DNA of 64,000 bases from Polyangia bacterium (GTDB lineage: Bacteria > Myxococcota_A > Polyangia > Palsa-1104 > JAEUJZ01): NCBI GenBank assembly GCA_044222245.1, contig JBGANQ010000002.1, positions 103,667 to 167,666 on the forward strand, written 5' to 3'. Within the stretch, counting starts at the first letter, position 1; the number at the start of each line of letters is the position of its first letter. The notes under the pieces are model-generated. The model searched no databases and was not told the origin of the DNA. It saw only the letters and a list, made by a program, of their open reading frames with translations. The translations under genes and the position numbers were made by a program. Positions 1 to 64,000 of this stretch are shown here, one piece after another.

Positions 1-1390
<1,390 letters not shown>

Positions 1391-1538
1391 CGTAACTAAG
1401 ATACCCGAATCTTGGGCCGGCAGGGGCTCTGACCGTACAGTCGGCTACCGGGGGGGGCGGGCAGCGCGGCGCCGGCTTAGGCGTTGGGGGCTTTGGGGGC
1501 TCGGGCGGGCCGCTGCCCCGGGCGACCGGGGCGGGCGG

Positions 1539-3065
1539 CTAGCCTTCGTCGCTGTGCTTGCAGAACAGCCGCAGCGAGGCCGGCTGATCGGCGCCGCCGT
1601 AGGGCATGACCCCGATCTCCTCCCAGCCAAGGCCGCTCAGGCACTCGGCGAGCTTGCTCGGATCGTAGCGGCGGAAGCGGAACAGCGAGAACTGGCGATC
1701 GGCGCGGCCGCGCGACTGCACGGTGGCCACCGCGTCCAGGGCGTAGCTGCCGGGGACCGGGCACTGGGTGTCCAGGTTCCAGTGGAACTCGACGCTCAGC
1801 ACGTCCTTGCAGTGGCGCCAGATCGGCCCGCTCAGCCAGGCGGCGTGCGCCGGCGAGACGCCGCTCGACCAGGTCTTGTCGCGCTTTTTGATCTCCGCCG
1901 GATCGTCGGCCGAGCCGCGCGCCACCTGCATGTCGAGCAGCAAGAGGTCCCCCTGCGAGCAGCCGAGCAGGCTGTGCTGGAAGAACCGCGGCTCGTTGTC
2001 GAGGTTGGCCAGAGTGCCGCCGAGCATGCAGAACACCCGTCGCCGCTGCAGGCGGGCCGGCGTGTAGTAAAGCTGGGTGTAAAGCGGCATGTGGTGGAAG
2101 TTGCACTGCATGCCCCAGACGTGGACGTTGGGGATCCCGGTCAGGGTGTCGGCGGCGTGCTTGTAGGCGCAGCTCAAAAGCGGCTGGCTGATGTCTAAAA
2201 GGCACAGCTCGATGCTCGGGGCGTGCGCCTCCTCGATGAGGTGCTGCACCAGGCGCACCTCCAGCGTGCCATCGCCGGCGCCCAGGGCAATGACGTTGAG
2301 GCCGACCGGGCCGCTGGCGGCGACGATGCGCTTGGCCGCATCGGCCAGCGGGGTGCTGGCGCGCAGGCTGGCGGCGATCGCCGACTGCTGGCACATCGCC
2401 ATGTAGGCGGCGGCGCTCTGGTGATCGAGGTAGGCGTTGGTCTGCTCGACGTGGCCGCCGGCGCCATTGAGGAAGCGGCCGAGGTCCATGACCATGCGCA
2501 CCGGGTCATAGGTCGGGGTGATGAAGCAGTTCAGCTCCGAGCTGACCTCGGCCTTCTCGACCACGGTGGTGCGCTCGGCGGCGGGCGGCGACGGCTGGCC
2601 CGGCACGTCGGCCCAGGTCAGCTTGAGCTCGGCGACGCCGATGAGGCGGATGAGCGTCGCGCGGCTCGGCGGATGGCGCGCCGTCTCGATGAACTTGATC
2701 GTCGCGTCCGAGAGCTTGGCCTTGCGGGCCAGCTGGACGCGCGAGAACCCGGCGGCGTTGCGCTTGTCGCGCAGCAGCTTGCCAAAGTCCTGCATCTGCT
2801 TGGTCGTCAGCGACTGGCCCCCTCGCTTCATGACGAGCGAGGTGCCCGAGCTCTCGGCAAAGTGCACTACGTCCTGGACCATCCCGATGTACTCAATCCA
2901 CGTCGGCTGCTTCTCGGCGGGCTGCTCGGCGGCAAGCGCCTGCAGCTGCTCCACCAGATCCAGCGCGTGGAGGCGCACGGCGCGCAGCCGCTCCTGCTGG
3001 GCGGTCTTGGTCTCTTCGTCGTGCGCTTCGTCTGTCGGACTTTTCACGAGCGCTGGGGTCTGCAT
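1539..3065 (-). CDS. Fusion protein: XRE-type HTH domain plus EgtD-like (histidine-specific methyltransferase fold, Methyltransf_33-like) SAM methyltransferase domain
   Basis: ORF 1539..3170. The HTH reads FGKLLRDKRNAAGFSRVQLARKAKLSDATIKFIE. The C-terminal half carries EgtD-like blocks (VIALGAGDGT, LLDISQPLL, MLGGTLANLDNE, GDLLLLDMQ). I prefer ATG 3065 because AGGAGG lies 5 nt upstream; GTG 3170 is the alternative start. Confidence 0.75.
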   Translation of the reverse strand: MQTPALVKSPTDEAHDEETKTAQQERLRAVRLHALDLVEQLQALAAEQPAEKQPTWIEYIGMVQDVVHFAESSGTSLVMKRGGQSLTTKQMQDFGKLLRDKRNAAGFSRVQLARKAKLSDATIKFIETARHPPSRATLIRLIGVAELKLTWADVPGQPSPPAAERTTVVEKAEVSSELNCFITPTYDPVRMVMDLGRFLNGAGGHVEQTNAYLDHQSAAAYMAMCQQSAIAASLRASTPLADAAKRIVAASGPVGLNVIALGAGDGTLEVRLVQHLIEEAHAPSIELCLLDISQPLLSCAYKHAADTLTGIPNVHVWGMQCNFHHMPLYTQLYYTPARLQRRRVFCMLGGTLANLDNEPRFFQHSLLGCSQGDLLLLDMQVARGSADDPAEIKKRDKTWSSGVSPAHAAWLSGPIWRHCKDVLSVEFHWNLDTQCPVPGSYALDAVATVQSRGRADRQFSLFRFRRYDPSKLAECLSGLGWEEIGVMPYGGADQPASLRLFCKHSDEG

Positions 3066-3467
3066 GAGGGTCCTCCTATTGGCACGGTCTTGCGACTCTC
3101 CGGCCCCGGGGTCCGGGGCTGGGTTGCGAGCGTTGTTACCTTTAATTTCCAATTGACCATTTTTTTCCACTCTGACCTGGCGGTTTTAATGGGTACCTAT
3201 CTGGTATTTCCATTGCCGTTTAACGGTATGTTTCGCTACCTCTCTACAAACCCACCATTTCGGCCTACCTTCACCCACCACAAGCAATTCCGGTCACGGC
3301 TATCACGCCGTTGGCGGTGCAGCAACTAAAATGCAATTCTTCTCTATGCGTATATCGGTGAGCAGAAAAGCTTATTGCTGCACGGGTCGTAAAGATACTG
3401 CGATGAACTCGCTTATGAGGTTCAGGATGGCTGCTCTACGTTTGATGGGTTGCAAAGGGGCGCTTCC

Positions 3468-4970
3468 ATGAGGGGGCTTTACATCCCGCCAGCCGGCGTC
3501 ACCGCCGAGGCGATCGGCCCGGCCAGCCCCTACCGCGGGGCCCTGCCGGCCGAGATCGCCGACCACGCGCCGCCGCCCAGCGATCGTGGCCTGACCGGCG
3601 AGGCGGCGCGCAGCGAGTGCCCGCGCGTGCTGGTCGTCGAGCCATGCAAGGCGCACGCCAACGCCCTCATCCTCGTCTTGCAGCGCGCCGGGTTCACCGT
3701 CGCCCATGCGGCGAGCGCCGAGGAGGCGGTAGAGCGCGCACTGCGCTGCACCACGTTCCACCTGATCCTCTCCGAGCTGAAGCTGCCCGGGCAGAGTGGG
3801 CTGGGGCTCTTGCGGCGGGTCCGCCAGGCGTGTCCGGCCACCGCCTTTTTCGTTCTGACCGGACAGCCGGACGTCGCCACTTCGGTGAGCGCGCTGGCGC
3901 TGGGGGCGGATGAGTACCTGACCAAGCCGCTCGATGAGACGCGGCTGGTGGCGCTGTGCGTGGCGGCGGCGGCGCGCACCCCGCGGCTTCTGCGCAGCGC
4001 CCTGCGCGCCCCCGAGGCGTGTGTCGAGGCGCCGTCGCGCGCCGAGAACGCCGAGCTGCAGGCGCAGTCGCCGGCGATGCGCGAGCTGCTACTGCGGGTG
4101 CGCGGCCTGTCGCAGTCCGCTGCCCCGGTGCTCTTGCGCGGGGAGCCGGGAGCGGGCAAGCGGCTCGTCGGTCAGCTGCTGCACCGCCTGTCGGCGCGCG
4201 CCGCCGGGCCGCTGCTCATCGTCCGCCCCGAGGAGCTCAGCCGCGACCTTTTGCGCACCGAGCTGTGGGGTCGCGCCGAGTCGGCGGCGCCCGAGCAGCC
4301 GGGGGCGGTGGTGCGGGCCAGCGGCGGCTCGCTGCTCATCACCGAGGTCGAGCGCCTGTCGGCCGCCGATCGCTGGCTGCTGGCGCGGCTCATCACCCGC
4401 GGCCTTTACCGGCCGGTGGGCGCCAGCGAGGAGCGGGCGGTGGCGGTGCGGGTGCTGCTGACCACAGCGCAGCCGACGGCGCTCGGCACCGGCGACTTTG
4501 AAGAGGAGCTCCTCCCCGGCCTGCGCTGCGTCGAGCTGCGCGTGCCGCCGCTGCGCGAGCGCGCCGATGACCTGCTGCCGCTCTCGCTGCAGCTGCTCGA
4601 TGAGATAGCCGCCCGCCGCGGTGAGCCGGCGCTGACGCTGCCGCCGCAGAGCGCGCGGCTGCTGCTCGCCTACAGCTGGCCTGGCAACGGCAGCGAGCTG
4701 CGCGCGGTGCTGCAGAAGGCGGCGCAGCGGGCCACCGGACCGCAGCTCACGCCCGAGCTGCTCCCGAGCGAGCTGACCCTCCCGCTGACCACGGCGCCGG
4801 CCGCGCAGCGACCGCCGCCGAACCTCAAGGGACGGCGCCGGTCGCTCGGTCGCGACGGGGTCCGGCTGACCGCCGGCATGCTCGCGAGCTGGCCGCGCCT
4901 CACCCTGGCCCGGGCGCTGCGCGAGCGGCGGCGGCAGCAGCATCGGGAGGCGCCGCGCGATGGACTCTAG
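3468..4970 (+). CDS. NtrC-family-like regulator: atypical receiver domain plus degenerate sigma54-interaction AAA+ domain, no recognisable HTH
   Basis: Receiver fold (VLVVEP..LILSELKLPG..VLTG..TKP) with Glu at the phospho-acceptor position. Walker A is GEPGAGK, Walker B is LLITEV, and GAFTGA is absent. PPLRER and WPGN motifs are present. ATG 3468 has an AAAGGGG upstream; the ORF opens at TTG 3450. Confidence 0.75.
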   Translation: MRGLYIPPAGVTAEAIGPASPYRGALPAEIADHAPPPSDRGLTGEAARSECPRVLVVEPCKAHANALILVLQRAGFTVAHAASAEEAVERALRCTTFHLILSELKLPGQSGLGLLRRVRQACPATAFFVLTGQPDVATSVSALALGADEYLTKPLDETRLVALCVAAAARTPRLLRSALRAPEACVEAPSRAENAELQAQSPAMRELLLRVRGLSQSAAPVLLRGEPGAGKRLVGQLLHRLSARAAGPLLIVRPEELSRDLLRTELWGRAESAAPEQPGAVVRASGGSLLITEVERLSAADRWLLARLITRGLYRPVGASEERAVAVRVLLTTAQPTALGTGDFEEELLPGLRCVELRVPPLRERADDLLPLSLQLLDEIAARRGEPALTLPPQSARLLLAYSWPGNGSELRAVLQKAAQRATGPQLTPELLPSELTLPLTTAPAAQRPPPNLKGRRRSLGRDGVRLTAGMLASWPRLTLARALRERRRQQHREAPRDGL

Positions 4971-6081
4971 CCCGCGCAGCGAAGGGGGGGCCGCCCAGGG
5001 GGCGCAGCTGCAGACGCTGGGCGCGCTGCGCTCGGTCTGCGCCAGCATGCACCGCCTGTTTGGTCACGTCCGCAACATCGCGCAGTCCGACGCCGCGGTG
5101 CTGCTGCTCGGTGAGAGCGGCGTCGGCAAGGAGCTGCTGGCGCGGACCCTGCACGAGCTGTCCCCGCGCCGTGGTCGCCGCCTGGTGGTGCTGGTCTGCA
5201 CCGGCCTGTCGGCAGCGCGGCTCGGCGCCGCCCTGTACGGCGAGGAGCCGCCGGCGATCCTCAAGCGGCCGGCGCGCCTGCCGGCGACCGCCGCCCCACT
5301 CCAAGGGCCCGAGGGCCGGCGACCAGCGACCGGACGGCACAGCGGCGCGCTCGCCCAGGCGTGCGGCGGGACCCTGCTCCTGGACGACGTGGCGGCGCTT
5401 GATGCAGAGGGGCAGTCCGAGCTGCTGCGGGCGGTCAACAGCGAGCCGTCGCTACAGCGGCTGTCGAGTCGGCGCGGCCCGCGGCTGCGCCTGCTGTCGA
5501 CGAGCACCGAGGACATCGCCAAGGCGGTGCGGCTGGGCCGCTTCCGTCCTGACTTATACCACCGCCTGGCCGCCGCCCGGCTCGAGGTCCCGCCGCTGCG
5601 TGAGCGGCGCGGCGACGTCGCCCTGCTCGCCGGCGAGCTGCTGGCGGCGGCAGCGGCGCACCACCGCCGGCCGCTGCCCACCCTGCATCCCGAGGCGCTG
5701 GCGCTGCTCGCCGGCTATCCCTTTCCCGGCAACCTGCGCGAGCTGCGCGACGTGATGGAGCTGGCCCTGCTGCACAGCCGCGGCCCGGTGCTGCGGGCGG
5801 CCGATCTGGTGGAGCTGCTGTACGCGGTGCCGGTGCCGCCGCGGGTCGAGATTCCGCTCGGCTGGACCCTGGCGGCGGCCGAGCGCGAGGTCATCCTGCA
5901 GACCCTCGCCGCGCACCGCGGCAACCGCCAGGAGACCGCCGACACCCTGGCCATCTCGCGACGCACCCTCTACGAGAAACTGGCCCGCTACAAGGCCCAG
6001 GACGGCACCGCCCTGCGCGCTGGACGGCGCCCCCCGCGCCGCCGGCAGGCCGCACGCGCCGCGCCCGAGCCAGGCTGCTAG
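4960..6081 (+). CDS. Sigma54-interaction-domain AAA+ protein with C-terminal Fis-type HTH; no receiver, no GAFTGA
   Basis: Walker A GESGVGKE, Walker B LLLDDV, PPLRERRGD and FPGNLREL motifs. HTH reads REVILQTLAAHRGNRQETADTLAISRRTLYEKL. The ATG overlaps the upstream gene by 11 nt. Confidence 0.8.
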   Translation: MDSSPRSEGGAAQGAQLQTLGALRSVCASMHRLFGHVRNIAQSDAAVLLLGESGVGKELLARTLHELSPRRGRRLVVLVCTGLSAARLGAALYGEEPPAILKRPARLPATAAPLQGPEGRRPATGRHSGALAQACGGTLLLDDVAALDAEGQSELLRAVNSEPSLQRLSSRRGPRLRLLSTSTEDIAKAVRLGRFRPDLYHRLAAARLEVPPLRERRGDVALLAGELLAAAAAHHRRPLPTLHPEALALLAGYPFPGNLRELRDVMELALLHSRGPVLRAADLVELLYAVPVPPRVEIPLGWTLAAAEREVILQTLAAHRGNRQETADTLAISRRTLYEKLARYKAQDGTALRAGRRPPRRRQAARAAPEPGC

Positions 6082-7727
6082 CGCGCGGTCGCCGGCGGCT
6101 GTAGCCAGGTGGCGCGCAGCCCGAGGTAGCTGGTGTTGAAGTAGTGGACAAAGCCGCGCACCGAGTCGCGCATCGCCTCGTGCTGGGCGGAGTGGAACAG
6201 GAAGACGTGCGGCGCCAGGTCGAGGACGCGGCGCTGCGCGGCGGCATAGATGCGGCGGCGCTCGTCGCCGTCCGCGGTGCGCCGACCGGCTTCTAGGAGC
6301 TTGTCGAGCTCGCCGTCGACCAGCCCGCCGACGTTCTGTCCGCCGCGGCTGTGCAGCGGCTCGTAGAGGAAGTCATCGGGGTCGGCCAGCCCCGACTCGC
6401 CCCACAGCGCCGCGGTGAAGCGGCGCTCGAGCACCTGCGGCAGAAACAGGCTCCAGTCGAGCACCCGCAGCCGCACCCGCACCCCGATCTCCTGCAGGTT
6501 GGCGACGATCACCTCGGCCGGGGCGCGCAGGAAATCGTAGGTGCTGGTGCACAGCAGGGTCAGCGTGAAGCCGCGGGGCAGCCCCGCCTGGCGCAGCAGC
6601 TCGCGGGCGCGACCGAGCTGGCGCTCCCGGTAGGGGCTGTCGCGCACGGCGAACTGGCTGCCCGGCGGCACGCTCGCCCCCGCCGCGGCGACGCCGCCGA
6701 CGCCAAACAGCGCCATGGCGACCACCGCCTCGCGGTCGATGGCGTAGGCCAGTGCCTGCCGCACCCGCGCGTCGTCGAGCGGCGGCACCCGGGTGTTGAG
6801 CACCAGCGAGCGGAAGTTGGTCCCGACGCCCCCGACGACACGCAGGGCGGGCTGGCGCTGCAGCAGCGCCACGTCGGCGGCCGGCACGTACTCGATGAAG
6901 TCGACGTAGCCGGTGCGCAGCGCCAGGGTGCGGGCGCTCGGGTCGGGGAAGAAGCGGAACTCGATGCCGTCGAGGTAGGGCAGGGGACGGCCGCTGCCGT
7001 CGCGCCCCCAGTAGCCGGGGTAGCGCTGCAGGACCAGGCGCGTCTGCGGCTGATAGTCGACCAGGCGAAACGGCCCGGTGCCAATGGCGACCCGCTGCAG
7101 CTCGTCGCCGCGGCGCACCACGTGGGCGGGCACGATGGCGTTCATGCTGAACGCCAGCTTCGACAAAAGCGGCCCGAGCGGGGTGCGCAGGCGGACCTGC
7201 ACCGTGTGCGGTCCGGTGGCCACCACTGCCGCGATGGCGGCGAAGTCCTCGGCGCGCGGCGAGGCCACGGCTGGATCCTTGAGGCGCAGCAGCGAGAACA
7301 CGACATCCGCGGCCGTCAGCGGCGCGCCGTCGTGAAAGGTGACGTCGCGGCGCAGCTCGAAGGTGTAGGTGCGGCCGTCGGGGGTGATGGTCCACGCGGC
7401 GGCCAGGCCGGGCAACAGCTGGCCGTCGGGGGCGAAGGTGACCAGGGTGTCGTAGACGTTCTCCAGCAGGTTGCGCGTCGCCGTGGAGTTGGTGGTGTGC
7501 GGATCGAGGCCGATCGGATCGGTCTGCATGCCGGCGCGCAGCACGCCGCCGTAGCGCGGCGTCGCGGGGGCGCTCGGCTGGCCCTGGGCGCGGCCGCCGA
7601 GCGTCACCACCAGCGCGACGAGCCCGACGGCCCCCGCGAGCGGCAAGCGGCGCGGCGCCCTCGGCTCGCGAGCGCTGGGCGGGACGGCAGCGGGACAAGC
7701 AATCAGGGGCAAGCGGCGGGTCGGCAT
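6078..7727 (-). CDS. ABC transporter substrate-binding protein, family 5 (peptide/nickel, DppA/OppA-like)
   Basis: 549-aa ORF with a signal peptide. YGGVLRAGMQTDPIGLDPHTTNSTATRNLLENVYDTLV is typical of SBP_bac_5. Confidence 0.9.
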   Translation of the reverse strand: MPTRRLPLIACPAAVPPSAREPRAPRRLPLAGAVGLVALVVTLGGRAQGQPSAPATPRYGGVLRAGMQTDPIGLDPHTTNSTATRNLLENVYDTLVTFAPDGQLLPGLAAAWTITPDGRTYTFELRRDVTFHDGAPLTAADVVFSLLRLKDPAVASPRAEDFAAIAAVVATGPHTVQVRLRTPLGPLLSKLAFSMNAIVPAHVVRRGDELQRVAIGTGPFRLVDYQPQTRLVLQRYPGYWGRDGSGRPLPYLDGIEFRFFPDPSARTLALRTGYVDFIEYVPAADVALLQRQPALRVVGGVGTNFRSLVLNTRVPPLDDARVRQALAYAIDREAVVAMALFGVGGVAAAGASVPPGSQFAVRDSPYRERQLGRARELLRQAGLPRGFTLTLLCTSTYDFLRAPAEVIVANLQEIGVRVRLRVLDWSLFLPQVLERRFTAALWGESGLADPDDFLYEPLHSRGGQNVGGLVDGELDKLLEAGRRTADGDERRRIYAAAQRRVLDLAPHVFLFHSAQHEAMRDSVRGFVHYFNTSYLGLRATWLQPPATAR

Positions 7728-7730
7728 CGG

Positions 7731-8666
7731 TCAGGGCCTGGCCAGGTCCGGCGCGTCTGCCGGCGGCAGCGCCCGGCCGGTCAGCGCCCGGCGCAGCCCG
7801 TCGCCGAGCAGGTTACAGCCGAGCACGACCAGCGCCAGCAGGGCGCCCGGCGCCAGCGAGCCCCAGGGCGACAGCAGCAAGTAGCGACGACCGTCGGCGA
7901 TCATCTCGCCCCAGCTCGGCTCGGGCGGCTGCGTGCCCAGGCCGAGGAACGACAGCGAGGCCTCGGCGAGCAGGGCGGCAGCCAGGCGCAGCGTCACCTC
8001 GATGAAGATCGGCGCCGCGGCGTTGGGCAGCACGGTGCGCCACAGGATGTGCAGGTCGGAGGCGCCCAGGGCGCGGCAGGCCTCGACGTAGGTCTCGTGG
8101 CGGACGGCGAGCACGGCGGCCCGGCTCACCCGCAGCAGCGGCCCCATGTAGATAAGGCCGATCGCCAGCGCGACATTGTAGCGGCGTCCGAAGCTGAACC
8201 CGTCGCTCCCCAGGTCCTGGTCGAGGAAGGTCAGGATCGCCAGGCACAGAAGCAGCGCCGGCAGCGCCAGCAGGACATCGGCGAGCCGGCACAGCAGCTG
8301 ATCCAGCCGCCCGCCGTAGTAGCCGGCTAGCAGCCCCGCGCCGCCGCCGCCGAGCAGCGCCCACAGAACCGCCAGCGCCGCGGTGCCCAGCGAGTGCTGC
8401 GCCCCACACAGCATGCGGGTGAGGGTATCGCGGCCGTAAGGGTCGGTGCCTAGCGGGTGGCGCAGCGACGGCCCCTGCAGCAGGGCGCTGCCATCGAGCC
8501 GCAGCGGATCGTAGGGCGAGACCAGCGGTGCCAGCAGCGCCGCCAGCACCACCGCCAAAAGGACCAGCGCCCCAGCGCGTCCCCGTCGTGGCAGCCGCTG
8601 CCAGAAGGCGGTGAGCGGGCGCCCCAGCCGAGCCGCCAGGCGACCAGCGAGCCGGATCGCCCTCAT
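7731..8666 (-). CDS. ABC transporter permease (DppC/OppC-like)
   Basis: This is the C-terminal 311 aa of track ORF 7731..9335, from MRAIRLAG. It has an N-terminal TM segment and the motif PLGTDPYGRDTLTRM. The ATG at 8666 forms an ATGA overlap with the upstream permease stop. The rest of the track ORF is an out-of-frame shadow of the next gene. Confidence 0.9.
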   Translation of the reverse strand: MRAIRLAGRLAARLGRPLTAFWQRLPRRGRAGALVLLAVVLAALLAPLVSPYDPLRLDGSALLQGPSLRHPLGTDPYGRDTLTRMLCGAQHSLGTAALAVLWALLGGGGAGLLAGYYGGRLDQLLCRLADVLLALPALLLCLAILTFLDQDLGSDGFSFGRRYNVALAIGLIYMGPLLRVSRAAVLAVRHETYVEACRALGASDLHILWRTVLPNAAAPIFIEVTLRLAAALLAEASLSFLGLGTQPPEPSWGEMIADGRRYLLLSPWGSLAPGALLALVVLGCNLLGDGLRRALTGRALPPADAPDLARP

Positions 8667-9613
8667 GGGGCACGCAGCCGCGGGTCGAGCAGCGCGTACA
8701 GCGCGTCGACCACCAGGTTGACCGCGATGACCGCGACGCCGATCGCCAGCGTCGCCCCCTGCACGACCGGGTAGTCGCGCAGGTTGATGCCCTCGATGGC
8801 CAGGCGGCCGACGCCGGGGATGCCGAACACCTGCTCGACGATCACGGCGCCGCCGAGCAGGTTGCCAAGCTGCAGCCCGATGGCGGTGCACAGCGGCAGG
8901 GCGGCGTTGCGCAGGGCGTGGCGGTAGCGCACCGCGCGCTCGCGCAGGCCCTTGGCGCGGGCGGTGCGGATGTAGTCGCGGCGCAGCTCTGCCGCCACGG
9001 TGGCGCGGCCGATCCGCCACAGCGGGGCCATGAGCAGCAGCGACAGCGTGACCACCGGCAGACACAGGTGGCGCAGGTGCTGGATAAGCGAGTCCTGCAG
9101 CGGCACCCAGCCCGCCGGCGGCAGCCAGCCCAGGCGCAGCGCGAACAGCAGCCCGAGCAGCAGCGCGAGGAAGAAGTGCGGCAGCGCCAGCAGCAGCGAG
9201 CTCAGCGCCCCCAGCGTCCGATCCAGCCACGCGCCGGGACGGGCCGCCGCGGCCACCGCCAGCGGCACCGCCAGCGCGGTGGCGAGGGCGACGCTCACCA
9301 CCGCGAGCTCGAGGGTCACCGGGCCGCGCAGCCACAGGTCAGTGGCCACCTTGCGGCCGGTGCGCAGCGAGGTGCCCAGGTCGCCGTGCAGCAGGGCCGC
9401 GAAGAAGCGCCAGAGCTGCACCTGCAGCGGCTGATCCAGCCCGAGCAGCCGGCGCAGCTCGGCCAGCCGCTCGGGCGAGGCGCTGCTGTCGGGGCCGACG
9501 AGGCTCGTCACCGCGTCCCCGGGCAGCAGCCGCGACAGCAGGAACACCAGCAGCGCGATCCCGACCAGCGTCGGGACGCTCAGCAGCAAGCGGCGAAGAG
9601 CCAGGCCCAGCAT
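8663..9613 (-). CDS. ABC transporter permease (DppB/OppB-like)
   Basis: MLGLALRRLLLSVPTLVGIALLVFLL.. with RDYIRTARAKGL and GAVIVEQVFGIPGVG. ATG 9613 is preceded by GGAGGA 7 nt upstream. Confidence 0.9.
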   Translation of the reverse strand: MLGLALRRLLLSVPTLVGIALLVFLLSRLLPGDAVTSLVGPDSSASPERLAELRRLLGLDQPLQVQLWRFFAALLHGDLGTSLRTGRKVATDLWLRGPVTLELAVVSVALATALAVPLAVAAAARPGAWLDRTLGALSSLLLALPHFFLALLLGLLFALRLGWLPPAGWVPLQDSLIQHLRHLCLPVVTLSLLLMAPLWRIGRATVAAELRRDYIRTARAKGLRERAVRYRHALRNAALPLCTAIGLQLGNLLGGAVIVEQVFGIPGVGRLAIEGINLRDYPVVQGATLAIGVAVIAVNLVVDALYALLDPRLRAP

Positions 9614-10304
9614 CAGCGGTTCCTCCGCCCGCATGATAGGCGGTCCGCGCCCAACCCTTGGCCGCATCTTGCCTTCGCGGCGCCAAAATGCGCCGCGAGC
9701 GCGCTTCGGCTGCCCCTGTCGGCGACGTCGCTGGCAAAGCAAGGAGCAATTTAAGGCAGAGCGCTGAACGCAATGCACAGTCCGCTACGCAGCTGTCTGC
9801 CAAGCCGCTACCAGCTTGATCGAGAAGTCGAGCTAACCGCCAATCCGGGATAACTGCAGCCCAAGCTTAGGCCCTCAAGTTTTGCTACTTTCGGTCCCTA
9901 TGTTTGTTTGGGCTTATGCGCCTTTCAGCGGCCAATTTGTGGCAATCAAATTGCGCAGTCGGCCCCGGGACCTGGCAGCGGGCGGCCGGCGCCTTGGCGA
10001 TCGCGGCGATTGCGGCGCGCGCGCAAGTTTTACCCCCTGTTGCCTCATGCGCAGCCGCGGCTCCGACGGGATGAGCTGCGTCCCGGCGAAAAGCCGGACA
10101 CTTTTCGCCGCTGTGACCGACGGGAAAGGTCGGGACGCAAACTGAGGTAAATCGGGCTTCCAGGTGCACGTTCACTGCGGCGCCGGCGGCCTGAAGATCC
10201 GGCTCTTGTCAGGTCGCCACGCCTCCTTACAGTCCGCTGCTTTCCCGGCGCCCGACCGGCGCGCGCCTTTGGACTTTCCTCGGGCGCTGCTAGACTGCCA
10301 GCCC

Positions 10305-11537
10305 ATGAAGCAGGACCTGCGCGACCTCGGCTATGACGAGACCATTTCTTTAGCGCTGCGCCTCGGCGAGCGGCGGTTTCGCGGCGAGCAGCTTTTCCGC
10401 TGGGTGCACGCCCGCCTGTGCGAGGACGTCGCCGAGATGACCGATGTCAGCCGGGCGCTGCGCGCGCGCCTGGTCGATGAGGTGGCGATCGGCCGCCTGA
10501 CGATCGAGCTCGCCCAGGTCTCGGTCGACGGCACGCGCAAGCTGCGGCTGCGCACCGCCGACAACCGCGTCATGGAGAGCGTGCTCATCCCCGATGCCGA
10601 CGCCCGCAGCGGGCAGAGCGAGCCCGCCGGCCCGCCCCCCGCGCTGGCCGCCGCCGAGCCGGCAGACGAGGACGACGGCGAGGACGAGGACGGGGCGGGC
10701 GCCGAGCGCAAAAAGCTCACCCAGTGCATCTCTTCGCAGATCGGCTGCGCCATCGACTGTGACTTCTGCGCCACCGCCAAGCTCGGCTTTGGTCGCCACC
10801 TGTCGGTCAGCGAGATCGTCAGCCAGGTCTACCAGGCCGAGCGCCTGCTGCAAGGGCTGCCCGCCGACGATCCGACGCGGCGCGCCGGCGGCGATCGGGT
10901 GACCAACCTGGTTTTTATGGGCATGGGCGAGCCGCTGCACAACTATGACAACGTGCTGCGCGCCATCCGCGTGCTCCTGCACCCGCTCGGGCGCAACTTC
11001 TCGCGGCGGCGCATCACGGTGTCGACCTCGGGGCTGGTGCCGGCCATCGATCGCCTGGCGGGGGAGGGGGTGCCGGTCAACCTGGCGGTGTCGCTGAACG
11101 CCTCGTGCGACGAGCAGCGCGATCGCATCATGCCGATCAACAAAAAATACCCCCTGGCCGAGCTGCTCGCCGCCCTGCGCCGCTTCCCGCTGGAGCGCCG
11201 CCAGCGCATCACCTTCGAGTACGTGCTCTTGCGCGGGGTCAACGACTCGCTGCAGGACGCCCGCCGCCTGCCCGAGCTGCTGCGCGGCATCCCCTGCAAG
11301 CTGAACGTCATCCCGTGGAACCCGCACCCGCACAGCCCCTACCAGCGGCCCGAGCTGCAGCGCGTCCTGGCGTTTCAGGCCGAGGCGATGCGCCAGGGCT
11401 TCTCGGTCTACATCCGCAAGACCCGCGGCGTCGACATCGATGCCGCCTGCGGCCAGCTCGCCGCCGAGAACGACCCGCGCGCCGGCCAGGCCCGCAAGCT
11501 GCGCAGCCTGCCGGTCCTTACGGGGCCGACGGCTTAG
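10305..11537 (+). CDS. rlmN: 23S rRNA/tRNA (adenine-C2)-methyltransferase RlmN, radical SAM
   Basis: FRGEQLFRWV, radical-SAM CAIDCDFCAT, GMGEPLHNYDNV, and NVIPWNPHP..IRKTRGVDIDAACGQL. It carries an acidic ~45-aa insertion (PADEDDGEDEDG). The start ATG 10305 lies 8 nt after TGCTAGACT. Confidence 0.9.
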   Translation: MKQDLRDLGYDETISLALRLGERRFRGEQLFRWVHARLCEDVAEMTDVSRALRARLVDEVAIGRLTIELAQVSVDGTRKLRLRTADNRVMESVLIPDADARSGQSEPAGPPPALAAAEPADEDDGEDEDGAGAERKKLTQCISSQIGCAIDCDFCATAKLGFGRHLSVSEIVSQVYQAERLLQGLPADDPTRRAGGDRVTNLVFMGMGEPLHNYDNVLRAIRVLLHPLGRNFSRRRITVSTSGLVPAIDRLAGEGVPVNLAVSLNASCDEQRDRIMPINKKYPLAELLAALRRFPLERRQRITFEYVLLRGVNDSLQDARRLPELLRGIPCKLNVIPWNPHPHSPYQRPELQRVLAFQAEAMRQGFSVYIRKTRGVDIDAACGQLAAENDPRAGQARKLRSLPVLTGPTA

Positions 11538-11651
11538 CAGGCTGAGGCAAGACTCCCGCGCGACCTGAGCTCGGGTCCGGCCGTGCGCACCGCCAAGAGG
11601 CTCCGCGCGCCCAAGCCTGGGCCGCTTGCTACCTTATACCTCAGCCTGCTA
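11535..11651. repeat. 13-bp perfect inverted repeat (TAGCAGGCTGAGG / CCTCAGCCTGCTA) separated by 91 nt
   Basis: Arms at 11535-11547 (includes the rlmN stop TAG) and 11639-11651, read directly from the sequence. Confidence 0.8.
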
Positions 11652-11686
11652 GGCGCGGGCGCGGGAGCTGGTAATTTTGGGAGTCG

Positions 11687-13087
11687 CTAGAGGCTGAAGG
11701 TGCTGCGCTTGATGAACTGGCCGCGGCCGCTCTTGCCGACGAACTGGTTGCCCTGGACGATCAGCTCGCCGCGCGAGAAGACGTAGGCCGGGGCGCCGGT
11801 AACGGTCTTTTCCGGGTAGGCGGCGTAGTCGACGCGCATGTGCAGGTTGGCGGCCGACAGGGTGAAGCGCTGCTTGGGGTCCCAGACCACCAGGTCGGCA
11901 TCGGCGCCGATGGCGAGCGAGCCCTTGCGCGGGTACAGGCCGAAGATCTTGGCCGGCGCGGTGCTGGTGATCTCGACGAAGCGGTTGAGCGACAGCTTGC
12001 CCTCGTTGACCGCCTCGTGCAGAAGGTGCAGGCGGGTCTCGATGCCGGGCATGCCGTTGGGGATCTTGGCGAAGCTGTGGCGGCCGAGCTCTTTCTGATC
12101 CTTCATGCAGAAGGGGCAGTGGTCGGTGGACACCACCTGCAGGTCATAGTTGCGCAGGCCGCGCCACAGGTGGGGCTGGAAGCTCTTGGGACGCAGCGGC
12201 GGGGTGCACACGTACTTGGCCCCGGCGAACTCGTCCTCGGGGGTGCCGCGCAGCGCGTCCTCGTCGAGGAACAGGTACTGCGGGCAGGTCTCGGCGTAGG
12301 CGGGCAGGCCGCGGTCGCGCGCCTCCATGACCCGCTCCAGGGCGCGCTGGGCCGACAGGTGGACGATGTAGACCGGCACCTTGGCCATCTCGGCCAGGGC
12401 CAGGGCGCGCTCGGTGCCGGTGGCCTCGGCGACCTCGGGCCGGGTGAGCGCGTGGTAGATCGGCGCGGTGTGGCCCTGGGAGAGGGCGCGCTCGACCAGT
12501 ACGTCGATCGGCTGCCCGGTCTCGGCGTGCATGCAGATGAGGGCGCCGATCTCCCCGGCCCGCAGCATGCAGCGGAAGATCGACTGATCGTCGAGCATGA
12601 GCACCCCGGGGTAGGCCATGAACAGCTTGAAGCTGGTCACGCCCTCGCGGCACAGCTCGCCCATCTCCTTGAGGGCGGCCGGCGGCGCGTCGGTGGTGAT
12701 CATGTGGAAGCCGTAGTCGATGCACGCCTTGCCCTCGGCTTTTTCGTGCCAGGTGTCCAGCGCCTGGCGCAGGGTGCCGCCTTTTTGCTGGATTGCGAAG
12801 TCGATGATCGTCGTGGTGCCGCCGTGGGCAGCGGCGCGCGTGCCGGTCAGGAAATCGTCGCTCGAGGTGGTGCCGCCAAAGGGCATGTCGAGGTGGGTGT
12901 GGGCGTCGATGCCGCCGGGAAACACGTAGTGGCCGGTGGCGTCGAGCTCGCGCACCTCGCCGGGGGGCCGCAGGGCGCGCTCGCTGGCGTCGCTGATGCG
13001 GACGATCCGCGAGCCTTCGATCCACAGATCGGCGACGAACGTGTCGGAAGCGGTGACCAGCGTGCCGTTTTTTATCAGGGTGACCAT
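11687..13087 (-). CDS. Dihydropyrimidinase / D-hydantoinase (cyclic amidohydrolase)
   Basis: MVTLIKNGTLV.., GGIDAHTHLDMPFGGT, TSFKLFMAY, VHLS and STDHCPF motifs. 466 aa. Confidence 0.9.
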   Translation of the reverse strand: MVTLIKNGTLVTASDTFVADLWIEGSRIVRISDASERALRPPGEVRELDATGHYVFPGGIDAHTHLDMPFGGTTSSDDFLTGTRAAAHGGTTTIIDFAIQQKGGTLRQALDTWHEKAEGKACIDYGFHMITTDAPPAALKEMGELCREGVTSFKLFMAYPGVLMLDDQSIFRCMLRAGEIGALICMHAETGQPIDVLVERALSQGHTAPIYHALTRPEVAEATGTERALALAEMAKVPVYIVHLSAQRALERVMEARDRGLPAYAETCPQYLFLDEDALRGTPEDEFAGAKYVCTPPLRPKSFQPHLWRGLRNYDLQVVSTDHCPFCMKDQKELGRHSFAKIPNGMPGIETRLHLLHEAVNEGKLSLNRFVEITSTAPAKIFGLYPRKGSLAIGADADLVVWDPKQRFTLSAANLHMRVDYAAYPEKTVTGAPAYVFSRGELIVQGNQFVGKSGRGQFIKRSTFSL

Positions 13088-13175
13088 GAGCGCCTCGCGT
13101 GCCTCGTCTGGGCGCCACGCTAGCGCATGCGGGCGGCGCGAAAAAGCCAGAAGTTGCGCGCTGCCGGCGGACGGC

Positions 13176-13766
13176 TCAGGGCTTGTCGCGCAGCGCTTCG
13201 AGGCGCTGGTACAGCGGGCGGCTGTGCTTGCCGGGGGACTGGCCGCTCTCGTCGGGGCAGCTGCCGCCGGGGACGCCCATCGCCTTGGGGCACAGGCCGT
13301 AGAGCTCGAGCTTGTGGTTCATGATCTTGAAGCCGCCGAGCTTCTCCGCCACGCTGTCCTGCAGCTCCTCGATCTCGTGGTTCTCGAACTCGAGGATCAG
13401 GCCGCACTTCATGCAGATCAGGTGGTCGTGGTGCGGCGCCTGCGAGCCGGCCACCTCGTAGCGCGTCTGGCCGTCGCCGAACTGGCGCGTGGCGGCGAGC
13501 CCGGCGTCGGTAAGCAGCTTCATCGTGCGGTACACGGTGGCGTAGCCGACCTTGGCGCTGCGGGCGCGCACCTCGCCGAGCAGCTCTTCGATCGAGACGT
13601 GGTCGCTGCAGTTCAGGAACACCTCGACAATCAGCTCGCGCTGGGCCGTGGTCTTCAGGCCGCGCCGCCGCTGAAACTCTGACCACTGCTGCTTGAGCTG
13701 GGCCTTCTGGTCGGGAGAACGAGCAGGCTCCTGGCGCTCACGTTTCGTCGGGGGATTTTCCGCCAT
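13176..13766 (-). CDS. Fur-family metalloregulator with N- and C-terminal extensions
   Basis: [44 protein letters not shown]. The exact start is uncertain. Confidence 0.8.
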
Positions 13767-13828
13767 TTAGAAGTCTTCCAGTATCAACGCAGCAAGCGCC
13801 GACCCTGTCAAGCGGCGGCACCGCGGGG

Positions 13829-16330
<2,502 letters not shown>

Positions 16331-16428
16331 GGCGAGCAGCCTACCGCATCTGCGGCTGCGCGCGCGTCCGGTCCTCGGGGTCCGGCGAGTCGTTGCGAAA
16401 AGCGGGTCCGCGGCTAGGATGAAGCTCT

Positions 16429-17160
16429 GTGGCGCGACGTACGGGTCCGTGGCTTGGCGACTGGCGGTGCCGATGGGCGCTGGCGCTGGGGCTTGCCCTG
16501 GGCCTGGGCGCGGTCAGCGGGCCGGCGCGCGCCGACCTGTGGAGCTACGAGCGCGACGGCACCGTGATGTTCACCAACATCCCGCCCAGCGGTGACAAGG
16601 CCCACAAGTGGCAGGTCGTCTTCAAGGCGGGACCGGGCAAGGCGCAGGGCGTCTCGGGCACCGGCCCGGCGGGCTGCCGCGCCTCGCGCGCCGACGTGGT
16701 CCCCGCCCGCGACCAGAGCCCCGAGCGCTTCCACCGCTACGACCGCTACATCCGCGAGGCGGCCGCCGTCTACGGGCTGCCCGAGGCGTTCATCCGCTCG
16801 ATCATCAAGGTCGAGTCCGACTTCGACCCCCAGGTGGTGAGCTGCGCCGGGGCGCGCGGCCTGATGCAGATCATGCCCGAGGTCCAGGAGGAGCAGCGGA
16901 TCACCGACGTGTTCGACCCGCGCCGCAACATCCTTGGCGGGACGCGCCTTCTGCGCCTGCTGGCCAACCGCTTCCACGGCGATCTGGTGCTGACCATCGC
17001 TGGCTTCCACGCCGGGCCGGGCGCGGTGCTCAAGTACGACGGCGTGCCGCCCTACGAGACGACCCAGCTCTACATCCGGCTGGTCCTCAAGCAGTACCTC
17101 AGCCTGCAGGGCCCGGGGCCGGCGCTCACCGCGGTCCCGCCCGCCGGGGGCAGCCCGTGA
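16429..17160 (+). CDS. Secreted lytic transglycosylase (SLT domain)
   Basis: Signal peptide, then AAVYGLPEAFIRSIIKVESDFDPQVVSCAGARGLMQIMP and YDGVPPYETTQLY. Confidence 0.85.
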   Translation: MARRTGPWLGDWRCRWALALGLALGLGAVSGPARADLWSYERDGTVMFTNIPPSGDKAHKWQVVFKAGPGKAQGVSGTGPAGCRASRADVVPARDQSPERFHRYDRYIREAAAVYGLPEAFIRSIIKVESDFDPQVVSCAGARGLMQIMPEVQEEQRITDVFDPRRNILGGTRLLRLLANRFHGDLVLTIAGFHAGPGAVLKYDGVPPYETTQLYIRLVLKQYLSLQGPGPALTAVPPAGGSP

Positions 17161-18392
17161 GCGCGCTTTTGCGGCTGTTCTCGCCCGCCTACCGGCATGC
17201 CCTCAAGGCCGAGGCGGAGGGGCGCTATATCGAGGCGGCGCGCGCCTTCGCCCTGTGCGGGCAGCGCCGCAAGGTCGCCGAGATGCACCTGTTGGAGGCG
17301 GAGAAGCGCGGCACGGCGGCCAGCGCCCTGCGCGAGCTGCAGGTCGCGGCGCACTTTCTGGGCGCGGATGAGCACGCGGATCAAGAGCTGCTGCGGCGCG
17401 TCGGACACGCCTACCTGCGCTCGCTGCAAAAGGGCGTGCTGTCGGCCGCCGACCGCGAGCTGTGCCACGAGGCGGCAGAGCTCCTTTTGCGCAGCGGCGA
17501 TGCCAAGGCGGCGGCGGCGGCCTACGAGCTCGGCGGCGACAGCGAGCGCGCGGCGACGATGTACCAGCAGGCCGGCGAGGTCGAGAAGGTCGAGGCGCTG
17601 CTCGGCGCCCAGGAGCAGCAGCGCCGCCGCGCCCACGCCGAGCGCGAGCACTTCGAGGCCTACCGCACCCACCTGGAGCTCGGGCAGCGCGATGAGGCGC
17701 TGGCGGCGCTCAAGGCCTGTCTGGCGAGCGTCGCCATCGCCGACCGCGCCGAGCCGCTGCGCCTTTACGAGGAGCTCAAGGCGCATCTTCTGACCTCCGG
17801 GGTGGTGCGGCTGCGCAGCACCGCGGCGCTCGGTGCCGGGCAGGCGGGCGCCGAGTCGGCGGACGGCGCAGCGCGGGTGCAGGTCTTTGCCGGCGCGCTG
17901 CCGCTGCGCATCGGCCGCGAGCCGGGCTGCGCGCTGCCGCTGCGCGATCCCGGGGTCTCGCGCGAGCACGCGCAGCTCGAGCTCACAGGCGATGGCAGCT
18001 TCGCCCTGCGCGAGCTTCTGGCCAAGAACGGCACCCTGCTCGGCGGGCTGCCGCTGCACCCGGGCAGCTGCCTGCCGCTGCGCGACCGCGGTGAGATCGG
18101 CATCGGCCAGCATGTGACGCTGCGCTTCCAGGTGGTCGAGCAGGAGCTGCAGCTGGAGCTGCTGCGGGGCCTTGAGCGCGGGCTGCGGCTCCACGTCGCG
18201 CCGCGGCCGCTGGCCCTGGTGCTGGACGGTGGGCAGCGGCTGGCCGAGCTGCACTTCGTCAAGGGGCGACCGCTCTTGCGGGTGCTTGCGGGGGCGCCGT
18301 GGACCCTCAATGGGCGCCGGGTGCCGCCGCAGGTGCAGCTTGTGCGCGGGGATCTTATCGAGCTGGCCGGGCAGCGCATCGAGGTGCTGTGA
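17157..18392 (+). CDS. FHA-domain protein with a helical (TPR-like) N-terminal region
   Basis: In-frame part of track ORF 16608..18392 starting at GTG 17157 (GTGA overlap with the SLT stop). The FHA core reads LRIGREPGCALPLRDPGVSREHAQLEL..NGTLLGG. Confidence 0.75.
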   Translation: MSALLRLFSPAYRHALKAEAEGRYIEAARAFALCGQRRKVAEMHLLEAEKRGTAASALRELQVAAHFLGADEHADQELLRRVGHAYLRSLQKGVLSAADRELCHEAAELLLRSGDAKAAAAAYELGGDSERAATMYQQAGEVEKVEALLGAQEQQRRRAHAEREHFEAYRTHLELGQRDEALAALKACLASVAIADRAEPLRLYEELKAHLLTSGVVRLRSTAALGAGQAGAESADGAARVQVFAGALPLRIGREPGCALPLRDPGVSREHAQLELTGDGSFALRELLAKNGTLLGGLPLHPGSCLPLRDRGEIGIGQHVTLRFQVVEQELQLELLRGLERGLRLHVAPRPLALVLDGGQRLAELHFVKGRPLLRVLAGAPWTLNGRRVPPQVQLVRGDLIELAGQRIEVL

Positions 18393-20026
18393 GCTCGCTG
18401 TGGCAGCGGCTGCGCCGCGCCCTGGGTTCCGGGCCCGCCAGCGACCGCCAGTCCGGCGCTCGCGCCCCGCTGCCGCCCGCTGCCGGTGACCTCGGCGAGG
18501 GGGGGCGTGACAGCCGGACCACCGCGCCCAGCCGCTGGGCCGGCCGCGCCGCCAGCCCGAGTGTCGCCCGCGGGGCGCCGGCCGCCGACCTGCCGGCCGC
18601 CGGCGAAGAAGAGGCGCAGCAGATCTATACCTACGTCCGCCGCATCGGACCCCTGGATGAGCGTCCCGAGCGCTGCGCGCCCGAGATCCTCGCCGCGCTG
18701 CGCCGCCTGTGGCAGGCCGGGCGGGAGGCCCAGGCGGTGAGCCTGGGCGGCGCCCTGGCCTCGGCCTTGCCGCACGATGCCGCGGTGCAGCTTGGCGTCG
18801 CCGAGCTCCTGTGCATGCAGCGCGACTATGGCAGCGCCGAGCCGCTCCTGCAGCGCGCCTTGGCCGCGGCCGAGCACGCGAGCCGGCTGCGCGCCCGCTT
18901 CCTGCTCCACGAGGTGGCGCTGGCCGCGGATCAGGCGGAGCTGGCGCTGACCCACCTGACGCACCTTCTGGCCGAAGATTTCGCCTATCCGGGGCGCGGG
19001 CGCGGCTTGCGGCGGTTCAGGGCGCGCTGCCGGCCGCTCGCGGGCGAGGCCGGACTGGACGCGGCGCCGACCGCTGCCCTGCCGGCCGTGCCCGCGGGGC
19101 CGGACGGCGGCCTGGCGGTGCCGGCCGCTCCGACTTTGCTCGGGCTGCCGAGCGGCGGGACGGCGCGCTACCAGCTGCTGCGCGAGCTCGGCTGCGGCAG
19201 CGCCGGGACCGTCTACCTGGCGCGCGACACCGAGCTGCAGTGCGAGCTGGCGCTCAAGGTGTTCCACCCGCGGCGGCGGGACGGCGGCGGCGATGAGGCG
19301 CTGTTGCGGGCCCTGCACGAGGCCCGCCTGCTGGCCGCGGTGCGCCACCCGGGCGTCATCGCGCTCTACGACCTCGCCGGCGAGCTGCCGGGCGAGTCGG
19401 ACGGACCGGGCAGCGGACCGCCGCGCCTGGCCATGGAGCTGTGCCGCGGCGGCTCGCTGCGCGCCCGGCTGCGCCAGGGACCGCTGCCGGTCGCGGCGGC
19501 GCTGCAGCGGACCGCCGAGCTGCTGGAGACCCTGGCGGCGGTCCACGGCAGCGGGATCGCCCACGGCGATCTCAAGCCGGAGAACCTGCTGTTCCGCGGC
19601 CCGGAGATGCACCGCGGCGACCTGTCGCCCGCCGAGGCGCAGCTGGGGGATCTGGTGCTGAGTGACTTTGGCCTCTCGCGGCTCGGCGAGCCGGCAGAGC
19701 CGACGGGGTTCCTGGGCACCCCCGGCTACGCCGCGCCCGAGCAGCTCGGCGGCGCGCCGGCCACCGCGGCCAGTGACGTCTACGCGGTCGCGGTGGTGCT
19801 GCTCGAGATGCTGCTCGGCGAGCCCTCGCTGCGGCGCGCCGACGCGCTCAGCGGGTCGCCGCCGCAGGTCCCGGCGGCGCGCTGGGAGGCGCTCGCCAGC
19901 GCCGGTGCCCCCGCGGGACTTGCCGACTTTGTGACCGGCCTGCTGGCAGGCGAGCCTGCCGCGCGGCCGACGGCGGCAGCGGCCCTGGCGCAGCTCCAGC
20001 GGCTGCGCGCGGGCGGCGATGTCTAG
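18389..20026 (+). CDS. Ser/Thr protein kinase with a long non-kinase N-terminal region
   Basis: GTG 18389 forms a GTGA overlap with the FHA gene stop. Kinase core reads LGCGSAGTVYLA..LALKV..HGDLKPENLL..SDFGLS..GTPGYAAPEQ. Confidence 0.85.
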   Translation: MSSLWQRLRRALGSGPASDRQSGARAPLPPAAGDLGEGGRDSRTTAPSRWAGRAASPSVARGAPAADLPAAGEEEAQQIYTYVRRIGPLDERPERCAPEILAALRRLWQAGREAQAVSLGGALASALPHDAAVQLGVAELLCMQRDYGSAEPLLQRALAAAEHASRLRARFLLHEVALAADQAELALTHLTHLLAEDFAYPGRGRGLRRFRARCRPLAGEAGLDAAPTAALPAVPAGPDGGLAVPAAPTLLGLPSGGTARYQLLRELGCGSAGTVYLARDTELQCELALKVFHPRRRDGGGDEALLRALHEARLLAAVRHPGVIALYDLAGELPGESDGPGSGPPRLAMELCRGGSLRARLRQGPLPVAAALQRTAELLETLAAVHGSGIAHGDLKPENLLFRGPEMHRGDLSPAEAQLGDLVLSDFGLSRLGEPAEPTGFLGTPGYAAPEQLGGAPATAASDVYAVAVVLLEMLLGEPSLRRADALSGSPPQVPAARWEALASAGAPAGLADFVTGLLAGEPAARPTAAAALAQLQRLRAGGDV

Positions 20027-20726
20027 CCGCTTGACCCCGCAAGCTCCGGGGCCAGCGCCGGCCGCCGCGCCGACCGCGACCGGCGGCTTCTTGCACCAGC
20101 TCGAGGTCGGGCTGGTGCAGAACTTCTGTACCCTGATCGGTGACCGGCAGACCGGCGCCTGCGTGGTGTGCGACCCCGCCTTCGAGGTCGACCGCATCCT
20201 CGCCGCGGTCGCCGCGCACGGCCTGCAGGTTACTGCAGTGGTGCTCACCCACAGCCACCTCGATCACATAGAGGGCGTGCCCGAGCTGTGCCGCCGCGTC
20301 GGTCCGCTGCCAGTGTACATGGACCCGGTGCGCGAGCTGTGCGCCGCGGCCGGCGTTCGCCCCGAGCTGGTGCCGCTCGCCGGCGGCGAGGAGCTGCGCT
20401 GCGGCAGCCTACAGCTCTCGGTGCTGGCGACGCCGGGGCACACGCGGGCGGGGCGCTCCTACTATGTACCGGCGCTGGCGGCGGTGCTGACCGGCGACAC
20501 CCTGTTTGTCGGCAGCTGCGGGCGACCGCGCGACCCGGCCGGCGCCGCGCAGCTGTTCGCCAGCCTGCAGCTGCTCGGCGAGCTGCCCGAAGAGACCCGC
20601 CTGTACCCCGGCCATGACTACGGGCCGCGGCCGACCTCGACGATCAGCTGGGAGCAGGAGTTCAACCCCTTTCTCCGCTGCCGGGATGCCGCGGCGTTCG
20701 CCGCCCTGTGCCGCCGTCGGGGCTGA
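20019..20726 (+). CDS. MBL-fold hydrolase (glyoxalase II-like)
   Basis: VVLTHSHLDHIEG, TPGHT and YPGHDYG motifs. The start overlaps the kinase stop (ATGTCTAG). Confidence 0.85.
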   Translation: MSSRLTPQAPGPAPAAAPTATGGFLHQLEVGLVQNFCTLIGDRQTGACVVCDPAFEVDRILAAVAAHGLQVTAVVLTHSHLDHIEGVPELCRRVGPLPVYMDPVRELCAAAGVRPELVPLAGGEELRCGSLQLSVLATPGHTRAGRSYYVPALAAVLTGDTLFVGSCGRPRDPAGAAQLFASLQLLGELPEETRLYPGHDYGPRPTSTISWEQEFNPFLRCRDAAAFAALCRRRG

Positions 20727-20843
20727 CCCGGACCGGCGGCGCCCATCGGCGGCGATTCTGCGTGGGTTTTGCTAGACTCAGGCCGATGGCGCGAGCACGC
20801 TTGCGCTGCAGCTTGTTTCGTTATCAGCAGGCGGAGAACTAAA

Positions 20844-22478
20844 GTGACGACGGCAAAAAGACGCACTGTGTCGATGATTCAGCTCGGCGCGCTGGGAATT
20901 TGCGGCACGCTCGCCGCTGCGGCTTCGAGCCAGCCGGCGGCCCCGAGCGCCCGGGCGGCGGTGGCAGCGGCCGAGGCCCCGGCGACCGCCGAGCTGGTGG
21001 TCGACCTCGACGATCAGATGACCGACGCCGAGATCGACAGCTTCGCGCACCGCTACAAGGCCCACCTCCTCTCGTACTCGCGCTTCTCGCAAAAGGACCA
21101 CCTGTTCCGCCTGCTACCCGAGGCCGAGCGGCAGTCGCCCGGCAGCGCCCAGCAGAGCGCGCTGCTCGCCGCCCTGCGCGCCGACCCGCACGTCGAGGCG
21201 GCCGACTTCACCCTCACCTATCAGATCCCCGAGACCGCGCCCGGCGCCCTCACCCGGCCGAGCGATGAGGCGCTGCCGGTGGCGCTCGCCGGCACCAGCC
21301 GCGTCCAGGACGACGACCAGCGCGGCCGGTTTGTCCCCAACGATCCCAAGTACCGCTACCAGTGGCACCTCGATCAGATCCGCATGCCGCAGGCCTGGAC
21401 CTACACCCGCGGCGAGGGCGTGGTGGTCGCGGTGGTCGACACCGGCGTCACCGCGGTCGAGGACCTGCAGGGCACCGAGCTTGTCCCCGGCTGGAACTTC
21501 GTCGATGACAGCCCCGATGCGCGCGACGATCACGGCCACGGCACTCACGTCGCCGGCACCATCGCCCAGACCACCCACAACGGCGTCGGCGTCGCCGGCG
21601 TCGCCTACCAGGCCAAGATCATGCCGATCAAGGTCCTGTCGGGCTCGGGCTCGGGCAGCGTCAACGGCATCGCCCAGGGCATCCGCTGGGCGGCCAACCA
21701 CGGGGCCCAGGTCATCAATATGAGCCTGGGCGGTCCGTATAACTCGCAGGTGTTGGCGCGGGCGGTGAAGTACGCCCACGACAAGGGCGTGGTGGTGGTC
21801 TGCGCCGCCGGCAACGACGGCCGCGGCAAGGTCAGCTTCCCCGCCGCCAACGACGGCGCGATCGCGGTCGCCGCCACCCAGTACGACGAGGCGACTACCT
21901 TCTACTCGAACTGGGGCAAGGAGATCGCCATCGCCGCCCCCGGCGGCAACACCCGGCTCGACCAGAACAACGACGGGCTGCCCGACGGCGTCCTGCAGAA
22001 CACGGTGACGCCGGGCAACATCGCCAAGCAGGACTACCTGCTGTTCATGGGCACCTCGATGGCGTCGCCGCACATCGCCGGCGTGGCCGCCCTCTTGGTC
22101 AGCCAGGGGGTGCGCAATCCCGAGCAGGTCGCCCAGCTGCTGCAGAAGACGGCGCGGCGGCCGGCGCAGTATCGCGGCAAGCACGACAGCCACTACGGGG
22201 CGGGCATCGTCGATGCGGCGGCGGCGGCAGCGGCGGCGCGCCAGCTGGTCGCGGCGGGCGAGAGCCAGCCGGTGGCGCACGCGCGGCTGCGGCCGCTCGA
22301 TGCCTGCGCCTGCGCCCACGCGCGGCGCCAGGCTGCCGACCAGGCGCGCGGGCTGCTTGGGCTGTACGGGCTCGGGCTGCTCGCGGTGGGCACCCTGGGC
22401 CTTGGACTGGTGGTCCGACGTCGACGGGGAATGGTGGTCACGCCGGCTCTGGACACCGCGCTGAGCGGCCCGCTGTAG
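20844..22478 (+). CDS. Secreted subtilisin-family (S8) serine peptidase with a C-terminal hydrophobic anchor
   Basis: Catalytic triad contexts VAVVDTGV, HGHGTHVAGTI and GTSMASPHIAGVAALL. GTG 20844 is preceded by GGAG and followed by a signal peptide; ATG 20871 is an alternative start. Confidence 0.88.
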   Translation: MTTAKRRTVSMIQLGALGICGTLAAAASSQPAAPSARAAVAAAEAPATAELVVDLDDQMTDAEIDSFAHRYKAHLLSYSRFSQKDHLFRLLPEAERQSPGSAQQSALLAALRADPHVEAADFTLTYQIPETAPGALTRPSDEALPVALAGTSRVQDDDQRGRFVPNDPKYRYQWHLDQIRMPQAWTYTRGEGVVVAVVDTGVTAVEDLQGTELVPGWNFVDDSPDARDDHGHGTHVAGTIAQTTHNGVGVAGVAYQAKIMPIKVLSGSGSGSVNGIAQGIRWAANHGAQVINMSLGGPYNSQVLARAVKYAHDKGVVVVCAAGNDGRGKVSFPAANDGAIAVAATQYDEATTFYSNWGKEIAIAAPGGNTRLDQNNDGLPDGVLQNTVTPGNIAKQDYLLFMGTSMASPHIAGVAALLVSQGVRNPEQVAQLLQKTARRPAQYRGKHDSHYGAGIVDAAAAAAAARQLVAAGESQPVAHARLRPLDACACAHARRQAADQARGLLGLYGLGLLAVGTLGLGLVVRRRRGMVVTPALDTALSGPL

Positions 22479-22620
22479 ACGCTTTCGCTCCGACCTCTGC
22501 GTCGGTGGGGTCTGGCTTGGCCGACTCCACCGACATTTTTTTTGATTCTCCGTCGCTGGTCTTGTCTTACGGTCGGGCCATCGGGAGAAAAATCAAAAGG
22601 TTCCGTAACGGAACATTCTC

Positions 22621-22649
22621 CTGCCAGCGACAGGGGCTCTTGCTAGAAT
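22621..22649 (+). promoter_or_regulatory. Sigma70-like promoter CTGCCA-N17-(TGC)TAGAAT, 6 nt upstream of ATG 22656 (leaderless-type)
   Basis: Hexamers and spacing read directly from the sequence. No Shine-Dalgarno is possible in the 6-nt gap. Confidence 0.4.
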
Positions 22650-22655
22650 CTGGGC

Positions 22656-23702
22656 ATGCCCGCGCCACAGCTGCATCTGACCTTTGGCGATCTCGTCCAG
22701 CACAACGCGCTCTGTCCTCCCGCCCTGCGCAAGGCCTGCGCGGCGGAGCCGATCTATGCCCGCTTCGGCTCGATCTTCCATGACCTGCCCTATTACTACG
22801 CGCCGATGGTGTTCGAGGCGGTGCGCTACGGCCTCGGCGCCCCGGCGCTCGACGAGCCGTGGGGGTACCGCCTGCACTCGGTGCAGCCCGACCGGCTGGT
22901 CGCCTCGTACATCCGCGCCGCCCGCACGGTGCCCGGCCTGACCGAGGCCGAGCGGCTGGCGCTCGTCGGCGGCCTCTTGTCGCACTGCGCGATCGATCTG
23001 GCCATGCACCCGCTGGTCAACTACTGCGCCCGCCGCGACGTCCAGCGCCACGGCGGCCACGAGAGCACCCACCACCGGCTGACCGAGAAGTACCAGGCGC
23101 TGTTTCTCCACCTGTGGCGCCTGGGCGACGACGCGATCGGCACCCCGGCGTTCGCCGAGCGCTGCCGCATCACCAAGGCCGGCACCTCGCTGAACACCCG
23201 GGTCGAGCCGGCGATCCTGGAGCTTATGACCTCGGCGTTCACCGCCGCCTACGGCACCGCGCCGGCGGCGCTGCAGTTCTCCAAGTGGGTGCGCAACTTC
23301 CGCCAGTTCGGCATCTTGCTGAGCACCCCGATCGTCGCCAAGAACAGCCAGCGCACCCGCACCGAGGCGATGCGCGAGCGCTACTTCGTCACCGAGGTGT
23401 TCGACTGCCGCGACTTCTTCGCCGCCGCCGAGCGGCGCCTGGGCCGGCTCGGCTGGCTGGGCTACGAGTACTTCGTCAATGGCGACTTCTCGCCCGCCGC
23501 CGAGGCGGCGTTCCGCGCCGCTGCCGGCATCGACGATCTGGCCGAGCCGGCGGCGGTGGACATCCCGACGATCCCCTACCTGCCGCCGGTGCGCGGCAAG
23601 GTGAAGCTGCCGCGGGTGAAAAAGCCGGCCAAGGCGCGCTTCAAGCTGCCCCACATGCCGATTCGCCGCAAGCGCAAGGCCGCGGCCACCGTCGCTGTCT
23701 AG
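22656..23702 (+). CDS. Hypothetical protein, possibly a zinc-dependent phospholipase C-like metal hydrolase, with a basic C-terminal tail
   Basis: 348-aa ORF with coding-like composition. His-rich motifs are FHDLPYY, LSHCAIDLAMHPLVN and HESTHHRLTE. The family assignment is tentative. Confidence 0.45.
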   Translation: MPAPQLHLTFGDLVQHNALCPPALRKACAAEPIYARFGSIFHDLPYYYAPMVFEAVRYGLGAPALDEPWGYRLHSVQPDRLVASYIRAARTVPGLTEAERLALVGGLLSHCAIDLAMHPLVNYCARRDVQRHGGHESTHHRLTEKYQALFLHLWRLGDDAIGTPAFAERCRITKAGTSLNTRVEPAILELMTSAFTAAYGTAPAALQFSKWVRNFRQFGILLSTPIVAKNSQRTRTEAMRERYFVTEVFDCRDFFAAAERRLGRLGWLGYEYFVNGDFSPAAEAAFRAAAGIDDLAEPAAVDIPTIPYLPPVRGKVKLPRVKKPAKARFKLPHMPIRRKRKAAATVAV

Positions 23703-23750
23703 CGCTGCCCCAGAGCCTATTGGCGCTGGCCGACGCTGGCCAGGTGCCGT

Positions 23751-24867
23751 CTAGTGTTGCTCGGGGAGCCAGCGGCCGAGGTAGCCCTCGTAGATCGGGT
23801 TGTGCAGCTCGATGAAGCGGCCTGACTCCGAGGGCAGGATGACGCCGGTGTCGAGCAGGTAGGACTGCGCCTCGTTGGCCCGGCACAGCGCCACCTCCTC
23901 GCCGGCGAGCAGGCGCGCCACCAGCTCCTGGGCGTCGCGCCGCCCGAGCAGCAGATCGCTCACCGACAAAAGGTGCACGCAGTCCTCTTCGAGCAGCTGC
24001 GCCGCCGCGGCGCGCACGGTGGCGACCGCGGGCGGCCCGGCGCCATCGCGCGCGCGCGGCCCCTCCCCGGCCGGCGGCGAGTCCAGGCGCGGGCAGCCGA
24101 GCTGCTCATCGAGCTCGTAGGCGATGCGGCAGACCAGCCACGGCTGGCCGTGGGTCTTTTGCCACAGCTCCTCGCGCGCCTCGCGCCGCCAGGGGACGCC
24201 GCTGGCGGCGCAGTACTGGTCGAGCAGGGCGTCGACCTCGGCGCGCGACAGCGACGACAGCGGCATCGGCAGGGCGATGTTCCACAGCGAGCCGCTGCCG
24301 CGCGACTCATCGCCCGAGGGCCGCAGCTCGTCGCGCAGGTCGCGCACGTGGGTCTTGCCGCACAGGGTCAGCAGGGCGGACAAACGGCCGGCTGTCATCG
24401 GCCAGCGCCAGCGCGCTGCGGAAGCTGCGCAGCATGCTGAGCACCAGCTTGCGCGGCGGCGCGTCGTACTCGTCGAGGATCAGCACCAGCGGCCGCCCGA
24501 GCTTCTGCTGCGCCTCGCCGAGCCAGGCGCAGAACGACAGCGACTGCGGCTCGGTGGGCGTCCACTTGGGCAGGGCGGGCAGCGGGTAGGCCTTGTGCAG
24601 CGTCGCCTCGATGTGGCGAAAAAGGCCGGTCAGCGTCTGATCCTCGGCGACCTGCATGGCGCACAGCGCCACCGCCAGGTTCTGCTTGCGCAGCGCCGCG
24701 GCGAGCTCGCGCAGGAGCGTCGTCTTGCCGCTCTGCCGCGCCCGCACCAGAAGCAGCGACTCGCCGCGGGCGATCGCCTGCAGCGGCCGCCGCAGGCGCG
24801 CCGACAGATCGACCATGAAGTCGCGCCCCGGGACGCAGGGACCGGTGATGTTGAAGCGCAGCGCCAT
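23751..24867 (-). pseudogene. AAA-like domain (AAA_35-type) ATPase gene split by a frameshift near 24395-24410
   Basis: Track ORF 24307..24903 (from MALRFNITG at 24867; Walker A RARQSGKTTLL, Walker B LVLILDEYD) continues in another frame as track ORF 23751..24398 (..RLSALLTLCGKTHVRDL..). The two ORFs overlap by ~90 nt. Confidence 0.6.
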
Positions 24868-24960
24868 AATCTGATCCTGGGTCGCCGCGCGCGGCGATGG
24901 CAATCATTTGTTCGCTGCCGGACAGATTTTGCTGCGACCCCCGTCCGGAAACGGGAACGC

Positions 24961-24991
24961 AAAAACGCGCGGTACCCGAAGGTCCGCGCGC
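24961..24991 (-). terminator. Intrinsic terminator downstream of rpsI
   Basis: Minus-strand RNA reads GCGCGCGGACC-UUCG-GGUACCGCGCG followed by UUUUU: a GC stem with a UUCG tetraloop and a U-run. Confidence 0.8.
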
Positions 24992-25048
24992 TCTGTACAG
25001 AAAGGAGGCTCTTGCCCCGGCAGCCGAAGCGCCGGGGACTTGCCGCGG

Positions 25049-25450
<402 letters not shown>

Positions 25451-25479
25451 GTGCTATCTCGCAGGTCGTAGGGAATCGG

Positions 25480-25947
25480 TTAGGAGGCGCGCATCGTGCG
25501 CAGGGTCTGCTTCACTGGCTGCTGCGCCGAGTGCGGGTGCTCAGCTCCAGGGTATACCTTGAGCTTCTTGATGATGACGCGGCCAAGCGAGCCCTTGGGC
25601 AGCATGCCCCACACAGCGCGCTCGATCACTTCCTCGGAGCGGGTGGCCAGCATCTCTTTGGCCGGACGCGACTTCAAGCCGCCCATATAAAGGGTGTGCT
25701 TGTAGTAAAGCTTGGCGTCGTTCTTGTTGCCGGTGAGCACGACCTTCTGGGCGTTGAGCACGATGACGAAGTCACCGCAGTCGACGTTGGGCGTGTAGCT
25801 CGGCTTGTGCTTGCCGCGCAGGATGTGGGCGATCTGCGTCGCGGCGCGGCCAAGAGTCAGGCCGGCGACGTCGACAACGTGCCACTTGCGCTCGGTCAAG
25901 GCTTTTTCGGTGCTGGTATAGGGGGTGCGTCGAATCGGAGTAAGCAT
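25480..25947 (-). CDS. rplM: 50S ribosomal protein L13
   Basis: From [12 protein letters not shown]: [46 protein letters not shown]. Start is ATG 25947 inside track ORF 25480..26106. Confidence 0.97.
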
Positions 25948-26173
25948 GCGCGGTTCCGTTGCTGTTGGAGAGCTCTTAGAGAGCACAAGGAAGTACCGGA
26001 AGCGCTCTTTGCTGTCAAGAACCAATACGTTACCGGCCCCAAAACTGCCGCTGCCCCCCGCGCCTTCCAGGTCTTCAGGTCTTCCTGCGCCTTCCCTGGT
26101 CGCCAAAGCGCAGGCACCTTCCCGGCACCTTCTAAGACCGCATTTTTACCCGGAAATGTCCCGCGATTCACCT

Positions 26174-26203
26174 TTGCAGAGCGTGCAGTTTAGGTGATAG
26201 AGT
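26174..26203 (+). promoter_or_regulatory. Sigma70-like promoter TTGCAG-N18-(TGA)TAGAGT, 6 nt upstream of the lon ATG (leaderless-type)
   Basis: Read directly from the sequence. An extended -10 TG is present, and there is no room for a Shine-Dalgarno. Confidence 0.45.
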
Positions 26204-26209
26204 GACCGC

Positions 26210-28688
<2,479 letters not shown>

Positions 28689-28855
28689 GCCGCCGCGGGT
28701 CGAGCCGCGGCGTCGGCTTCGGTCCGACCCGCGGTCGGCTGCGGTGCGCGCCGCGGGGCCAGTGAAAAAATCTAAGTCTTCAAAAGGTTTTTCTTGACTG
28801 GCCCGCGCGCCCTCTGTTACCAGTTACATCCACCTGGTTGCCGGAGGGTTTGCAA

Positions 28856-28927
28856 GGGCGTATAGCTCAGTGGTAGAGCATCGGCCTTACAAGCCGAGGG
28901 TCACAGGTTCAAGCCCTGTTGCGCCCA
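28856..28927 (+). tRNA. tRNA-Val (anticodon TAC)
   Basis: Manual cloverleaf: acceptor GGGCGTA/TGCGCCC, D arm GCTC-AGTGGTA-GAGC, anticodon arm TCGGC-CTTACAA-GCCGA, T arm ACAGG-TTCAAGC-CCTGT. No encoded CCA. Confidence 0.9.
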
Positions 28928-28958
28928 CAGCAAAAGTAAAAGTCCTGTCTCATCCTAT

Positions 28959-29032
<74 letters not shown>

Positions 29033-29041
29033 CTTCTAAAA

Positions 29042-29080
29042 AGGCCCGCTCCCAAAAAGGAGCTGGGCCTTTTTCTTTTT
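29042..29080 (+). terminator. Intrinsic terminator after the tRNA pair
   Basis: AGGCCCGCTCC-caaaaa-GGAGCTGGGCCT followed by TTTTTCTTTTT. Confidence 0.8.
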
Positions 29081-29142
29081 CCGCGTCGCTGCGCCCGCGC
29101 ATCGGCGCTGACTATTGCCGCGCGCTCTGCGAAACTAGCGCC

Positions 29143-31311
29143 ATGAGCGCAACCAAGCGGCGACGCAAGTTCCTGCGCGGCCTCGGCATCGCCGGTCTTC
29201 TGCTGGTGGCAGGGCTCGGCATCTATACCTATCACCCGCAGCCGGCGCTGCCCGACCTGCAGCCGTTTCTGGTGCGGGCGCGCGACTATGACGTGACGAT
29301 CGCCCGCGACTCGTGGGGCGTGCCGACGGTCCTGGGGCCGCGCGATGTCGACGGCGCGTTCGGCCTGGCCTACGCTCACGGCGAGGATGACTGGGAGACC
29401 ATCCAGACGGTGCTCCTGGCGACGCGCGGCCGGCTGGCCGAGCGCGACGGACCCAAGGCCGTGCCCACCGATGTCGTGGTCCACCTGCTCAAGGTCTGGG
29501 AGACCGTCGATGAGGGCTACGCGACCCGGCTGTCGCCAAAGGTGCGGGCCCTCTGCGAGGCGTACGCCGACGGACTCAACGCCTTCGCCGCCCGCCACCC
29601 GCAGCGCGTCGCCGGCGGCCTGCTGCCGGTGCGCGGCCAGGACGTGGTCGCCGGCTTCGTGTTCAAGACGCCGTTCTTCTATGGCCTGGACCGCACCCTG
29701 GGCGCGCTGCTCGACAAGGATCGCCGGCCTCACCTGGCCCTTTCCGGCAAGACCGCCTGGCACGCCACCAGCGCGCCGCCGCTGGAGCTCGGCTCCAACG
29801 CCTTCGCCATCGCGCCGCAGCGCAGCGGCGACGGCACCACGCGGCTCGTGGTCAACTCGCACCAGCCGTTCACCGGCCCGGTCGCCTGGTGGGAGGCGCG
29901 CATCCTCACCGGCGAGGGCTGGGAGGTCGCCGGCGGCTTCTTCCCCGGCAGTCCATTCATGCTGCACGGCCACAACCGGCGGCTCGGCTGGGCGGCGACC
30001 GTCAACCAGCCCGACCTCATCGACGTCTACGTGCTGGACCTCGACCCGCGCGATCCCAAGCGCTACCGCCTGGACGGGGTCTACCAGAAGATGGAGACTA
30101 GGAAGCTCAAGATCCCGATCCACCTGTTTGGCCCGTTTGTCTTCCCGCTGCCCTACGAGGTCGACTTCACCGTCCACGGCCCGGTGGTGCGCGGCAAGCA
30201 CGGAAGCTACGCGGTACGCTACGCCGGCCAGGGTGAGGTGCGCCACGTCGACCAGTACTACCGCTTAAACCGCGCCCAGAACCGCGAGCAGTGGCTCGAC
30301 GCGATGCGCCTCAACGTCCTGCCGTCGATCAACTTCACCTACGCCGACGCCGACGGCAACATCGGCTACGTCCACAACGCGATGATGCCGCGCCGCAAAG
30401 CGGGGATCGACTGGACCCAGGATCTGCCCGGCGATCGCTCGGACCTCATCTGGTCGCTGTCCGAGCGGGTGCCCTTTGACGCCCTGCCGCAGCTGTGGAA
30501 TCCGCCCTCGGGCGCCGTGTTCAACGCCAACAACACGCCGCTGCACGCCACCGATGGCCCGGGCAACCTGCAGCCGGCGGCGGTGCCGGCGACCTTTGGC
30601 ATCGAGCAGCGGATGACCAACCGCGCCCTGCGCGCCGAGGAGCTCTTGCGCGCGACGCCCATCGTCAGCCGGCAGGAGCTGTTGCGCATCAAGTTCGATG
30701 ATCGCTACGCCAAGGACTCGCGCGCCGCGGCGGTGAAGGCCGAGGTGCTGGCGCTGCCCGAGCCGACCGACCCGGTGCTGCGCGAGGCGCGCCGCGTACT
30801 CGCGCAGTGGGACCTCGGCGCCGAGCAGAAGAACCCGAGCGCGGCGATCGGCGTGCTCACCGTGCGCCGCGTGCTCACCGCCGAGTACCTGGGCAAGGAG
30901 ACGCCGGTGGTCGGCACGCTCTTTGAAGAGTCGGCGCGCTGGCTGATGCAGCACTTTGGCCGCATCGACGTCCCCTGGGGCGAGGTGAATCGGCTGCGCC
31001 GCGGGGCCCTGGATCTGCCGCTCGACGGCGCGCCCGACACCCTGCGCGCGGTCTACGGCGAGCTCGCCGATGATGGCCACCTCCACGCCACGGTGGGCGA
31101 CAGCCTGATCATGGTCGTCGAGTGGCCCAAGGAAGGCGCGGTGCGCGCCGAGAGCGTGCACCAGTTCGGCGCCGCCACCCTGCAAGAGACTTCGTCCCAC
31201 TATGCCGACCAGGCGCCGCTGTTCGCGACGCAGCGCTTTAAGCCCGTGCCCTTTGCGCGCGAGGCGGTGCTCAGCAGCGCCGCTTCGACCTACCGACCGG
31301 GCCGGGAATAA
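29143..31311 (+). CDS. Penicillin acylase family (Ntn hydrolase; acyl-homoserine-lactone acylase-like) protein
   Basis: 722 aa with a TM/signal N-terminus. RDSWGVPTV..GLAYAHGEDDW, and the predicted beta-subunit nucleophile context LELGSNAFAIAP. Confidence 0.88.
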   Translation: MSATKRRRKFLRGLGIAGLLLVAGLGIYTYHPQPALPDLQPFLVRARDYDVTIARDSWGVPTVLGPRDVDGAFGLAYAHGEDDWETIQTVLLATRGRLAERDGPKAVPTDVVVHLLKVWETVDEGYATRLSPKVRALCEAYADGLNAFAARHPQRVAGGLLPVRGQDVVAGFVFKTPFFYGLDRTLGALLDKDRRPHLALSGKTAWHATSAPPLELGSNAFAIAPQRSGDGTTRLVVNSHQPFTGPVAWWEARILTGEGWEVAGGFFPGSPFMLHGHNRRLGWAATVNQPDLIDVYVLDLDPRDPKRYRLDGVYQKMETRKLKIPIHLFGPFVFPLPYEVDFTVHGPVVRGKHGSYAVRYAGQGEVRHVDQYYRLNRAQNREQWLDAMRLNVLPSINFTYADADGNIGYVHNAMMPRRKAGIDWTQDLPGDRSDLIWSLSERVPFDALPQLWNPPSGAVFNANNTPLHATDGPGNLQPAAVPATFGIEQRMTNRALRAEELLRATPIVSRQELLRIKFDDRYAKDSRAAAVKAEVLALPEPTDPVLREARRVLAQWDLGAEQKNPSAAIGVLTVRRVLTAEYLGKETPVVGTLFEESARWLMQHFGRIDVPWGEVNRLRRGALDLPLDGAPDTLRAVYGELADDGHLHATVGDSLIMVVEWPKEGAVRAESVHQFGAATLQETSSHYADQAPLFATQRFKPVPFAREAVLSSAASTYRPGRE

Positions 31312-31442
31312 GCGCAGCCCAGCCAGCACGCGGCAGCGCGGCGCACGGCCGCAGCTGACCAGCGGGTCGCCGCGGCCGCTAGAGGGACGCGGCGGCGCTG
31401 GCGGGCACCCGGATGCTCAGGCGGCGGAGTCGGCGCGGCGGC

Positions 31443-32315
31443 TCATCTGCCGGCGTCCGGGCTCGGCTGGCCGCGGCGCTGCTGCAGCAGCCACTCGAAC
31501 AGCGCCGGCTCGGCGTAGGTCGGCTCTTCGGCGGCGTGACCTGTGTGCGGCCACTCGGTGTAGCGGACCACGCCGCCCGCCTCGTGCAGCGCCTGCGCCA
31601 TCTGCCGCGACTCGCCGACCGGGACAAAGAAGTCGGTGGCGCCGTGAAAGATCCAGACCGGGGTGCGGCCGAGCTTGCGCGCCATGCTGGCAAAAGGATC
31701 TGCCAGATCGATGAGCTGCTGCTCCCGCGGCACGCGGATCCACGGCGGCGGCCGCACCCCGCCGCAGATCGGCGCCAGCGCCGCGAACCGTCCCGGGTAG
31801 CGCGCCGCCAGGAAGTAGGTGCCAAAGCCGCCCATCGAGTTGCCAGTCACGTACACCCGCTCGGGATCGCCGTTGAAGTCGCGGATCGCGGTCTCCAGCG
31901 CTTCCATTGCCCGCTGCGCCATGTCGGGCATCGCCCAGAACCCGCCCGGGGCGCACTGCGGGAACACGACGATGAACGGAAAGTAGCCTAAAGTCGCCTG
32001 CACCGCCGGACCCAGCCCGACCTGGGTCTGGGCGAGCCCGTCCTGACCGCGCTCGCCGCCGCCGTGAAGGTACAGGATCACCGGCCACTTGCGGTCCGCG
32101 GTGTGGTGGGTCGGGCGGTAGATCCAGTACTTGTGCAGGCCCTTTGGGGTGGCCACCTGGCGGGCGACAAAGCCGTGACTCGGCTCGGGGATGAACGCCG
32201 CCGGCCCGGCGCAGCCGACAAGCCCGCCCGCCGGCCCGGCGAGCAGGCAGAATAAAAGCCCAAGGCGCGCGAGCGCGCCGCGGCACCAGGGGTTATTGCG
32301 AGCAGCGGACCGCAT
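31443..32315 (-). CDS. Alpha/beta-hydrolase esterase lipoprotein (phospholipase/carboxylesterase or PHB-depolymerase-like)
   Basis: Lipobox LVGC, then PVILYLHGGGERG, nucleophile elbow GNSMGG, and a late HGATD..H. Confidence 0.8.
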   Translation of the reverse strand: MRSAARNNPWCRGALARLGLLFCLLAGPAGGLVGCAGPAAFIPEPSHGFVARQVATPKGLHKYWIYRPTHHTADRKWPVILYLHGGGERGQDGLAQTQVGLGPAVQATLGYFPFIVVFPQCAPGGFWAMPDMAQRAMEALETAIRDFNGDPERVYVTGNSMGGFGTYFLAARYPGRFAALAPICGGVRPPPWIRVPREQQLIDLADPFASMARKLGRTPVWIFHGATDFFVPVGESRQMAQALHEAGGVVRYTEWPHTGHAAEEPTYAEPALFEWLLQQRRGQPSPDAGR

Positions 32316-32992
32316 CAGCCTTTACCTCCCGCCGTGTCCCACCACCGGGACAGCGAGGCCTGAGTGAACGGAGGATGATCTTCATAGTGCGAGACATCGT
32401 TAAACAGAATCAGCCGCGCCCGCGTCGCATCGCGGAAATCCAGCACGTTCAGGCAGCACGGCTTCTGGTCGAGTCGATCGCGGTAGCCGCGCAGATCAAA
32501 GCCGAGGATGCTGCCCATGAGCAGCCGGTTCGTCGCCTTGTGTGAGACTAGCAGCACGGTCTCATTAGGATGCCGCTGCACCATCTCGCGCAGCGCGGGC
32601 AGGGCGCGAGCGAGCACGGAGAGGCCGGTCTCGCCGCCGGGCGGCGCGAAGGTAAACGGGTCGTCCTCCCAGGCGCGATACTCTTGGGGAAAGGCCGCCT
32701 CGACCTCGGCGCGGGTGCGCTGCTCCCAGTGGCCGTGATCAATCTCGCGCAGCTCGTCCCGGGGGAGCACCGGCAGCGCATGCGGCGCCGCCAGGAGCTC
32801 GGCGGTGCGCCGGGTGCGCTGCAGCGGGCTGGCATACACCGCGGCCAGCTTGACGCTCCCCAGGCGGCGCGCCAAAAGCCGCGCCTGCTGCTCGCCCTCC
32901 GTCGATAAAGCCACATCGGTGGCGCCGGCGAAGCGGTCTTCCGCAGACAGCTCGGTGCTGCCGTGCCGGACTAGGAGGATGCGGGTGCTCAT
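32315..32992 (-). CDS. Histidine phosphatase family protein (phosphoglycerate mutase-like)
   Basis: From MSTRILLVRHGST (ATG 32992): RHG catalytic motif and LLVSHKATNRLL. Its stop forms an ATGA overlap with the downstream esterase start. Confidence 0.85.
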   Translation of the reverse strand: MSTRILLVRHGSTELSAEDRFAGATDVALSTEGEQQARLLARRLGSVKLAAVYASPLQRTRRTAELLAAPHALPVLPRDELREIDHGHWEQRTRAEVEAAFPQEYRAWEDDPFTFAPPGGETGLSVLARALPALREMVQRHPNETVLLVSHKATNRLLMGSILGFDLRGYRDRLDQKPCCLNVLDFRDATRARLILFNDVSHYEDHPPFTQASLSRWWDTAGGKG

Positions 32993-33124
32993 GCCCAAAT
33001 TGTACTCCTGGCGGGCAAAAGCCAAAGGACCTGGCCCGCCTAAAGCGCGCGGCGCTGGCCGGCTGGAATTGGCCGCCAATGGGAGCGCCGACTGTGATAT
33101 CCTCCTGCCGGGAGGAACTAGAAG

Positions 33125-34426
33125 ATGCGCGATGGGCAAGGTATGCGGCCGGCTCCTTGGGGCGGTCGCGACAAGCGGCAGCTGCTGACCGCCGCCAGCT
33201 GGCTGGCGCTCGGCGCCCTTTCATCTTGCGACTCCGCAGTCAATAACCTGGTGGTCGCGGTGAGCGGCCTGCCGGCGCGCGCGGTCACGCTGTCCGTACA
33301 GGCGACCCTGGCCGGCAAGCCGGCGCAGAGCGCGATGGATTTCACCCAGCCGCTGGATCGCCTGGGGGTCGTGCTGCCGGCGGAGGCCAGCGGCAACCTG
33401 ACGCTGAACCTGAGCGCGCTCGACAGCGACCGCTGCACCCAGGGAACCGCGGTGGTCACCACCGAGCTGCCCTCCCAGCACATCGATCCGCCGCTGTCCG
33501 CCGCCATCGCTGCCAAGAGCCCGCGCCAGTGCGGTGCCCTGCCGCCGTGCGCCGCCGGCGCCGTGTGTCCGCTGACCTCGCCCCCCCAGAAGTCGGCAAT
33601 CTTCGGCATGTGGTCGATCTCGGCGAGCGACATCTGGGCGGTGGGCGCGGCCGGGGCCCTTATGCACTTTGACGGCAGCGCCTGGAGCGCGGTCCCCAGC
33701 GGCGTTGCCAGCGACCTCAACGCGGTCTGGGCCAGCAGCGCTACCGATGTCTGGGCGGTCGGCGCCAGCAACAAGTTCCTCCACTACAACGGCACCAGCT
33801 GGGCTCCCGTGACCACCGGCTCCATCTACCCCATGAACGCAGTGTGGGGCACCGCCGCCAACAATGTCTGGGCGGTCGGCGACAACAGCGGCCTGGCCGG
33901 CGGCTATGGCGAGTTCTGGCACTGGGACGGCGCGAGCTGGACCAAGGTGGCCACCGGAATCATGGGCGCCCTATATGGAGTGTGGGCCAGCTCGCCGACC
34001 GACATCTTCGCCTGCGGTCCGGCGGGGCTCATCATTCACTTCGATGGGGTGCTGTGGAAGACCAAGACCAGCGCCACCGCGAACAACCTGTATGCCATCT
34101 GGGGCACCGCGCCCAATCAGGTCTTTGCCGCCGGCCAGCTCGGTACGGTCGTGCGCTATGACGGCTCGATCTGGCGGACGGTTCCAGCCGGGGGGAACCT
34201 GCAGGATCTGAACAGTATCTTCGGCGATGGCAAGGCGGTCTACATCGCCGGCGACATCGGCACGCTGCTGCGCAGCTCGGCCACGTTTGATAGCTTCCAG
34301 GGGCTGCCCACCGGCTTCAGCGCCCATCTATATGCAGTCCAGCCGCAAGGCAGTAACGGCATCGGCTGGCTGGCCGGCAGCAGCGGCACCGGCGGCGTGC
34401 TGGCCTACTACGATAACCGTCCCTGA
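33125..34426 (+). CDS. Lipoprotein with about six beta-propeller-like repeats
   Basis: GGAGGA lies 8 nt upstream and the lipobox is LSSC. The repeated unit is D(I/V)WAVG..(H/R)(F/Y)(D/N)G..W..V, seen six times. Confidence 0.6.
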   Translation: MRDGQGMRPAPWGGRDKRQLLTAASWLALGALSSCDSAVNNLVVAVSGLPARAVTLSVQATLAGKPAQSAMDFTQPLDRLGVVLPAEASGNLTLNLSALDSDRCTQGTAVVTTELPSQHIDPPLSAAIAAKSPRQCGALPPCAAGAVCPLTSPPQKSAIFGMWSISASDIWAVGAAGALMHFDGSAWSAVPSGVASDLNAVWASSATDVWAVGASNKFLHYNGTSWAPVTTGSIYPMNAVWGTAANNVWAVGDNSGLAGGYGEFWHWDGASWTKVATGIMGALYGVWASSPTDIFACGPAGLIIHFDGVLWKTKTSATANNLYAIWGTAPNQVFAAGQLGTVVRYDGSIWRTVPAGGNLQDLNSIFGDGKAVYIAGDIGTLLRSSATFDSFQGLPTGFSAHLYAVQPQGSNGIGWLAGSSGTGGVLAYYDNRP

Positions 34427-34642
34427 GCCGCTTCTCTCTGTCCGCCGCACCCTCCCAAGTTCCGCCGCTGCGCTCTTAAAAGACTCTGCAGTCAGCTACC
34501 GCTCGTCGCTTCGCGAGCGATCTGGCCCAGATTCCCTGCAAGCGAGCGCCTGGGCTCTGCAAATCTGACACATGAGCCCCCCTGACACAGCGCGCGGCGC
34601 TTGAGCCGCAGTTCTGCCGTCAGAACTGGCGCCTGCGCAGCC

Positions 34643-34659
34643 TGGCATACGCTGTGCAT
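34643..34659 (+). promoter_or_regulatory. Candidate sigma54 (-24/-12) promoter TGGCAT-N5-GTGCA
   Basis: GG at 34644-45 and GC at 34656-57 have the canonical 12-nt register. The site lies ~100 nt upstream of ATG 34755. It has several mismatches to YTGGCACGrNNNTTGCW. Confidence 0.35.
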
Positions 34660-34754
34660 TCCAAGCCGCTCGTCCAGGAATGCCAGCTTCGGCTCCCTGG
34701 GTAGGCTTTTCACCAGGGGCCGGAGGAGACCCTCCAGCCAGAGGGAGTCTTGCC

Positions 34755-35237
34755 ATGAGCCAGAGTCACGCCCGCATCACTCCAGAAGATCCGCTCCCAG
34801 ACCGCGAGCAGCAGGTCGTAATCCCGATTGTTGCCGAGGGACTGGTGGTTGAAAAGATCGAGCACGATACCGGCGGGGTGCGCGCTACCAAGTCGGTGCG
34901 CGAGCGCGTTCAGGTGGTGGATGAGCCGCTTGCTCGCGAAGAGGTCACGGTAGAGCGCAAGGCGGTCAACCAGGTCCTCACTACCCCGGCCCAGCCGCGT
35001 CAGGAAGGCGACACGCTGGTGATCCCGGTGATGGAGGAGATCCTGGTCGTCGAGAGGCGACTCCTGTTGAAGGAAGAAATTTACATTCATAAGCGGCGCA
35101 AGGAAGTCCACGACCCGCGGCGGTTCGTGGTGCGCAGCGAGGAAGTCACTATCGAAAAGCTTGGTCCGGCGGATGCCGTCGGCAGCCAGAACCAGCCTGC
35201 GCCCGCGCCGGCTACCACGGAAGGTGGAGTGAAATGA
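34755..35237 (+). CDS. YsnF/AvaK-type (DUF2382) stress-response domain protein
   Basis: ATG 34755 with an upstream GAGGGAG. VIPIVAEGLVVEK..VRATKSVRERV..VTVERK..IPVMEEILVVERRLLLKEEIYI is typical of the repeated DUF2382 pattern. Confidence 0.7.
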   Translation: MSQSHARITPEDPLPDREQQVVIPIVAEGLVVEKIEHDTGGVRATKSVRERVQVVDEPLAREEVTVERKAVNQVLTTPAQPRQEGDTLVIPVMEEILVVERRLLLKEEIYIHKRRKEVHDPRRFVVRSEEVTIEKLGPADAVGSQNQPAPAPATTEGGVK

Positions 35238-36292
35238 ACAAGACAATTGTAGGTGTATTGCAGGACTTCGCCGAGGCTCAGAAGGTCGTCAAGGAGCTCA
35301 TCGCGCAAGGGGTGCCGCGCAGCGACATCAGCCTCGTCGCCAGCGCAGACGCCAGCAGCCGGGCAATGGGCGACTCGGCGCTCGGGGTGGTGAACCTGCC
35401 GGGCGGCGGCAGCTTCATGGCCGAGGGCTCATTCGGCAAAGCGCTCGGCGGGACCGGCGAGGCGCTCACCAAGGTCGGGCTCAGTGCGGATATGGCGCGC
35501 GCCTACCAGGACGCCGTGTGCAAGAGCGGCAAGATCCTGGTCGCGGTGCAGGCGAGCGAGGACCGGCTGGCCGGCTTCGACGCCCTGATGCGCCGCTATC
35601 GCACCTCTGCCTTGTCTGCGGAGCTTGCGAGCAGCGCGCAGAGCGAGGTGGTCCTGCCGGTGATGCAGGAGTCGATGCAGGTCGGCAAGCGCGAGGTCGA
35701 GCGCGGCGGCGTGCACGTCCACTCCTATATTACCGAGACCCCGGTCGAGGAGTCGGTCCAGCTGCGCGAGGAGCGCGTCAGCGTCGAGCGCCACCCGGTC
35801 AACCGGCCGGTGACGGTCGAGGACGCGGCCGCCTTCAAGGGCGGCTCGTTCGAGGTCCGCCAGAGCGCCGAGGAGGTGGTGGTCGCCAAGGAGGCGCGGG
35901 TGGTCGAAGAGGTGGTGATCAACAAGAGAGTCTCCGAGCACACCGAGACGGTCCGCGACACCGTGCGGCGCACCGATGTGGTGGTCGAGGATCTGGCGGG
36001 CAAGGACAACCTCAAGACGCGGCGTGACCGTTACTCTGAGTACGAGCCGGAGTTCCGCCAGAACTACCAGCAGACCTTCGCCAACAGCGACTACGACTAC
36101 GAGCGGGTCGCCCCCGCCTACCAGTTTGGCACCGAGCTTGGCGATCGAAAAGAGCATAAGGACAAAGACTGGCAGTCGATCGAGCCGGATGCGCGGCAGC
36201 ACTGGGAGACCAAGAACCCGGGGACCTGGGAGCGCATGAAGGACTCCATCCGTTATGCCTGGGAGCGCGTGCGCGCCTCGGTAAGCGGGTAA
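35234..36292 (+). CDS. General-stress-type protein with a DUF2382 (YsnF/AvaK) domain
   Basis: ATGA overlap with the upstream gene. LPVMQESMQVGKREVERGGVHV..REERVSVERHPV..VVAKEARVVEEVVINKRV..VRRTDV. Confidence 0.7.
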   Translation: MNKTIVGVLQDFAEAQKVVKELIAQGVPRSDISLVASADASSRAMGDSALGVVNLPGGGSFMAEGSFGKALGGTGEALTKVGLSADMARAYQDAVCKSGKILVAVQASEDRLAGFDALMRRYRTSALSAELASSAQSEVVLPVMQESMQVGKREVERGGVHVHSYITETPVEESVQLREERVSVERHPVNRPVTVEDAAAFKGGSFEVRQSAEEVVVAKEARVVEEVVINKRVSEHTETVRDTVRRTDVVVEDLAGKDNLKTRRDRYSEYEPEFRQNYQQTFANSDYDYERVAPAYQFGTELGDRKEHKDKDWQSIEPDARQHWETKNPGTWERMKDSIRYAWERVRASVSG

Positions 36293-36323
36293 AAGTCCAT
36301 GACCAACACCACGGGGGTCTCCG

Positions 36324-36929
36324 ATGCAGGAAATTCAAGTTCGACATAAAGTAGCCTTTCTCGATCGCTCCAAGCTGTCGGCGCTGCTCATCCTGGGCGT
36401 GGCGATCCTCGGCAGCGTCGGCGTCATGCTGGCGGTGCGGCAGTGCGGGGCCAAGGATCACATTGCCGGCGCGCCCGCCCCCGGCATCAGCGCCGGCTGT
36501 GGCGATGACGGCGACTGCCGCGATCGGCAGCTGTGCGTGAGCGCGGCGTGCGTCGATATCCGGCCTGGCATCAAGGAATGCACGGAGGTCCAGGTTCACT
36601 TCAACACCGACTCTGCCGACATCGGCGCCGCCGACAAGGCGGCGGTCGCCCGCATGGCGCGGTGCCTCAAGGCCGACCAGTCGATGAAGCTGGTCATCTC
36701 TGGCAGCACCGATGAGCGCGGGTCGGCGGCGCACAACAGCGAGCTGGGGGAGAAGCGGGCGATGGCCGTGGCGCGCACCCTGCAGCAGCAGGGCGTATCG
36801 TCGCAGCAGCTGAGCATCGTCAGCTACGGCGAGCACTCCCCGCTGTGCCTGGAGTCCGACCGCGACTGCTGGGCCAAGAATCGCCAGGCGGCGCTCACCC
36901 CGAGCGCTGGCGCGGCAGTTGCCCGCTAG
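36324..36929 (+). CDS. OmpA/Pal-family peptidoglycan-binding protein
   Basis: N-terminal TM segment, then VHFNTDSADI..LVISGSTDERGSAAHNSELGEKRAMAV..LSIVSYGE. Confidence 0.8.
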   Translation: MQEIQVRHKVAFLDRSKLSALLILGVAILGSVGVMLAVRQCGAKDHIAGAPAPGISAGCGDDGDCRDRQLCVSAACVDIRPGIKECTEVQVHFNTDSADIGAADKAAVARMARCLKADQSMKLVISGSTDERGSAAHNSELGEKRAMAVARTLQQQGVSSQQLSIVSYGEHSPLCLESDRDCWAKNRQAALTPSAGAAVAR

Positions 36930-36985
36930 GTCCAGCGCCTCACCCGCAAACCAGAATCAATCGCCCCCGGCGAAGGAGAAGTGTC

Positions 36986-37816
36986 ATGGGACTTTTGCCG
37001 CTCTCGAAGATGGATGACTACGAGCTCGTGGACAAAGATCAGGACCTGCGCGGCTGGAAGGTGCAGGATGCAGCCGGCAACAACCTCGGCAAGGTGGCCG
37101 AGATGATGGTCGATACCGACAAGGAGCGCGTCACCACGCTGCTCCTGGATAATAACGCCGAGTACCCTATCGAGGACCTCGAGCTCGGCGACCGCGTCTT
37201 GTGGCTCGCGCCGCAGGGGCGGGCGAACGTGGTGCCGCTGGCCGGGGGAGCCCTGCCGTCATCGCCCTCGGCCACCGCCGCCGCGGCGGCGGGCATGACG
37301 CCGGGCGCGGTGTCGCTAACTGGGGTGGGTGCCGGCGCGGGGGCAAGTGGAGCTGCGGGGACGTCTCCGGCCGCCCCAGTGGACAGTGCAGTCACCAGTC
37401 CGGGGCTGGCCAAGGACTCGCTGCAGAGCGAGCTGCGCGTGCCGGTGATCGAGGAGCAGCTGCGGGTCGGCAAGCGCCAGGTCGAGCGCGGCGGCGTCCG
37501 GGTGACCCGGCGGGTGCAGGATCGCCCGGTGCAGAAGCAGGTCGAGCTGCGCGAAGAGCATGTAGATGTAACTCGCCGCTCGGTCGACCGCCCGGTGGAT
37601 CGGGCCGCGGTGAGCGCGCTTGCCGATCTTGATATCGAGGTGGTGGAAAAGGCCGAGGTCCCGGTCGTGTTCAAGCAGGAGCGGGTGATCGAAGAGGTCG
37701 TGGTCAGAAAGGCCGCCAGCGAGCACGTCGAGACAGTGCGCGATGTGGTGCGGCGCACCGATGTCGAGGTGCACGAGCTCCCAAGCCCCCCAAGTCCCTC
37801 CCGCCTGAGTCACTAG
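36986..37816 (+). CDS. PRC-barrel-like plus DUF2382 domain protein
   Basis: ATG 36986 with GAAGGAGAA upstream. DLRGWKVQDAAGNNLGKVAEMMVD (PRC-like), then VPVIEEQLRVGKRQVERGGVRV..LREEHVDV..VRRTDV. Confidence 0.7.
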   Translation: MGLLPLSKMDDYELVDKDQDLRGWKVQDAAGNNLGKVAEMMVDTDKERVTTLLLDNNAEYPIEDLELGDRVLWLAPQGRANVVPLAGGALPSSPSATAAAAAGMTPGAVSLTGVGAGAGASGAAGTSPAAPVDSAVTSPGLAKDSLQSELRVPVIEEQLRVGKRQVERGGVRVTRRVQDRPVQKQVELREEHVDVTRRSVDRPVDRAAVSALADLDIEVVEKAEVPVVFKQERVIEEVVVRKAASEHVETVRDVVRRTDVEVHELPSPPSPSRLSH

Positions 37817-37961
37817 CAGCCCCCTGCCGACCCGCAGCGCCCGGAAAGTCCCCCTGAAAGTCGGCAAACCGCTGGCGGTACCACCCCGACCATGCAAGGC
37901 TTGCGCTAATCACTCCCGCACAAGACATCTAGACGATTAGGCAGCATCGGGGTCACGATCC

Positions 37962-39320
37962 ATGCAAGCCAACCACCTACGCTTCCTCTCGGTCGTCTTT
38001 GGGTTGGTCATCCTCAGCTTCGTCACCACCACCGGCTACATCGGCCACCGGGCGCGCGCCATCGATGAGGCGGCGGTGGCGATCTCGGACAACGCCGCGC
38101 CGAGCATCCTCCACCTGTCGGCGGCGCGCAGCGAGGTGCGCAACCTGCAGCTCATCGTCGAGCGGGATCTGGATCAGGCGGCGGCCGGCATCTTTCCCTC
38201 GCCCACCGAGCTGCAGGAGTCGCGCGCCCGCATCCATCAGGACGTACGGCGCTACCAGCAGCTGCCGGCCTTCCCGGGAGAGGAGCCGCTGTGGGAGCGC
38301 GCCAACCGCGAGCTCACCCACCTCGACGACGCCGTCGCTCACCTGAGCAGCCAGTTTGCCGCCCACCACGCCCGCGAGGCCAGCCAGCTGGCGCGCGGCG
38401 AGCTGCAGAGCGCCGCCCGCCAGACCGTCGATGCCTTCATGGACACCATCGAGTTCAACGCCAAGCAGGCCCACGATGGGGCGCAGCGCGTCGGCGAGCT
38501 GCGCGCCGGACTGTCGCGCAGCGCCCTGTTCCTCACCGGCCTGTGCGTGCTGTGGGCGCTCGCCGCGGCGATGGGCCTTGGCTACAGCCTGCACCGGCGA
38601 GACGACCTCTTGGAAGGGCAGCGCCGCCAGGCCATCGAGCGGGCCGAGGAGCTGGAGCAGTTCGCCGGCCGGGTGGCCCACGACATCCTGAACCCGCTGT
38701 CGGTGGTGAGCAGTGCGTTCTACGCCCTGGACCTCATGCGCACCGCGGACGAGCGGGCAAGCCTGGTTCAGCGCGGGCGCGCCAACGTCAGGCGGATCCA
38801 GCAGATCCTCGACGGGCTCCTCCGGTTCGCCTGCGCCGGCGCGCGCCCTGAGCCGGGCACCCAGGTCGCGCTCGAAGAGGTCTTCGGTGAGCTCATCCCC
38901 GAGCTGCGCGCCCAGGCCAGCGAGGCCGGCATCACCCTTACGCTAGAGCCGCACGCACCGGTGCGCCTTGCCTGCAGCCCGGGAATCCTCGGCAGCCTGG
39001 TGTCAAACCTGGTGCACAACGCGATAAAGTACCTGGGCGACCGCAGCGAGCGCCGCATCACCGTCCGCGTGCTGGAGCGCGGCGCGATGGTGCGCTTCGA
39101 GGTGGAGGACACCGGCCCGGGTCTGCCCCCGGACCTGGAGCGGACGGTCTTTGACCCCTACGTGCGGGCGCGCGGGACCCTGCTGCCCGGCTTCGGTCTG
39201 GGCCTGGCCACGGTCAAAAAGGCGGCGGAGGCGCACGGCGGCCGGGTCGGGGTGCGCTCGGTCGTCGGCCGCGGCTGTCTGTTCTGGTTCGAGCTGCCCC
39301 TGGCCGCGCCGCCTTCCTAG
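37962..39320 (+). CDS. Membrane sensor histidine kinase
   Basis: Two TM segments, H-box FAGRVAHDILNPL, N box NLVHNAIKY, G boxes DTGPGLP and GFGLGLATV. Confidence 0.85.
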   Translation: MQANHLRFLSVVFGLVILSFVTTTGYIGHRARAIDEAAVAISDNAAPSILHLSAARSEVRNLQLIVERDLDQAAAGIFPSPTELQESRARIHQDVRRYQQLPAFPGEEPLWERANRELTHLDDAVAHLSSQFAAHHAREASQLARGELQSAARQTVDAFMDTIEFNAKQAHDGAQRVGELRAGLSRSALFLTGLCVLWALAAAMGLGYSLHRRDDLLEGQRRQAIERAEELEQFAGRVAHDILNPLSVVSSAFYALDLMRTADERASLVQRGRANVRRIQQILDGLLRFACAGARPEPGTQVALEEVFGELIPELRAQASEAGITLTLEPHAPVRLACSPGILGSLVSNLVHNAIKYLGDRSERRITVRVLERGAMVRFEVEDTGPGLPPDLERTVFDPYVRARGTLLPGFGLGLATVKKAAEAHGGRVGVRSVVGRGCLFWFELPLAAPPS

Positions 39321-39403
39321 TCCCGCGCGGGCAAAGAAAAGCTTCCAAGCGCCGCGGCGAAAGTGGCACTGTTGCCTCCCTCGGAACCCCCGGACGGAGG
39401 ACC

Positions 39404-41065
39404 ATGATGCGGCTGCACCGCCTGCTTGGGAGAGTGTTCGGCCTGGGAGCGCTGCTCCTTTTGGGAGCGAGCTGCTCCAGCGACCCGCAAGCCCTGCCGC
39501 CCCCGGGGGGAGACTCGCTGCCGCCGCCGCCGCTTACCCCGGCGATCCGGCGGGTGCGGCGGCTGAGCAGCCGCGAGTACAATAACGTCGTCCGCGATCT
39601 GCTGGGCGATGCCTCGCGACCGGCCGCGCGCTTTATCAAAGACTCCTACCAGAACGGCTACGACAACGGCTCGGCCGAGCTGGCCGTGCAGTCGGATCAG
39701 GTAGTGGATTATGAGGGCGCCGCCGAGGCGCTGGCGCGGGGCGCGGTGGCGCGCGGCCTGGGTCCGCTGATCGCCGACTGCGAGGTCGCCCAGCAGGGCC
39801 ACGACGCCTGCCTGCAGGCGCTGCTCGACACCTTCGCGGCGCGCGCCTTCCGCCGCCCGCTGACCGCGACCGAGCAGCAGCGCCTGCGCGCCGTGTTCCA
39901 GGCCGAGCTGGCCGCCGGCGGCGATTTCCCGCGGGCGATAAAGACCGTGCTCGAGGTCATCCTGCAGTCGCCGCAGTTCCTCTACCGCGAGGAGCTCGGC
40001 CCGAGCCAGGCCGCCGCCGGCGAGGGCACGGTGCAGCTGACCGACTACGAGGTCGCGACCGAGCTGTCGTTCCTGCTGACCGGCTCGCTCCCCGACAGCG
40101 CCTTGTGGACCGCGGTCGCTGAGGGGCGCTTCAAGACCAGCGCCGACTACCGGCGCGAGGCGGCGCGGCTGCTCGCCACCCCGGCGGCGCGCGCGAACCT
40201 GCGCGCTTTTTTGCACCAGTGGCTGGCCACCGACCGCACCGCCACTCTCAGCAAGGACAGCAGCTTCTATCCCGACTTCAACCAGGGGCTGGCCGACTCG
40301 ATGGGCCAGGAGCTCGACCGCTTCTATGACCAGGTGATGTGGGACGGCAGCGGCTCGCTGCGCGAGCTTTTTACCTCCAACCAGGGCTTTGTCGATGACC
40401 GGCTGGCGAGGCTCTATGGGGTGCCGGGCGGCGGCGCCGAGTTCCAGCCGGTCGCGCTCGATCCGGCGCTGCGAAAGGGCATCCTCAGCCGCGCCGGCTT
40501 CCTTGCGGTGCACGCTGCCACCGACAGCTCGGGACCGATCTCGCGCGGTGTCTTTATCCTGCAGGCGCTATTGTGCCTGCCGCCGCCGCAGCCGCCGGCC
40601 AACGTGCCGCCGGCGCTGCCGGCCGGCGATCCCGGGGCCAAGGATCTGACCACCCGCCAGCGCTTCGAGAAGCACGTCTCCAGCCCCGTGTGCGCCGCCT
40701 GCCACAAGCAGATCGACGGCGTCGGCTTTGGCCTGGAGCAGTTTGACGGCATCGGCGCCCTGCGCACCACCGAGAACGGTCACCCCATCGACAGCCGCGG
40801 CACCCTGCTTGGCACCGGCGAGATCGACGGCGACTACACCGGCGCCGGCGAGCTGGCCACCCGCATGGCCCAGAGCCGCACCCTGACCGACTGCTACCTG
40901 CGCAACGCCTACCGCTTCGCCCTGGGACAGATCGAGCCGAGCGGCGAGGACCTGCGGGCGCTCGGCGTCGGGTTCTCCAGCGACTCCCGGCTGAGCGAGG
41001 TCCTGCTCACCCTGATCGCCGATCCGGTGTTCAAGAGCCGCCGCTTCGAAGCGGTCAAACCGTAG
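39404..41065 (+). CDS. DUF1587/1595/1592/1588/1585-family lipoprotein with a CxxCH motif
   Basis: GGAGGA RBS and lipobox GASC. IRRVRRLSSREYNNVVRDLLGD, LLTGSLPD, GILSRAGFLAVHA, and VCAACHKQIDGVGFGLEQFDGIG (CAACH encoded at 40691-40705). Confidence 0.8.
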   Translation: MMRLHRLLGRVFGLGALLLLGASCSSDPQALPPPGGDSLPPPPLTPAIRRVRRLSSREYNNVVRDLLGDASRPAARFIKDSYQNGYDNGSAELAVQSDQVVDYEGAAEALARGAVARGLGPLIADCEVAQQGHDACLQALLDTFAARAFRRPLTATEQQRLRAVFQAELAAGGDFPRAIKTVLEVILQSPQFLYREELGPSQAAAGEGTVQLTDYEVATELSFLLTGSLPDSALWTAVAEGRFKTSADYRREAARLLATPAARANLRAFLHQWLATDRTATLSKDSSFYPDFNQGLADSMGQELDRFYDQVMWDGSGSLRELFTSNQGFVDDRLARLYGVPGGGAEFQPVALDPALRKGILSRAGFLAVHAATDSSGPISRGVFILQALLCLPPPQPPANVPPALPAGDPGAKDLTTRQRFEKHVSSPVCAACHKQIDGVGFGLEQFDGIGALRTTENGHPIDSRGTLLGTGEIDGDYTGAGELATRMAQSRTLTDCYLRNAYRFALGQIEPSGEDLRALGVGFSSDSRLSEVLLTLIADPVFKSRRFEAVKP

Positions 41066-41082
41066 CGCCCAAGGAGCCGCCC

Positions 41083-42432
41083 ATGTCTCGGATTCCACCC
41101 AGCCGTCGCCGCGTCCTGCAGGCTCTCGGAGCGCTCCCGCTGACCCTGCCGTTTATGCCGTGGGAGCGCCTGCTGTACGCCGGACCGCCGGCGGCGCCGC
41201 CCAAGCGCCTGGTCCTGCTCATGCAGAACAACGGCACCCAGCAGGCCAACTTCTGGCCCGATGCCAACCTCCGCTCGCCCATCCTCGACTCGCTGTTCAT
41301 CGATCCAAAGACCGGGATGGACAACGGACTCAAGGCCAAGACCAACCTCGTCAAAGGGGTCTACATTCCCAACGACGCCAACGGCACCAACGGCAACCAG
41401 CACGACATGGGCTTTGCCCGCCTGTTTACCGGCGCCAAGCTGATCTCGCGCGGCGGCCAGCCGTGGGGCGGCAGCGCGTCGGTGGATCAGCTGCTCGCCC
41501 AGGCGTGGAAGGTCGACTCGCTGACCCTGGCCGTGCTGGCCTCGCAGACCGAGCCGCAGCCCAAGCCCGGCTTCGATCACCGCGAGTCGTTTTCCTATCT
41601 GGGGCCGGCGACCCTCAAGCACCCGCGCAAGGATCCGCTGGAGGTGTTCAACTACCTGTTCCCGCCCGCGCCTTCCGATACCCGCCGGCGGCTGAGCGTG
41701 CTCGACGCGGTGGCCGGCAACCTGGCCGAGGTCAAGGGGCGGCTGGGGCCGGCGGAGCGCGCCAAGCTTGACTACCACCTGAGCGCGATCCGCGATGTCG
41801 AGCAGCGGCTGTCCGGCCCCGGCGGCAGCTGTCCGATGCGGCCGGCGGCGCCGCCCGACTACCTGGCCCTGGATCCCAACGCCGAGGTGAGCGTGGACAC
41901 CTATATCCCGCCGATGGTCGACAACATGCTCGACCTGGCGGTGCTCGCCCTCAAGTGCGGGCTGACGCGCATCGCCACGGTGCAGTTTGGCTACGGCGGT
42001 GGCAAGTGGCGGTTTGGCTGGAAGGGCATCAACATGAACTGCCACGATGATGTCGCCCACCTCGATGTCCTGGACGGCGGCGTCTTTGCCGAGAACACCA
42101 AGCGGGTGGTGCTGATGAACCAGTACTACGCCAGCTGCGTCGCGCGCCTGGCCACCGCGCTGGACGCCATCCCCGAGGGCGCGGGGACCATGCTCGACAA
42201 CACCCTGGTCGTCTGGGCCAACGAGCTCGGGCGCGGCGATCACAACCAGAACAACGTCCCGATCGTCCTAATCGGCAAGGCCGGCGGCGCGATCTCCCGC
42301 GGCGGGCGGGTGCTCGACGCCGGCAAGCAGGTCTTCAATCGCCTGGGCTGCACCATCCTCAACGCAATGGGAGTGAGCGCGGCGGGCTTTGGCGACGTGC
42401 CCGACTGCGGGGTGTTCCCCGGACTGTTCTAA
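41083..42432 (+). CDS. DUF1552-family protein with a Tat-like signal
   Basis: MSRIPPSRRRVLQALGALPL.. at the N-terminus, and ANELGRGDHNQNNVPIVLIG near the C-terminus. It is the usual partner of the preceding family. Confidence 0.8.
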   Translation: MSRIPPSRRRVLQALGALPLTLPFMPWERLLYAGPPAAPPKRLVLLMQNNGTQQANFWPDANLRSPILDSLFIDPKTGMDNGLKAKTNLVKGVYIPNDANGTNGNQHDMGFARLFTGAKLISRGGQPWGGSASVDQLLAQAWKVDSLTLAVLASQTEPQPKPGFDHRESFSYLGPATLKHPRKDPLEVFNYLFPPAPSDTRRRLSVLDAVAGNLAEVKGRLGPAERAKLDYHLSAIRDVEQRLSGPGGSCPMRPAAPPDYLALDPNAEVSVDTYIPPMVDNMLDLAVLALKCGLTRIATVQFGYGGGKWRFGWKGINMNCHDDVAHLDVLDGGVFAENTKRVVLMNQYYASCVARLATALDAIPEGAGTMLDNTLVVWANELGRGDHNQNNVPIVLIGKAGGAISRGGRVLDAGKQVFNRLGCTILNAMGVSAAGFGDVPDCGVFPGLF

Positions 42433-42467
42433 TTCTGCGCCTACTGGGGCCGCCGGCGCGCCGCCGA

Positions 42468-43103
42468 CTAGTCGTCCTTGGCCCCGCAGTTCCCTTTACA
42501 GCTTACGGCGCGGCACATAAGGAACGTCAGGCCGCCCAGCACCGCGGTCGCTGCCAGCAGGCCCAGAATCAGCGGCACGCTGGAGGTCGTCGTCGGGCCG
42601 GGCGGCGCCGGAACTGCCGCGCGCTCCTCTTCAGAGCGGGCGGCCAGGCGGGCGAGCTCCAGCCGCAGGCTCTGCTCTCCTTTGCGCATCGCCCACTCGT
42701 GGTTGCGGGAGAAGATCGGCTTGAGCGCGAACGAGAGGGCGCGCAGCAGCGGCTTGCGCGCCTCGACCTGCCAGTCATACACGAGGTCTACGTACGGCCC
42801 GTCCTGGGTGAAGGTCCAGACTCCCTCGCCGACGAAATCGCCGCGCGCGGTGAGCGAGAATCCAGTGGGGGTCACCCGCGTCGCGGTAAAGTCCCAGCGC
42901 AGCGTGTAGGGGAGAAATCCCTTGGTGTACAGACTGAACTCGCGGCCCAGCCCCGTGGCGTCGCCCGGCTTGGTCTGCTGCACGTCCAGGTAGACCGCCG
43001 GCCACCAGCGGGTAAGCTGCAGCGGATCGCCCAGCACCTTGTGCACCTGCGCCACCGTCCCTTCAAGCCGCCAGCGGGTGACAAAGTGATATCGGTTGTT
43101 CAT
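42468..43103 (-). CDS. SRPBCC (START/polyketide-cyclase-like) domain protein with a C-terminal TM anchor
   Basis: YHFVTRWRLEGTVAQVHKVLGDPLQLTRWWP.. The C-terminal hydrophobic stretch is VPLILGLLAATAVLGGLTFL. Confidence 0.65.
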   Translation of the reverse strand: MNNRYHFVTRWRLEGTVAQVHKVLGDPLQLTRWWPAVYLDVQQTKPGDATGLGREFSLYTKGFLPYTLRWDFTATRVTPTGFSLTARGDFVGEGVWTFTQDGPYVDLVYDWQVEARKPLLRALSFALKPIFSRNHEWAMRKGEQSLRLELARLAARSEEERAAVPAPPGPTTTSSVPLILGLLAATAVLGGLTFLMCRAVSCKGNCGAKDD

Positions 43104-43153
43104 GCCTAGTTATCTAGCGGATCGCGCCAGGGCCGACAAGCCGCCGCTGCCGC

Positions 43154-45019
43154 TCACGAGCCGTTGCCATCGAGCTCGGGACCGGGCGGCCGGGGCAGCG
43201 GTGGCCCCGGCGCCAGAGGCTTGGGTCCGGCGCTCTTTTTAGGGGAGGGCCCCGCCGACTCTTCCCCTTCTTCATTATTGAGCCGGACGTGGACCCGGCG
43301 AAACCCGGCGGCGTCGGCGTGCTTGCCGACCAGGGACTCATATTTGTAGGTCTTGGCGCCGCGCGGACCGGTGGCTCGGCACGAGCCGCCCGGGCGGATG
43401 ACGGCCTCGATGCCCGGGCTGTGCTTGTCCGATGGCCTGAGGGCGAGCTGCGACTCCTGACCGCACTCGATCGAGTCGACCGCGTCTTCCTCGGAGTAGA
43501 CAAACCGCACCTTGATCTCGCGCGGGTCGGCGGGCTCCTTGGCGGCATCGGCGGTCGGCGCGGCGGCGGCGGTCGGCAGATCCGCGGGCGCAGCGGTGAG
43601 ATCGAGGCTCGGGGTGACCAGCAGATCGACGGCCGCCGCGGCTCGCGCGCTGCCCAGATCGGCCACCGCTGGCGGCACCGGCGCCAGCGTGCGACCGGCG
43701 GTCAGCGCCGGCATGCGGGCGAAAAAGGAGAGCAGCCCGGCGGCACCGCCCAGGCCGAGCACCAGGATGGCGACGATGCGCAGGCCGGGGTGGCGGCGTC
43801 GCGGCGGCGGCGGCTCTGGCTCTCCTGCGGCGCCCGGCTCCCGCGCCTTGACCTGCTTGAGCAGGTCGCTGAGCAGCGCCACTCCCATCTGCGGCGTCTC
43901 GTTGGCCGAGTAATGCGGCGGCGGCTCCTCGGCTCGCTTGCTCGGTGGCGGCGCTGCTTCCTCACTGCGCTTGTTCTCGGCGCGCCCGTGGGTCGGCCAC
44001 TCGGGCGTGGTCGCGTAAAGCCCCACCAGCGGCTTGGCCGCGCGGCCGCCCGCCGCCACCTTAGCGAACGCTCCTTCGGGCAGCTGGCGGATAAGCTGCA
44101 GCAGCTCTCCCGCGTCCGCCGGTCGGCGGGCTGGGTCCTTGTGCAGGACGTTCCCTAAAAGATCCTCCAGCTCCTGCGACAGCGCCCGCCGGCCGTTGGT
44201 CTTGACCCGCTGCTGCCGCTGCACGAGCTGGCGGATGTGGCTGACCCGGCTGACCTCGGCCTCCCCGCCAAGCTCCAGCGAGCCGTTGAGCATCTCGAGC
44301 AGCAGCATGCCCAGGGAGTAGACATCGGTGCGCAGCGTCGCCTCTCCGGTGGCGAGCCGCTCGGGCGCCGCGTAGCGGGTGTTCTCGGCGCCGCGCACCG
44401 TCGAGTCGTCCGACAGCAGCGAGCTCGCCAGCTTGCCGATGGCGAAGTCGGTGACCTTGACGATCTCGATGGGTCCCTCGGCGGTCTCCTTCTGGGTGAG
44501 AAACAGATTCCGCGGCTTGAGGTCGCCGTGCACGATGTTGCGGCGGTGGGCGGCGGCGATGGCGCTGACGGTCTGGCGCCACAGGATGAACGCCCGCTCG
44601 CTGGAAAGCGGTCCGCTGCGCTCCAGGTGGCGCGCCAGGTCCTCGCCCTCCAGGTGCTCCATGGCGATGTAGGGCCGCCCGTCTTCGGCGCGTCCGCTGT
44701 CGTAGAGCGTGACCACGTGCTCGTGCTTGATGTTGCCGATCGAGCGCACCTCGGTATCAAAGCTATCCAGCTCCGCCTTGGTGCACTGCAGCAGCTTGAT
44801 CGTCACCATCCGCCCGAGCTGCGGCTGCTCGGCGGCGTAGACCTCGCTGCGCGGACCGACGCCGATGCGACTCTGCAGGATGTACTTGCCGACGAGGATG
44901 CGGCGCTCGACGATCAGCCGGGCTTGATCGCGTGGGCACAGCTCGAGCTGGGCCGCGTAGATCTGCCGGCACTGGGGGCACAGCTTGTAGCCCGAGGGTG
45001 ACTGCGGGGATGCTGACAC
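43154..45019 (-). CDS. Membrane Ser/Thr protein kinase with an N-terminal zinc-ribbon-like CxxC..C motif
   Basis: GTG 45019. CPQCRQIYAAQLELCP, kinase core IGVGPRSEVYAA..IKLL..HGDLKPRNLFL..TDFAIGK, one TM segment, and an unknown C-terminal domain. Confidence 0.85.
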   Translation of the reverse strand: MSASPQSPSGYKLCPQCRQIYAAQLELCPRDQARLIVERRILVGKYILQSRIGVGPRSEVYAAEQPQLGRMVTIKLLQCTKAELDSFDTEVRSIGNIKHEHVVTLYDSGRAEDGRPYIAMEHLEGEDLARHLERSGPLSSERAFILWRQTVSAIAAAHRRNIVHGDLKPRNLFLTQKETAEGPIEIVKVTDFAIGKLASSLLSDDSTVRGAENTRYAAPERLATGEATLRTDVYSLGMLLLEMLNGSLELGGEAEVSRVSHIRQLVQRQQRVKTNGRRALSQELEDLLGNVLHKDPARRPADAGELLQLIRQLPEGAFAKVAAGGRAAKPLVGLYATTPEWPTHGRAENKRSEEAAPPPSKRAEEPPPHYSANETPQMGVALLSDLLKQVKAREPGAAGEPEPPPPRRRHPGLRIVAILVLGLGGAAGLLSFFARMPALTAGRTLAPVPPAVADLGSARAAAAVDLLVTPSLDLTAAPADLPTAAAAPTADAAKEPADPREIKVRFVYSEEDAVDSIECGQESQLALRPSDKHSPGIEAVIRPGGSCRATGPRGAKTYKYESLVGKHADAAGFRRVHVRLNNEEGEESAGPSPKKSAGPKPLAPGPPLPRPPGPELDGNGS

Positions 45020-45230
45020 GCAGATTTATTTATATCACGCCGCAGCGGCTTTATGAGCGGCCGCAGCGGCTCCTAGGAGCAGATAGCTGTCCCGCGCAGC
45101 AGAGTACATGTGCTGGTACATGTCCCGGAACGCCGCCGCGCTCTGCTTGACCGCGCCGCGGCGAGGCGCGGCCCGGAGCCGGTGTAGGCAGCAGTAGGAC
45201 CGCGCCGCAAGAAGACATGACTGCCCTGGC

Positions 45231-46583
45231 TCAGGCGAAGCGGAACTGCAGGAGCTCTTCGACCCGCGCGAAGCGGGCGTACAGCTGCTCGCGAGTTGGC
45301 GCCGCCAGGTTCACGATGCAGTAGCGGTAGCTGCCGACATCCTGATCATGATCCGAGAGCCGCTCGCCCGGGGCGCACAAGATCTTGATGAGCGCCCCGG
45401 GGACCTGGCGCTCGACCTCGGCCAGCGCCGCCGCTTGCGGGATGGCAACGACCCGGGCATCGCTGAAGCGCCGCATGACGAAGCTTGCCGCCACCCGGTC
45501 GGCGCCGCTGCCGCGCGGCCAGTGCACCTTCTGACCGGTGGCCAGCTGCAGCTGCACCGCGAAGCTGCTCTTGCCATCGACGCGCTCGAACAGATCCGAG
45601 AACTGATAGGACATGCGCGGGTTGATCTCGATGATCGACAGCGCGTCGCGCTCTGCATCGTAGAACAGCTCGAGGTTGAAGCAGCTGTTATCAAAGCCCG
45701 AGCCCTCCATCACCCGGGTCGTGATGTCGATCATGCGCGCCTGCACCGCGGCCGGCAGGGAAGAGGGGTACTCGAAGCGGCGAAAGCTCATCGTGCCCGG
45801 ATACATGATCGAGTCGACGATGCCCATCACCGTGACGCGGCCGTCCTGGACAAAGCCATCGACCGTGACCTGCTGCCCGCGCAGCGGCCCCTCGGCGATG
45901 AAGGCGTGCGCCGGCACCGGCTGCGGGAAGTACGACCGCAGAAGCTGGGAGAACGGCCGCAGCAGCATCCACTGGCGCAGCTGCTCGTTGAAGGTCAGGC
46001 GCAGGGCGCGGCGCAGCTCGGGCGCGCTGTGGACCATCTGGGCGCGGATCGACATCGTGCCCTTGATCGGCTTGACGAAGCAGGGAAAGCCCAGGCCGTG
46101 TTCCCTGTGCGCGGCGCGCCCGTGCAGCACCTTGAAGGGCGGCGTCGCCTCGGGGACCAGCCGCTGCTGCAGCTGCCGGCTGTAGAACTTGTGGCTGAGA
46201 AGGACGATGTCGCGGGTGCGCGGACCGGGCAGGCCGAGGCCCTCGGCGATATAGGCGCCGAAGATGCAGCCGGGGTAGTCGCCGGTTCCCAGGATGCCGG
46301 CGATGCCGCGGTGGCGGTGGGCAGAGCTGACGCCGTCCAGGTAGCGATGGACGTTGAAGCGCAGCGCCTGCTGCAGGCCAAGCGAGTCGTAGAGCTCGTC
46401 GCAGCAGTGGATAAACTCGTACTGCTGCTGCAGCTGCGGCGCGGCCACCGCCGTCCGCTCCCAGTCGGTGGCGCAGACCACCAGGATGCGCTGCCGGGCT
46501 GCCCCCGCCGCCCCCGCGGCAGCCGGGCCGGAAGCGGAAGCGGAGGCGGAACCAGAGCCAGAAGCCGAGGCGCGGACAGTCAT
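45231..46583 (-). CDS. ATP-grasp family ligase
   Basis: From MTVRASASGSGS (ATG 46583, ATGA overlap with the upstream stop). CFVKPIKGTMSIRAQMV, AFIAEGPLRG.QVTVDGFV, and LSIIEINPRMS, typical of the ATP-grasp C-terminal lobe. Confidence 0.75.
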   Translation of the reverse strand: MTVRASASGSGSASASASGPAAAGAAGAARQRILVVCATDWERTAVAAPQLQQQYEFIHCCDELYDSLGLQQALRFNVHRYLDGVSSAHRHRGIAGILGTGDYPGCIFGAYIAEGLGLPGPRTRDIVLLSHKFYSRQLQQRLVPEATPPFKVLHGRAAHREHGLGFPCFVKPIKGTMSIRAQMVHSAPELRRALRLTFNEQLRQWMLLRPFSQLLRSYFPQPVPAHAFIAEGPLRGQQVTVDGFVQDGRVTVMGIVDSIMYPGTMSFRRFEYPSSLPAAVQARMIDITTRVMEGSGFDNSCFNLELFYDAERDALSIIEINPRMSYQFSDLFERVDGKSSFAVQLQLATGQKVHWPRGSGADRVAASFVMRRFSDARVVAIPQAAALAEVERQVPGALIKILCAPGERLSDHDQDVGSYRYCIVNLAAPTREQLYARFARVEELLQFRFA

Positions 46584-48352
46584 TGGACTCCCTGAAGTTG
46601 AGCGAGGGTTCCCAGCAGCGCCGCGAAGTAGCGCCGCTCGGGCGGGGCGAGCTGGAGCTGATTCCGATCCTCTAGATCCGATTCGACGCAGGTATCGCGG
46701 ATAAGATCCAGGGCGTACTTGCGCTCGCCCAGGAGCAGGCCGAGGCAGCTGCTGGTCGCGCGCGAGGGCTTGCCATCCCACAGCAGGTGGCAGAGCGCGC
46801 CGCGCGGGGCAAACAGCGAGCCGCCAAGGCCCGGCAGCAGCGGCGGCACGCCGACGAGATCGAGCACGGTCGGCAGGACATCAAAGTGGGTCGAGGACTC
46901 GGCGCGGCGCGGCGCGAGGCGCGGGTGCACGAGCAGCAGCGGCACGTTGAGCTGCTCGGCGCTCACCGCGCTGCCGTGCGAGAAGTAGCCCTGCTCGCCA
47001 AAGGACTGACCGTGATCCGAGCTGATGATGAGCAGCGGCGCCTCGGCTTCCCCGCGCTCGCGGGCGAGCGTACGCAGCGCCGCCCACAGCTCGCCAAACA
47101 GCGCGTCGGTCTCCTCGACTCCGTTGAGGAATCGTCCGCGATCCTCTGCGTGATCGTGGCGCGCGAACCGCGCCGGCTCGGCGACCCGATAGGGGACGTG
47201 GGTGTTGGCGGCGTGGACATGGAGGAAAAACGGTGCGTCGTCTTGCGGCAGCAGCTCGCGCAGCCGCGCAAGGCCGGCGTGCAGCAGCGCCCGGTCGGTG
47301 ACCTGGCCGCCGTCCTGCGGGTGCGGCGCCAGCTGCGGCGCATCGATGATGTGCTGGAACCCGGCGTGCTGCAGGATCGCCGCCAGGCCATAGTGGCCGG
47401 TCACCGCGGTGGTCAGATAAAGGGTCTTGTAGCCGGCGCCGCGCAGCGCCGCCAGGCTCCACGGCGGCGGCGGGGCGGCGGGGCGGCTGGAGTAAAGGGC
47501 GGTGTGCGCGAGGTTGGTGAGCGGCGCCAGACAGAAGTGGTGACGCGAGGTCACCGCGCCTTTGCGCAGCGAGTCGAGAAACGGTGTCCGCGCCCGCGCC
47601 CGGTCGTCACCGCGCCACCCCGCAAGGTGCGCCGCGCCGAGCGACTCGAACGTGAGCAGCACCACCGAGCTGCCGCGCAGCAGGCCGTGCACGGCGCTCG
47701 GCGGCGGCATAAAGGGGCGCTGCGCGAGCAGGGCGGCGTGCTCGGGCCGCGGGCAGAAGTCCGGCGGGATGAGCGGCCGGCGGGGGCGCAGGAAGTCATG
47801 CAGCAGCGCCCGCCGCACCGCCGCGCCGCGCTCCGGGCAGGCGGCCGGCGCTCGCCGTCCAAGTGAAGGGATGAGGTAGGCGAGCAGCGCCAGCCCAAGC
47901 GCCAGCTGCAGGCGCAGGTGGTGGGGAAAAAGGAGTCCGAGATGGGTCACCAAGACCGCGACCGGCAGCAGGGCGAAGGCGCGCTCGGTGCGGAAGAAGT
48001 CGCGGGCGCGGCTCATCTGCACCACCTCGCGGTAGAGGTTGGACAGGACCACGCTGCCCACCCCACCGCTGCCGAGCTCGAAGGTGAAGATGCGGAACAG
48101 CGCCGCGTCGAGCCACAGCAGAAAGCCGAGCAGCGTCACCAGCGCCACCGCCGCCGCCGCGCCGAGCGGATGCAGCGCACAGAGCCCCGCGCAGAAAAGC
48201 CCGCCGAGCGCCGCGCCGCCCCAGTCGCCCCAGGTGGTGGGCAAAGAGCGCGGCGCGTGCGCATACTTTACCTGCCGCAGCCAGCGGATGAGCAGGCCGT
48301 GCAGGAGCCCCAGCGCCCCGGCGCGCAGCCCCAGCGTCAAGAGCGCCGTCAC
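46580..48352 (-). CDS. Polytopic membrane protein with an alkaline-phosphatase-superfamily (LTA synthase / phosphoethanolamine- or phosphoglycerol-transferase-like sulfatase) domain
   Basis: About five N-terminal TM helices, then SVVLLTFESLGAAHL, HVHAANTHVPY and LLIISSDHGQSFGEQGYFSHGS. Confidence 0.8.
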   Translation of the reverse strand: MTALLTLGLRAGALGLLHGLLIRWLRQVKYAHAPRSLPTTWGDWGGAALGGLFCAGLCALHPLGAAAAVALVTLLGFLLWLDAALFRIFTFELGSGGVGSVVLSNLYREVVQMSRARDFFRTERAFALLPVAVLVTHLGLLFPHHLRLQLALGLALLAYLIPSLGRRAPAACPERGAAVRRALLHDFLRPRRPLIPPDFCPRPEHAALLAQRPFMPPPSAVHGLLRGSSVVLLTFESLGAAHLAGWRGDDRARARTPFLDSLRKGAVTSRHHFCLAPLTNLAHTALYSSRPAAPPPPWSLAALRGAGYKTLYLTTAVTGHYGLAAILQHAGFQHIIDAPQLAPHPQDGGQVTDRALLHAGLARLRELLPQDDAPFFLHVHAANTHVPYRVAEPARFARHDHAEDRGRFLNGVEETDALFGELWAALRTLARERGEAEAPLLIISSDHGQSFGEQGYFSHGSAVSAEQLNVPLLLVHPRLAPRRAESSTHFDVLPTVLDLVGVPPLLPGLGGSLFAPRGALCHLLWDGKPSRATSSCLGLLLGERKYALDLIRDTCVESDLEDRNQLQLAPPERRYFAALLGTLAQLQGVQ

Positions 48353-48394
48353 AGTCGTGGACCTGGACCTGGGCCGCGGACACAGCTGCGCATG

Positions 48395-48979
48395 TCAGCC
48401 GGTCAGCGGCGCCGCCGGACGCGGTCGCAGGAAGTTCCGAAAGTAGCTGCGTACATAGCCCAGGTTGACCAGCAGCAGCGCCGCCGCCGCCAGCCGCGGC
48501 ACTCCCCGCCGGACCAGCCACAGCGAGCAGCCGAGCACGAGCAGCGCCTCGAGCAGCGCCACCTGCTTGCCGTAAAAGCGCGGGTCCCAGTAGGAAAACG
48601 GACTGATGAAGCGGTACTGGCTAAACGGCAGGAAGTGGCGATGGGCATCGATCGCGTGCAGCGGAAAGTCGGCCGCCGCGTGCAGCGTCACGCTGGCGAA
48701 GAACGCCGCGAGCGCCGGCCAGCCGGCCAGCCAGCCGAGCCCCGCGCCGATGAGCGAGAGCGGAATCGAGTGGCCGCCGTGAATGATCGCCAGCCAGTAG
48801 CGGTTCTGGTAGCAGACCGCCCAGATCGTCTCTTCGGGAGTGCCGCGCAGGCGCTCGATGAGATATAGGATCACGATCGGCAGATCCGGCAGGACCGCCC
48901 CGGCCAAGACCGCGCCCTCATGCCCGACGATGCAGCCGAGCGTGGCGAGGTTTACCACCGCGTGTCCGGGAGTGTGCAT
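48395..48979 (-). CDS. His-rich polytopic membrane protein, possibly a membrane-bound metal-dependent hydrolase (YdjM/DUF457-like)
   Basis: MHTPGH.., LPDLP, IIHGGHS and LHAAADFPLHAIDAHRH motifs within hydrophobic segments. The family call is tentative. Confidence 0.45.
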   Translation of the reverse strand: MHTPGHAVVNLATLGCIVGHEGAVLAGAVLPDLPIVILYLIERLRGTPEETIWAVCYQNRYWLAIIHGGHSIPLSLIGAGLGWLAGWPALAAFFASVTLHAAADFPLHAIDAHRHFLPFSQYRFISPFSYWDPRFYGKQVALLEALLVLGCSLWLVRRGVPRLAAAALLLVNLGYVRSYFRNFLRPRPAAPLTG

Positions 48980-48985
48980 GACCGG

Positions 48986-49939
48986 CTAGCCCGCGCGCAA
49001 AAGGCTCTGGGCGAACGGCCACTCCGGATCGACCCACTGCTGCTCGCAGACAAAGCCGCTGCGCTGCGCCATGGCGATGATCTCGGACAGCTCGTACTTG
49101 TAGGAGTCTTCGGTCTTGATGGTCTCGCCGGCCTGGAACTGGACGCGCAGCGCCGCCTTGGGAATTTTGACCTCCATCGCCTCGCGCGCCTGCAGGTGCA
49201 TCTCGATCCGGCGGTCGCTGGTGTTCCAGCGCGCTACGTGGTCGAAACGCTTGAGATCGAAGTCGCCGCCGAGCTCGCGGTTGATGCGGCACAGGACGTT
49301 CTTGTTGAAGGCCGCTGTCACCCCGGCGGTGTCATCATACGCGCTGAGCAGCGCCGCCTCCGGCTTTACCAGATCGGCGGACAGGAACAGGTGATCGCCG
49401 GGGAGTAGGATCTCGCGGATGCCGCGCAGGAACGCCTCCCCCTGCTGCCGATCGAAGTTGCCGATGGTGCTGCCGAGAAACAGGATGAGCAGGTGGTTGC
49501 CCGGCGGCCGGCGCGCCGCGACCTCGCGCAGTCCAGCCAGGTACTCCAGGTTCAGGCCGACGATCTCCATCGCGCCGAGCTCGGCCAGCTCGCCGAGCTC
49601 GCGCGCGCACTGGGCGAGCGCGGCAGCAGAGATGTCGATCGGGAAGTAGACGGTGGGCTGGCGGCGGGCGAGCGGCTCAAGGATGAGCCGGGTCTTCTTG
49701 CTCGTTCCGCTGCCAAGCTCGGCCACGGTCACCGGGGCCGGCAGGCGCTCGACCCACTGCGCCGCGTGCTGCTTGAGCAGCCGCGCATCGGCGCGCGTCA
49801 GGCCGTACTCGGGCACCACACAGATGACCTCGAAGAGCGCCGAGCCGACCTCGTCATAGAGGTACTTTGAGGGGAGTTCTTTCTGTCCGGAGCGGGCAAG
49901 TCCGGCGTGCAGGTCTTGGACGAAGTTTGGCTCTTCCAT
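48986..49939 (-). CDS. egtD: EgtD-type L-histidine N-alpha-methyltransferase (hercynine synthase-like)
   Basis: KELPSKYLYDEVGSALFEVICVVPEYGLTRADARLL, VAELGSGTSKKTRLIL, YFPIDISAAAL, LFLGSTIGNF, GDHLFLSADLVK, FNKNVLCRINRELG and IKTEDSYKY. The start ATG 49939 is uncertain because GGAG abuts it; the track ORF extends to 50014. Confidence 0.8.
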   Translation of the reverse strand: MEEPNFVQDLHAGLARSGQKELPSKYLYDEVGSALFEVICVVPEYGLTRADARLLKQHAAQWVERLPAPVTVAELGSGTSKKTRLILEPLARRQPTVYFPIDISAAALAQCARELGELAELGAMEIVGLNLEYLAGLREVAARRPPGNHLLILFLGSTIGNFDRQQGEAFLRGIREILLPGDHLFLSADLVKPEAALLSAYDDTAGVTAAFNKNVLCRINRELGGDFDLKRFDHVARWNTSDRRIEMHLQAREAMEVKIPKAALRVQFQAGETIKTEDSYKYELSEIIAMAQRSGFVCEQQWVDPEWPFAQSLLRAG

Positions 49940-50096
49940 CTCCGGAGTCTTTATCCTAACTGTCGCCAGGCGGCGCGGCGCCGCTGCCGCTCGGCAGACT
50001 GAGGCTTGCGGCAAGGCGGCCGCGGCGCAGAATCCAAGTTGAGTCGAGCGGCGATTCTACGTCGAGTGGCGGCGGAAGGCAAGCGTTGTGCGCGGC

Positions 50097-50187
50097 GGAC
50101 CAGGCACGGTCCGGGCATGGTCCGGGCATGGTCCGGGCATGGTCCGGCCGTAGACCAGCCATGGTCCGGGACTGTCGCACTAGGTCC
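50097..50187. repeat. Cluster of GGTCC/GGACC motifs, including GGTCCGGGCAT x3.7 in perfect tandem
   Basis: GGACC at 50097. GGTCCGGGCAT at 50108, 50119 and 50130. GGTCCGGC at 50141, GGTCCGGG at 50163 and GGTCC at 50183. Confidence 0.9.
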
Positions 50188-50236
50188 GACCGCAACGCGC
50201 TTGGTTTTCGCCAGGCGTTTCGCTAGCATGCAAGGG

Positions 50237-50986
50237 ATGGTTCTTATTGCCGGGGTCTCCAAGCGCTTTGCCGAGAAGCCGGTGCTCACCGCGGTGCAGC
50301 TGCAGCTCGCGCCCGGTCGGACCCATGTGCTGCTCGGCTGCAGCGGCAGCGGCAAGACGACCCTTTTGCGCATGATCGCCGGCACGCTCGCCCCCGACTG
50401 CGGAACCATCACCGTCGATGGGGTGAGCGTCGAGGTCCGCGACCCCTGCCTGCTGGCCGATCGCCTCGGCTACATGACGCAGGAGGGCGGCCTGTTTCCT
50501 CACCTGCGGGCCGCCGATAACATCAGCCTGGTCGCCCGCGTGCGCGGCTGGAAGCCGGCGCGCCTTGCCGCCCGCCTTGATGAGCTTACCGCCGTGGTCG
50601 GTCTGGAGGCGGGCCTGCTGCAGCGCTATCCGGCGCAGCTCAGCGGTGGCCAGCGGCAGCGTGTGGCGCTGATGCGGGCGCTGTTCCTCAACCCTCCTTA
50701 CATACTCCTTGATGAGCCGCTCGGCGCCGTCGATCCGATCATCCGCCGCGAGCTGCAGGAGACGCTCAAGCGCATCTTCAGCGCGCTCCACAGCACGGTC
50801 ATCCTGGTCACTCATGATGTCGGGGAGGCGGCGTTTTTCGGCGATACGATCACGCTCCTTCATCAGGGGCTCGTCCTGCAGCACGGCAGCTTCGCCGATC
50901 TGGCGCTGCGGCCGGCGCACCCCTACGTCAGCGAGTTCCTGATGGCGCAGCGGCCGGTGCCGCAGCTGGGAATCCTTAGCGCATGA
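50237..50986 (+). CDS. ABC transporter ATP-binding protein (osmoprotectant/betaine-type by context)
   Basis: MVLIAGVSKRF.., Walker A GCSGSGKTT, signature LSGGQRQRVALMRAL, Walker B ILLDEP. ATG 50237 lies 7 nt after TAGCAT; ATG 50228 is an alternative start. Confidence 0.85.
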   Translation: MVLIAGVSKRFAEKPVLTAVQLQLAPGRTHVLLGCSGSGKTTLLRMIAGTLAPDCGTITVDGVSVEVRDPCLLADRLGYMTQEGGLFPHLRAADNISLVARVRGWKPARLAARLDELTAVVGLEAGLLQRYPAQLSGGQRQRVALMRALFLNPPYILLDEPLGAVDPIIRRELQETLKRIFSALHSTVILVTHDVGEAAFFGDTITLLHQGLVLQHGSFADLALRPAHPYVSEFLMAQRPVPQLGILSA

Positions 50987-52521
50987 GACCGCCCGCGCGG
51001 CTGCTCGGCGGCGCCCTCCTGCTTGTGCTGGCGACCCTGGCCAGCGGCGCCGCCGCGGCGCCCGGGCGGAGTCTTTCTGCCGGCGTCATTCGCGTCGCCT
51101 CCAAGCCGTTTACCGAGAGCTACATCCTGTCCGAGATGGTCGCTCAGCTCATCGAGGATGTGGGCGAGGCGAGCGCCGAGCGCCGCTTCGGACTCGGCGG
51201 TCCCAACCTGGTGGTCGAGGCGCTGCGCAGCGGCGAGGTCGACGTCGACGTAAACTACACCGGCGCCCTGCTTCACCTTTTCCTCAAGGACCGCAGCACC
51301 GCCACGATCGACGAGCTGCGCGCCGAGCTGCACCGCCAGGGCCTGGCGCTCGGCGGCTCGCTGGGATTTAACAACACCTACGCGATTGCGGTGCGGCGCC
51401 AGACCGCGGAGGAGCTGCACCTGCGCCAGGTCAGCGACCTGCGCGGACACCCCGAGCTGCGCGGCGCCTTCACCGCCGACTTCCTCAACTACGACGACGG
51501 CTTCTACAAGCTGCAGGAGGTCTACGGGGTCGCCCTGAGCGCGGTCAAGCCGATGCAGCACGCCCTTGCCTACCGCGCCTTGCACAGCGGCGAGATCGAC
51601 CTCACCGACGCCTACACCACCGATGGGACGCTGCCGCAGTTTGACCTGACCCTGCTGCAGGATGACCGCGACTTTTTCCCCAAGTACCTCGGGGTGGTCG
51701 TCGCCCGTCTCGAGCTCGTACAGCGCTACCCGGCAAGCTGGGCGGCGCTGCGGCGCCTGGATGGCCAGCTGGACGAGGCGACGATGATCAGCCTCAACGC
51801 CGGGGTCGACAACAAGCTGCGCTCGGTGGAAGAGACGGCGCGCACGTTCCTGCGCTCGCGCGGCCTGCTGCACCGCTCCGCAGCGGGCACCGCGATGGCG
51901 CGAGGCTCGGTCCTGGACTCTGGGCTGGCGGTCGCTACCTACGAGCACTTCACCCTGGTCTTGATCTCGCTGCTCCTGTCCTGTTTGCTCGGTGTTCCGC
52001 TTGGCATCATCGCCTTTGAGTACCGCAAGCTCGGGCAGGTGCTGGTCGCCGCGACCGGGCTTTTGCAGACCATTCCTTCGCTGGCGCTGCTCTGCTTCCT
52101 GATTCCGCTGCTCGGCATTGGCGCGCTGCCGACGATCTTCGCGCTGTTCATCTACGGACTCCTGCCCATTGCCCAAAGTACAATCTCGGGTCTGCAGTCT
52201 CTGGACAAGCGGCTCCTTGAGACAGCGCGGATCCTCGGCCTTACCCGCATGCAGCGGCTGCGCCTTATCGAGCTGCCGCTCGCCTCAATCAGCATCCTGG
52301 GCGGCATAAAGACGGCGGCAGTGATAAACGTCGCCACCGCGACCATCGCCGCGCTCATCGGCGCCGGTGGGTATGGCGGCTACATCACCCGCGGTCTGGC
52401 CATGAATGATCTGCCGACGATCTTAAAGGGCGCGATTCCTACCGCGCTCATGGCGGTCGGCTTTCACGGCATCTTCGAGCTCCTGGGCCGCTTCCTGATC
52501 CCCGAGGGGCTGCGCAGCTAA
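50983..52521 (+). CDS. Fused substrate-binding (OpuAC/OpuBC-like glycine-betaine family) and permease ABC subunit
   Basis: The N-terminal half reads VIRVASKPFTESYILSEMVAQLIE..DVNYTGALL..TDAYTTDG. The C-terminal half has 5-6 TM helices with an EAA-like loop (LETARILGLTRMQRLRLIELP). ATGA overlap with the ATPase gene. Confidence 0.85.
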   Translation: MRPPARLLGGALLLVLATLASGAAAAPGRSLSAGVIRVASKPFTESYILSEMVAQLIEDVGEASAERRFGLGGPNLVVEALRSGEVDVDVNYTGALLHLFLKDRSTATIDELRAELHRQGLALGGSLGFNNTYAIAVRRQTAEELHLRQVSDLRGHPELRGAFTADFLNYDDGFYKLQEVYGVALSAVKPMQHALAYRALHSGEIDLTDAYTTDGTLPQFDLTLLQDDRDFFPKYLGVVVARLELVQRYPASWAALRRLDGQLDEATMISLNAGVDNKLRSVEETARTFLRSRGLLHRSAAGTAMARGSVLDSGLAVATYEHFTLVLISLLLSCLLGVPLGIIAFEYRKLGQVLVAATGLLQTIPSLALLCFLIPLLGIGALPTIFALFIYGLLPIAQSTISGLQSLDKRLLETARILGLTRMQRLRLIELPLASISILGGIKTAAVINVATATIAALIGAGGYGGYITRGLAMNDLPTILKGAIPTALMAVGFHGIFELLGRFLIPEGLRS

Positions 52522-52576
52522 GCCGCCCTCGCGCCGCCCAGCAGGCCGCAGCTGCCGTCGGAGAGACGGACAAACA

Positions 52577-52605
52577 TTTACAAATTCCGTCTGGTAGCGC
52601 TTAAT
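52577..52605 (+). promoter_or_regulatory. Sigma70-like promoter TTTACA-N17-CTTAAT upstream of the split kinase gene
   Basis: Read directly from a locally AT-rich stretch. AAGAGG lies 7 nt before TTG 52625. Confidence 0.35.
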
Positions 52606-52624
52606 GATACGGTAAGAGGTCGTT

Positions 52625-53036
52625 TTGGTCGGCACGCAGATCGGTGTCTATAAGATCACGCACCTGCTCGGTGAAGGTGGGATGGGCACTGTCTACGAGG
52701 CAGTGCATGAGCAGCTTGGTAAGCGGGTTGCGATCAAGGTCTTGCGCAACGATATGGCGCGCAATTCCGAGGGCTTGACGCGCTTTTTCAACGAGGCCCG
52801 AGCGGTCAATTTGATCGAGCACCCGGGGCTGGTGCAGATCTTCGAGTTCGGCGAGCTGCCGAGCGGCAGCGCCTATCTGGTGATGGAGCACCTGCAAGGC
52901 GAGACCCTGAGCGCGCGCCTGAAGCGGCGCGGCCAGCTGCCAGAGCCCGAGGCGCTGTACCTGTGCTACCAGCTGGCCGCGATCCTGGCCGCCGCCCACG
53001 AGCGCGGCATCGTCCATCGGGACCTCAAGCCGAGTA
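52625..53036 (+). pseudogene. 5' fragment of an interrupted Ser/Thr kinase gene (subdomains I to VIb)
   Basis: YKITHLLGEGGMGTVYEAV..VAIKVL..YLVMEHLQG..GIVHRDLKPS. After 53036 the frame continues as nonsense that is antisense to the next gene. Confidence 0.85.
53028..53036 (+). repeat. Core copy 1 (left junction), AGCCGAGTA, inside GGACC-N13-GGTCC
   Basis: GGACC 53020-53024 and GGTCC 53038-53042. Confidence 0.9.
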
Positions 53037-53106
53037 CGGTCCAGCCGTGGGTGACCGCCGGCCCGGCGATCCGTGGCAGGGGCGCAGGAGGGACTTGGCG
53101 GCGCCC

Positions 53107-54255
53107 TCAGAAGCGGAACAGACCGACGAACGCCGGCGAGCCGACTCCCACGATCGGGCTGCCGAGGGCGGTCAGCTTGCCCGCCTTATCGATGCGGAAC
53201 ACCACCAGGTTGCCCAGGTTGGGCGTGGCCGCGGTGCGCTGGTTGGCGACCACAAGCAGGGTGCCGGTGTCGTCCACCGCGAAGCTGCGCGGGACCTGAC
53301 CGCGCGTCGGCTCGTTGCCGATCAGGGTGACCACACCAGTGGCCGCGTCCAGGGTGAAGATCGCGATCGCATCCAGGCCGCGGTTGGAGCCGTAGACAAA
53401 GCCGCCGCTTGGGTGGACGGCGAGCTCGGCGCCGGTGTTGTTGGTGGTGTTGCCGGCGGGCAGGGTGGACACGGTGGCTTGCGGCGAGAGCCTGCCGGCG
53501 GCGGCGTCGTAGGCGTAGGTGGTCAGGGTGCTGGCGGTCTCGTTGAGGCCGAAGGCCCACTTCTGGCTGGGGTGAAAGGCCAGGTGGCGCGGCCCGGCGG
53601 CCGCCGGCGGGCTGACCGCGGGCGGCGTGTTGGCGGTCAGCTTGCCGCCGGAAAAGCTGTACTGGGCGATGAGGTTGGCGCCCAGGCAAGGGACAAAGGC
53701 GTAGGCGCCGCTGGCGCTCGGGACCACCTGGTGCGCCTTGGCCCCCGGCGACTTGGTGTCGCTGGCGGCGCCGAGCGAGCCGTCCCCGAGCACCGGGAAC
53801 ACGGCGACCGAGCCGCCGCCATAGTTTGCCACCAGCACCGCGTCGCCCCCCGGACTGACCGCGACGTGCGCCGGTCCCGCCCCGAGCGTGCCGGTCTTGC
53901 CGCGCGCCGTGAAGCCGGCGGTGCGCGGGTCGAAGCCGAACGCCAGCACCTCGGAGCTGTTCTCATCCACCGCGAACACCCGCGCGCGCTGGGTGTCCAC
54001 GGCGAGGAACGAAGGGTTTGTCCCCGCCGCCGTCGCGCCCTTCAGGGTGAGCGTCCCCGCCGCCACATCGACCAAGAAGGCGCGGAGCTGCCCGTCGCTC
54101 GAGCCGGTGAGCGCGTACACCGGCCCAGGCGCTGCTGCCGCGTCCACCGCCGTCGCCCCGTCCGGCGTGCCGCCGTCTACGGGCGGCGAGCTGCTGCTCG
54201 TCTGCGAGCAGCCTAGGGTCGCCCACAACATCGTGACCAAGATTGGAAGTCGCAC
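53107..54255 (-). CDS. Lipoprotein, 7-bladed beta-propeller lactonase family (6-phosphogluconolactonase-like)
   Basis: GTG 54255 and lipobox LGC. LVANYGGGSVAVF, PRHLAFHPS, ELAVHPSGGFVYGSNRG and PRSFAVDDTGTLLVVANQ. Confidence 0.75.
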   Translation of the reverse strand: MRLPILVTMLWATLGCSQTSSSSPPVDGGTPDGATAVDAAAAPGPVYALTGSSDGQLRAFLVDVAAGTLTLKGATAAGTNPSFLAVDTQRARVFAVDENSSEVLAFGFDPRTAGFTARGKTGTLGAGPAHVAVSPGGDAVLVANYGGGSVAVFPVLGDGSLGAASDTKSPGAKAHQVVPSASGAYAFVPCLGANLIAQYSFSGGKLTANTPPAVSPPAAAGPRHLAFHPSQKWAFGLNETASTLTTYAYDAAAGRLSPQATVSTLPAGNTTNNTGAELAVHPSGGFVYGSNRGLDAIAIFTLDAATGVVTLIGNEPTRGQVPRSFAVDDTGTLLVVANQRTAATPNLGNLVVFRIDKAGKLTALGSPIVGVGSPAFVGLFRF

Positions 54256-54515
54256 CAGAGCAGTCTACCCGAGGGCCCGCCTGCCTGCACCTCGCCGTCG
54301 CCGAGCTGCCCTGGCGGCCGCCGGCGCTTGCCCGCCGCGCCGCCTGCACGGTCGGCTGAGCCATCCGCATTCAGTCCCGGCCGCGCGCCCGCCCGCAGTG
54401 TAGCGCCGGTCGGCGGGCCGCCTTCCCTCAAGCCGAGCAAGGTCGCCCGGCAGCTTGCCCGTCGCGGCGGCGCGCGCGGGGAAGGCTTGCGGAGCCGGTC
54501 GCGCGCCCCCGCCGG

Positions 54516-55133
54516 CTACAGATACTTTTCGATCTGGCCCAGGATCTCCAGCCGATCCACCAGGTCGGTGAGGTAGTCGAGCTTGTCGCTGGCCAGGGTG
54601 ATCACCGGCGAGAGGTCGTAGCGCGCAAACCAGTCCTCATAGAGCTTGTTGAGCCGCTGCAGGTAGGCGATGGGCAGGTCCTTCTCCATCGCTCGACCAC
54701 GCCGGGCGATGCGCTGGCGCAGGGTCCGCACCGGGGCGCGCAGGTAAATCATCAAGTCGGGCGGCGCCAGCGAGCCCGAAGCCACGGTGTACAGCTCGTG
54801 ATAGGTCTGCCAGTCGCGGCGATCGATGGCGCGCTGCTTGTAAAGGTTGCGCGCGAAGATCTCCGCGTCCTCGTAGATCGTCCGGTCCTGGACCACGGTG
54901 CCAGGCTCGCGCTCCAGCTCGCGGTGCAGGCGGAACTTGTGGGCGAGAAAGTAGATCTGAGACTTGAAGGCGTAGCCCTTCATGTCGCGGTAGAAGTCCG
55001 CGAGGTAGGGGTTTTGGTCATTGGGCTCGAGGAACGGCTTGAACCCGTACCACTTGCAGAGAAAGCCGACGAGCTCAGTCTTGCCAGCGCCGATGTTGCC
55101 GGCGACCGCGATGAAGCGCTTCTTGCTGGACAT
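54516..55133 (-). CDS. Deoxynucleoside kinase family protein
   Basis: P-loop AVAGNIGAGKT, then EPNDQNPYLADFY, FKSQIYFLAHKF and QDRTIYEDAEIFA. Confidence 0.85.
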   Translation of the reverse strand: MSSKKRFIAVAGNIGAGKTELVGFLCKWYGFKPFLEPNDQNPYLADFYRDMKGYAFKSQIYFLAHKFRLHRELEREPGTVVQDRTIYEDAEIFARNLYKQRAIDRRDWQTYHELYTVASGSLAPPDLMIYLRAPVRTLRQRIARRGRAMEKDLPIAYLQRLNKLYEDWFARYDLSPVITLASDKLDYLTDLVDRLEILGQIEKYL

Positions 55134-55168
55134 GAAATCGCCCTACGCTACGCCGCGGGGCGCAAAGT

Positions 55169-56482
55169 TTACAGAAATTCTGCACCGACCACCTGGGGCG
55201 CCGTCGCGCGGCCGCCCCGGCCCATGGGCTGCAGCCGGCCGTAGGTCAGCGACCGCCACAGCCACTCCAGCGGGCCAAAGCGGAAGCGCGTCAGCCAGGC
55301 GCGCGCGAACAGGATCTGGAAAAGGAACACGGCCAGCGTAATCGGCACAAGGTGGCTGGCCCGCACCCGACCGATGAGTCCCAGACCCCAGCCATAAAAA
55401 AGGAAGGTGCACAGGAGGCTCTGCATCAGATAGGTCGTCAGCGCCATCTGACCCACCGGCGCGAGCAGCAGAAGGACCCGCCGCCAGGCGGCGCGCTGCA
55501 GCAGCAGGACCACCGCCGCGGCGTACCCGCAGGCAAGGAGCATCGTCCCGAGCTCGGCGAGAACCGACAGCAAGCTCCCGACCGCCTCCGGCAGCACGAT
55601 CTTGCGCAGGCCGAGGAAGTAGCGCACGGCAGAGAGCGAGGAGCCGGCGAACCCGAGCCCCAGACCCCAGGCCGCGAGCTTGCGGAAAAGCGGCAGGCTG
55701 TCGGGGAGGCGCTGGAAGAGCCGCTGCGTCCCCGCCCAGTAGCCGATCAGGAAGTGACCCCAAAGGCCCGGAATGTACGGCACCCAGAACCTTCCCACAT
55801 GATAGTAGACCTGCTGCAGGTGCAGCTGGGTCAGCAGGCGCCGATCGTGGCCGGTCATGGCGGCGAGCAGCTGCGCGCGGTAGGCGTCGAAGTCGGCTGG
55901 CTTGGCCAGGATCGGCTCGATGGCCTTGGCGACTCTGGGCAGCGAGAAGACGAGCTGCGGGATAAGGGCCAGCGCGAACGCCCACAGAAGGACGCGGCTG
56001 CCGCGCTGGCGCCGAAACAACAGCAGGCCCACGCCGGCGAGCGCGTAGCTCCACAGGATGTCCCCCCACCACAGCAGCAGCACATGGCCGATGCCGATAA
56101 GCGCCAGCGCCGCCATCCGGCGCAGGTGCGTCCCGACCGCGCTGCGTCCTCCCGCTTCGGCGCGCTGGAGCTGCAGCGCGAACCCCAGACCGAACAGGAA
56201 GGTGAGCAGCGCCATTGCCTTGCCGTTGACAAACACGCCGAGCAGGACCAGGAACACGCGGTCGAGCACCCGGGTCTGCGCCATCAGCGTGGCGCGCGGC
56301 ATGAACGCGCGGCCGCTGAACCAGGGCACGGTGTTGGCAAGCAGCACCCCATAGAGCGCGCAGCCGCGCAGCACGTCCAGGACCGCGAGGCGCTCGCCCG
56401 CTGCCGTGGGCGCCGCCGGTGCCGCGGCCAGGGCCGCTGGGTCTGGGTCGCCGTCTGCCGCGCGCTGGATTGCCAGGTCCAT
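55169..56482 (-). CDS. DUF418 (YeiB-like) polytopic membrane protein
   Basis: RLAVLDVLRGCALYGVLLANTV.. and about 10 hydrophobic segments. C-terminus reads ..RFGPLEWLWRSLTYG. Confidence 0.75.
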   Translation of the reverse strand: MDLAIQRAADGDPDPAALAAAPAAPTAAGERLAVLDVLRGCALYGVLLANTVPWFSGRAFMPRATLMAQTRVLDRVFLVLLGVFVNGKAMALLTFLFGLGFALQLQRAEAGGRSAVGTHLRRMAALALIGIGHVLLLWWGDILWSYALAGVGLLLFRRQRGSRVLLWAFALALIPQLVFSLPRVAKAIEPILAKPADFDAYRAQLLAAMTGHDRRLLTQLHLQQVYYHVGRFWVPYIPGLWGHFLIGYWAGTQRLFQRLPDSLPLFRKLAAWGLGLGFAGSSLSAVRYFLGLRKIVLPEAVGSLLSVLAELGTMLLACGYAAAVVLLLQRAAWRRVLLLLAPVGQMALTTYLMQSLLCTFLFYGWGLGLIGRVRASHLVPITLAVFLFQILFARAWLTRFRFGPLEWLWRSLTYGRLQPMGRGGRATAPQVVGAEFL

Positions 56483-56599
56483 GCACGGGAGTATACCTGC
56501 CCGCGCCGCCGCAGCCAGGCGCCGCTCGCCAGCCTTCCGCAGGCGCGGCCGCGGCAGCGCGGAAGGTCTGCGCCGGCGCCGCCCTCGCGGCGGACCGTG

Positions 56600-56608
56600 A
56601 GCCGAGTA
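56600..56608 (+). repeat. Core copy 2, AGCCGAGTA, inside GGACC-N13-GGTCA
   Basis: GGACC 56592-56596 and GGTCA 56610-56614. It lies in the intergenic region between the DUF418 and oxidoreductase genes. Confidence 0.85.
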
Positions 56609-56821
56609 AGGTCACCCGTGACGGCGACCCCCCGCAGCATTCCGCCTCCGCGCGTCCGGCTCGGCCCTCTGCGGGCCTTAAGCCGGAACGATGGTCAGTG
56701 CCGGCTGCGTCCGCGGTCGACCGCACCTGCCGGGCCGCGGCCCGCGCGTCTCGGGGTCGGGGTCGCGGGCGGGCGCGGCAAAAGGGTTGTACGCCGCCGC
56801 CGTCCTGGCCACAATCATCGC

Positions 56822-59092
<2,271 letters not shown>

Positions 59093-59254
59093 TCCGCCTT
59101 CCCCGCGTCTCCTGCCCACCCTCCTTCGCGCCGCCGCGCTGGCCTCGGCCTGCCCCGCCGCCGGCGCAGCGGCAGGAGCCGGAGCCCTCCCGCCGCCCTT
59201 CCCTCGGCCGCGCGGAGGCCCGGCCAGCGCCGGGGGGCCGCGCCTTGGACCTTG

Positions 59255-59263
59255 AGCCGAGTG
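59255..59263 (+). repeat. Core copy 3, AGCCGAGTG, preceded by GGACC-N3 and followed by ACATC
   Basis: GGACC 59247-59251. AGCCGAGTGACATC matches the right junction AGCCGAGTAACATC at 13 of 14 positions. Confidence 0.85.
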
Positions 59264-59369
59264 ACATCGCGCCGCATCCAGCTCGTCGGTGAGGCGCAGG
59301 TGGGGATGGGAGCGGACAGCTTGCGGACAGGCTCCCGCGGGAGCTGCAGTCCTGCGCGCGGTCAGCAGC

Positions 59370-61142
59370 TCAGCGGCGCTGGATCATCTGCTCGAGGTTG
59401 TACATCTGCCGGGCCTTGGGCGGCGCGGCGGCGGCGGGGCTTGGCGAAGGGGGTGACTTGGAGAGGTCGGCGGCGCTCGGGTCGGCGTCGAAGTTGTACT
59501 GCGAGCGCTCCCGCTCCCGCTGCCGCTCGTTTTCGACCTGCTGCTGCTCGAAGCGATCCCACATCGCCCGCGGCAGCGTCAGCGCGTAGGCGAAGTCGAA
59601 GTGCTCCCGCTTGCTCGGCGCCACATCGAACCGCCAGGTCAGCAGGCCGTTGGCGTCCTTGTAATCGGCCATCCGCGAGGCGCCCATGAACTTGGTCTCG
59701 ATGCTCGGATCCGCCGAGACCGGGAACTGGTCTTGGATCAACAGCTGCCGGCTCTTGCCGGAGTAGTTGGCGATCTCGATCTGCCACTGGTTGGTGATGG
59801 TGACCTTCTTGGCGAACACGCCCGACCCCTCGACATCCCCCTTGAGCAGGGTGCGCTTGACCTGCAGCCGCTGATCGGGACCCAGGTAGATGTCAAAGTC
59901 CTCGCCCGCCGCCGCCAGGTGGCTGAACGCCGAGGTCCCGACGAAGTTACCGTCGAGAAACACCGAGACCTTGCCCAGCAGCAGGGGGATCCCTGTGCCA
60001 TTATTCAGCCGCGCGCGCAGGAACACCTGGGCCGTCAGCGAGGGAATCGCGACGTGCAGCAGGTTGGCCGCCAGCTTGCTTGTCTTCAGCGTGACCTGAT
60101 GATCCGCGTTATCACTGGCGATCGTCTCGCGCCCGGGGAGCTGCACGGTCAAGGTCGTCGAGGCGAGCGCCGCCCCGGCTGCGGACTCCGCCGGAGCATT
60201 GTCCTCGGCGCGACTGTCGGCGCCTCCCGCGCGCCGCGCGCTCCCGCCGGGCGGGGTGAGCGAGCCTGCCGTCACCCGCCACGCTTGCAGCATGCCGGGC
60301 GCGGTGCCGACGGCGGGGCGCGCGGTGGACAGGGTCATGCTGACGTCTTCCCAGGCCTCGCCCGTGGTCTGCCGGATGTTGGCGTTGGAGACAAGGTAGT
60401 ACGTCCCCCCTTCCGCCGAGCCGCGCAGGTCGTACAGCGGCGTCCACGAGACGTTGGTGACGGTGTACTCCAGGGACACCTCGCCTTCGACCCCGGGCTT
60501 GCCGTGATAGGTCACATCGACCTCAAAGGCCGAGCGGCGGCGCGCCGTCATCGCCTCGCTCAGCTTGCGGGCCGCCTCGTCGCGCTCGCGCTGCAGGTTC
60601 TGGACGAGCAGGTTGGCGGCGCGGATCTTGACCTGGTAGCCGCCGCGCCGCTCTTCCATGAACTCGACGGCCGCCTTCCAGCCGTCCGTCTTGATCGTGC
60701 CGAGCCGCAGCTCGTGATCGCTCTGCGCCGTAGTCAGGGCTGCGAGGTTGCCAAGCAGGCGGAGCTGCTCGGTAAAGTTGGCGAGCCGGTCGCGCTCGGC
60801 GTTGAGCTTTTGCTCCAGCTGGTCGACGGCCAGCTTGAGCGGGTCGGTCAGCCACTCGCGCTCCGAGGCGGGCTCGGTCGGGCGCACCGAGACGCCGGTG
60901 ATGGTCACCCCCTTGCCCGCCGCGCGCACCGAGTCGCGCACCAGCGCCACGGGCAGGCTGTGAAAGCGCACGGCGCCGCTTCCCTTATCGGCCGGCAGCG
61001 CCTGCACGCGACGCACCACGGCGCGATCGGAGAACACGAGCACCGAGTCGATCTTGCCGGTAACCGGCAGCACGGGCGTCTCCGCCCGGGCCGACTGGGT
61101 AAAAAGAACGAGCAGCGTCGTGAGCAAGCACTTCCGGATCAT
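59370..61142 (-). CDS. DUF4139 (mucoidy-inhibitor MuiA-like) secreted protein
   Basis: ATG 61142 with AGGAG 7 nt upstream and signal peptide MIRKCLLTTLLVLFTQSARA. VLVFSDRAVVRR..AVRFHSLP..WTPLYDLR..VFLDGNFVG. Confidence 0.75.
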   Translation of the reverse strand: MIRKCLLTTLLVLFTQSARAETPVLPVTGKIDSVLVFSDRAVVRRVQALPADKGSGAVRFHSLPVALVRDSVRAAGKGVTITGVSVRPTEPASEREWLTDPLKLAVDQLEQKLNAERDRLANFTEQLRLLGNLAALTTAQSDHELRLGTIKTDGWKAAVEFMEERRGGYQVKIRAANLLVQNLQRERDEAARKLSEAMTARRRSAFEVDVTYHGKPGVEGEVSLEYTVTNVSWTPLYDLRGSAEGGTYYLVSNANIRQTTGEAWEDVSMTLSTARPAVGTAPGMLQAWRVTAGSLTPPGGSARRAGGADSRAEDNAPAESAAGAALASTTLTVQLPGRETIASDNADHQVTLKTSKLAANLLHVAIPSLTAQVFLRARLNNGTGIPLLLGKVSVFLDGNFVGTSAFSHLAAAGEDFDIYLGPDQRLQVKRTLLKGDVEGSGVFAKKVTITNQWQIEIANYSGKSRQLLIQDQFPVSADPSIETKFMGASRMADYKDANGLLTWRFDVAPSKREHFDFAYALTLPRAMWDRFEQQQVENERQRERERSQYNFDADPSAADLSKSPPSPSPAAAAPPKARQMYNLEQMIQRR

Positions 61143-61364
61143 CACCAGGCTCCTGTGCAAAGGCCAAGTTCGCGCGCGATGCGGTGCTGGGGATGAACGT
61201 GTGAGCCCCTGCAAGGATCTATCGACGCTAGCCGGGCGCCGCAGAGCCATTTGCGCCGGAGGTCCCGAGGCTCCCGGGAGGTGGGCGCTACCAAGATCTG
61301 TCCGCAGCCCCTCCCCACGCTGCGCGGACAGCTTCCCGAGGCATCTCACTTGGAGTCGACTATT

Positions 61365-61373
61365 AGCCGAGTA
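61365..61373 (+). repeat. Core copy 4 (right junction), AGCCGAGTA
   Basis: Followed by ACATCATGCTGGTC, which is the continuation of the kinase reading frame. Confidence 0.9.
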
Positions 61374-62467
61374 ACATCATGCTGGTCGCCGACTCGGCCA
61401 TGCCCTCGGGGGAGCGGGTGAAGCTGCTCGACTTCGGGGTCGCCAAGCTCGCCATCGCCCTGCACGCGGCGGACAGCCAGGTGCGCACGCACGCCGGGCA
61501 GACCCTGGGCACCCCCCAGTACATGTCGCCCGAGCAGTGCCGCGATGTCAGTCAGGTCGATGGGATGACCGACGTGTACGCCCTGGGCGTCATCCTTTAC
61601 CAGATGCTTTCGGGGCAGGTGCCGTTTATAAGCTCGGGCGAGTTTGCCATCGCCGCCATGCACCTTTACGAGCCACCGCCGCCGCTGCAGTCCCGGGCGC
61701 CGCAGGTGACCGAGCTCACCGCGGAGCTTGTCCACCGCATGCTCGCCAAGAACAAGGAAGAGCGCCCGACCATGGCGCAGGTGCTGACGGTGCTGCAGAC
61801 CATGGGCATCAACGTCACCGCCAGCACCCAGAAGGCCTCGGCGATCTCGCTTGGCGGGCAGTCGGGGTCGATCTCGATGGCCGACATCCAGGCGGCCGAG
61901 CGCCTGGGCACGCTCGGTGAGCTGAGCGGAACCAGCGGTCGCAGCATCCCGGCGGCGCTGCTGAGCGCGGCGATCCCGGTGGTGCCGGCCAACAACCCAA
62001 CGACGCTCGGCACCAGCACCGGGCAGCTGACCCACCGCTCCAGCCGCCTGTTCTGGGGGGTGACCGCCGCCGCGGGGGCGAGCGTGCTGGCCGTGACGCT
62101 GCTCGCCAGCGGCCTGCTTAGCGACAACAAGACCGCGACCACCGCGCCGGTGCGCTGGCAGGTGAGCACGCGGCCGCCGGGGGCGACGGTGCTGCGCTCG
62201 GACAACGGCACCATCCTCGGCAAGACGCCGTGGCACTACGAGCAGCCGGCGAGCGCTGGCAAGCTGCAGGTCAGCATCCAGTACACCGGCTACCAGACCA
62301 ACACCCTGACCCTGGACAGCGGCCGCGACGAGACCCTGGAGCTGACCCTGGTGCCGATCCCGGCGCCCAAGGTCGAGCCGCCGCCGCCGCCGCCGCCCAA
62401 GCACAAGAGCCGCTCCCACAAGGCCAAGCCCGACGAAGAGGGCGATCCCAAAGAAGAGCTGCCCTAG
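61374..62467 (+). pseudogene. 3' fragment of the interrupted Ser/Thr kinase gene (subdomain VIb Asn to XI, plus a TM segment and C-terminal domain)
   Basis: (N)IMLVADSAMPSGERVKLLDFGVAK..GTPQYMSPEQ..DVYALGVILYQML..RPTMAQV. An in-frame TAG at 61364-61366 immediately precedes CCG AGT AAC. Confidence 0.85.
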
Positions 62468-62476
62468 CCGCGCCGG

Positions 62477-63625
62477 CTACAGCAAAGGGGCGACGCGCTG
62501 CGCCACCTCGTCGTGGAACCACTTGACCGCGGCCTCGATCTGACCGATGCGAAAGTGGCTGTCGGCGCCTGCCCGCAGGCCGGCCTGGATCGACTCGGCG
62601 ATCGCCAGATCCTCGCGCTGAAACACCGAGCCTTCGATGAGCTGGAAGGTCTTGTCCCAGTAGCGGCGCTGCTCCTCGGTCTCGGGCGGCCGCGGGATGA
62701 GCATCCGGTGGTGGTAAAGCAGGTGCTCGGGGCCGTCGGGGAAGATGGTGAGCAGGGTCACCCAGTCGGGATGGAACACGAGGATGGTATTGGGAAACAG
62801 CAGATAAAACGGCGTCGTCATCGCCCGCAGATCCCAGCGCTCCGGCGGCAGCTCGCGCGCCTGGAGGAGCGTCTTGCGCGCCCCGATCGAGCGGCTGTGC
62901 GGCGGCAGCGACCGCACAAGGACATTGTCGAGAAAGAACCGCGAGATGGTCTCGCGGTGCAGCGAGCGGACGTGGTAGCCCTCCAGGAAGGCATCGATGA
63001 GCAGCTTCCAGTTGGCCGGCCGGCGACCGGTCGCCTCGTGATGGACGACATGGGTGCCAAGGCCCAGCCCCGTGAGCTCGGCGGCGAGCGGACCGAGATA
63101 GGAGTCGATCGGCAGCTTGGCGCCGCGCCCGCCCGGCTGGACAAAAAGGAGGCCGCAGCGCTCGGCCAGCGGCACCCGCACAAGCCCCGCGTCCTCGTCG
63201 CGCAGGCTGGGAAAGCAGTCGCGCCGCGGCACCCGCAAAAGGGCGCCGCCGAGCTCGTACGACCAGGCGTGGTAGCGGCAGACAAAGGCGCGCGCGTTGC
63301 CGCGTCGCTCGCTGACTAGCTGGGTCCCGCGGTGGCGGCAGACGTTGAGGAAGGCGCGCACCTCGCCGTCGGGCGAGCGGACCAGGAGCAGCGGGATCCC
63401 CGCCGCGTCATGGGTCAAAAAGTCGCCCGGCTCCTTGAGCTCGGAGGTGTGGCCGACGACCAGCGGCAGGCCTTGGAACAGCGCCCGCTGCTCGGCCTTA
63501 TAGAACTTCGGACAGGTGTACTGCTCGACGGGAATCAGCCAGTCTTGCGGCGCGGCGGCGGCGGGGCCCGGCTCGGCCATCGCCAGCAGTTCGGTCAGCA
63601 GCTCAAGCTCCAGCGCGCGCTCCAT
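62477..63625 (-). CDS. Rieske [2Fe-2S] aromatic-ring-hydroxylating oxygenase alpha-subunit-like protein
   Basis: Rieske motif CRHRG..(17 aa)..CRYHAW, with a catalytic domain downstream. ATG 63625 lies inside track ORF 62477..63739. Confidence 0.85.
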   Translation of the reverse strand: MERALELELLTELLAMAEPGPAAAAPQDWLIPVEQYTCPKFYKAEQRALFQGLPLVVGHTSELKEPGDFLTHDAAGIPLLLVRSPDGEVRAFLNVCRHRGTQLVSERRGNARAFVCRYHAWSYELGGALLRVPRRDCFPSLRDEDAGLVRVPLAERCGLLFVQPGGRGAKLPIDSYLGPLAAELTGLGLGTHVVHHEATGRRPANWKLLIDAFLEGYHVRSLHRETISRFFLDNVLVRSLPPHSRSIGARKTLLQARELPPERWDLRAMTTPFYLLFPNTILVFHPDWVTLLTIFPDGPEHLLYHHRMLIPRPPETEEQRRYWDKTFQLIEGSVFQREDLAIAESIQAGLRAGADSHFRIGQIEAAVKWFHDEVAQRVAPLL

Positions 63626-63786
63626 GCACCCACGGTAGCATAGACCGCGGCGGCGCCCTGGAAGGGGCAGCGCGCAGCGGAGGAGGGCCCCGCGGATCGC
63701 TCGCGTCGTGGAGGCTGGCGGCGGGACGCGGCGGTCCACGGGACCCTTCTTCGCTGCGCGCTGCCGGGGCGCGCGGGGTGACCGGC

Positions 63787-64000
63787 TAGCTCGGCTTTTC
63801 CACCATCGGCGGCTTCAGCGGACCGCGCGGCGCCAGGGTGGCGCTGCGAAACACGCGGTCCTCCTGGCTGCTCAGCGGGGCGACGCCGTAGGTCGGCGCG
63901 TGGCCGTCGGAGAGCGGCGGCGCCGCCATCATCGCCTCGGCCGGGCTCAGCTCCTTTTGGCCAAAGCCGGAGAAGGCGATGGTGCGGTGCGGGCGGACCA
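63787..64000 (-). CDS. 3' end of an unidentified gene that continues beyond the window
   Basis: Manual translation gives ..RPHRTIAFSGFGQKELSPAEAMMAAPPLSDGHAPTYGVAPLSSQEDRVFRSATLAPRGPLKPPMVEKPS-stop, with GC3-rich codons. I recognise no family. Confidence 0.3.

Follow-up and report, generated by a model that had tools for sequence, protein, structure and literature searches.

The locus raises the question of what DNA lies inside a Hanks Ser/Thr kinase gene that is cut within its catalytic loop, and how it came to be there. The window analyzed here, a stretch of 64,000 nucleotides, holds four kinase genes, for one of which a sequence-only reading had proposed interruption by a single insert flanked by a 9-bp direct repeat. 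Much of this description held. The open reading frame (ORF) that starts at TTG 52625 encodes GEGGMGTVY...AIKVL...GIVHRDLKPS and loses the kinase frame past codon AGT 53033-53035, and the frame 5′ of ATG 61379, where gene callers start the 3′ fragment (362 aa), reads TAG CCG AGT AAC ATC ATG. The 9-mer AGCCGAGTA is present at both 53028-53036 and 61365-61373, and joining 52625-53036 to 61374-62467 (that is, without 53037-61373) gives a 1,506-nt ORF with no internal stop that encodes a whole kinase (...IVHRDLKPSNIMLVAD...DFGVAK...GTPQYMSPEQ). The Hanks hallmarks GEGGMGTVY, AIKVL, HRDLKPSN, DFG, and SPE follow one another in order in the joined ORF, and both fragments match PF00069 in precomputed annotations. 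Two details had to be revised. The 9-mer is not confined to the two junctions: a third copy at 56600 is one of five related sites and so is not a chance occurrence. Of the expression signals proposed for the 5′ fragment, the ribosome-binding site stands (AAGAGG, 52614-52619), whereas a scan found no σ70-like promoter site upstream.

Independent contigs from JGI, ENA, and Logan are colinear with the split layout at 99.5-100%; contig L082 covers the entire array, and L089 and L090 cover the left junction. Therefore this record is not a misassembly, one of two outcomes that had been named as refuting the split. That an assembly or binning artefact joined unrelated DNA within the kinase gene has a practically negligible probability: the source is probably a metagenome-assembled genome, but the same junctions appear in independent assemblies made by different assemblers, and 9 bp of repeat would not suffice to misdirect assembly by k-mers. 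The other such outcome, fragments stemming from different paralogs, is contradicted by two unbroken relatives. A ~98.5% identical strain (L114; flanks 98-99% identical) carries an empty site with a single 9-mer and one site copy (...CATCGGGACCTCAAGCCGAGTAACATCATGCTGG), and a 75% identical ortholog (L098) is an intact 503-aa kinase in conserved surroundings (OpuAC, kinase, Rieske, Band_7). Intact orthologs of 500-503 aa exist, and the 5′ fragment is orthologous to the N-terminal part of two intact kinases (P0243 and P0001). An identical 5′ fragment is called in other assemblies (P0121), and four C-fragments (P0002-P0005) are identical or nearly identical to that of the window.

Split and intact alleles are interleaved, in that the alleles closest to split ones are intact in four sublineages. 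Over the C-terminal 355 aa, identity between intact and split alleles is 100% for P0256 and P0003, 98.9% for P0243 and the window, 97.7% for P0257 and P0004, and 90.1% for P0001 and L115. The dN/dS values of the fragments (N fragment, 0.04-0.18; C fragment, 0.21-0.37) are not above those between intact alleles, and pairs of split alleles show no excess. The earlier view of a clean, recent, site-specific insertion into a once-intact gene, as opposed to gene decay, is upheld, and its alternative of transposition is not. At the right junction, the last 64 nt of cassette 4 (61301-61364) also form the end of the final cassette, a different one, in the L099 lineage, so the insertion is probably shared between this lineage and the window. 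A shared insertion together with intact sister alleles would imply precise loss; the intact alleles, all from other strains, could be ancestral or could have been regained through homologous exchange with a different strain.

The insert is not a single 8.3-kb element, as had been assumed, but consists of four cassettes with copies of one site between them (Table 1). This ~21-bp site, GAC-N4-AGCCGAG-N4-GTC, marks both junctions and every intergenic gap inside the insert, in five co-oriented copies. When up to 2 mismatches were allowed, a 14-mer search gave 4 matches against 0.19 expected, and in the 64-kb window only four of the five sites match the full pattern with ≤1 mismatch, site 2 having 2.

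Table 1. Split kinase gene, sites, and cassettes of the insert (window coordinates)
Feature	Position	Strand	Sequence, content, or basis
Kinase 5′ fragment	52625..53036	+	Hanks Ser/Thr, subdomains I-VIb through HRDLKPS; translation
Site 1 (attL-like)	53021..53041	+	GACCTCA-AGCCGAG-TACGGTC; 0 mismatches
Cassette 1	53035..54430	.	7-bladed beta-propeller lactonase gene 53107-54255 (-); Pfam PF10282, E 3.7e-75
Site 2, lactonase/dNK gap	54424..54444	+	TCCCTCA-AGCCGAG-CAAGGTC; 2 mismatches, both in left arm
Cassette 2 (2,169-bp unit)	54438..56599	.	Deoxynucleoside kinase (dNK) and DUF418; Pfam PF01712, PF04235
Deoxynucleoside kinase gene (cassette 2)	54516-55133	-	
DUF418/YeiB-like membrane protein gene (cassette 2)	55169-56482	-	
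Site 3, DUF418/oxidoreductase gap	56593..56613	+	GACCGTG-AGCCGAG-TAAGGTC; 0 mismatches
Cassette 3	56607..59254	.	Molybdopterin oxidoreductase, 756 aa, 56822-59092 (+); Pfam PF04879, PF00384, PF01568
Site 4	59248..59268	+	GACCTTG-AGCCGAG-TGACATC; 1 mismatch
Cassette 4	59262..61364	.	MuiA-family DUF4140/DUF4139 protein 59370-61142 (-); Pfam PF13600, PF13598
Site 5 (attR-like)	61358..61378	+	GACTATT-AGCCGAG-TAACATC; 1 mismatch
Kinase 3′ fragment	61365..62467	+	Catalytic-loop Asn, DFG, activation loop, SPE, transmembrane segment (read by eye from the translation), C-terminal domain; translation, relatives

The core of the site has inverted arms, GACCTYR and YAAGGTC, around the asymmetric 7-bp segment AGCCGAG (7-7-7), and the kinase catalytic-loop codons GAC CTC AAG CCG AGT AAC ATC supply the same arrangement. 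All five sites copy the kinase sequence GACCTCAAGCCGAGTAACATC to differing extents. At site 1, the left arm and 7-bp segment are the kinase codons D-L-K-P-S and the right arm is the end of cassette 1; at site 5, the 7-bp segment and right arm are the codons (K)P-S-N-I; and the right arm of site 4 resembles the kinase side (ACATC). Cassette termini mimic the target sequence on both sides, with poor arms at site 5 and the cassette 4 junction. Such a 7-7-7 anatomy would suit a tyrosine recombinase of the lambda-Int, Xer, or Cre type, and a serine recombinase with a central dinucleotide may be an alternative.

Many cassette ends additionally share a position-specific dyad layout of ~89 bp, GCGGA-N36-[7 bp]-N36-TCCGC. 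Against a background frequency of 0.0018 per nt, TCCGC lies at +34 to +37 in five of nine cassette left ends, and GCGGA ends at -36 to -38 in four of nine right ends, two of these four being homologous. The window examples are TCCGT at 53070-53074 in cassette 1 (35 nt past the 7-bp segment), GCGGA at 56559-56563 in cassette 2 (ending 36 nt before site 3), TCCGC at 56641-56645 and GCGGA at 59212-59216 in cassette 3 (34 nt past site 3 and 38 nt before site 4), and GCGGA at 61324-61328 in cassette 4 (ending 36 nt before site 5). In cassettes 2 and 4 there are hairpins at 56533-56566 (CCTTCCGCAGG...CGCGGAAGG) and 61298-61331 (CTGTCCGCAGC...GCTGCGCGGACAG), respectively. For P0194, P0240, and P0172, the tails point to the +36 motif as well; the outer motifs are missing at sites 2 and 4 and at several ends from other loci. 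No GTTRRRY cores (attC R″/L″, L′/R′ boxes) were found at the cassette boundaries.

Among the NCBIfam models, the cassette 1 lactonase matches 6-phosphogluconolactonase under the cut-off, the cassette 3 oxidoreductase has only sub-threshold Fdh/Nas-like matches, and the cassette 4 protein, whose ORF is open to 61349, matches TIGR02231 over the cut-off (282 bits). A Pfam search of candidate ORFs across the 64-kb window found no integrase, resolvase, or transposase domain. The insert holds no transposase or integrase gene and has no space left for another gene. We also found no intI (Phage_integrase) adjacent to the array, whose proximal boundary is the kinase fragment, or elsewhere in the window.

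Related insertions carry other cargo and occupy other kinases. At the equivalent kinase codons, L099-L104 have A2M / MG2 / PITM-like genes, and L105 has a set running from lactonase through spermine synthase, in which an 83% identical copy of the cassette 1 lactonase adjoins a site; a 16-bp kinase-derived stretch lies at the one visible junction of L105. Two other kinases, in L106 and L110, are split at the same motif, with repeats (CGACCTCAAGCCGCA and CGGGACCTCAAGCCCGACAA, respectively) of 15-20 bp that cover the arms and the 7-bp segment. A second class of elements (class I) breaks the kinase gene 12-14 nt upstream of the window-class (class II) position. In one member, L206, a Resolvase + Recombinase protein follows the break, with XisF and CcrB as its nearest NCBIfam models. 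L115, which carries mCpol and Cap15-like defence genes, is broken at this upstream position, outside AGCCGAG. Searched by tblastn with the L206 recombinase and by Pfam, neither the window nor any class II locus yielded a large serine recombinase, Ccr-type or otherwise. No recombinase for the window class turned up anywhere, so the enzymatic mechanism proposed below is deduced from site anatomy and junctions.

These junctions come from other strains, in which single cassettes vary. In one case (L095 and L096), the left flank of site 3 is joined via AGCCGAGCA to the right flank of site 2. L096, from another sample, is a cyclic unitig of cassette 2 with a 30-nt terminal overlap, which fits a free circle and a tandem duplication alike. 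In a second case (L081 and L083), the left flank of site 4 is joined via AGCCGAGTA to the right flank of site 3, and an 88% identical allele of cassette 3 stands in tandem with cassette 3, joined exactly at the site. In a third (L094), the left flank of site 3 is joined to a site 4-type right side, and cassette 3 is probably absent; this junction comprises only 23 nt with 2 mismatches. Several metagenome contigs (L081, L094, and L097) start or end at site 3. Judged from the sequence differences among the sites, each exchange maps within AGCCGAG(T), directly supporting a reading of the junctions in other strains as reciprocal exchanges within the 7-bp segment. The whole sample of junctions is small (~15), and they are in part related by descent.

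The kinase gene is split by a tandem array of four recombinase-less cassettes, and we consider it likely that a putative trans-acting recombinase moves these site specifically. The enzyme, encoded at another genomic locus or provided by a helper element, would catalyze reciprocal exchange within the 7-bp segment. Circular one-site cassettes would integrate at the kinase site or at the site of a resident cassette and so build the array. Single cassettes have been looped out or duplicated, inserted beside a divergent allele, and probably deleted, each time by exchange within the 7-bp segment, and recombination between the outermost sites would remove the entire array and restore the kinase ORF exactly. 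Cassettes of the same kind would target the equivalent codons of paralogous kinases in related Myxococcota-like genomes.

The other explanations differ from a cassette array mainly in the enzyme and in what is taken as the mobile unit. A single event that brought in an 8.3-kb transposon or integrative element and duplicated 9 bp of target sequence agrees with the perfect direct repeat around the insert and the ORF restored by its removal; 9 bp is a common duplication length of IS4/IS1-type elements. We nevertheless give it hardly any credence, since the insert lacks a transposase and an integrase, seems to have no IS-like terminal inverted repeats, contains three further site copies at cassette boundaries, and differs between strains by single cassettes. 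Moreover, comparable inserts show repeats of 11, 15, and 20 bp, so the repeat is not a duplication of fixed length. An unlikely but more serious contender is the serial insertion of nonautonomous cut-and-paste transposons with ~45-bp imperfect terminal inverted repeats into one 7-bp target, AGCCGAG being the duplication and the transposase being encoded elsewhere. The window sites have exactly 7 bp in common, left and right ends mirror each other at two short motifs only (GTC at positions 5-7 with TCCGC at ~+36 versus GCGGA at ~-36 with GAC), and serial insertion beside the 5′ fragment would yield an array. However, the outermost 7 nt of the cassettes imitate the kinase sequence that adjoins the 7-mer on either side, as expected of attP/attB core arms and not of transposon ends. 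From this mimicry stem the longer repeats, of up to 15-20 bp, in L106 and L110. Cassette loss, the tandem of divergent alleles, and the looped or tandem cassette are reciprocal exchanges, which transposases normally do not make.

The array might also have arisen with no dedicated enzyme, through recombination, RecA-dependent or illegitimate, between short repeats that resemble the kinase, given that the catalytic loop is the most conserved stretch of the paralogs. Repeat length and offset vary (9-20 bp) as if identity alone set the exchange, and the organism has many kinase paralogs. We judge this highly improbable: identity between the window sites is only 7-9 bp, RecA needs far more than that, and slippage across 2-3 kb is very rare. 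It also accounts neither for the inverted arms nor for outer motifs that do not come from the kinase and keep a fixed distance of ±36 nt, nor for the arrival at the site of foreign DNA of low GC content, for example the L115 defence genes. A domesticated, programmed rearrangement, in which the array is excised by cell type or condition as in skin/sigK, nifD, fdxN, and hupL, is very unlikely, even though excision from site 1 to site 5 would reconstitute the exact ORF, the fragments show no sign of relaxed selection, 100% identical intact and split alleles coexist in databases, and the host apparently belongs to the Myxococcota, a group known for development. The element encodes no recombinase, many different kinases are targeted, and both cargo and cassette number vary among close strains, resembling accessory-gene flux.

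Returning to the cassette array, we found no published description of an integron-like cassette system of this kind. We tentatively propose, at somewhat less than even confidence, that it represents a previously undescribed system with integron-like behavior and unrelated parts, in which recombinase-less cassettes with an ~89-bp dyad site use the Hanks kinase catalytic-loop codons D-L-K-P-x-N as a multicopy chromosomal attachment site for a candidate recombinase acting in trans. In this very large family of paralogs, no DNA is more conserved than these codons. If the proposal is true, Myxococcota-like genomes have many landing pads for accessory and defence genes, and individual kinases become reversibly switchable.

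Integrons share with the array discrete tandem cassettes without their own recombinase, one site per boundary, accessory cargo, and excision, deletion, duplication, and replacement of cassettes between strains, such gain and loss at cassette level being seen here. In contrast to integrons, the array has no intI alongside it or anywhere in the 64 kb. Its sites are short double-strand-type cores with inverted arms, a central 7 bp in which exchange occurs, and motifs at ±36 nt, whereas attC sites are hairpins with R and L boxes and exchange at one edge. Each of its cassettes comprises one or two genes, which may face either way and apparently have upstream regions of their own, and the array lies within a protein-coding gene and disrupts it. 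Composite SCC islands (rlmH/orfX, CcrAB/CcrC) are similar in that direct repeats copying the target gene separate tandem elements, as found here, in that some elements without recombinase genes rely on one in trans, and in that single elements or the whole island can be excised. A Ccr/XisF-like serine recombinase also occurs in the related kinase-loop class (L206). The window class differs in having no associated ccr-like gene, an unrelated site sequence and dyad layout, and many paralogous target genes instead of a single locus. The array sits in the middle of the kinase ORF, so the gene is inactivated, while SCC uses the 3′ end of rlmH.

CIMEs and other products of tandem accretion (ICESt3/CIME in Streptococcus; ssrA islands of Dehalococcoides, PMC3146451) are likewise att-flanked, nonautonomous elements that accumulate in tandem at one attachment site with target-gene copies in between. 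For the window class, however, no integrase-bearing partner ICE, IME, or phage is known, the elements are very small (1.4-2.7 kb), and the target lies inside a coding motif. With skin in sigK, the nifD, fdxN, and hupL elements, and SPbeta in spsM, the array has in common an ORF broken at a short direct repeat that precise site-specific excision would restore, and XisF is the nearest NCBIfam model of the L206 class I recombinase. Each of those is a single, species-wide fixed element with a recombinase gene of its own, whereas the window has a variable, recombinase-less multicassette array whose presence varies between close strains. The pdif modules of Acinetobacter plasmids, which depend on XerC/XerD, are also small recombinase-less modules, bordered by short sites whose inverted arms enclose a centre of 6-8 bp, and a host recombinase presumably moves them. 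The centre of dif is AT-rich, and the array site probably does not resemble dif. Unlike the alternating sites of the pdif modules, those of the array are direct repeats, and the array is located in the chromosome, within a gene.

The window (G+C content, 70%) contains at least four Hanks kinase genes, one of which is split. The 5' fragment of the split gene starts with TTG at 52625, preceded by AAGAGG at 52614 to 52619, and encodes the N-lobe and the catalytic loop as far as ...GIVHRDLKPS, the kinase frame being lost after 53035. Beyond the insert, whose G+C content (0.71) is no different from that of its flanks, the frame ahead of the ATG at 61379 reads TAG CCG AGT AAC ATC ATG and then NIMLVAD...DFGVAK...GTPQYMSPEQ. 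The sequence-only reading had described a single 8.3-kb insert between 9-bp direct repeats, and its anatomy was borne out: the 9-mer AGCCGAGTA is present at 53028 to 53036 and 61365 to 61373, removal of 53037 to 61373 gives a 1,506-nt ORF (501 amino acids), and the remaining features of that description are all found in the sequence, apart from a promoter-like site ahead of the 5' fragment, where a promoter scan detected no σ70-like site. By exact-protein look-ups, both fragments were found on independent JGI, ENA, and Logan contigs, one of which (L082) is colinear with 51379 to 63631 at 99.5% identity, while the left junction is crossed by contigs L089 and L090 and the right junction by L081 and L083 to L087. 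Since the same junctions recur in these independent contigs, misassembly is excluded. A recorded contig of 237,839 bp likewise carries the two fragments.

The insert contains five genes, defined by third-position G+C content and Pfam matches, and its intergenic gaps sum to less than 1 kb. Using a repeat finder and pattern searches, we found a site of ∼21 nt five times, always on the forward strand, at both junctions and in every intergenic gap between cassettes. Sites 1, 3, 4, and 5 are the only four matches in the window to GAC-N4-AGCCGAG-N4-GTC with at most one mismatch, site 2 having two mismatches to this pattern; a 14-mer search allowing up to two mismatches gave 4 matches, versus 0.19 expected. 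The insert is an array of four cassettes (C1 to C4) delimited by five sites, and its reading as a single composite transposon was rejected. A degenerate site pattern searched against the JGI metagenome_contigs collection gave eight chance-like matches in unrelated sequence. No integrase, resolvase, or transposase was detected in the insert or in the candidate ORFs scanned over the 64-kb window, and Rfam models applied to window and insert returned only two tRNAs elsewhere, with no bridge RNA, intron, or other known RNA.

Coordinates of the split kinase gene, the cassette array, and other features of the window (sites are given as left arm / 7-bp segment / right arm)
Feature	Position	Strand	Detail
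Kinase 5' (N) fragment	52625-53036		
Site 1	53021-53041	+	GACCTCA / AGCCGAG / TACGGTC
Lactonase	53107-54255	-	C1
Site 2	54424-54444	+	TCCCTCA / AGCCGAG / CAAGGTC
Deoxynucleoside kinase (dNK)	54516-55133	-	C2
DUF418 membrane protein	55169-56482	-	C2
Right-end hairpin	56533-56566		GCGGA in 3' arm
Site 3	56593-56613	+	GACCGTG / AGCCGAG / TAAGGTC
Molybdopterin oxidoreductase	56822-59092	+	C3
Site 4	59248-59268	+	GACCTTG / AGCCGAG / TGACATC
MuiA-family DUF4140/DUF4139 protein	59370-61142	-	C4
Right-end hairpin	61298-61331		GCGGA in 3' arm
Site 5	61358-61378	+	GACTATT / AGCCGAG / TAACATC
Kinase 3' (C) fragment	61365-62467		
Rieske oxygenase	62547-63639 (region)		
Hanks kinase	2-1444	-	ORF runs past window start
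HTH_31/HTH_3 + Methyltransf_33-like protein	1539-3185	-	
Hanks kinase	18176-20026	+	
Lon-like ORF	26201-28765	+	
High-GC3 frame	27927-28688		within Lon-like ORF
tRNA	28856-28927	+	
tRNA	28959-29032	+	
Hanks kinase	43154-45025	-	

Three other Hanks kinase genes in the window have complete kinase domains with an unbroken catalytic loop; the AGCCGAG segment is absent from them because they use different codons in the loop (GACCTCAAGCCGCGGA at 44509, for example). The two tRNA genes lie in tandem upstream of a penicillin-amidase gene, with no adjoining integrated element evident. The Lon-like ORF has substrate-binding, AAA, and lid domains, with no Lon protease domain in its Pfam list, and a separate high-GC3 frame lies within it; this anomaly may reflect a frameshift or sequencing error in lon.

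Intact alleles of the split gene exist in relatives, as the sequence-only reading had proposed to check. The joined protein, used as query, matched an intact ortholog of 503 aa (P0001) at 75% identity, on a contig (L098) flanked as in the window by ABC/OpuAC to the left and by Rieske and Band_7 to the right, where AGCCGAGCA occurs once, compared with two copies at the corresponding place in the window. Cluster members of the C fragment led to an intact 502-aa allele (P0243) on an activated-sludge contig, L114, which aligns to 50313 to 53036 and 61365 to 62546 at 98 to 99% identity with a 9-nt overlap. Its junction reads ...CATCGGGACCTCAAGCCGAGTAACATCATGCTGG, and this single-copy junction means that the predicted empty site exists in nature. 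A 42-mer of the restored junction had no exact match in metagenome_contigs, a negative of no weight, since searching that collection also missed site 1 of a JGI contig known to carry it. A scan of genomes for orthologs yielded only kinases of at most 55% identity, and none of its 80 loci held another split kinase.

Contigs from other strains vary at the level of single cassettes. In L095 and L096, the right end of C2 is joined to its left end via GGACCGTG-AGCCGAGCA-AGGTCGCCC, and a 30-nt terminal overlap makes L096 a cycle in the assembly graph, which could stem from a free circle or from a tandem copy. A second C3 allele, only 88% identical, lies next to C3 in L081 and L083, with a tandem junction GGACCTTG-AGCCGAGTA-AGGTCACCC composed of the left flank of site 4 and the right flank of site 3. 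In L094, the right end of C2 is joined to AGCCGAGTG-ACATCGCG, which belongs to the C4 side of site 4 and would fit a deletion of C3; the support for this is only 23 nt, including 2 mismatches. Site 3 is the exact start or end point of several contigs. Because the sites differ on either side of AGCCGAG, each junction places the exchange within that 7 to 8 bp. In a 99.4% identical strain (L088:1-572), homology ends at 59331/59332, 63 nt into C4, right after GCGGACAGCTTGCGGACAGG, and low-GC DNA with a thymidine kinase gene follows instead; a further GCGGACAGCTT lies at 61324, toward the opposite end of C4.

The same position is interrupted in relatives and in other kinases. C fragments P0003 to P0005 are 87 to 91% identical, begin at the same point, and are preceded by different DNA. 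The cargo of L099 to L104 consists of A2M, MG2, and PITM-like genes and has only the last 64 nt of the cassette end in common with the window, while L105 holds a 6.3-kb cassette, lactonase through spermine synthase, with a perfect site on its left. A search with the N fragment, in a sample biased in that apparently only proteins of up to ∼240 aa were listed, returned 120 short kinase N termini. Among the 86 that lack DFG, kinase sequence ends mainly after HRDLKPx (31; class II, the window's type of break) or after HR/HRD (28; class I), and homologous nonkinase tails recur across different kinases. At the DNA level, class II is represented by L106, in which one 306-aa gene of unknown family lies between repeats of CGACCTCAAGCCGCA, and by L110, where repeats of CGGGACCTCAAGCCCGACAA enclose a TPR gene and a second gene of 249 aa. 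In both, the repeat runs through the left arm and the 7-bp segment, which matches each kinase's own codons, into the right arm. This is how an attP/attB identity block behaves, as opposed to a fixed target duplication. The 9-bp repeat of the window does not stand as such a duplication either, given that repeat length varies among comparable inserts. Viral contigs searched with an N-lobe alignment yielded distant kinases only, none of them split, and no sign of a phage using the site.

Several further loci touch on these motifs. Directly downstream of the split kinase of L106 is a second kinase broken after HRDIKPA (L106:12717-13265), whose counterpart in another strain (L107:12485-13165) continues through DFG. 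The motif thus shows one more insertion polymorphism, and the downstream cargo includes an eCIS_core-like protein. In L205 (10394-10602), two different kinase N fragments on opposite strands face each other only 167 nt apart. Their spacer holds a hairpin (CTTCCGCAGC...GCTGCGGAAC) and, counted from one of the two fragments, a canonical TCCGC at +37; the arrangement looks like a relic of inversion or deletion between kinase-loop sites. A third break position, right after YMSPE, is found in three different kinases (P0167, P0188, and P0132), two of which have the identical tail NITLQLSDGDHRQTGSWGLIGD, suggesting that a second conserved kinase motif is the target of another element family. The HTH_31/HTH_3 and Methyltransf_33-like protein of the window (∼510 to 550 aa) is also encoded at an unrelated locus (L110:650-2176); it adjoins kinase genes in both places and may be a recurring kinase-associated gene.

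Alignment of 15 junctions gave the inner arms GACCTYR and YAAGGTC, the kinase's own arms being GACCTCA and xAACATC. Farther out, 5 of 9 left cassette ends have TCCGC 34 to 37 nt after the 7-bp segment, and site 1 has TCCGT at 35. GCGGA ends 36 to 38 nt before the segment at window sites 3, 4, and 5 and in L099 (homologous to site 5), and L110 has ACGGA at 39; the background frequency of the outer motifs is 0.0018 per nt. Back-translated, the tails of P0194, P0240, and P0172 likewise place CCGCAG or CCGCGG at +36. Several right ends have a hairpin with GCGGA as its 3' arm. Some cassette ends are missing the outer motifs, a strict regular expression for TCCGC hairpins across the window missed bulged hairpins, and TCCGCAG showed no genome-wide enrichment. 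Since the outer motifs are placed on both sides of the 7 bp, a circular cassette would bear an ∼89-bp dyad site, GCGGA-N36-[7 bp]-N36-TCCGC, whose orientation would be set by the asymmetric 7-mer.

Class I elements appear to belong to a second system. In the orthologous kinase of L115, the break is 12 nt upstream of that in the window, with a flanking repeat CCACCGGGACC, and the 3-kb low-GC (40 to 44%) insert (L115:3773-6763) encodes a Cap15-like cyclic-nucleotide receptor effector together with a protein that has an mCpol domain, an antiphage module; in L116, the break follows CGGGA. In a Myxococcales MAG (L206:10001-11612; GCA_016794505.1, JAEUJZ010000131.1), the break, after HRD in a different kinase, is directly followed by a 377-aa Resolvase and Recombinase protein whose nearest NCBIfam models are XisF and CcrB. 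A "..QRRR.." tail overlapping this region is common to at least eight other N fragments, and tblastn found no homolog of the recombinase in the window or the other fetched loci. The class I and class II exchange intervals do not overlap, which argues for distinct systems converging on the same codons. We regard two such systems, with one DNA-level example of each, as a lead.

Over the C-terminal 355 aa, the intact alleles P0256, P0243, P0257, and P0001 are 100%, 98.9%, 97.7%, and 90.1% identical to their closest split alleles (P0003, the window, P0004, and L115, respectively), and the right-junction cassette end is homologous between the window and the L099 lineage. The simplest history would be that an insertion was shared and then lost precisely in the intact sisters; alternatively, homologous replacement could have brought in the intact sister alleles from another strain. 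Between the window and intact L114, synonymous divergence is 0.11 in the N fragment (52625-53035) versus 0.02 in the C fragment, suggesting a mosaic history with strain-to-strain homologous exchange around the kinase site. With dN/dS values of 0.04 to 0.18 for the N fragment and 0.21 to 0.37 for the C fragment, and no excess in split-split pairs, the fragments have not long been evolving as pseudogenes. On the right flank, the Rieske oxygenase gene is deleted in L114 and L083, leaving ∼70 nt of its 3' end adjoining two copies of GACCGCGGC, and is also absent from the L099 lineage, a pattern resembling an ordinary deletion polymorphism with no connection to the kinase site.

Starting from what is observed directly (the array anatomy, a natural empty site, cassette variants with exchanges at AGCCGAG, variable repeats, dyad motifs, and no recombinase in cis), we propose that a trans-acting site-specific recombinase would insert cassettes, in circular form, into the kinase loop or into resident sites and would also excise them again. 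A C2 circle would join 56599 to 54438 through GGACCGTG-AGCCGAG-CAAGGTCG, and excision of the whole array would join 53027 to 61372, reading ...GGGACCTCAAGCCGAGTAACATC... The 7-7-7 core with its distal motifs resembles the sites of lambda-type tyrosine recombinases, by analogy, and a serine recombinase acting at the array sites is conceivable as well.

The only serious rival is a family of nonautonomous transposons with inverted ends and a 7-bp duplication, against which stand the cassette termini, which mimic the target, and the reciprocal junctions seen. We do not consider enzyme-free short-homology recombination, programmed developmental excision, or artefact to be serious rivals. Rearrangement between two kinase paralogs was rejected, as the cassettes contain no kinase coding sequence beyond ∼20 nt.

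If site-specific integration is confirmed, a conserved catalytic motif would serve as cassette attachment site instead of a tRNA gene or a dedicated attI, and each kinase paralog would be a potential integration hotspot, which would help explain why accessory genes are in flux, and truncated kinase genes numerous, in large Myxococcota genomes. Signaling kinases may toggle off and on through cassette insertion and array excision, and for annotation, split kinase ORFs like these should not be equated with ordinary pseudogenes or assembly errors. The high G+C content, the number of Hanks kinase genes (four or more in 64 kb), and best relatives labeled Myxococcales, Polyangia, Kofleriaceae, or Haliangiales suggest that the host is an uncultured Myxococcota member; it occurs in the activated-sludge metagenome of L114 and in several other metagenome samples (e.g., SRR22401759, ERZ28573665, SRR31638717, 3300006092, and 3300045290 among those that contain it). 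The sites define a recombination substrate (a 21-bp core, or 89 bp including the outer motifs), and the predicted trans-acting recombinase could serve genome engineering in high-GC bacteria.

We rate the array as site-specific cassette or island accretion. In the full-text literature, within its incomplete coverage, we found no description of kinase catalytic-loop attachment sites, and both the recombinase and the family of sites stand a substantial chance of being new. In behavior, the array is nearest to integrons, SCC composite islands, and CIME accretion arrays. It has neither the intI nor the attC that define integrons, and it lacks the transposase and the fixed-length target duplication that define transposons; what it shares with SCC and CIME arrays is solely the arrangement of tandem elements separated by target-derived repeats. 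In its consequence, it comes nearest to the skin and nifD-type interrupting elements.

Follow-up and report, generated by a model that had tools for sequence, protein, structure and literature searches.

In this uncultured myxobacterium a row of strain-variable cassettes splits a protein kinase gene at the codons of its catalytic loop (Table 1). The window, by which we mean the whole stretch of 64,000 nucleotides that was analysed, contains the N-terminal half of a Hanks-type Ser/Thr kinase gene, an insert of 8.3 kb, and the C-terminal half of the same gene. When the two halves were fused, a protein of 501 amino acids resulted that was collinear with the intact homologues P0001 and P0243; its Pkinase domain was complete (residues 9-275, E 7e-50), and PEGA was matched weakly.

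The insert consists of four cassettes bounded by five direct copies of a short site. The sequence AGCCGAGTR occurs exactly at 53028, 56600, 59255, and 61365, always on the plus strand and nowhere else in the window, and these are the four copies of a composite site given in the original prediction; a fifth one had been missed at 54431 (AGCCGAGCA / ccctcaAGCCGAGCAaggtcg), where it separates the lactonase gene from the deoxynucleoside kinase (dNK) gene, and the insert therefore holds four cassettes and not three. The genes along the array are oriented -, -, -, +, -; they all belong to non-recombinase families and leave no room for a further gene.

Table 1. Coordinates of the kinase halves, the site copies, and the cassettes in the window.
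Feature	Position	Strand	Details
Kinase, N-terminal half	52625..53036	+	Hanks-type Ser/Thr, last residues HRDLKPS; Pfam on fused halves
S1, attL-like	53020..53042	+	GGACC-TCA-AGCCGAG-TAC-GGTCC; left half kinase codons, right half start of cassette 1
Cassette 1	53043..54422	-	7-bladed lactonase gene (53107-54255); Pfam Lactonase E 4e-75
S1b, fifth copy	54423..54445	+	TTCCC-TCA-AGCCGAG-CAA-GGTCG
Cassette 2	54446..56591	-	Deoxynucleoside kinase (54516-55133) and DUF418 membrane protein (55169-56482); Pfam dNK E 3e-50, DUF418 E 3e-43
S2	56592..56614	+	GGACC-GTG-AGCCGAG-TAA-GGTCA
Cassette 3	56615..59246	+	Molybdopterin oxidoreductase (56822-59092); Pfam Molybdop_Fe4S4, Molybdopterin, Molydop_binding
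S3	59247..59269	+	GGACC-TTG-AGCCGAG-TGA-CATCG
Cassette 4	59270..61356	-	DUF4140/DUF4139 protein (59370-61349); Pfam
S4, attR-like	61357..61379	+	CGACT-ATT-AGCCGAG-TAA-CATCA; right half kinase codons N-I-M
Kinase, C-terminal half	61374..62467	+	NIMLV... through stop codon; = 362-aa P0002 in public assemblies

Copies and Geometry of the Site

Every copy forms the centre of a dyad-symmetric site of 23 bp, in which an invariant AGCCGAG lies between the inverted half-sites GAY-N4 and N4-RTC, and within the kinase these half-sites are the Asp and the Ile/Val codons of HRDLKPSNI. All five copies are intergenic or lie at the kinase junctions, including those at 56600 and 59255 that had already been placed between genes. 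The flanks had also been described correctly, with GGACC three nucleotides upstream of the core at 53020, 56592, and 59247 and CGACT in that place at 61357, GGTCC and GGTCA one nucleotide downstream at 53038 and 56610, and ACATC after the copy at 59255 as well as at the right flank of the kinase. The strictly conserved part of the core, however, is 7 bp and not the 9 nt originally proposed: across individual cassettes only the 7-mer AGCCGAG is invariant, the flanking 9-mers vary at position 8 or 9, and core positions 8-9 travel with the right flank.

Taken alone AGCCGAGTR is a weak signal (four occurrences against 1.15 expected), and its count, reached or exceeded in 6 of 100 shuffled sequences and thus barely above them, is what would favour chance repeats or an assembly artefact, an explanation that we regard as very improbable. 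The dyad pattern GAYNNNNAGCCGAGNNNNRTC, derived after the sites had been seen, gave four matches against 0.02 expected, and none of 100 shuffles reached four. For the right-half pattern AGCCGAGNNNNRTC seven matches were obtained against 0.57 expected in the whole window, five of the seven being the sites themselves. The same layout is present in many independent assemblies (JGI, ENA, Logan, and NCBI), and the longest exact run common to S2 and S3 is 10 nt, which is too short to mislead an assembler. An independent repeat search of the window also recovered the site family, as the 21-22-nt repeats D3 (which includes S1b) and D5 (which includes S3). In S3, 18 of 21 positions agree with the intact kinase site as reconstructed, and a stretch of S1b (CCTCAAGCCGAGCAA, 15 nt) is identical to the kinase site of L001, an intact homologue at 75%.

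Similarity around the cores stops at about 23 bp. Beyond the site, alignments of the arms of different cassettes were no better than those of shuffled sequences (z -1.7 to +2.4), and the more extended flank similarity expected at the outset was thus not found; the noted likeness of TCCAGC..GGTGA between the left end of cassette 1 and the sequence after S3 is present, but its offsets differ (+3 and +14) and the arms that hold it are no more alike than shuffled ones. Stretches of 84 nt ending at the cores folded no better than shuffles, with the exception of the S4 type. Unconserved arms and ordinary folds do not support an architecture with accessory sites, and candidate arm-type sites (GCGGACAG(C/G)TT-like motifs and a TCCGCAG..GCGCGGA hairpin) were dropped, the pattern being found 4 times in the window against 13.9 expected. 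The hairpin is 28 nt long and ends 36 nt before the core at S2 and S4 alike.

Alleles in Related Strains

A near-identical strain with an intact gene, L148, carries the exact empty site GGACCTCA-AGCCGAGTA-ACATC with exactly one AGCCGAGTA and the same neighbouring genes; its identity is 98.6% on the N-terminal side (2054 nt) and 99.2% on the C-terminal side (1094 nt). The empty attB is present in L149 too. Intact and split alleles occur side by side in three lineages: they also coexist, with differing cargo genes, among the relatives at about 91% (intact: L149 and P0256) and at about 87% identity (intact: P0257); the intact alleles lay inside 90% clusters, and the homologue list itself had only a 75% full-length match. 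The S1 junction recurs in 10 independent contigs (L016-L025), and the core and right flank of S4 were found in every split allele of relatives at 87-100% identity.

The genes upstream of the C-terminal half differ among the split alleles: L011 has the same cargo as the window, L009 a lactonase and polyamine-related genes, L002-L007 two alpha-2-macroglobulin-like genes and an LNS2 gene, and L008 a DUF7478 gene. In L009 the gene adjoining a core copy is a lactonase with 83% identity to that of cassette 1. The ends of cassette 4 are homologous to those of the L008 cassette (about 80 bp on the left and 65 bp on the right) around unrelated genes, and the 65-bp right end beside the C-terminal half is common to the window, L002, and L008. 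At independent junctions the half-sites keep their geometry (GCGACA/TGTCGC in L009 and TGATG/CATCA in L002).

Two metagenome contigs from different samples, L012 and L010, contain the junction of the molybdopterin oxidoreductase (Mo) cassette end, AGCCGAGTA, and the Mo cassette start. The flanks assort independently: at S3 the end of the Mo cassette meets the start of the DUF4139 cassette, whereas in L012 and L010 it meets the Mo start. At the latter junction core bases 8-9 match the right flank and the 3 nt before the core match the left flank, which places the exchange point inside AGCCGAG(T). Neither a circular form nor an excision product was directly observed, and this junction might equally result from a second copy in tandem. 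The two Mo-oxidoreductase copies of L012 are 100% identical throughout their final 1162 nt and share 65-86% identity upstream of these, which makes the contig a mosaic that could be partly a product of assembly; a second cassette that is a uniformly 88.7%-identical copy was rejected. The ends of four contigs fall 10-33 nt to the left of a site, which would be expected of points that vary within a population. Polymorphism at the scale of single modules, as originally predicted, is thus seen in the L012/L010 junction, in the differing cargo of L002, L008, and L009, and in these contig ends.

These variants could also stem from a single old insertion of one island, with the internal copies as relics or coincidences and the strain differences as the outcome of homologous exchange of the entire region through the conserved kinase halves together with ordinary deletions and duplications. 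Cassette arms that are unrelated past 23 bp, a right end of 65 bp that is kept despite differing neighbour genes, the mosaic resembling gene conversion in L012, and the left junction of L026 (a 91% relative), from which the core is absent, would all agree with such a history. We nevertheless consider it unlikely: five copies within 8.3 kb have the same 7-mer, geometry, strand, and intergenic position at an expectation of 0.57 right-half matches per window, in two samples the Mo end and the Mo start are joined exactly at the 7-mer, and three lineages have both intact and split alleles. Moreover, at L027, an unrelated kinase locus, the gene is interrupted at these same codons and shows an 8-bp repeat of its own (AGCCATCC) and arms (GATCT/AGACC) that fit the same consensus and geometry.

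Searches for a Recombinase and for Further Copies

No integrase, resolvase, or transposase domain was detected in any sizeable open reading frame of the 64-kb window, and no recombinase or transposase was found among the called genes of L002, L009, L027, L028, and L143. An ICE or IME with a cognate integrase at the same att site was seen in none of at least 15 related contigs examined. The original prediction had suggested looking for a recombinase or transposase beside other copies; since none was found near any copy, we infer both the enzyme and the enzymatic mechanism from the sites. Targets in tRNA genes and known RNA families were checked and excluded.

Scans with GGACCKYRAGCCGAGTRNNNTC returned single hits in 50 genome contigs and 64 metagenome contigs from unrelated phyla, approximately as many as chance and a small number of ordinary HRDLKPSN kinases would give; the metagenome collection scanned does not include the source lineage's own JGI contigs, so that the scans tell us only that the site is not repeated widely. 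Together with the lack of further copies in the window this bears out the earlier view that the motif is not a generic intergenic repeat. Among viral contigs there was no match to the conserved right-end arm or to the attB sequence. Our literature searches turned up no mobile element reported to have the catalytic-loop codons of kinases as its target.

The lack of a recombinase encoded in cis would suit non-autonomous transposons that are mobilized by a DDE transposase in trans and have a strong target preference, the AGCC... repeat being an 8-9-bp target-site duplication that is re-entered each time. This length is typical of target duplications, the duplicated sequence always consists of the local kinase's codons (AGCCGAGTA here and AGCCATCC in L027), and short inverted repeats flank it. 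The repeats around single cassettes, however, agree over 7 nt only and differ at position 8 or 9, so that there is no perfect duplication of fixed length, and the inverted 5-mers are symmetric about the 7-mer, from which they stand 3 nt off, and not about an 8-9-bp duplication. The kinase flanks fit the same half-site consensus as the cassette ends, which transposition does not predict, the empty allele is exact, and no transposase was found in the window or in the related loci. DDE transposons with target-site duplication were rejected on these grounds, and we give them a small probability.

Proposed Serial Integration at an Attachment Site Within the Kinase

Our best reading is a serial site-specific integration and excision of recombinase-less cassettes, and we lean towards the view that the 8.3-kb insert arose as four cassettes were integrated in tandem, by conservative site-specific recombination, at one attachment site inside the kinase gene. 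The empty site of L148 and the module-level variants support the earlier proposal of att-like sites that bound separately acquired modules.

The attachment site would be the 23-bp pseudo-palindrome formed by the codons D-L-K-P-S-N-I (GAC CTC A/AGCCGAG/T AAC ATC), in which the codons for Asp (GAY) and for Ile/Val (RTC) would provide the inverted half-sites and AGCCGAG a 7-bp asymmetric overlap. Each cassette, presumably as a circle, would bring along a site in which the overlap is identical; an exchange of strands inside this overlap would insert the cassette and leave two hybrid sites, both of which would be usable, so that later cassettes could enter at any site. Any two direct sites that recombine, should the system still be active, would remove the cassettes between them. 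Recombination of S1 with S4 would give back the intact kinase, and, as is seen from the L148 sequence, the reading frame would then be exactly that of the uninterrupted gene. No cassette encodes a recombinase, and the enzyme would therefore have to be supplied in trans. The anatomy of the site, with two inverted half-sites and a 7-bp overlap, suggests a simple tyrosine recombinase. Another kinase gene in the window, which is intact (near 931, minus strand), has the same pseudo-palindrome with the overlap AGCCCGA instead, and this fits a requirement for matching overlaps.

Other Kinase Loci and Wider Significance

The same codons are the point of breakage in four other kinase genes, at three further loci (L027, L028, and L143). 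In the protein collection dozens of N-terminal kinase halves stop at HRDLKPx and continue into unrelated tails; identical N-terminal halves were found with divergent tails, and kinases only 50-60% identical with related tails. By manual count about 18 of 36 such tails have Ile or Val as the second residue, which corresponds to the RTC half-site.

It is possible, and we propose this tentatively, that the Hanks-type catalytic-loop codons (GAY-N15-RTC, D...I/V) serve, throughout Polyangia, whose kinase families are very large, as a multi-copy attachment site for a pool of recombinase-less cassettes moved by a host-encoded recombinase, and that kinases thereby act as distributed, integron-like capture platforms that are reversibly switched. 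If so, a gene-capture system would land on a catalytic motif that is universally conserved within a protein family, of which myxobacteria have hundreds of copies, and would help to explain how accessory genes are acquired and shuffled in the very large myxobacterial genomes. It would also constitute a natural reversible on/off switch for single kinases, and its recombinase, with a compact 23-bp site and a 7-bp overlap that is free to vary, might become a tool. For annotation it would be a warning that kinases regarded as "truncated" in these genomes may be the two parts of a single interrupted gene.

Comparison with Known Systems

Integron arrays, including integrase-less clusters of attC sites, resemble the present array in their small recombinase-less cassettes between sites and their strain-variable content, and in both cases, on our reading, an enzyme would act in trans on every cassette boundary. 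The attC sites have a GTTRRRY core within imperfect palindromes of 57-141 nt. The boundaries here consist of AGCCGAG and 8-bp half-sites without a match to GTTRRRY, and they are short dyads of the double-strand type, not folded sites of 57-141 nt; attC and attI were therefore rejected. Nor is there an adjacent intI or a Phage_integrase domain in the sizeable open reading frames of the 64-kb window, and the genes point both ways, seemingly with their own upstream regions, in contrast to integron cassettes, which are mostly promoterless and co-oriented behind one shared promoter.

Elements that exploit Xer recombination (the IMEX CTX and TLC at dif, and the dif modules of Acinetobacter plasmids) encode no recombinase; the host tyrosine recombinase inserts them one after another at a single short dyad site, and a usable site is regenerated. 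They differ from the present array in that its site lies in a protein-coding gene and not at the replication terminus. The dif site has an 11-6-11 layout with arms ending in ..ATAA / TTAT.., a 6-bp centre, and the conserved XerD arm TTATGTTAAAT. A dif-like site was rejected by eye, since the layout here is 8-7-8 and the arms end on the inside in CTCA / TAAC, the dif consensus used being possibly not that of this host; the two sites have only the 6-nt ATGTTA in common, which is out of register.

Interruption of a coding sequence at a short repeat and the existence of intact and split versions are known, as here, from skin in sigK, SPbeta in spsM, and the nifD element (PMC4191935, PMC5499854), in which precise excision restores the reading frame, as it would in the kinase. 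Their excision is regulated, and unlike the present cassettes they are single units with their own recombinase. The island PAISt of Streptomyces turgidiscabies likewise has direct copies of an 8-bp site, two at its flanks and one inside, and any two of these can recombine to release a module (PMC4057263). PAISt is large and conjugative, lies at the 3' end of bacA, and has its own tyrosine recombinase, intSt, at one end, whereas the present array has five sites and no recombinase and splits its gene internally.

In organization the array also resembles the tandem accretion of integrative elements and of cis-mobilizable elements (CIMEs), an example of which are the ICESt1/ICESt3-related islands of Streptococcus (reviewed in PMC5704250). 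CIMEs derive from ICEs or IMEs by decay and sit at the 3' end of a tRNA or housekeeping gene, which stays functional, in contrast to the one- to two-gene cassettes found here, for which no related integrase-bearing element was found in the related contigs examined and which break their target in the middle of a kinase gene. [quoted passage not shown] The kinase locus shows the corresponding features, namely direct att-type repeats with hybrid sites between the units, units without integration genes, and an empty attB in relatives.

An array of cassettes within a kinase gene

The gene interrupted by the insert encodes a Hanks-type Ser/Thr kinase, and the break falls within the catalytic loop: the reading frame left of the first site copy runs to ...IVHRDLKPS, that right of the last copy continues with NIMLVAD..., and the joined segments encode 501 aa that include a complete protein kinase domain. 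The 9-mer AGCCGAGTR matches the window exactly four times, all on the + strand and at the positions given in the original prediction, and the count of the bare 9-mer is only marginally unusual (4 against 1.15 expected; at least four in 6 of 100 shuffles). The flanks were likewise as described, with GGACC 3 nt 5' of copies 1-3 and CGACT 5' of copy 4, GGTCC (copy 1) and GGTCA (copy 2) each 1 nt past the core, and ACATC directly after copies 3 and 4. An unguided repeat search recovered the site family as 21-22-nt repeats (D3 and D5). From this output and from related contigs a fifth, overlooked copy, ccctcaAGCCGAGCAaggtcg, came to light, so that the insert holds four cassettes and not the three proposed. 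Their cargo is, in order, a lactonase, a deoxynucleoside kinase (dNK) with a DUF418 membrane protein, a molybdopterin oxidoreductase (Mo cassette), and a DUF4140/DUF4139 protein.

No integrase, resolvase or transposase domain was found in any sizeable ORF across the whole 64-kb window, and neither a known RNA family nor a tRNA target was found in the region. The window also has three intact Ser/Thr kinase genes, one of which carries GAT-ctca-AGCCCGA-gaac-ATC, with the site geometry shared and the overlap different. Elsewhere in the window two adjacent overlapping ORFs both have sigma-54 activator AAA+ domains, the first with a receiver domain and without a DNA-binding HTH, the second with HTH_8 but, of the AAA+ domain, just the C-terminal part; the pair may represent an NtrC-type regulator that has been frameshifted or duplicated.

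Coordinates of the array and of other features in the window and in related contigs (L numbers)
Feature	Sequence	Position	Strand	Remarks
Site S1	window	53020	+	9-mer at 53028
Site S1b	window	54423-54445		core at 54431; TTCCCTCA-AGCCGAG-CAAGGTCG; between lactonase and dNK genes
Site S2	window	56592	+	9-mer at 56600
Site S3	window	59247	+	9-mer at 59255
Site S4	window	61357	+	9-mer at 61365
Repeat D3	window	53020/54423/56592		
Repeat D5	window	56593/59248/61358		
Kinase segments	window	52625-53036, 61374-62467		
Hairpins (28 nt)	window	56536-56563, 61301-61328		TCCGCAG-N14-..GCGCGGA
Intact kinase	window	near 931	-	site geometry
Intact kinase	window	18299-20023		
Intact kinase	window	43154-45025		
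Rieske/ring-hydroxylating oxygenase	window	62477-63739		just 3' of kinase
Overlapping ORFs	window	3393-6081		sigma-54 activator domains
Left junction	L026	1720-1840		
Tail-to-tail kinase halves	L028	10394-10600		

Anatomy of the sites

The five window copies were aligned with the junctions of related loci, and AGCCGAG was the sole invariant part. Core bases 8-9 travel with the right flank (Mo cassette TA-aggtc, DUF4139 cassette TG-acatc, dNK cassette CA-aggtc, lactonase cassette TA-cggtc, kinase TA-acatc) and the 3 bases 5' of the 7-mer with the left flank, the exchange point lying within the 7-mer. Inverted half-sites (left arm nGAYnnnn, right arm nnnnRTCn) enclose the 7-mer in a 5-3-7-3-5 layout of 23 bp; GAC/GTC and GAT/ATC are reverse-complement pairs, and in the kinase motif D-L-K-P-S-N-I the Asp codon supplies GAY and the Ile codon RTC. 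The standard layout of tyrosine-recombinase core sites is a short asymmetric overlap enclosed by a pair of inverted half-sites.

The pattern GAYNNNNAGCCGAGNNNNRTC had 4 matches in the window against 0.02 expected and AGCCGAGNNNNRTC had 7 against 0.57, five of the seven being the sites, both patterns having been written after the sites were seen; independent support therefore comes from other loci. The half-site geometry recurs at L009:23 (GCGACA-N13-TGTCGC) and at the right junction of L002 and L003 (TGATG-N13-CATCA), and the arms of L027 also fit the consensus.

Conservative site-specific recombination between 23-bp sites sharing a 7-bp overlap is the most economical account. Circular cassettes would integrate to leave hybrid sites that are still substrates, the array would grow and shrink by further recombination at these, and recombination between S1 and S4 would restore the kinase; the enzyme would be a tyrosine recombinase acting in trans, and the system may be active at present. 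In the main rival account, a transposase acts in trans and the repeat is read as a target duplication. This accounts for the repeat being the kinase's own sequence but not for 9-mers around single cassettes that match over only 7 nt, a symmetry centred on the 7-mer, and kinase flanks that resemble cassette ends.

Filled, empty and variant alleles

The homologue search with the fused kinase returned an intact protein, P0001 (contig L001, 75% identical), in a neighbourhood as in the window, preceded by ABC transporter genes and followed by Rieske and Band_7 genes. Over 15 nt, the stretch CCTCAAGCCGAGCAA of S1b matches the L001 kinase site exactly; there the Ser codon is AGC and not AGT, a hint that the S1b cassette was once resident in an AGC-type kinase. 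The search also returned proteins comprising the C-terminal half only (100, 91 and 87% identity), whose contigs all carry AGCCGAGTA followed by ACATCATGCTGGTC. Upstream of this junction the content varies segment-wise: L011 has an array identical in content to that of the window, L009 a lactonase gene with methyltransferase, acetyltransferase, amine oxidase, SET and spermine-synthase genes, L002-L007 two alpha-2-macroglobulin-like genes and an LNS2-type gene, and L008 a DUF7478 gene.

Full-length kinase alleles were found inside the 90% clusters. On the two sides of the site, the activated-sludge contig L148 matches the window at 98.6% and 99.2% identity; the site itself reads ...catcgGGACCTCA-AGCCGAGTA-ACATCatg..., with a single 9-mer copy and the kinase intact. 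L149 is the intact allele of the 91% relative, with 99.3% and 99.9% identity to the split halves found there, and P0257, from the 87% relative, shows no interruption across the catalytic loop. Three lineages thus have both filled and empty sites, and the empty site is exact. These coexisting intact alleles, the exact junctions and the repeated independent splits all speak against the second rival, one old insertion followed by homologous exchange and ordinary rearrangement, although it fits the unrelated arms and an odd junction in the 91% relative. There, the N-terminal half on L026 has the left junction catcggga/attcaccgcgg, without AGCCGAG and about 5 nt before the expected core start, and further alleles of this kinase break at HR(D/E) (P0248, P0249, P0250, P0251, P0255); both types of break are not explained by the recombination model.

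In L012 and L010, from different JGI samples, the end of a Mo cassette (...ccttggaccttg) is joined through AGCCGAGTA to the start of a Mo cassette (aggtcacccgtg...), as a tandem second Mo cassette or an excised circle would give. Since the longest exact run common to S2 and S3 is 10 nt, the assembler could not have made this join by accident. The upstream and downstream Mo copies of L012 are 100% identical over the last 1162 nt and just 65-86% before, and this contig is a mosaic, either a tandem copy with gene conversion or a mixed assembly. Contigs L008, L009, L010 and L014 end 10-33 nt left of a site, which fits the breaks typical of assemblies where neighbours differ within the sample.

The L008 and window DUF4139 cassettes have about 80 bp of the left end and 65 bp of the right end in common (z = 13 and 11 against shuffles), the L008 gene being unrelated, and the 65-bp right end is common to arrays with different last genes. 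Hairpins end exactly 36 nt before the core of S2 and S4, and the same hairpin precedes the right junction in L002 and L008. We do not claim an arm-type architecture, because arms beyond 23 bp are not shared among the different window cassettes (z -1.7 to +2.4 against shuffles) and neither frequency nor folding energy of the hairpin stands out, giving it no statistical support as a general feature.

The Rieske gene is a second presence/absence polymorphism adjoining the array: it is also present in L011 and L013-L015, broken into two ORFs in L010, and missing from L012, L148 and the 87-91% relatives, where Band_7 directly follows the kinase.

Other broken kinases

L027 carries a kinase, 58% identical in the N-terminal half and located in a different neighbourhood, that is interrupted after HRDLKPS by genes of TetR, YceI and hydrolase type; it has its own direct repeat AGCCATCC. 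In the L143 kinase a peptidase M14 gene follows HRDLKPE, and the start of the C-terminal half is missing. Two different N-terminal kinase halves lie tail to tail in L028, both broken at HRDLKP and separated by 169 bp that contain a hairpin with a 9-bp stem (TTCCGCAGC...GCTGCGGAA). The arrangement resembles the product of an inversion or else an empty element with a targeted kinase on either side. Among the 120 best matches to the N-terminal half, a search favouring short proteins, many end at HRDLKPx followed by non-kinase tails; identical N-terminal halves have divergent tails, and kinases only 50-60% identical have related tails. By our own count in these best matches, biased to short proteins, Ile or Val is the second tail residue in about 18 of 36 HRDLKPx tails and corresponds to the RTC half-site. 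Judged from these sequences, splitting is not confined to the kinase that carries the array.

A separate class of N-terminal halves is broken right after HRD (P0126, P0152, P0183, P0187, P0196, P0174, P0188, P0189, P0227, P0240), and its tails have common motifs (..TTQRRRQ.. or ..HRRR..) across kinases about 50-60% identical, which suggests another small element family with its target in this loop as well, about 13 nt further upstream. A break directly behind YMSPE occurs in several different kinases (P0132, P0155, P0158, P0164, P0168, P0184), which continue with the common tail ..TLQLSDGD.RQTGSWGLIGD; YMSPE is a third conserved kinase motif with recurrent insertion.

Comparison with known systems

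The array most resembles tandem accretion of integrative elements and CIMEs (PMC5704250), PAISt with modular excision via internal and flanking 8-bp repeats (PMC4057263), the tandem ssrA islands of Dehalococcoides (PMC3146451), integron arrays, and Xer-exploiting elements, and by analogy it would work like these. It differs from integrons in lacking intI and an attC core and in its mixed gene orientation, from dif-based elements in lacking dif-like arms, and from DDE transposons in their defining features, whereas its structure is that of CIME-type accretion except for an integrase-bearing partner, of which none is known. Literature searches returned no report of cassettes targeting kinase catalytic-loop codons or of other kinases so broken. 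New are the target, the middle of a kinase gene at catalytic-loop codons, the small units without a recombinase, and the breakage of other kinases at identical codons.

Follow-up and report, generated by a model that had tools for sequence, protein, structure and literature searches.

Inverted repeats at attachment cores of a cassette array in a split kinase gene of Polyangia: probable paired arm-type sites of an integrative element family

The window, i.e., the whole stretch of 64,000 nucleotides analyzed here, contains a Ser/Thr kinase gene whose N-terminal and C-terminal halves are separated by an insert of 8.3 kb (Table 1), with the split point HRDLKPS|N. In the same-genus genome G001, the kinase gene is unbroken and represents the empty site; the intact orthologue is located 3' of an OpuAC/permease gene, as is the kinase in the window. 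The N-terminal half shares approximately 95% identity with the corresponding half of the orthologue, and the C-terminal half shares 68%. Values of dN/dS amount to 0.12 for the N-terminal half and 0.18 for the kinase part of the C-terminal half.

The insert is composed of four tandem cassettes without an integrase and comprises five cores, such that each cassette is bounded by the 9-bp sequence AGCCGAG(T/C)(A/G). The core AGCCGAGTA, which lies within the HRDLKPSN catalytic-loop codons of the kinase, is common to attL (core 1) and attR (core 5), and attB in G001 reads AGCCGAGCA. A short identical core is hence found across attL, attR and attB, as lambda-type att sites need. The fifth core in the window, which starts at 54431 and is likewise AGCCGAGCA, was overlooked in the preliminary description.

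Each cassette carries one or two genes on 1.4-2.7 kb. For the DUF4140/DUF4139 gene of cassette 4, 61142 is the probable start and 61250 an alternative. The left arm of cassette 1 shows a degenerate ATCCG...ACTTGGCGG and resembles the main left-arm type, and its right arm, ATCCGC-N6-TCCC...GGCGGG, is similar to the main right-arm type elsewhere in the genome and, in its arrangement, to the right arms TTCCGC-N5-TCCC...GACGGG beside integrases. For the motifs of cassettes 2 and 3, the left arms provide approximate partners only (GCGGGGAAGG, CCTCCGC). The left arm of cassette 4 belongs to a family of at least 13 copies with the pattern ..TCGTCGGTGAG..GCGGACAtgcTGCGGACAGATTCGCGG, and both arms of this cassette match arms that accompany integrases elsewhere.

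Table 1. Features of the split kinase locus, in positions of the window.
Feature	Position	Strand	Description
Kinase N-terminal half	52625..53036	+	Ser/Thr kinase; ends ...GIVHRDLKPS; Pfam Pkinase profile positions 1-127
Core 1 (attL)	53028..53036	+	AGCCGAGTA; kinase left, element right; aligned with G001 empty site and attR
Cassette 1	53037..54430		7-bladed lactonase gene 53107-54255 (-); Pfam PF10282, E = 3.7e-75
Cassette 1 right arm and core 2	54363..54439	+	ATCCGC 54363-54368, TCCC 54375-54378, GGCGGG; no hairpin
Core 2	54431-54439	+	AGCCGAGCA
Cassette 2	54440..56599		Deoxynucleoside kinase 54516-55133 (-), DUF418 membrane protein 55169-56482 (-); Pfam
Cassette 2 left-arm motifs	54476-54485, 54489-54496		GCGGGGAAGG and GCGGAGCC, CTT between
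Hairpin 1	56533..56566	+	CCTTCCGC 56533-56540 / GCGGAAGG 56559-56566, spacer 18 nt
Core 3	56600..56608	+	AGCCGAGTA
Cassette 3	56609..59254		Molybdopterin oxidoreductase 56822-59092 (+); Pfam PF00384, PF01568, PF04879
Cassette 3 left-arm motifs	56640-56645, 56646-56651		TTCCGC and CTCCGC
Hairpin 2	59186..59218	+	CCTCC(C)GC 59186-59193 / GCGGAGG 59212-59218, one bulged C
Core 4	59255..59263	+	AGCCGAGTG
Cassette 4 left arm	59264..59345	+	Direct repeats of GCGGACAG at 59312-59319, 59323-59330
Cassette 4 cargo	59370..61142	-	DUF4140/DUF4139 protein; Pfam PF13598, PF13600
Hairpin 3	61298..61331	+	CTGTCCGC 61298-61305 / GCGGACAG 61324-61331, spacer 18 nt
Core 5 (attR)	61365..61373	+	AGCCGAGTA; aligned with G001 empty site
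Kinase C-terminal half	61374..62467	+	Ser/Thr kinase; NIMLVAD...LLDFGVAKL..., PEGA domain; Pfam Pkinase profile positions 135-258

Other origins of the split locus were ruled out. An assembly chimera is incompatible with kinase halves that rejoin in frame and with the same arms (type B, see below) abutting kinase C-halves in a 30-contig relative. Inserted group I or group II introns are rejected by the lack of an Rfam match, by cargo on both strands and by the integrases found, and an origin by microhomology or copy error by cores that come with conserved structured arms and adjacent integrases.

Three inverted repeats, here called hairpins 1 to 3, precede cores 3 to 5. Their stems and coordinates, including the bulged C in stem 2, were reproduced from the sequence as previously described, and we confirmed GCGCGGA in all three arms as well as the spacing of 34, 37 and 34 nt from the stem end to AGCCGAGT (56600, 59255 and 61365, respectively). 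Hairpin 1 lies 51 nt from the start (56482) of the minus-strand DUF418 gene, and hairpin 2 is located 94 nt past the stop codon of the oxidoreductase gene. Chance was estimated by counting inverted repeats (loop 12-26) that end 33-36 nt upstream of random genome positions; perfect repeats of 8 bp occur at 0.36% and those of 7 bp at 1.1% of the positions. Two perfect repeats and a bulged one at four non-left cores are therefore far beyond chance. Folding as single-stranded DNA sets hairpin 3 apart from shuffles (z = -3.0), but not hairpins 1 (z = -0.69) and 2 (z = -1.25).

Further copies, for which the preliminary description had suggested a search by covariance model, do exist. Hairpin 3 represents a right-arm family, type B, of which this genome contains 35 copies, whereas 46, 18, 17, and 11 (more than 90) were counted in four genera-level relatives; the 95-position covariance model including the hairpins collects more than 120 copies over five genera-level relatives. 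Conservation in relatives thus holds for the hairpin 3 family, but not for hairpins 1 and 2, of which no other copy was found in the genome or in the relatives. Their putative membership in the family rests on position, the shared GCGCGGA, and architecture. When each window arm was compared to the genome by nhmmer, J4L and J5R were the only arms with further copies, and none were obtained for J1L, J2R, J2L, J3R, J3L, and J4R. A BLAST-type search of 22 relatives with the J3/J4 junction regions yielded GC-rich chance matches only. One J3/J4 search match is a GTCCGC-type arm in G002, which was caught via its palindrome. An Rfam scan of positions 52000-63000 (E <= 1) returned two chance-level matches only and no family for the hairpins.

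The hexamers GTCCGC/GCGGAC hardly vary among 40 independent copies, and their pairs are kept in 87-100%, with one pair type each; the conserved part is the palindromic sequence AAnCnGTCCGC / GCGGACnGnTT. Stem position 2 forms a Watson-Crick pair in 15 copies, T.G in 11 and a true mismatch in 14, and position -1 is Watson-Crick in 16 of the 40. Covariation is not above that of shuffles. In some relatives, the repeat extends to a perfect palindrome of 12-14 bp. Left arms, too, carry the 12-14-mer GCGGAC(A/G)GATTCGCG, there as direct repeats, and the same motif is directly repeated beside integrase genes. Across 27 left arms and 21 right arms, NTCCGC/GCGGAN hexamers are enriched 6-12-fold. Within approximately 220 bp of the cassette 4 arms, GCGGACAG/CTGTCCGC is present in four copies (59312 and 59323 as direct repeats, 61298 and 61324 as the inverted pair), compared to 0.67 per 10 kb genome-wide. 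The arm hexamers are family-specific, i.e., TTCCGC, ATCCGC and GTCCGC, with TTCCAG in the second insertion class, and recur, both directly and inverted, at a constant spacing from the core. Like lambda-type att sites, the elements consequently possess motifs distinct from the core that are repeated in either arm, directly as well as inverted.

The genome encodes approximately 30 paralogous lambda-type tyrosine integrases, none of the family being found in the window and its 238-kb contig. Several are located directly beside kinase C-halves, and several are followed, in order, by right arm, core, and kinase C-half. Pfam Phage_integrase (PF00589) was detected in three clade representatives, with the HSLRG...LGH..Y motifs present; the element family thereby encodes a tyrosine recombinase (R..HxxR..H/W..Y), as lambda-type elements do. 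Clade A integrases end 87 nt before kinase C-halves; their right arm reads TTCCGC-N5-TTCCC-N27-GACGGAA-core, and this layout was also identified in another Myxococcales MAG as well as in one from Polyangia. Upstream of the clade A integrase genes, the sequence is unrelated beyond approximately 120-290 bp, and no conserved excisionase was found beside them. The motif follows the integrase clade, with ATCCGC at C137, three direct copies of GTCCGC at C139, and two copies of TTCCAG in class 2. An AF2 model of the integrase starts with strands 8-15, 18-25, and 28-34 and helix 37-51 (pLDDT 82-90). Among PDB structures, it is matched best by lambda Int at full length (1z1b_A), with 359 aligned columns but an rmsd of 15.9 Å; Tn1549 Int is next, and the integron integrase IntI (2a3v) ranks lower. 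The N-terminal domain shows no named Pfam arm domain in the three clade representatives; judged by the order of its secondary structure elements, it is a putative arm-binding domain.

By a same-ORF test, 32 class-1 and approximately 24 class-2 kinase N-halves (approximately 56) are broken at the catalytic loop, compared to approximately 180 intact kinases. The family splits about a quarter of the kinase genes of this myxobacterium.

In our interpretation, each hairpin is probably an inverted pair of arm-type sites that belongs to the right (P) arm of small integrative elements, for which the kinase catalytic-loop codons (..GAC CTC AAG CCG AGT AAC..) are the attachment site. The hairpins are read as inverted arm-type sites rather than as folded DNA because the hexamers are nearly invariant, adjacent stem positions are often unpaired, and left arms carry the motif as direct repeats. 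From its architecture, the N-terminal domain of the integrase is predicted to bind the hexamer-containing 12-14-mers and the catalytic domains to act on the core. Arm and core would be bridged as in lambda-type intasomes, and the fixed distance of 33-36 nt would then be required by geometry. The preliminary description had reported that two stem positions differ on both sides between copies 1 and 3, which is correct, and had seen pairing-driven compensation in it, which is not borne out: the changes are concerted half-site shifts between the motif subfamilies TTCCGC, CTCCCGC, and GTCCGC. Such concerted changes are expected of two sites read by one protein, as both halves would need to be recognized by the same protein variant in each cassette. 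Its view of the repeats as parts of a recombination site at a fixed core distance is retained; of the two forms considered there, accessory-protein sites fit, and folded sites do not.

The window cassettes would have been inserted one by one (accretion) by integrases acting in trans, and they may now be immobile. The type-B arm presumably also lies within the 5' region of the neighboring gene running away from the junction, an integrase gene in autonomous elements and a cargo gene here, so that the sites may double as operator. Instead of Int, an accessory protein of the element or of the host could be the binder, and cruciform extrusion could still take place in a palindrome as long as 12-14 bp.

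We consider it unlikely that the hairpins act as folded single-stranded DNA or cruciforms and are themselves the recombination substrate, as known from integron attC, the CTX-phage attP, and the ends of IS200/IS605. Such substrates would agree with inverted repeats at a fixed core distance, the perfect palindromes in some relatives, the folding energy of hairpin 3, stem halves that shift concertedly between the window copies, and the superficially integron-like cassette array. However, the inner stem positions are often mismatched in the 40 copies without covariation, the folding of hairpins 1 and 2 does not surpass that of shuffles, no hairpin is possible where the motif forms direct repeats in left arms or beside integrases, the crossover core is situated 34 nt outside the palindrome, and the recombinases resemble lambda and Tn1549 Int, with the integron integrase ranking lower. 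Proximity to the core could also be incidental if the palindrome were mainly the promoter-operator of the adjacent gene running away from the junction. Of 34 type-B arms, 4 do have an integrase gene on the opposite strand that starts approximately 180-196 nt upstream, and in the window the DUF418 (start 56482) and DUF4139 (start 61142 or 61250) genes take that place. This is nevertheless quite unlikely given that hairpin 2 lies 3' of a plus-strand gene, that left arms carry the motif, too, and that the core distance is constant whereas the gene starts lie at varying distances (51 nt; 48-156 nt); no sigma-70-like promoter was called in a scan that is weak for this phylum.

True mismatches at stem position 2 in 14 of 40 copies, together with missing covariation, the negative Rfam scan, and a flanking-gene strand that varies between copies, render an RNA stem-loop, e.g., in a 5'-UTR or in a small RNA encoded by the element, very improbable, even though the T.G in 11 of 40 copies is wobble-compatible (plus strand). 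It is hardly credible that the repeats are inverted GC-rich sequences arisen by chance or intrinsic terminators of the ordinary kind. The genome has 70% G+C, and two of three folding energies fall in the range of shuffles, but the positional probability is 0.4-1% per site, and more than 120 family copies are spread across genomes. The combination of a GC stem and a T-run at a 3' end, which defines an intrinsic terminator, is absent from all three sites; two repeats lie 5' of minus-strand genes, and a terminator and promoter scan called nothing at the three hairpins. The repeats are thus not simple terminators, in agreement with the preliminary description.

Paired arm-type sites have their closest counterparts in the attP arm sites of lambda (P1, P2, P'1-P'3), HP1, L5, and Tn916/Tn1549, which likewise consist of short motifs repeated in both arms, direct and inverted, at a fixed core distance. 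As in lambda and other heterobivalent integrases, the modeled integrase may have an extra N-terminal domain of beta-sheet plus helix, and attL and attR share the core only. In contrast to lambda-type systems, the target is a protein-coding catalytic-loop motif in approximately 200 paralogous genes instead of one tRNA or intergenic site, the sites are confined to approximately 100 bp from the core in very short arms, the motifs fall into several subfamilies, and most copies contain cargo only; the arm sites here are predicted.

The window cassettes are CIME-like islands without an integrase, arranged by tandem accretion at one att site. They share with CIMEs and ICESt1/ICESt3-type accretion the integrase-less segments, att flanks related to autonomous elements, and the tandem order at one site. 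Unlike these, the cassettes are small, four stand in a row, conjugation genes are missing, and the attachment site is inside a kinase reading frame. Integron cassettes also form small arrays without recombinase and have an imperfect palindrome near the crossover point, but an attC identity is rejected. The attC crossover (R' box, G|TTRRRY) is part of the palindrome R''-L''...L'-R', whereas the core AGCCGAGTA is found 34-37 nt 3' of it; attC preserves structure (covariation, extrahelical bases), whereas here sequence is kept, with neither covariation nor a conserved pattern of extrahelical bases. Moreover, the genes occur in both orientations with their own upstream regions, no attI/Pc platform or IntI is present on the contig, and the recombinases of the family are lambda/Tn1549-like.

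Gene-intervening elements with site-specific excision are known from skin in sigK, SPbeta in spsM, gin in gerE, and from nifD, fdxN, and hupL of Anabaena (PMC4191935, PMC5595907). The element studied here resembles them in its location inside a coding sequence, with both halves open, such that precise excision would restore the gene. It differs in that one motif is interrupted in dozens of paralogous genes, instead of a single developmental interruption with its own recombinase, and excision is putative here. A bold and unlikely extension is that the islands constitute a reversible, recombinase-run switchboard, with about a quarter of the kinome split and both halves under purifying selection (dN/dS 0.12-0.18 at this locus). 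Int bound at the palindromic arm sites, which overlap the integrase 5' region in autonomous copies, would then time kinase restoration by excision, e.g., in development or stress of Polyangia.

A literature search revealed no paper describing kinase-targeting integrases, and the kinase-splitting family is apparently undescribed; the hairpins provide a sequence handle on it. Its elements dock where the codons of Hanks-type kinases are most conserved, stack cargo there, and break about a quarter of the kinase genes in this genome. The family constitutes a natural set of related integrases, arm motifs and short att sites, which is useful for studies of recombinase retargeting and for asking whether gene interruption serves regulation in myxobacteria. 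In genome annotation, such loci will be mistaken for pseudogenes or fragments of kinases. At the present locus, an imperfect mimic of kinase sequence (GGCATC..GAC..T) is found 5' of core 5, together with a TAG in the kinase reading frame.

We are confident that the three inverted repeats, called hairpins 1 to 3 (Table), are parts of recombination-site arms. The core of these sites, AGCCGAGTA, belongs to the codons that encode HRDLKPSN, the catalytic loop of a Hanks-type Ser/Thr kinase; the two halves of this kinase flank an insert of 8.3 kb. In G001, a genome of the same genus, the orthologue is uninterrupted (503 aa) and directly follows the same OpuAC/permease gene; aligned with this empty site, the outer junctions attL (core at 53028) and attR (61365) share AGCCGAGTA as their only common block. 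Three inner cores divide the insert into four cassettes. The inner core at 54431 (AGCCGAGCA) is absent from the preliminary description, which used the other two; the core downstream of all three hairpins (56600, 59255, 61365) reads AGCCGAGT.

Features of the split kinase gene, its cassettes and the hairpins (window positions; cassette contents from Pfam)
Feature	Position	Description	Distance to core
Kinase N-half ORF	52625-53299	Pfam Pkinase profile positions 1-127; unrelated sequence after ...GIVHRDLKPS	
Kinase C-half ORF	61379-62467	Pfam Pkinase profile positions 135-258; start ...(PS)NIMLVAD...LLDFGVAKL	
Cassette 1		lactonase	
Cassette 2		deoxynucleoside kinase and DUF418 protein	
Cassette 3		molybdopterin oxidoreductase	
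Cassette 4		DUF4140/4139 protein	
Hairpin 1	56533-56540, 56559-56566	CCTTCCGC paired with GCGGAAGG	34 nt before core at 56600
Hairpin 2	59186-59193, 59212-59218	CCTCC(C)GC paired with GCGGAGG, one bulged C	37 nt before core at 59255
Hairpin 3	61298-61305, 61324-61331	CTGTCCGC paired with GCGGACAG	34 nt before core at 61365

Relative to G001, dN/dS amounts to 0.12 in the N half, 0.18 in the kinase part of the C half and 0.43 in the tail, at a dS of 0.5-0.8, and the reading frames are open in both halves. A recent insertion and continued use after excision are both compatible with these values and the open halves. In window 61356-61373 and in most right arms of type B, the family that includes hairpin 3, the base before the core is usually T, so that a TAG stands in frame in place of the kinase's AAG (Lys) codon, and the approximately 30 nt upstream of the core resemble kinase sequence (GGCATC..GAC..). 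This TAG may prevent read-through of the C-half from the element, or may simply be the left edge of the overlap.

The split gene is one of many. Scanning six-frame ORFs of the 9.59-Mb assembly with both halves of the intact G001 kinase revealed about 157 ORFs with both halves and 23 further divergent but intact ones, 32 N-halves ending right after HRDLKPx (class 1), about 24 ending right after ..VHR (class 2), and orphan C-halves matching both classes. Thus, roughly a quarter of the kinase genes are split at the catalytic loop. Sequences flanking the breaks are conserved among loci and lead to a tyrosine recombinase. The class 2 cut lies two codons earlier than that of class 1 (e.g., C150:5004, C127:8305, C145:31868, and C26, strand coordinates 59608), and right arms of this class combine TTCCAG-N4-TTTCCAG with a perfect copy of (I)VHRDLKP. 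Both classes have hit some kinases, leaving 18 nt of loop codons as an island between two elements. A 1.35-kb insert at the class 2 position of another kinase (C113:92576-93928) encodes, on the opposite strand, a serine recombinase of 369 aa (RVALYVRVSTDKQ...), and hence a different recombinase type at the same target.

All three hairpins lie exactly where the preliminary description had placed them, at the spacings to the core it had reported, each with GCGCGGA, and copies 1 and 3 do differ at two stem positions, each changed on both sides. They have in common an 18-nt spacer, 33-36 nt to the core and GCGCGGA, while the hexamers of hairpins 1 and 2 (TTCCGC and CTCCCGC) differ from that of hairpin 3. 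Of random positions in the own genome (69-70% G+C), 0.36% have a perfect 8-bp inverted repeat (loop 12-26) whose end lies 33-36 nt upstream, and 1.1% have a 7-bp one; the position relative to the core is therefore not due to chance.

NTCCGC/GCGGAN hexamers are the most enriched words, 6-12-fold, among 27 left arms (DNA just after a core, inside the element) and 21 right arms (just before a core). Beside integrase genes, the right arm reads stop-N11-TTCCGC-N5-TTCCC-N27-GACGGAA-N12-core, with ATCCGC twice or GTCCGC three times (direct, 11-bp spacing) in other integrase clades and TTCCAG twice in class 2. In many left arms, TTCCGC-N40-GCGGAA or GATCCGC-N40-GCGGATC lies about 37 nt past the core. 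The main left-arm palindrome is two-tiered, TTCCGC-gacgggg-CGAAGT-gcc...gg-ACTTCG-gt-GCGGAA (e.g., C137:72745, C100:54560, C138:3464), its inner second inverted repeat usually having one mismatch at a constant place. Type B right arms follow ..CCGC(A/G)AAnC(T/C)GTCCGC-N17-19-GCGGAC(A/G)GATTC..-N~30-core. The matching left-arm family, with at least 13 copies including window 59264-59345 and a second split kinase on C150, has two direct repeats, GCGGACAtgcTGCGGACAGATTCGCGG. Window arms of about 220 bp contain four occurrences of GCGGACAG/CTGTCCGC (59312, 59323, 61298, and 61324), compared with a genome-wide density of 0.67 per 10 kb. The left arms of cassettes 2 and 3 hold approximate motif copies only (GCGGGGAAGG-CTT-GCGGAGCC at 54476-54496; TTCCGC and CTCCGC at 56640-56651). 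A right arm is often joined through the core directly to a left arm (C139:89464-89558, C145:98556-98648, C19:745-940, C151:6930-7102), sometimes of another subfamily (right arm GTCCGC-type, left arm TTCCGC-type); tandem stacking across subfamilies is therefore common and not peculiar to the window. A tandem duplication of one right arm (TTCCGCcgctgTTCCCgcggg...GACGCGG) precedes a kinase C-half on C23 (strand +, about 7400-7550).

Five near-identical integrase genes (394 aa) end 87 nt before a kinase C-half, among approximately 30 paralogues in the own genome, with a Phage_integrase catalytic domain (Pfam). More distant paralogues adjoin tRNA genes, the classical integrase situation. The layout of integrase, right arm and kinase C-half recurs in a second 'uncultured Myxococcales' MAG and in a Polyangia MAG, and the family comprises at least 175 protein clusters in public data, two of them named from Haliangium and Polyangia. 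No member was found on the window's 238-kb contig, so the window cassettes are non-autonomous; a Pfam search of their genes revealed mobility genes in none of the four. In an AlphaFold2 model of the integrase from a 45-sequence alignment (mean pLDDT 79.5), residues 8-34 form three beta strands and residues 37-51 a helix, ahead of a helical core-binding domain and a catalytic domain. The top Foldseek match is full-length lambda Int (1z1b_A), over 359 aligned columns; Tn1549 Int follows, and the integron integrase and Cre rank lower. Heterobivalent integrases bind arm-type sites by their N-domain. The modeled domain order is suggestive of such enzymes and no more, since Pfam leaves the N-domain unnamed and the model superposes on lambda Int with a high global rmsd.

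The preliminary description had likened the hairpins to folded recombination sites or accessory-protein sites and held that they are not simply terminators. Indeed, none of the three sites is terminator-like in a terminator scan, and no Rfam family matches any of them. Two do lie 5' of minus-strand genes (DUF418 and DUF4139), because cargo genes occupy the place of the integrase gene: four of 34 type B arms of the own genome have the start of an integrase gene, encoded on the opposite strand, about 180-196 nt upstream, which puts the arm within the integrase 5' region, and in the window the same place is held by the cargo genes (DUF418 start 56482; DUF4139 start 61142 or 61250). This 5' position leaves room for an operator role. 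Folding energy is a poor discriminator: against dinucleotide shuffles, ssDNA folding stands out at hairpin 3 (z = -3.0) but not at hairpins 1 and 2 (z = -0.69 and -1.25). A covariance model trained on 14 genome copies and the three window arms retrieved further copies, with 35 matches in the own genome, 46, 18, 17, and 11 in four relatives, and a few more in other relatives; in G003, one of the four (11-Mb assembly, 30 contigs), the arms again abut kinase C-halves. For hairpin 3, the absence of further copies that the preliminary description named as part of a refutation is thus clearly not what is seen, while no further copies of the right arms with hairpins 1 and 2 were found in the own genome and the relatives searched.

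What recurs is sequence. In the training alignment, 89.8% of cells pair versus 27-57% for slid partners; covariation is not above shuffles (56/500), and the sole two-sided change stems from the window's own rows. Among 40 copies from five other genomes, none in the training set, 87-100% retain the six inner pairs GTCCGC/GCGGAC; since only one pair type occurs at each of them, these pairs are uninformative about covariation. At stem position 2, 15 copies have a Watson-Crick pair, 11 have T.G and 14 a mismatch; immediately outside the stem 16 copies pair, and the next two positions outward (AA/TT) are kept in 33. A palindromic sequence, some of its positions uncontacted, is conserved; a helix is not. 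A 12-14-mer of the type B palindrome is reused as a direct repeat in left arms, the arm hexamers are direct repeats beside integrase genes, and the motif variant tracks integrase clade; together with the sequence conservation, this points to a head-to-head pair of candidate binding sites for a single protein. The 'compensatory' changes are two-sided as described and would then be concerted half-site changes between motif subfamilies. Of the earlier reading, recombination sites and accessory-protein sites are retained and folded DNA is not; the hairpins are probably double-stranded, putative arm-type binding sites.

Among known systems, lambda-like attP arm-type sites are the closest functional analogue of the hairpin-bearing arms, and CIMEs with tandem accretion at ICE att sites that of the cassette stack. 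Integron attC sites are look-alikes only, because the kinase elements depart from them in three defining features: the crossover is located outside the palindrome, conservation concerns sequence instead of structure, and no IntI/attI platform accompanies the cassettes. The overlap letters between AGCC and AA vary among copies of one arm family, from which we infer a resemblance to the tolerance of heterologous overlaps in Tn916/Tn1549. Gene-intervening elements (skin, SPbeta, gin, heterocyst elements) lie inside a reading frame (PMC4191935, PMC5595907), as the kinase elements do, but do not target a paralogous motif in multiple copies. A full-text literature search found no paper on kinase-targeting integrases; the element family, which is unusually prolific, appears to be undescribed.

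Two other repeats were observed in the window. An 11-bp tandem repeat, GGTCCGGGCAT, occurs four times at 50097-50162 between an egtD-like operon and a betaine-type ABC importer, and a 35-nt inverted repeat (86% complementary, 30-nt spacer) lies at 63666-63765, at the 5' end of a Rieske oxygenase gene region.
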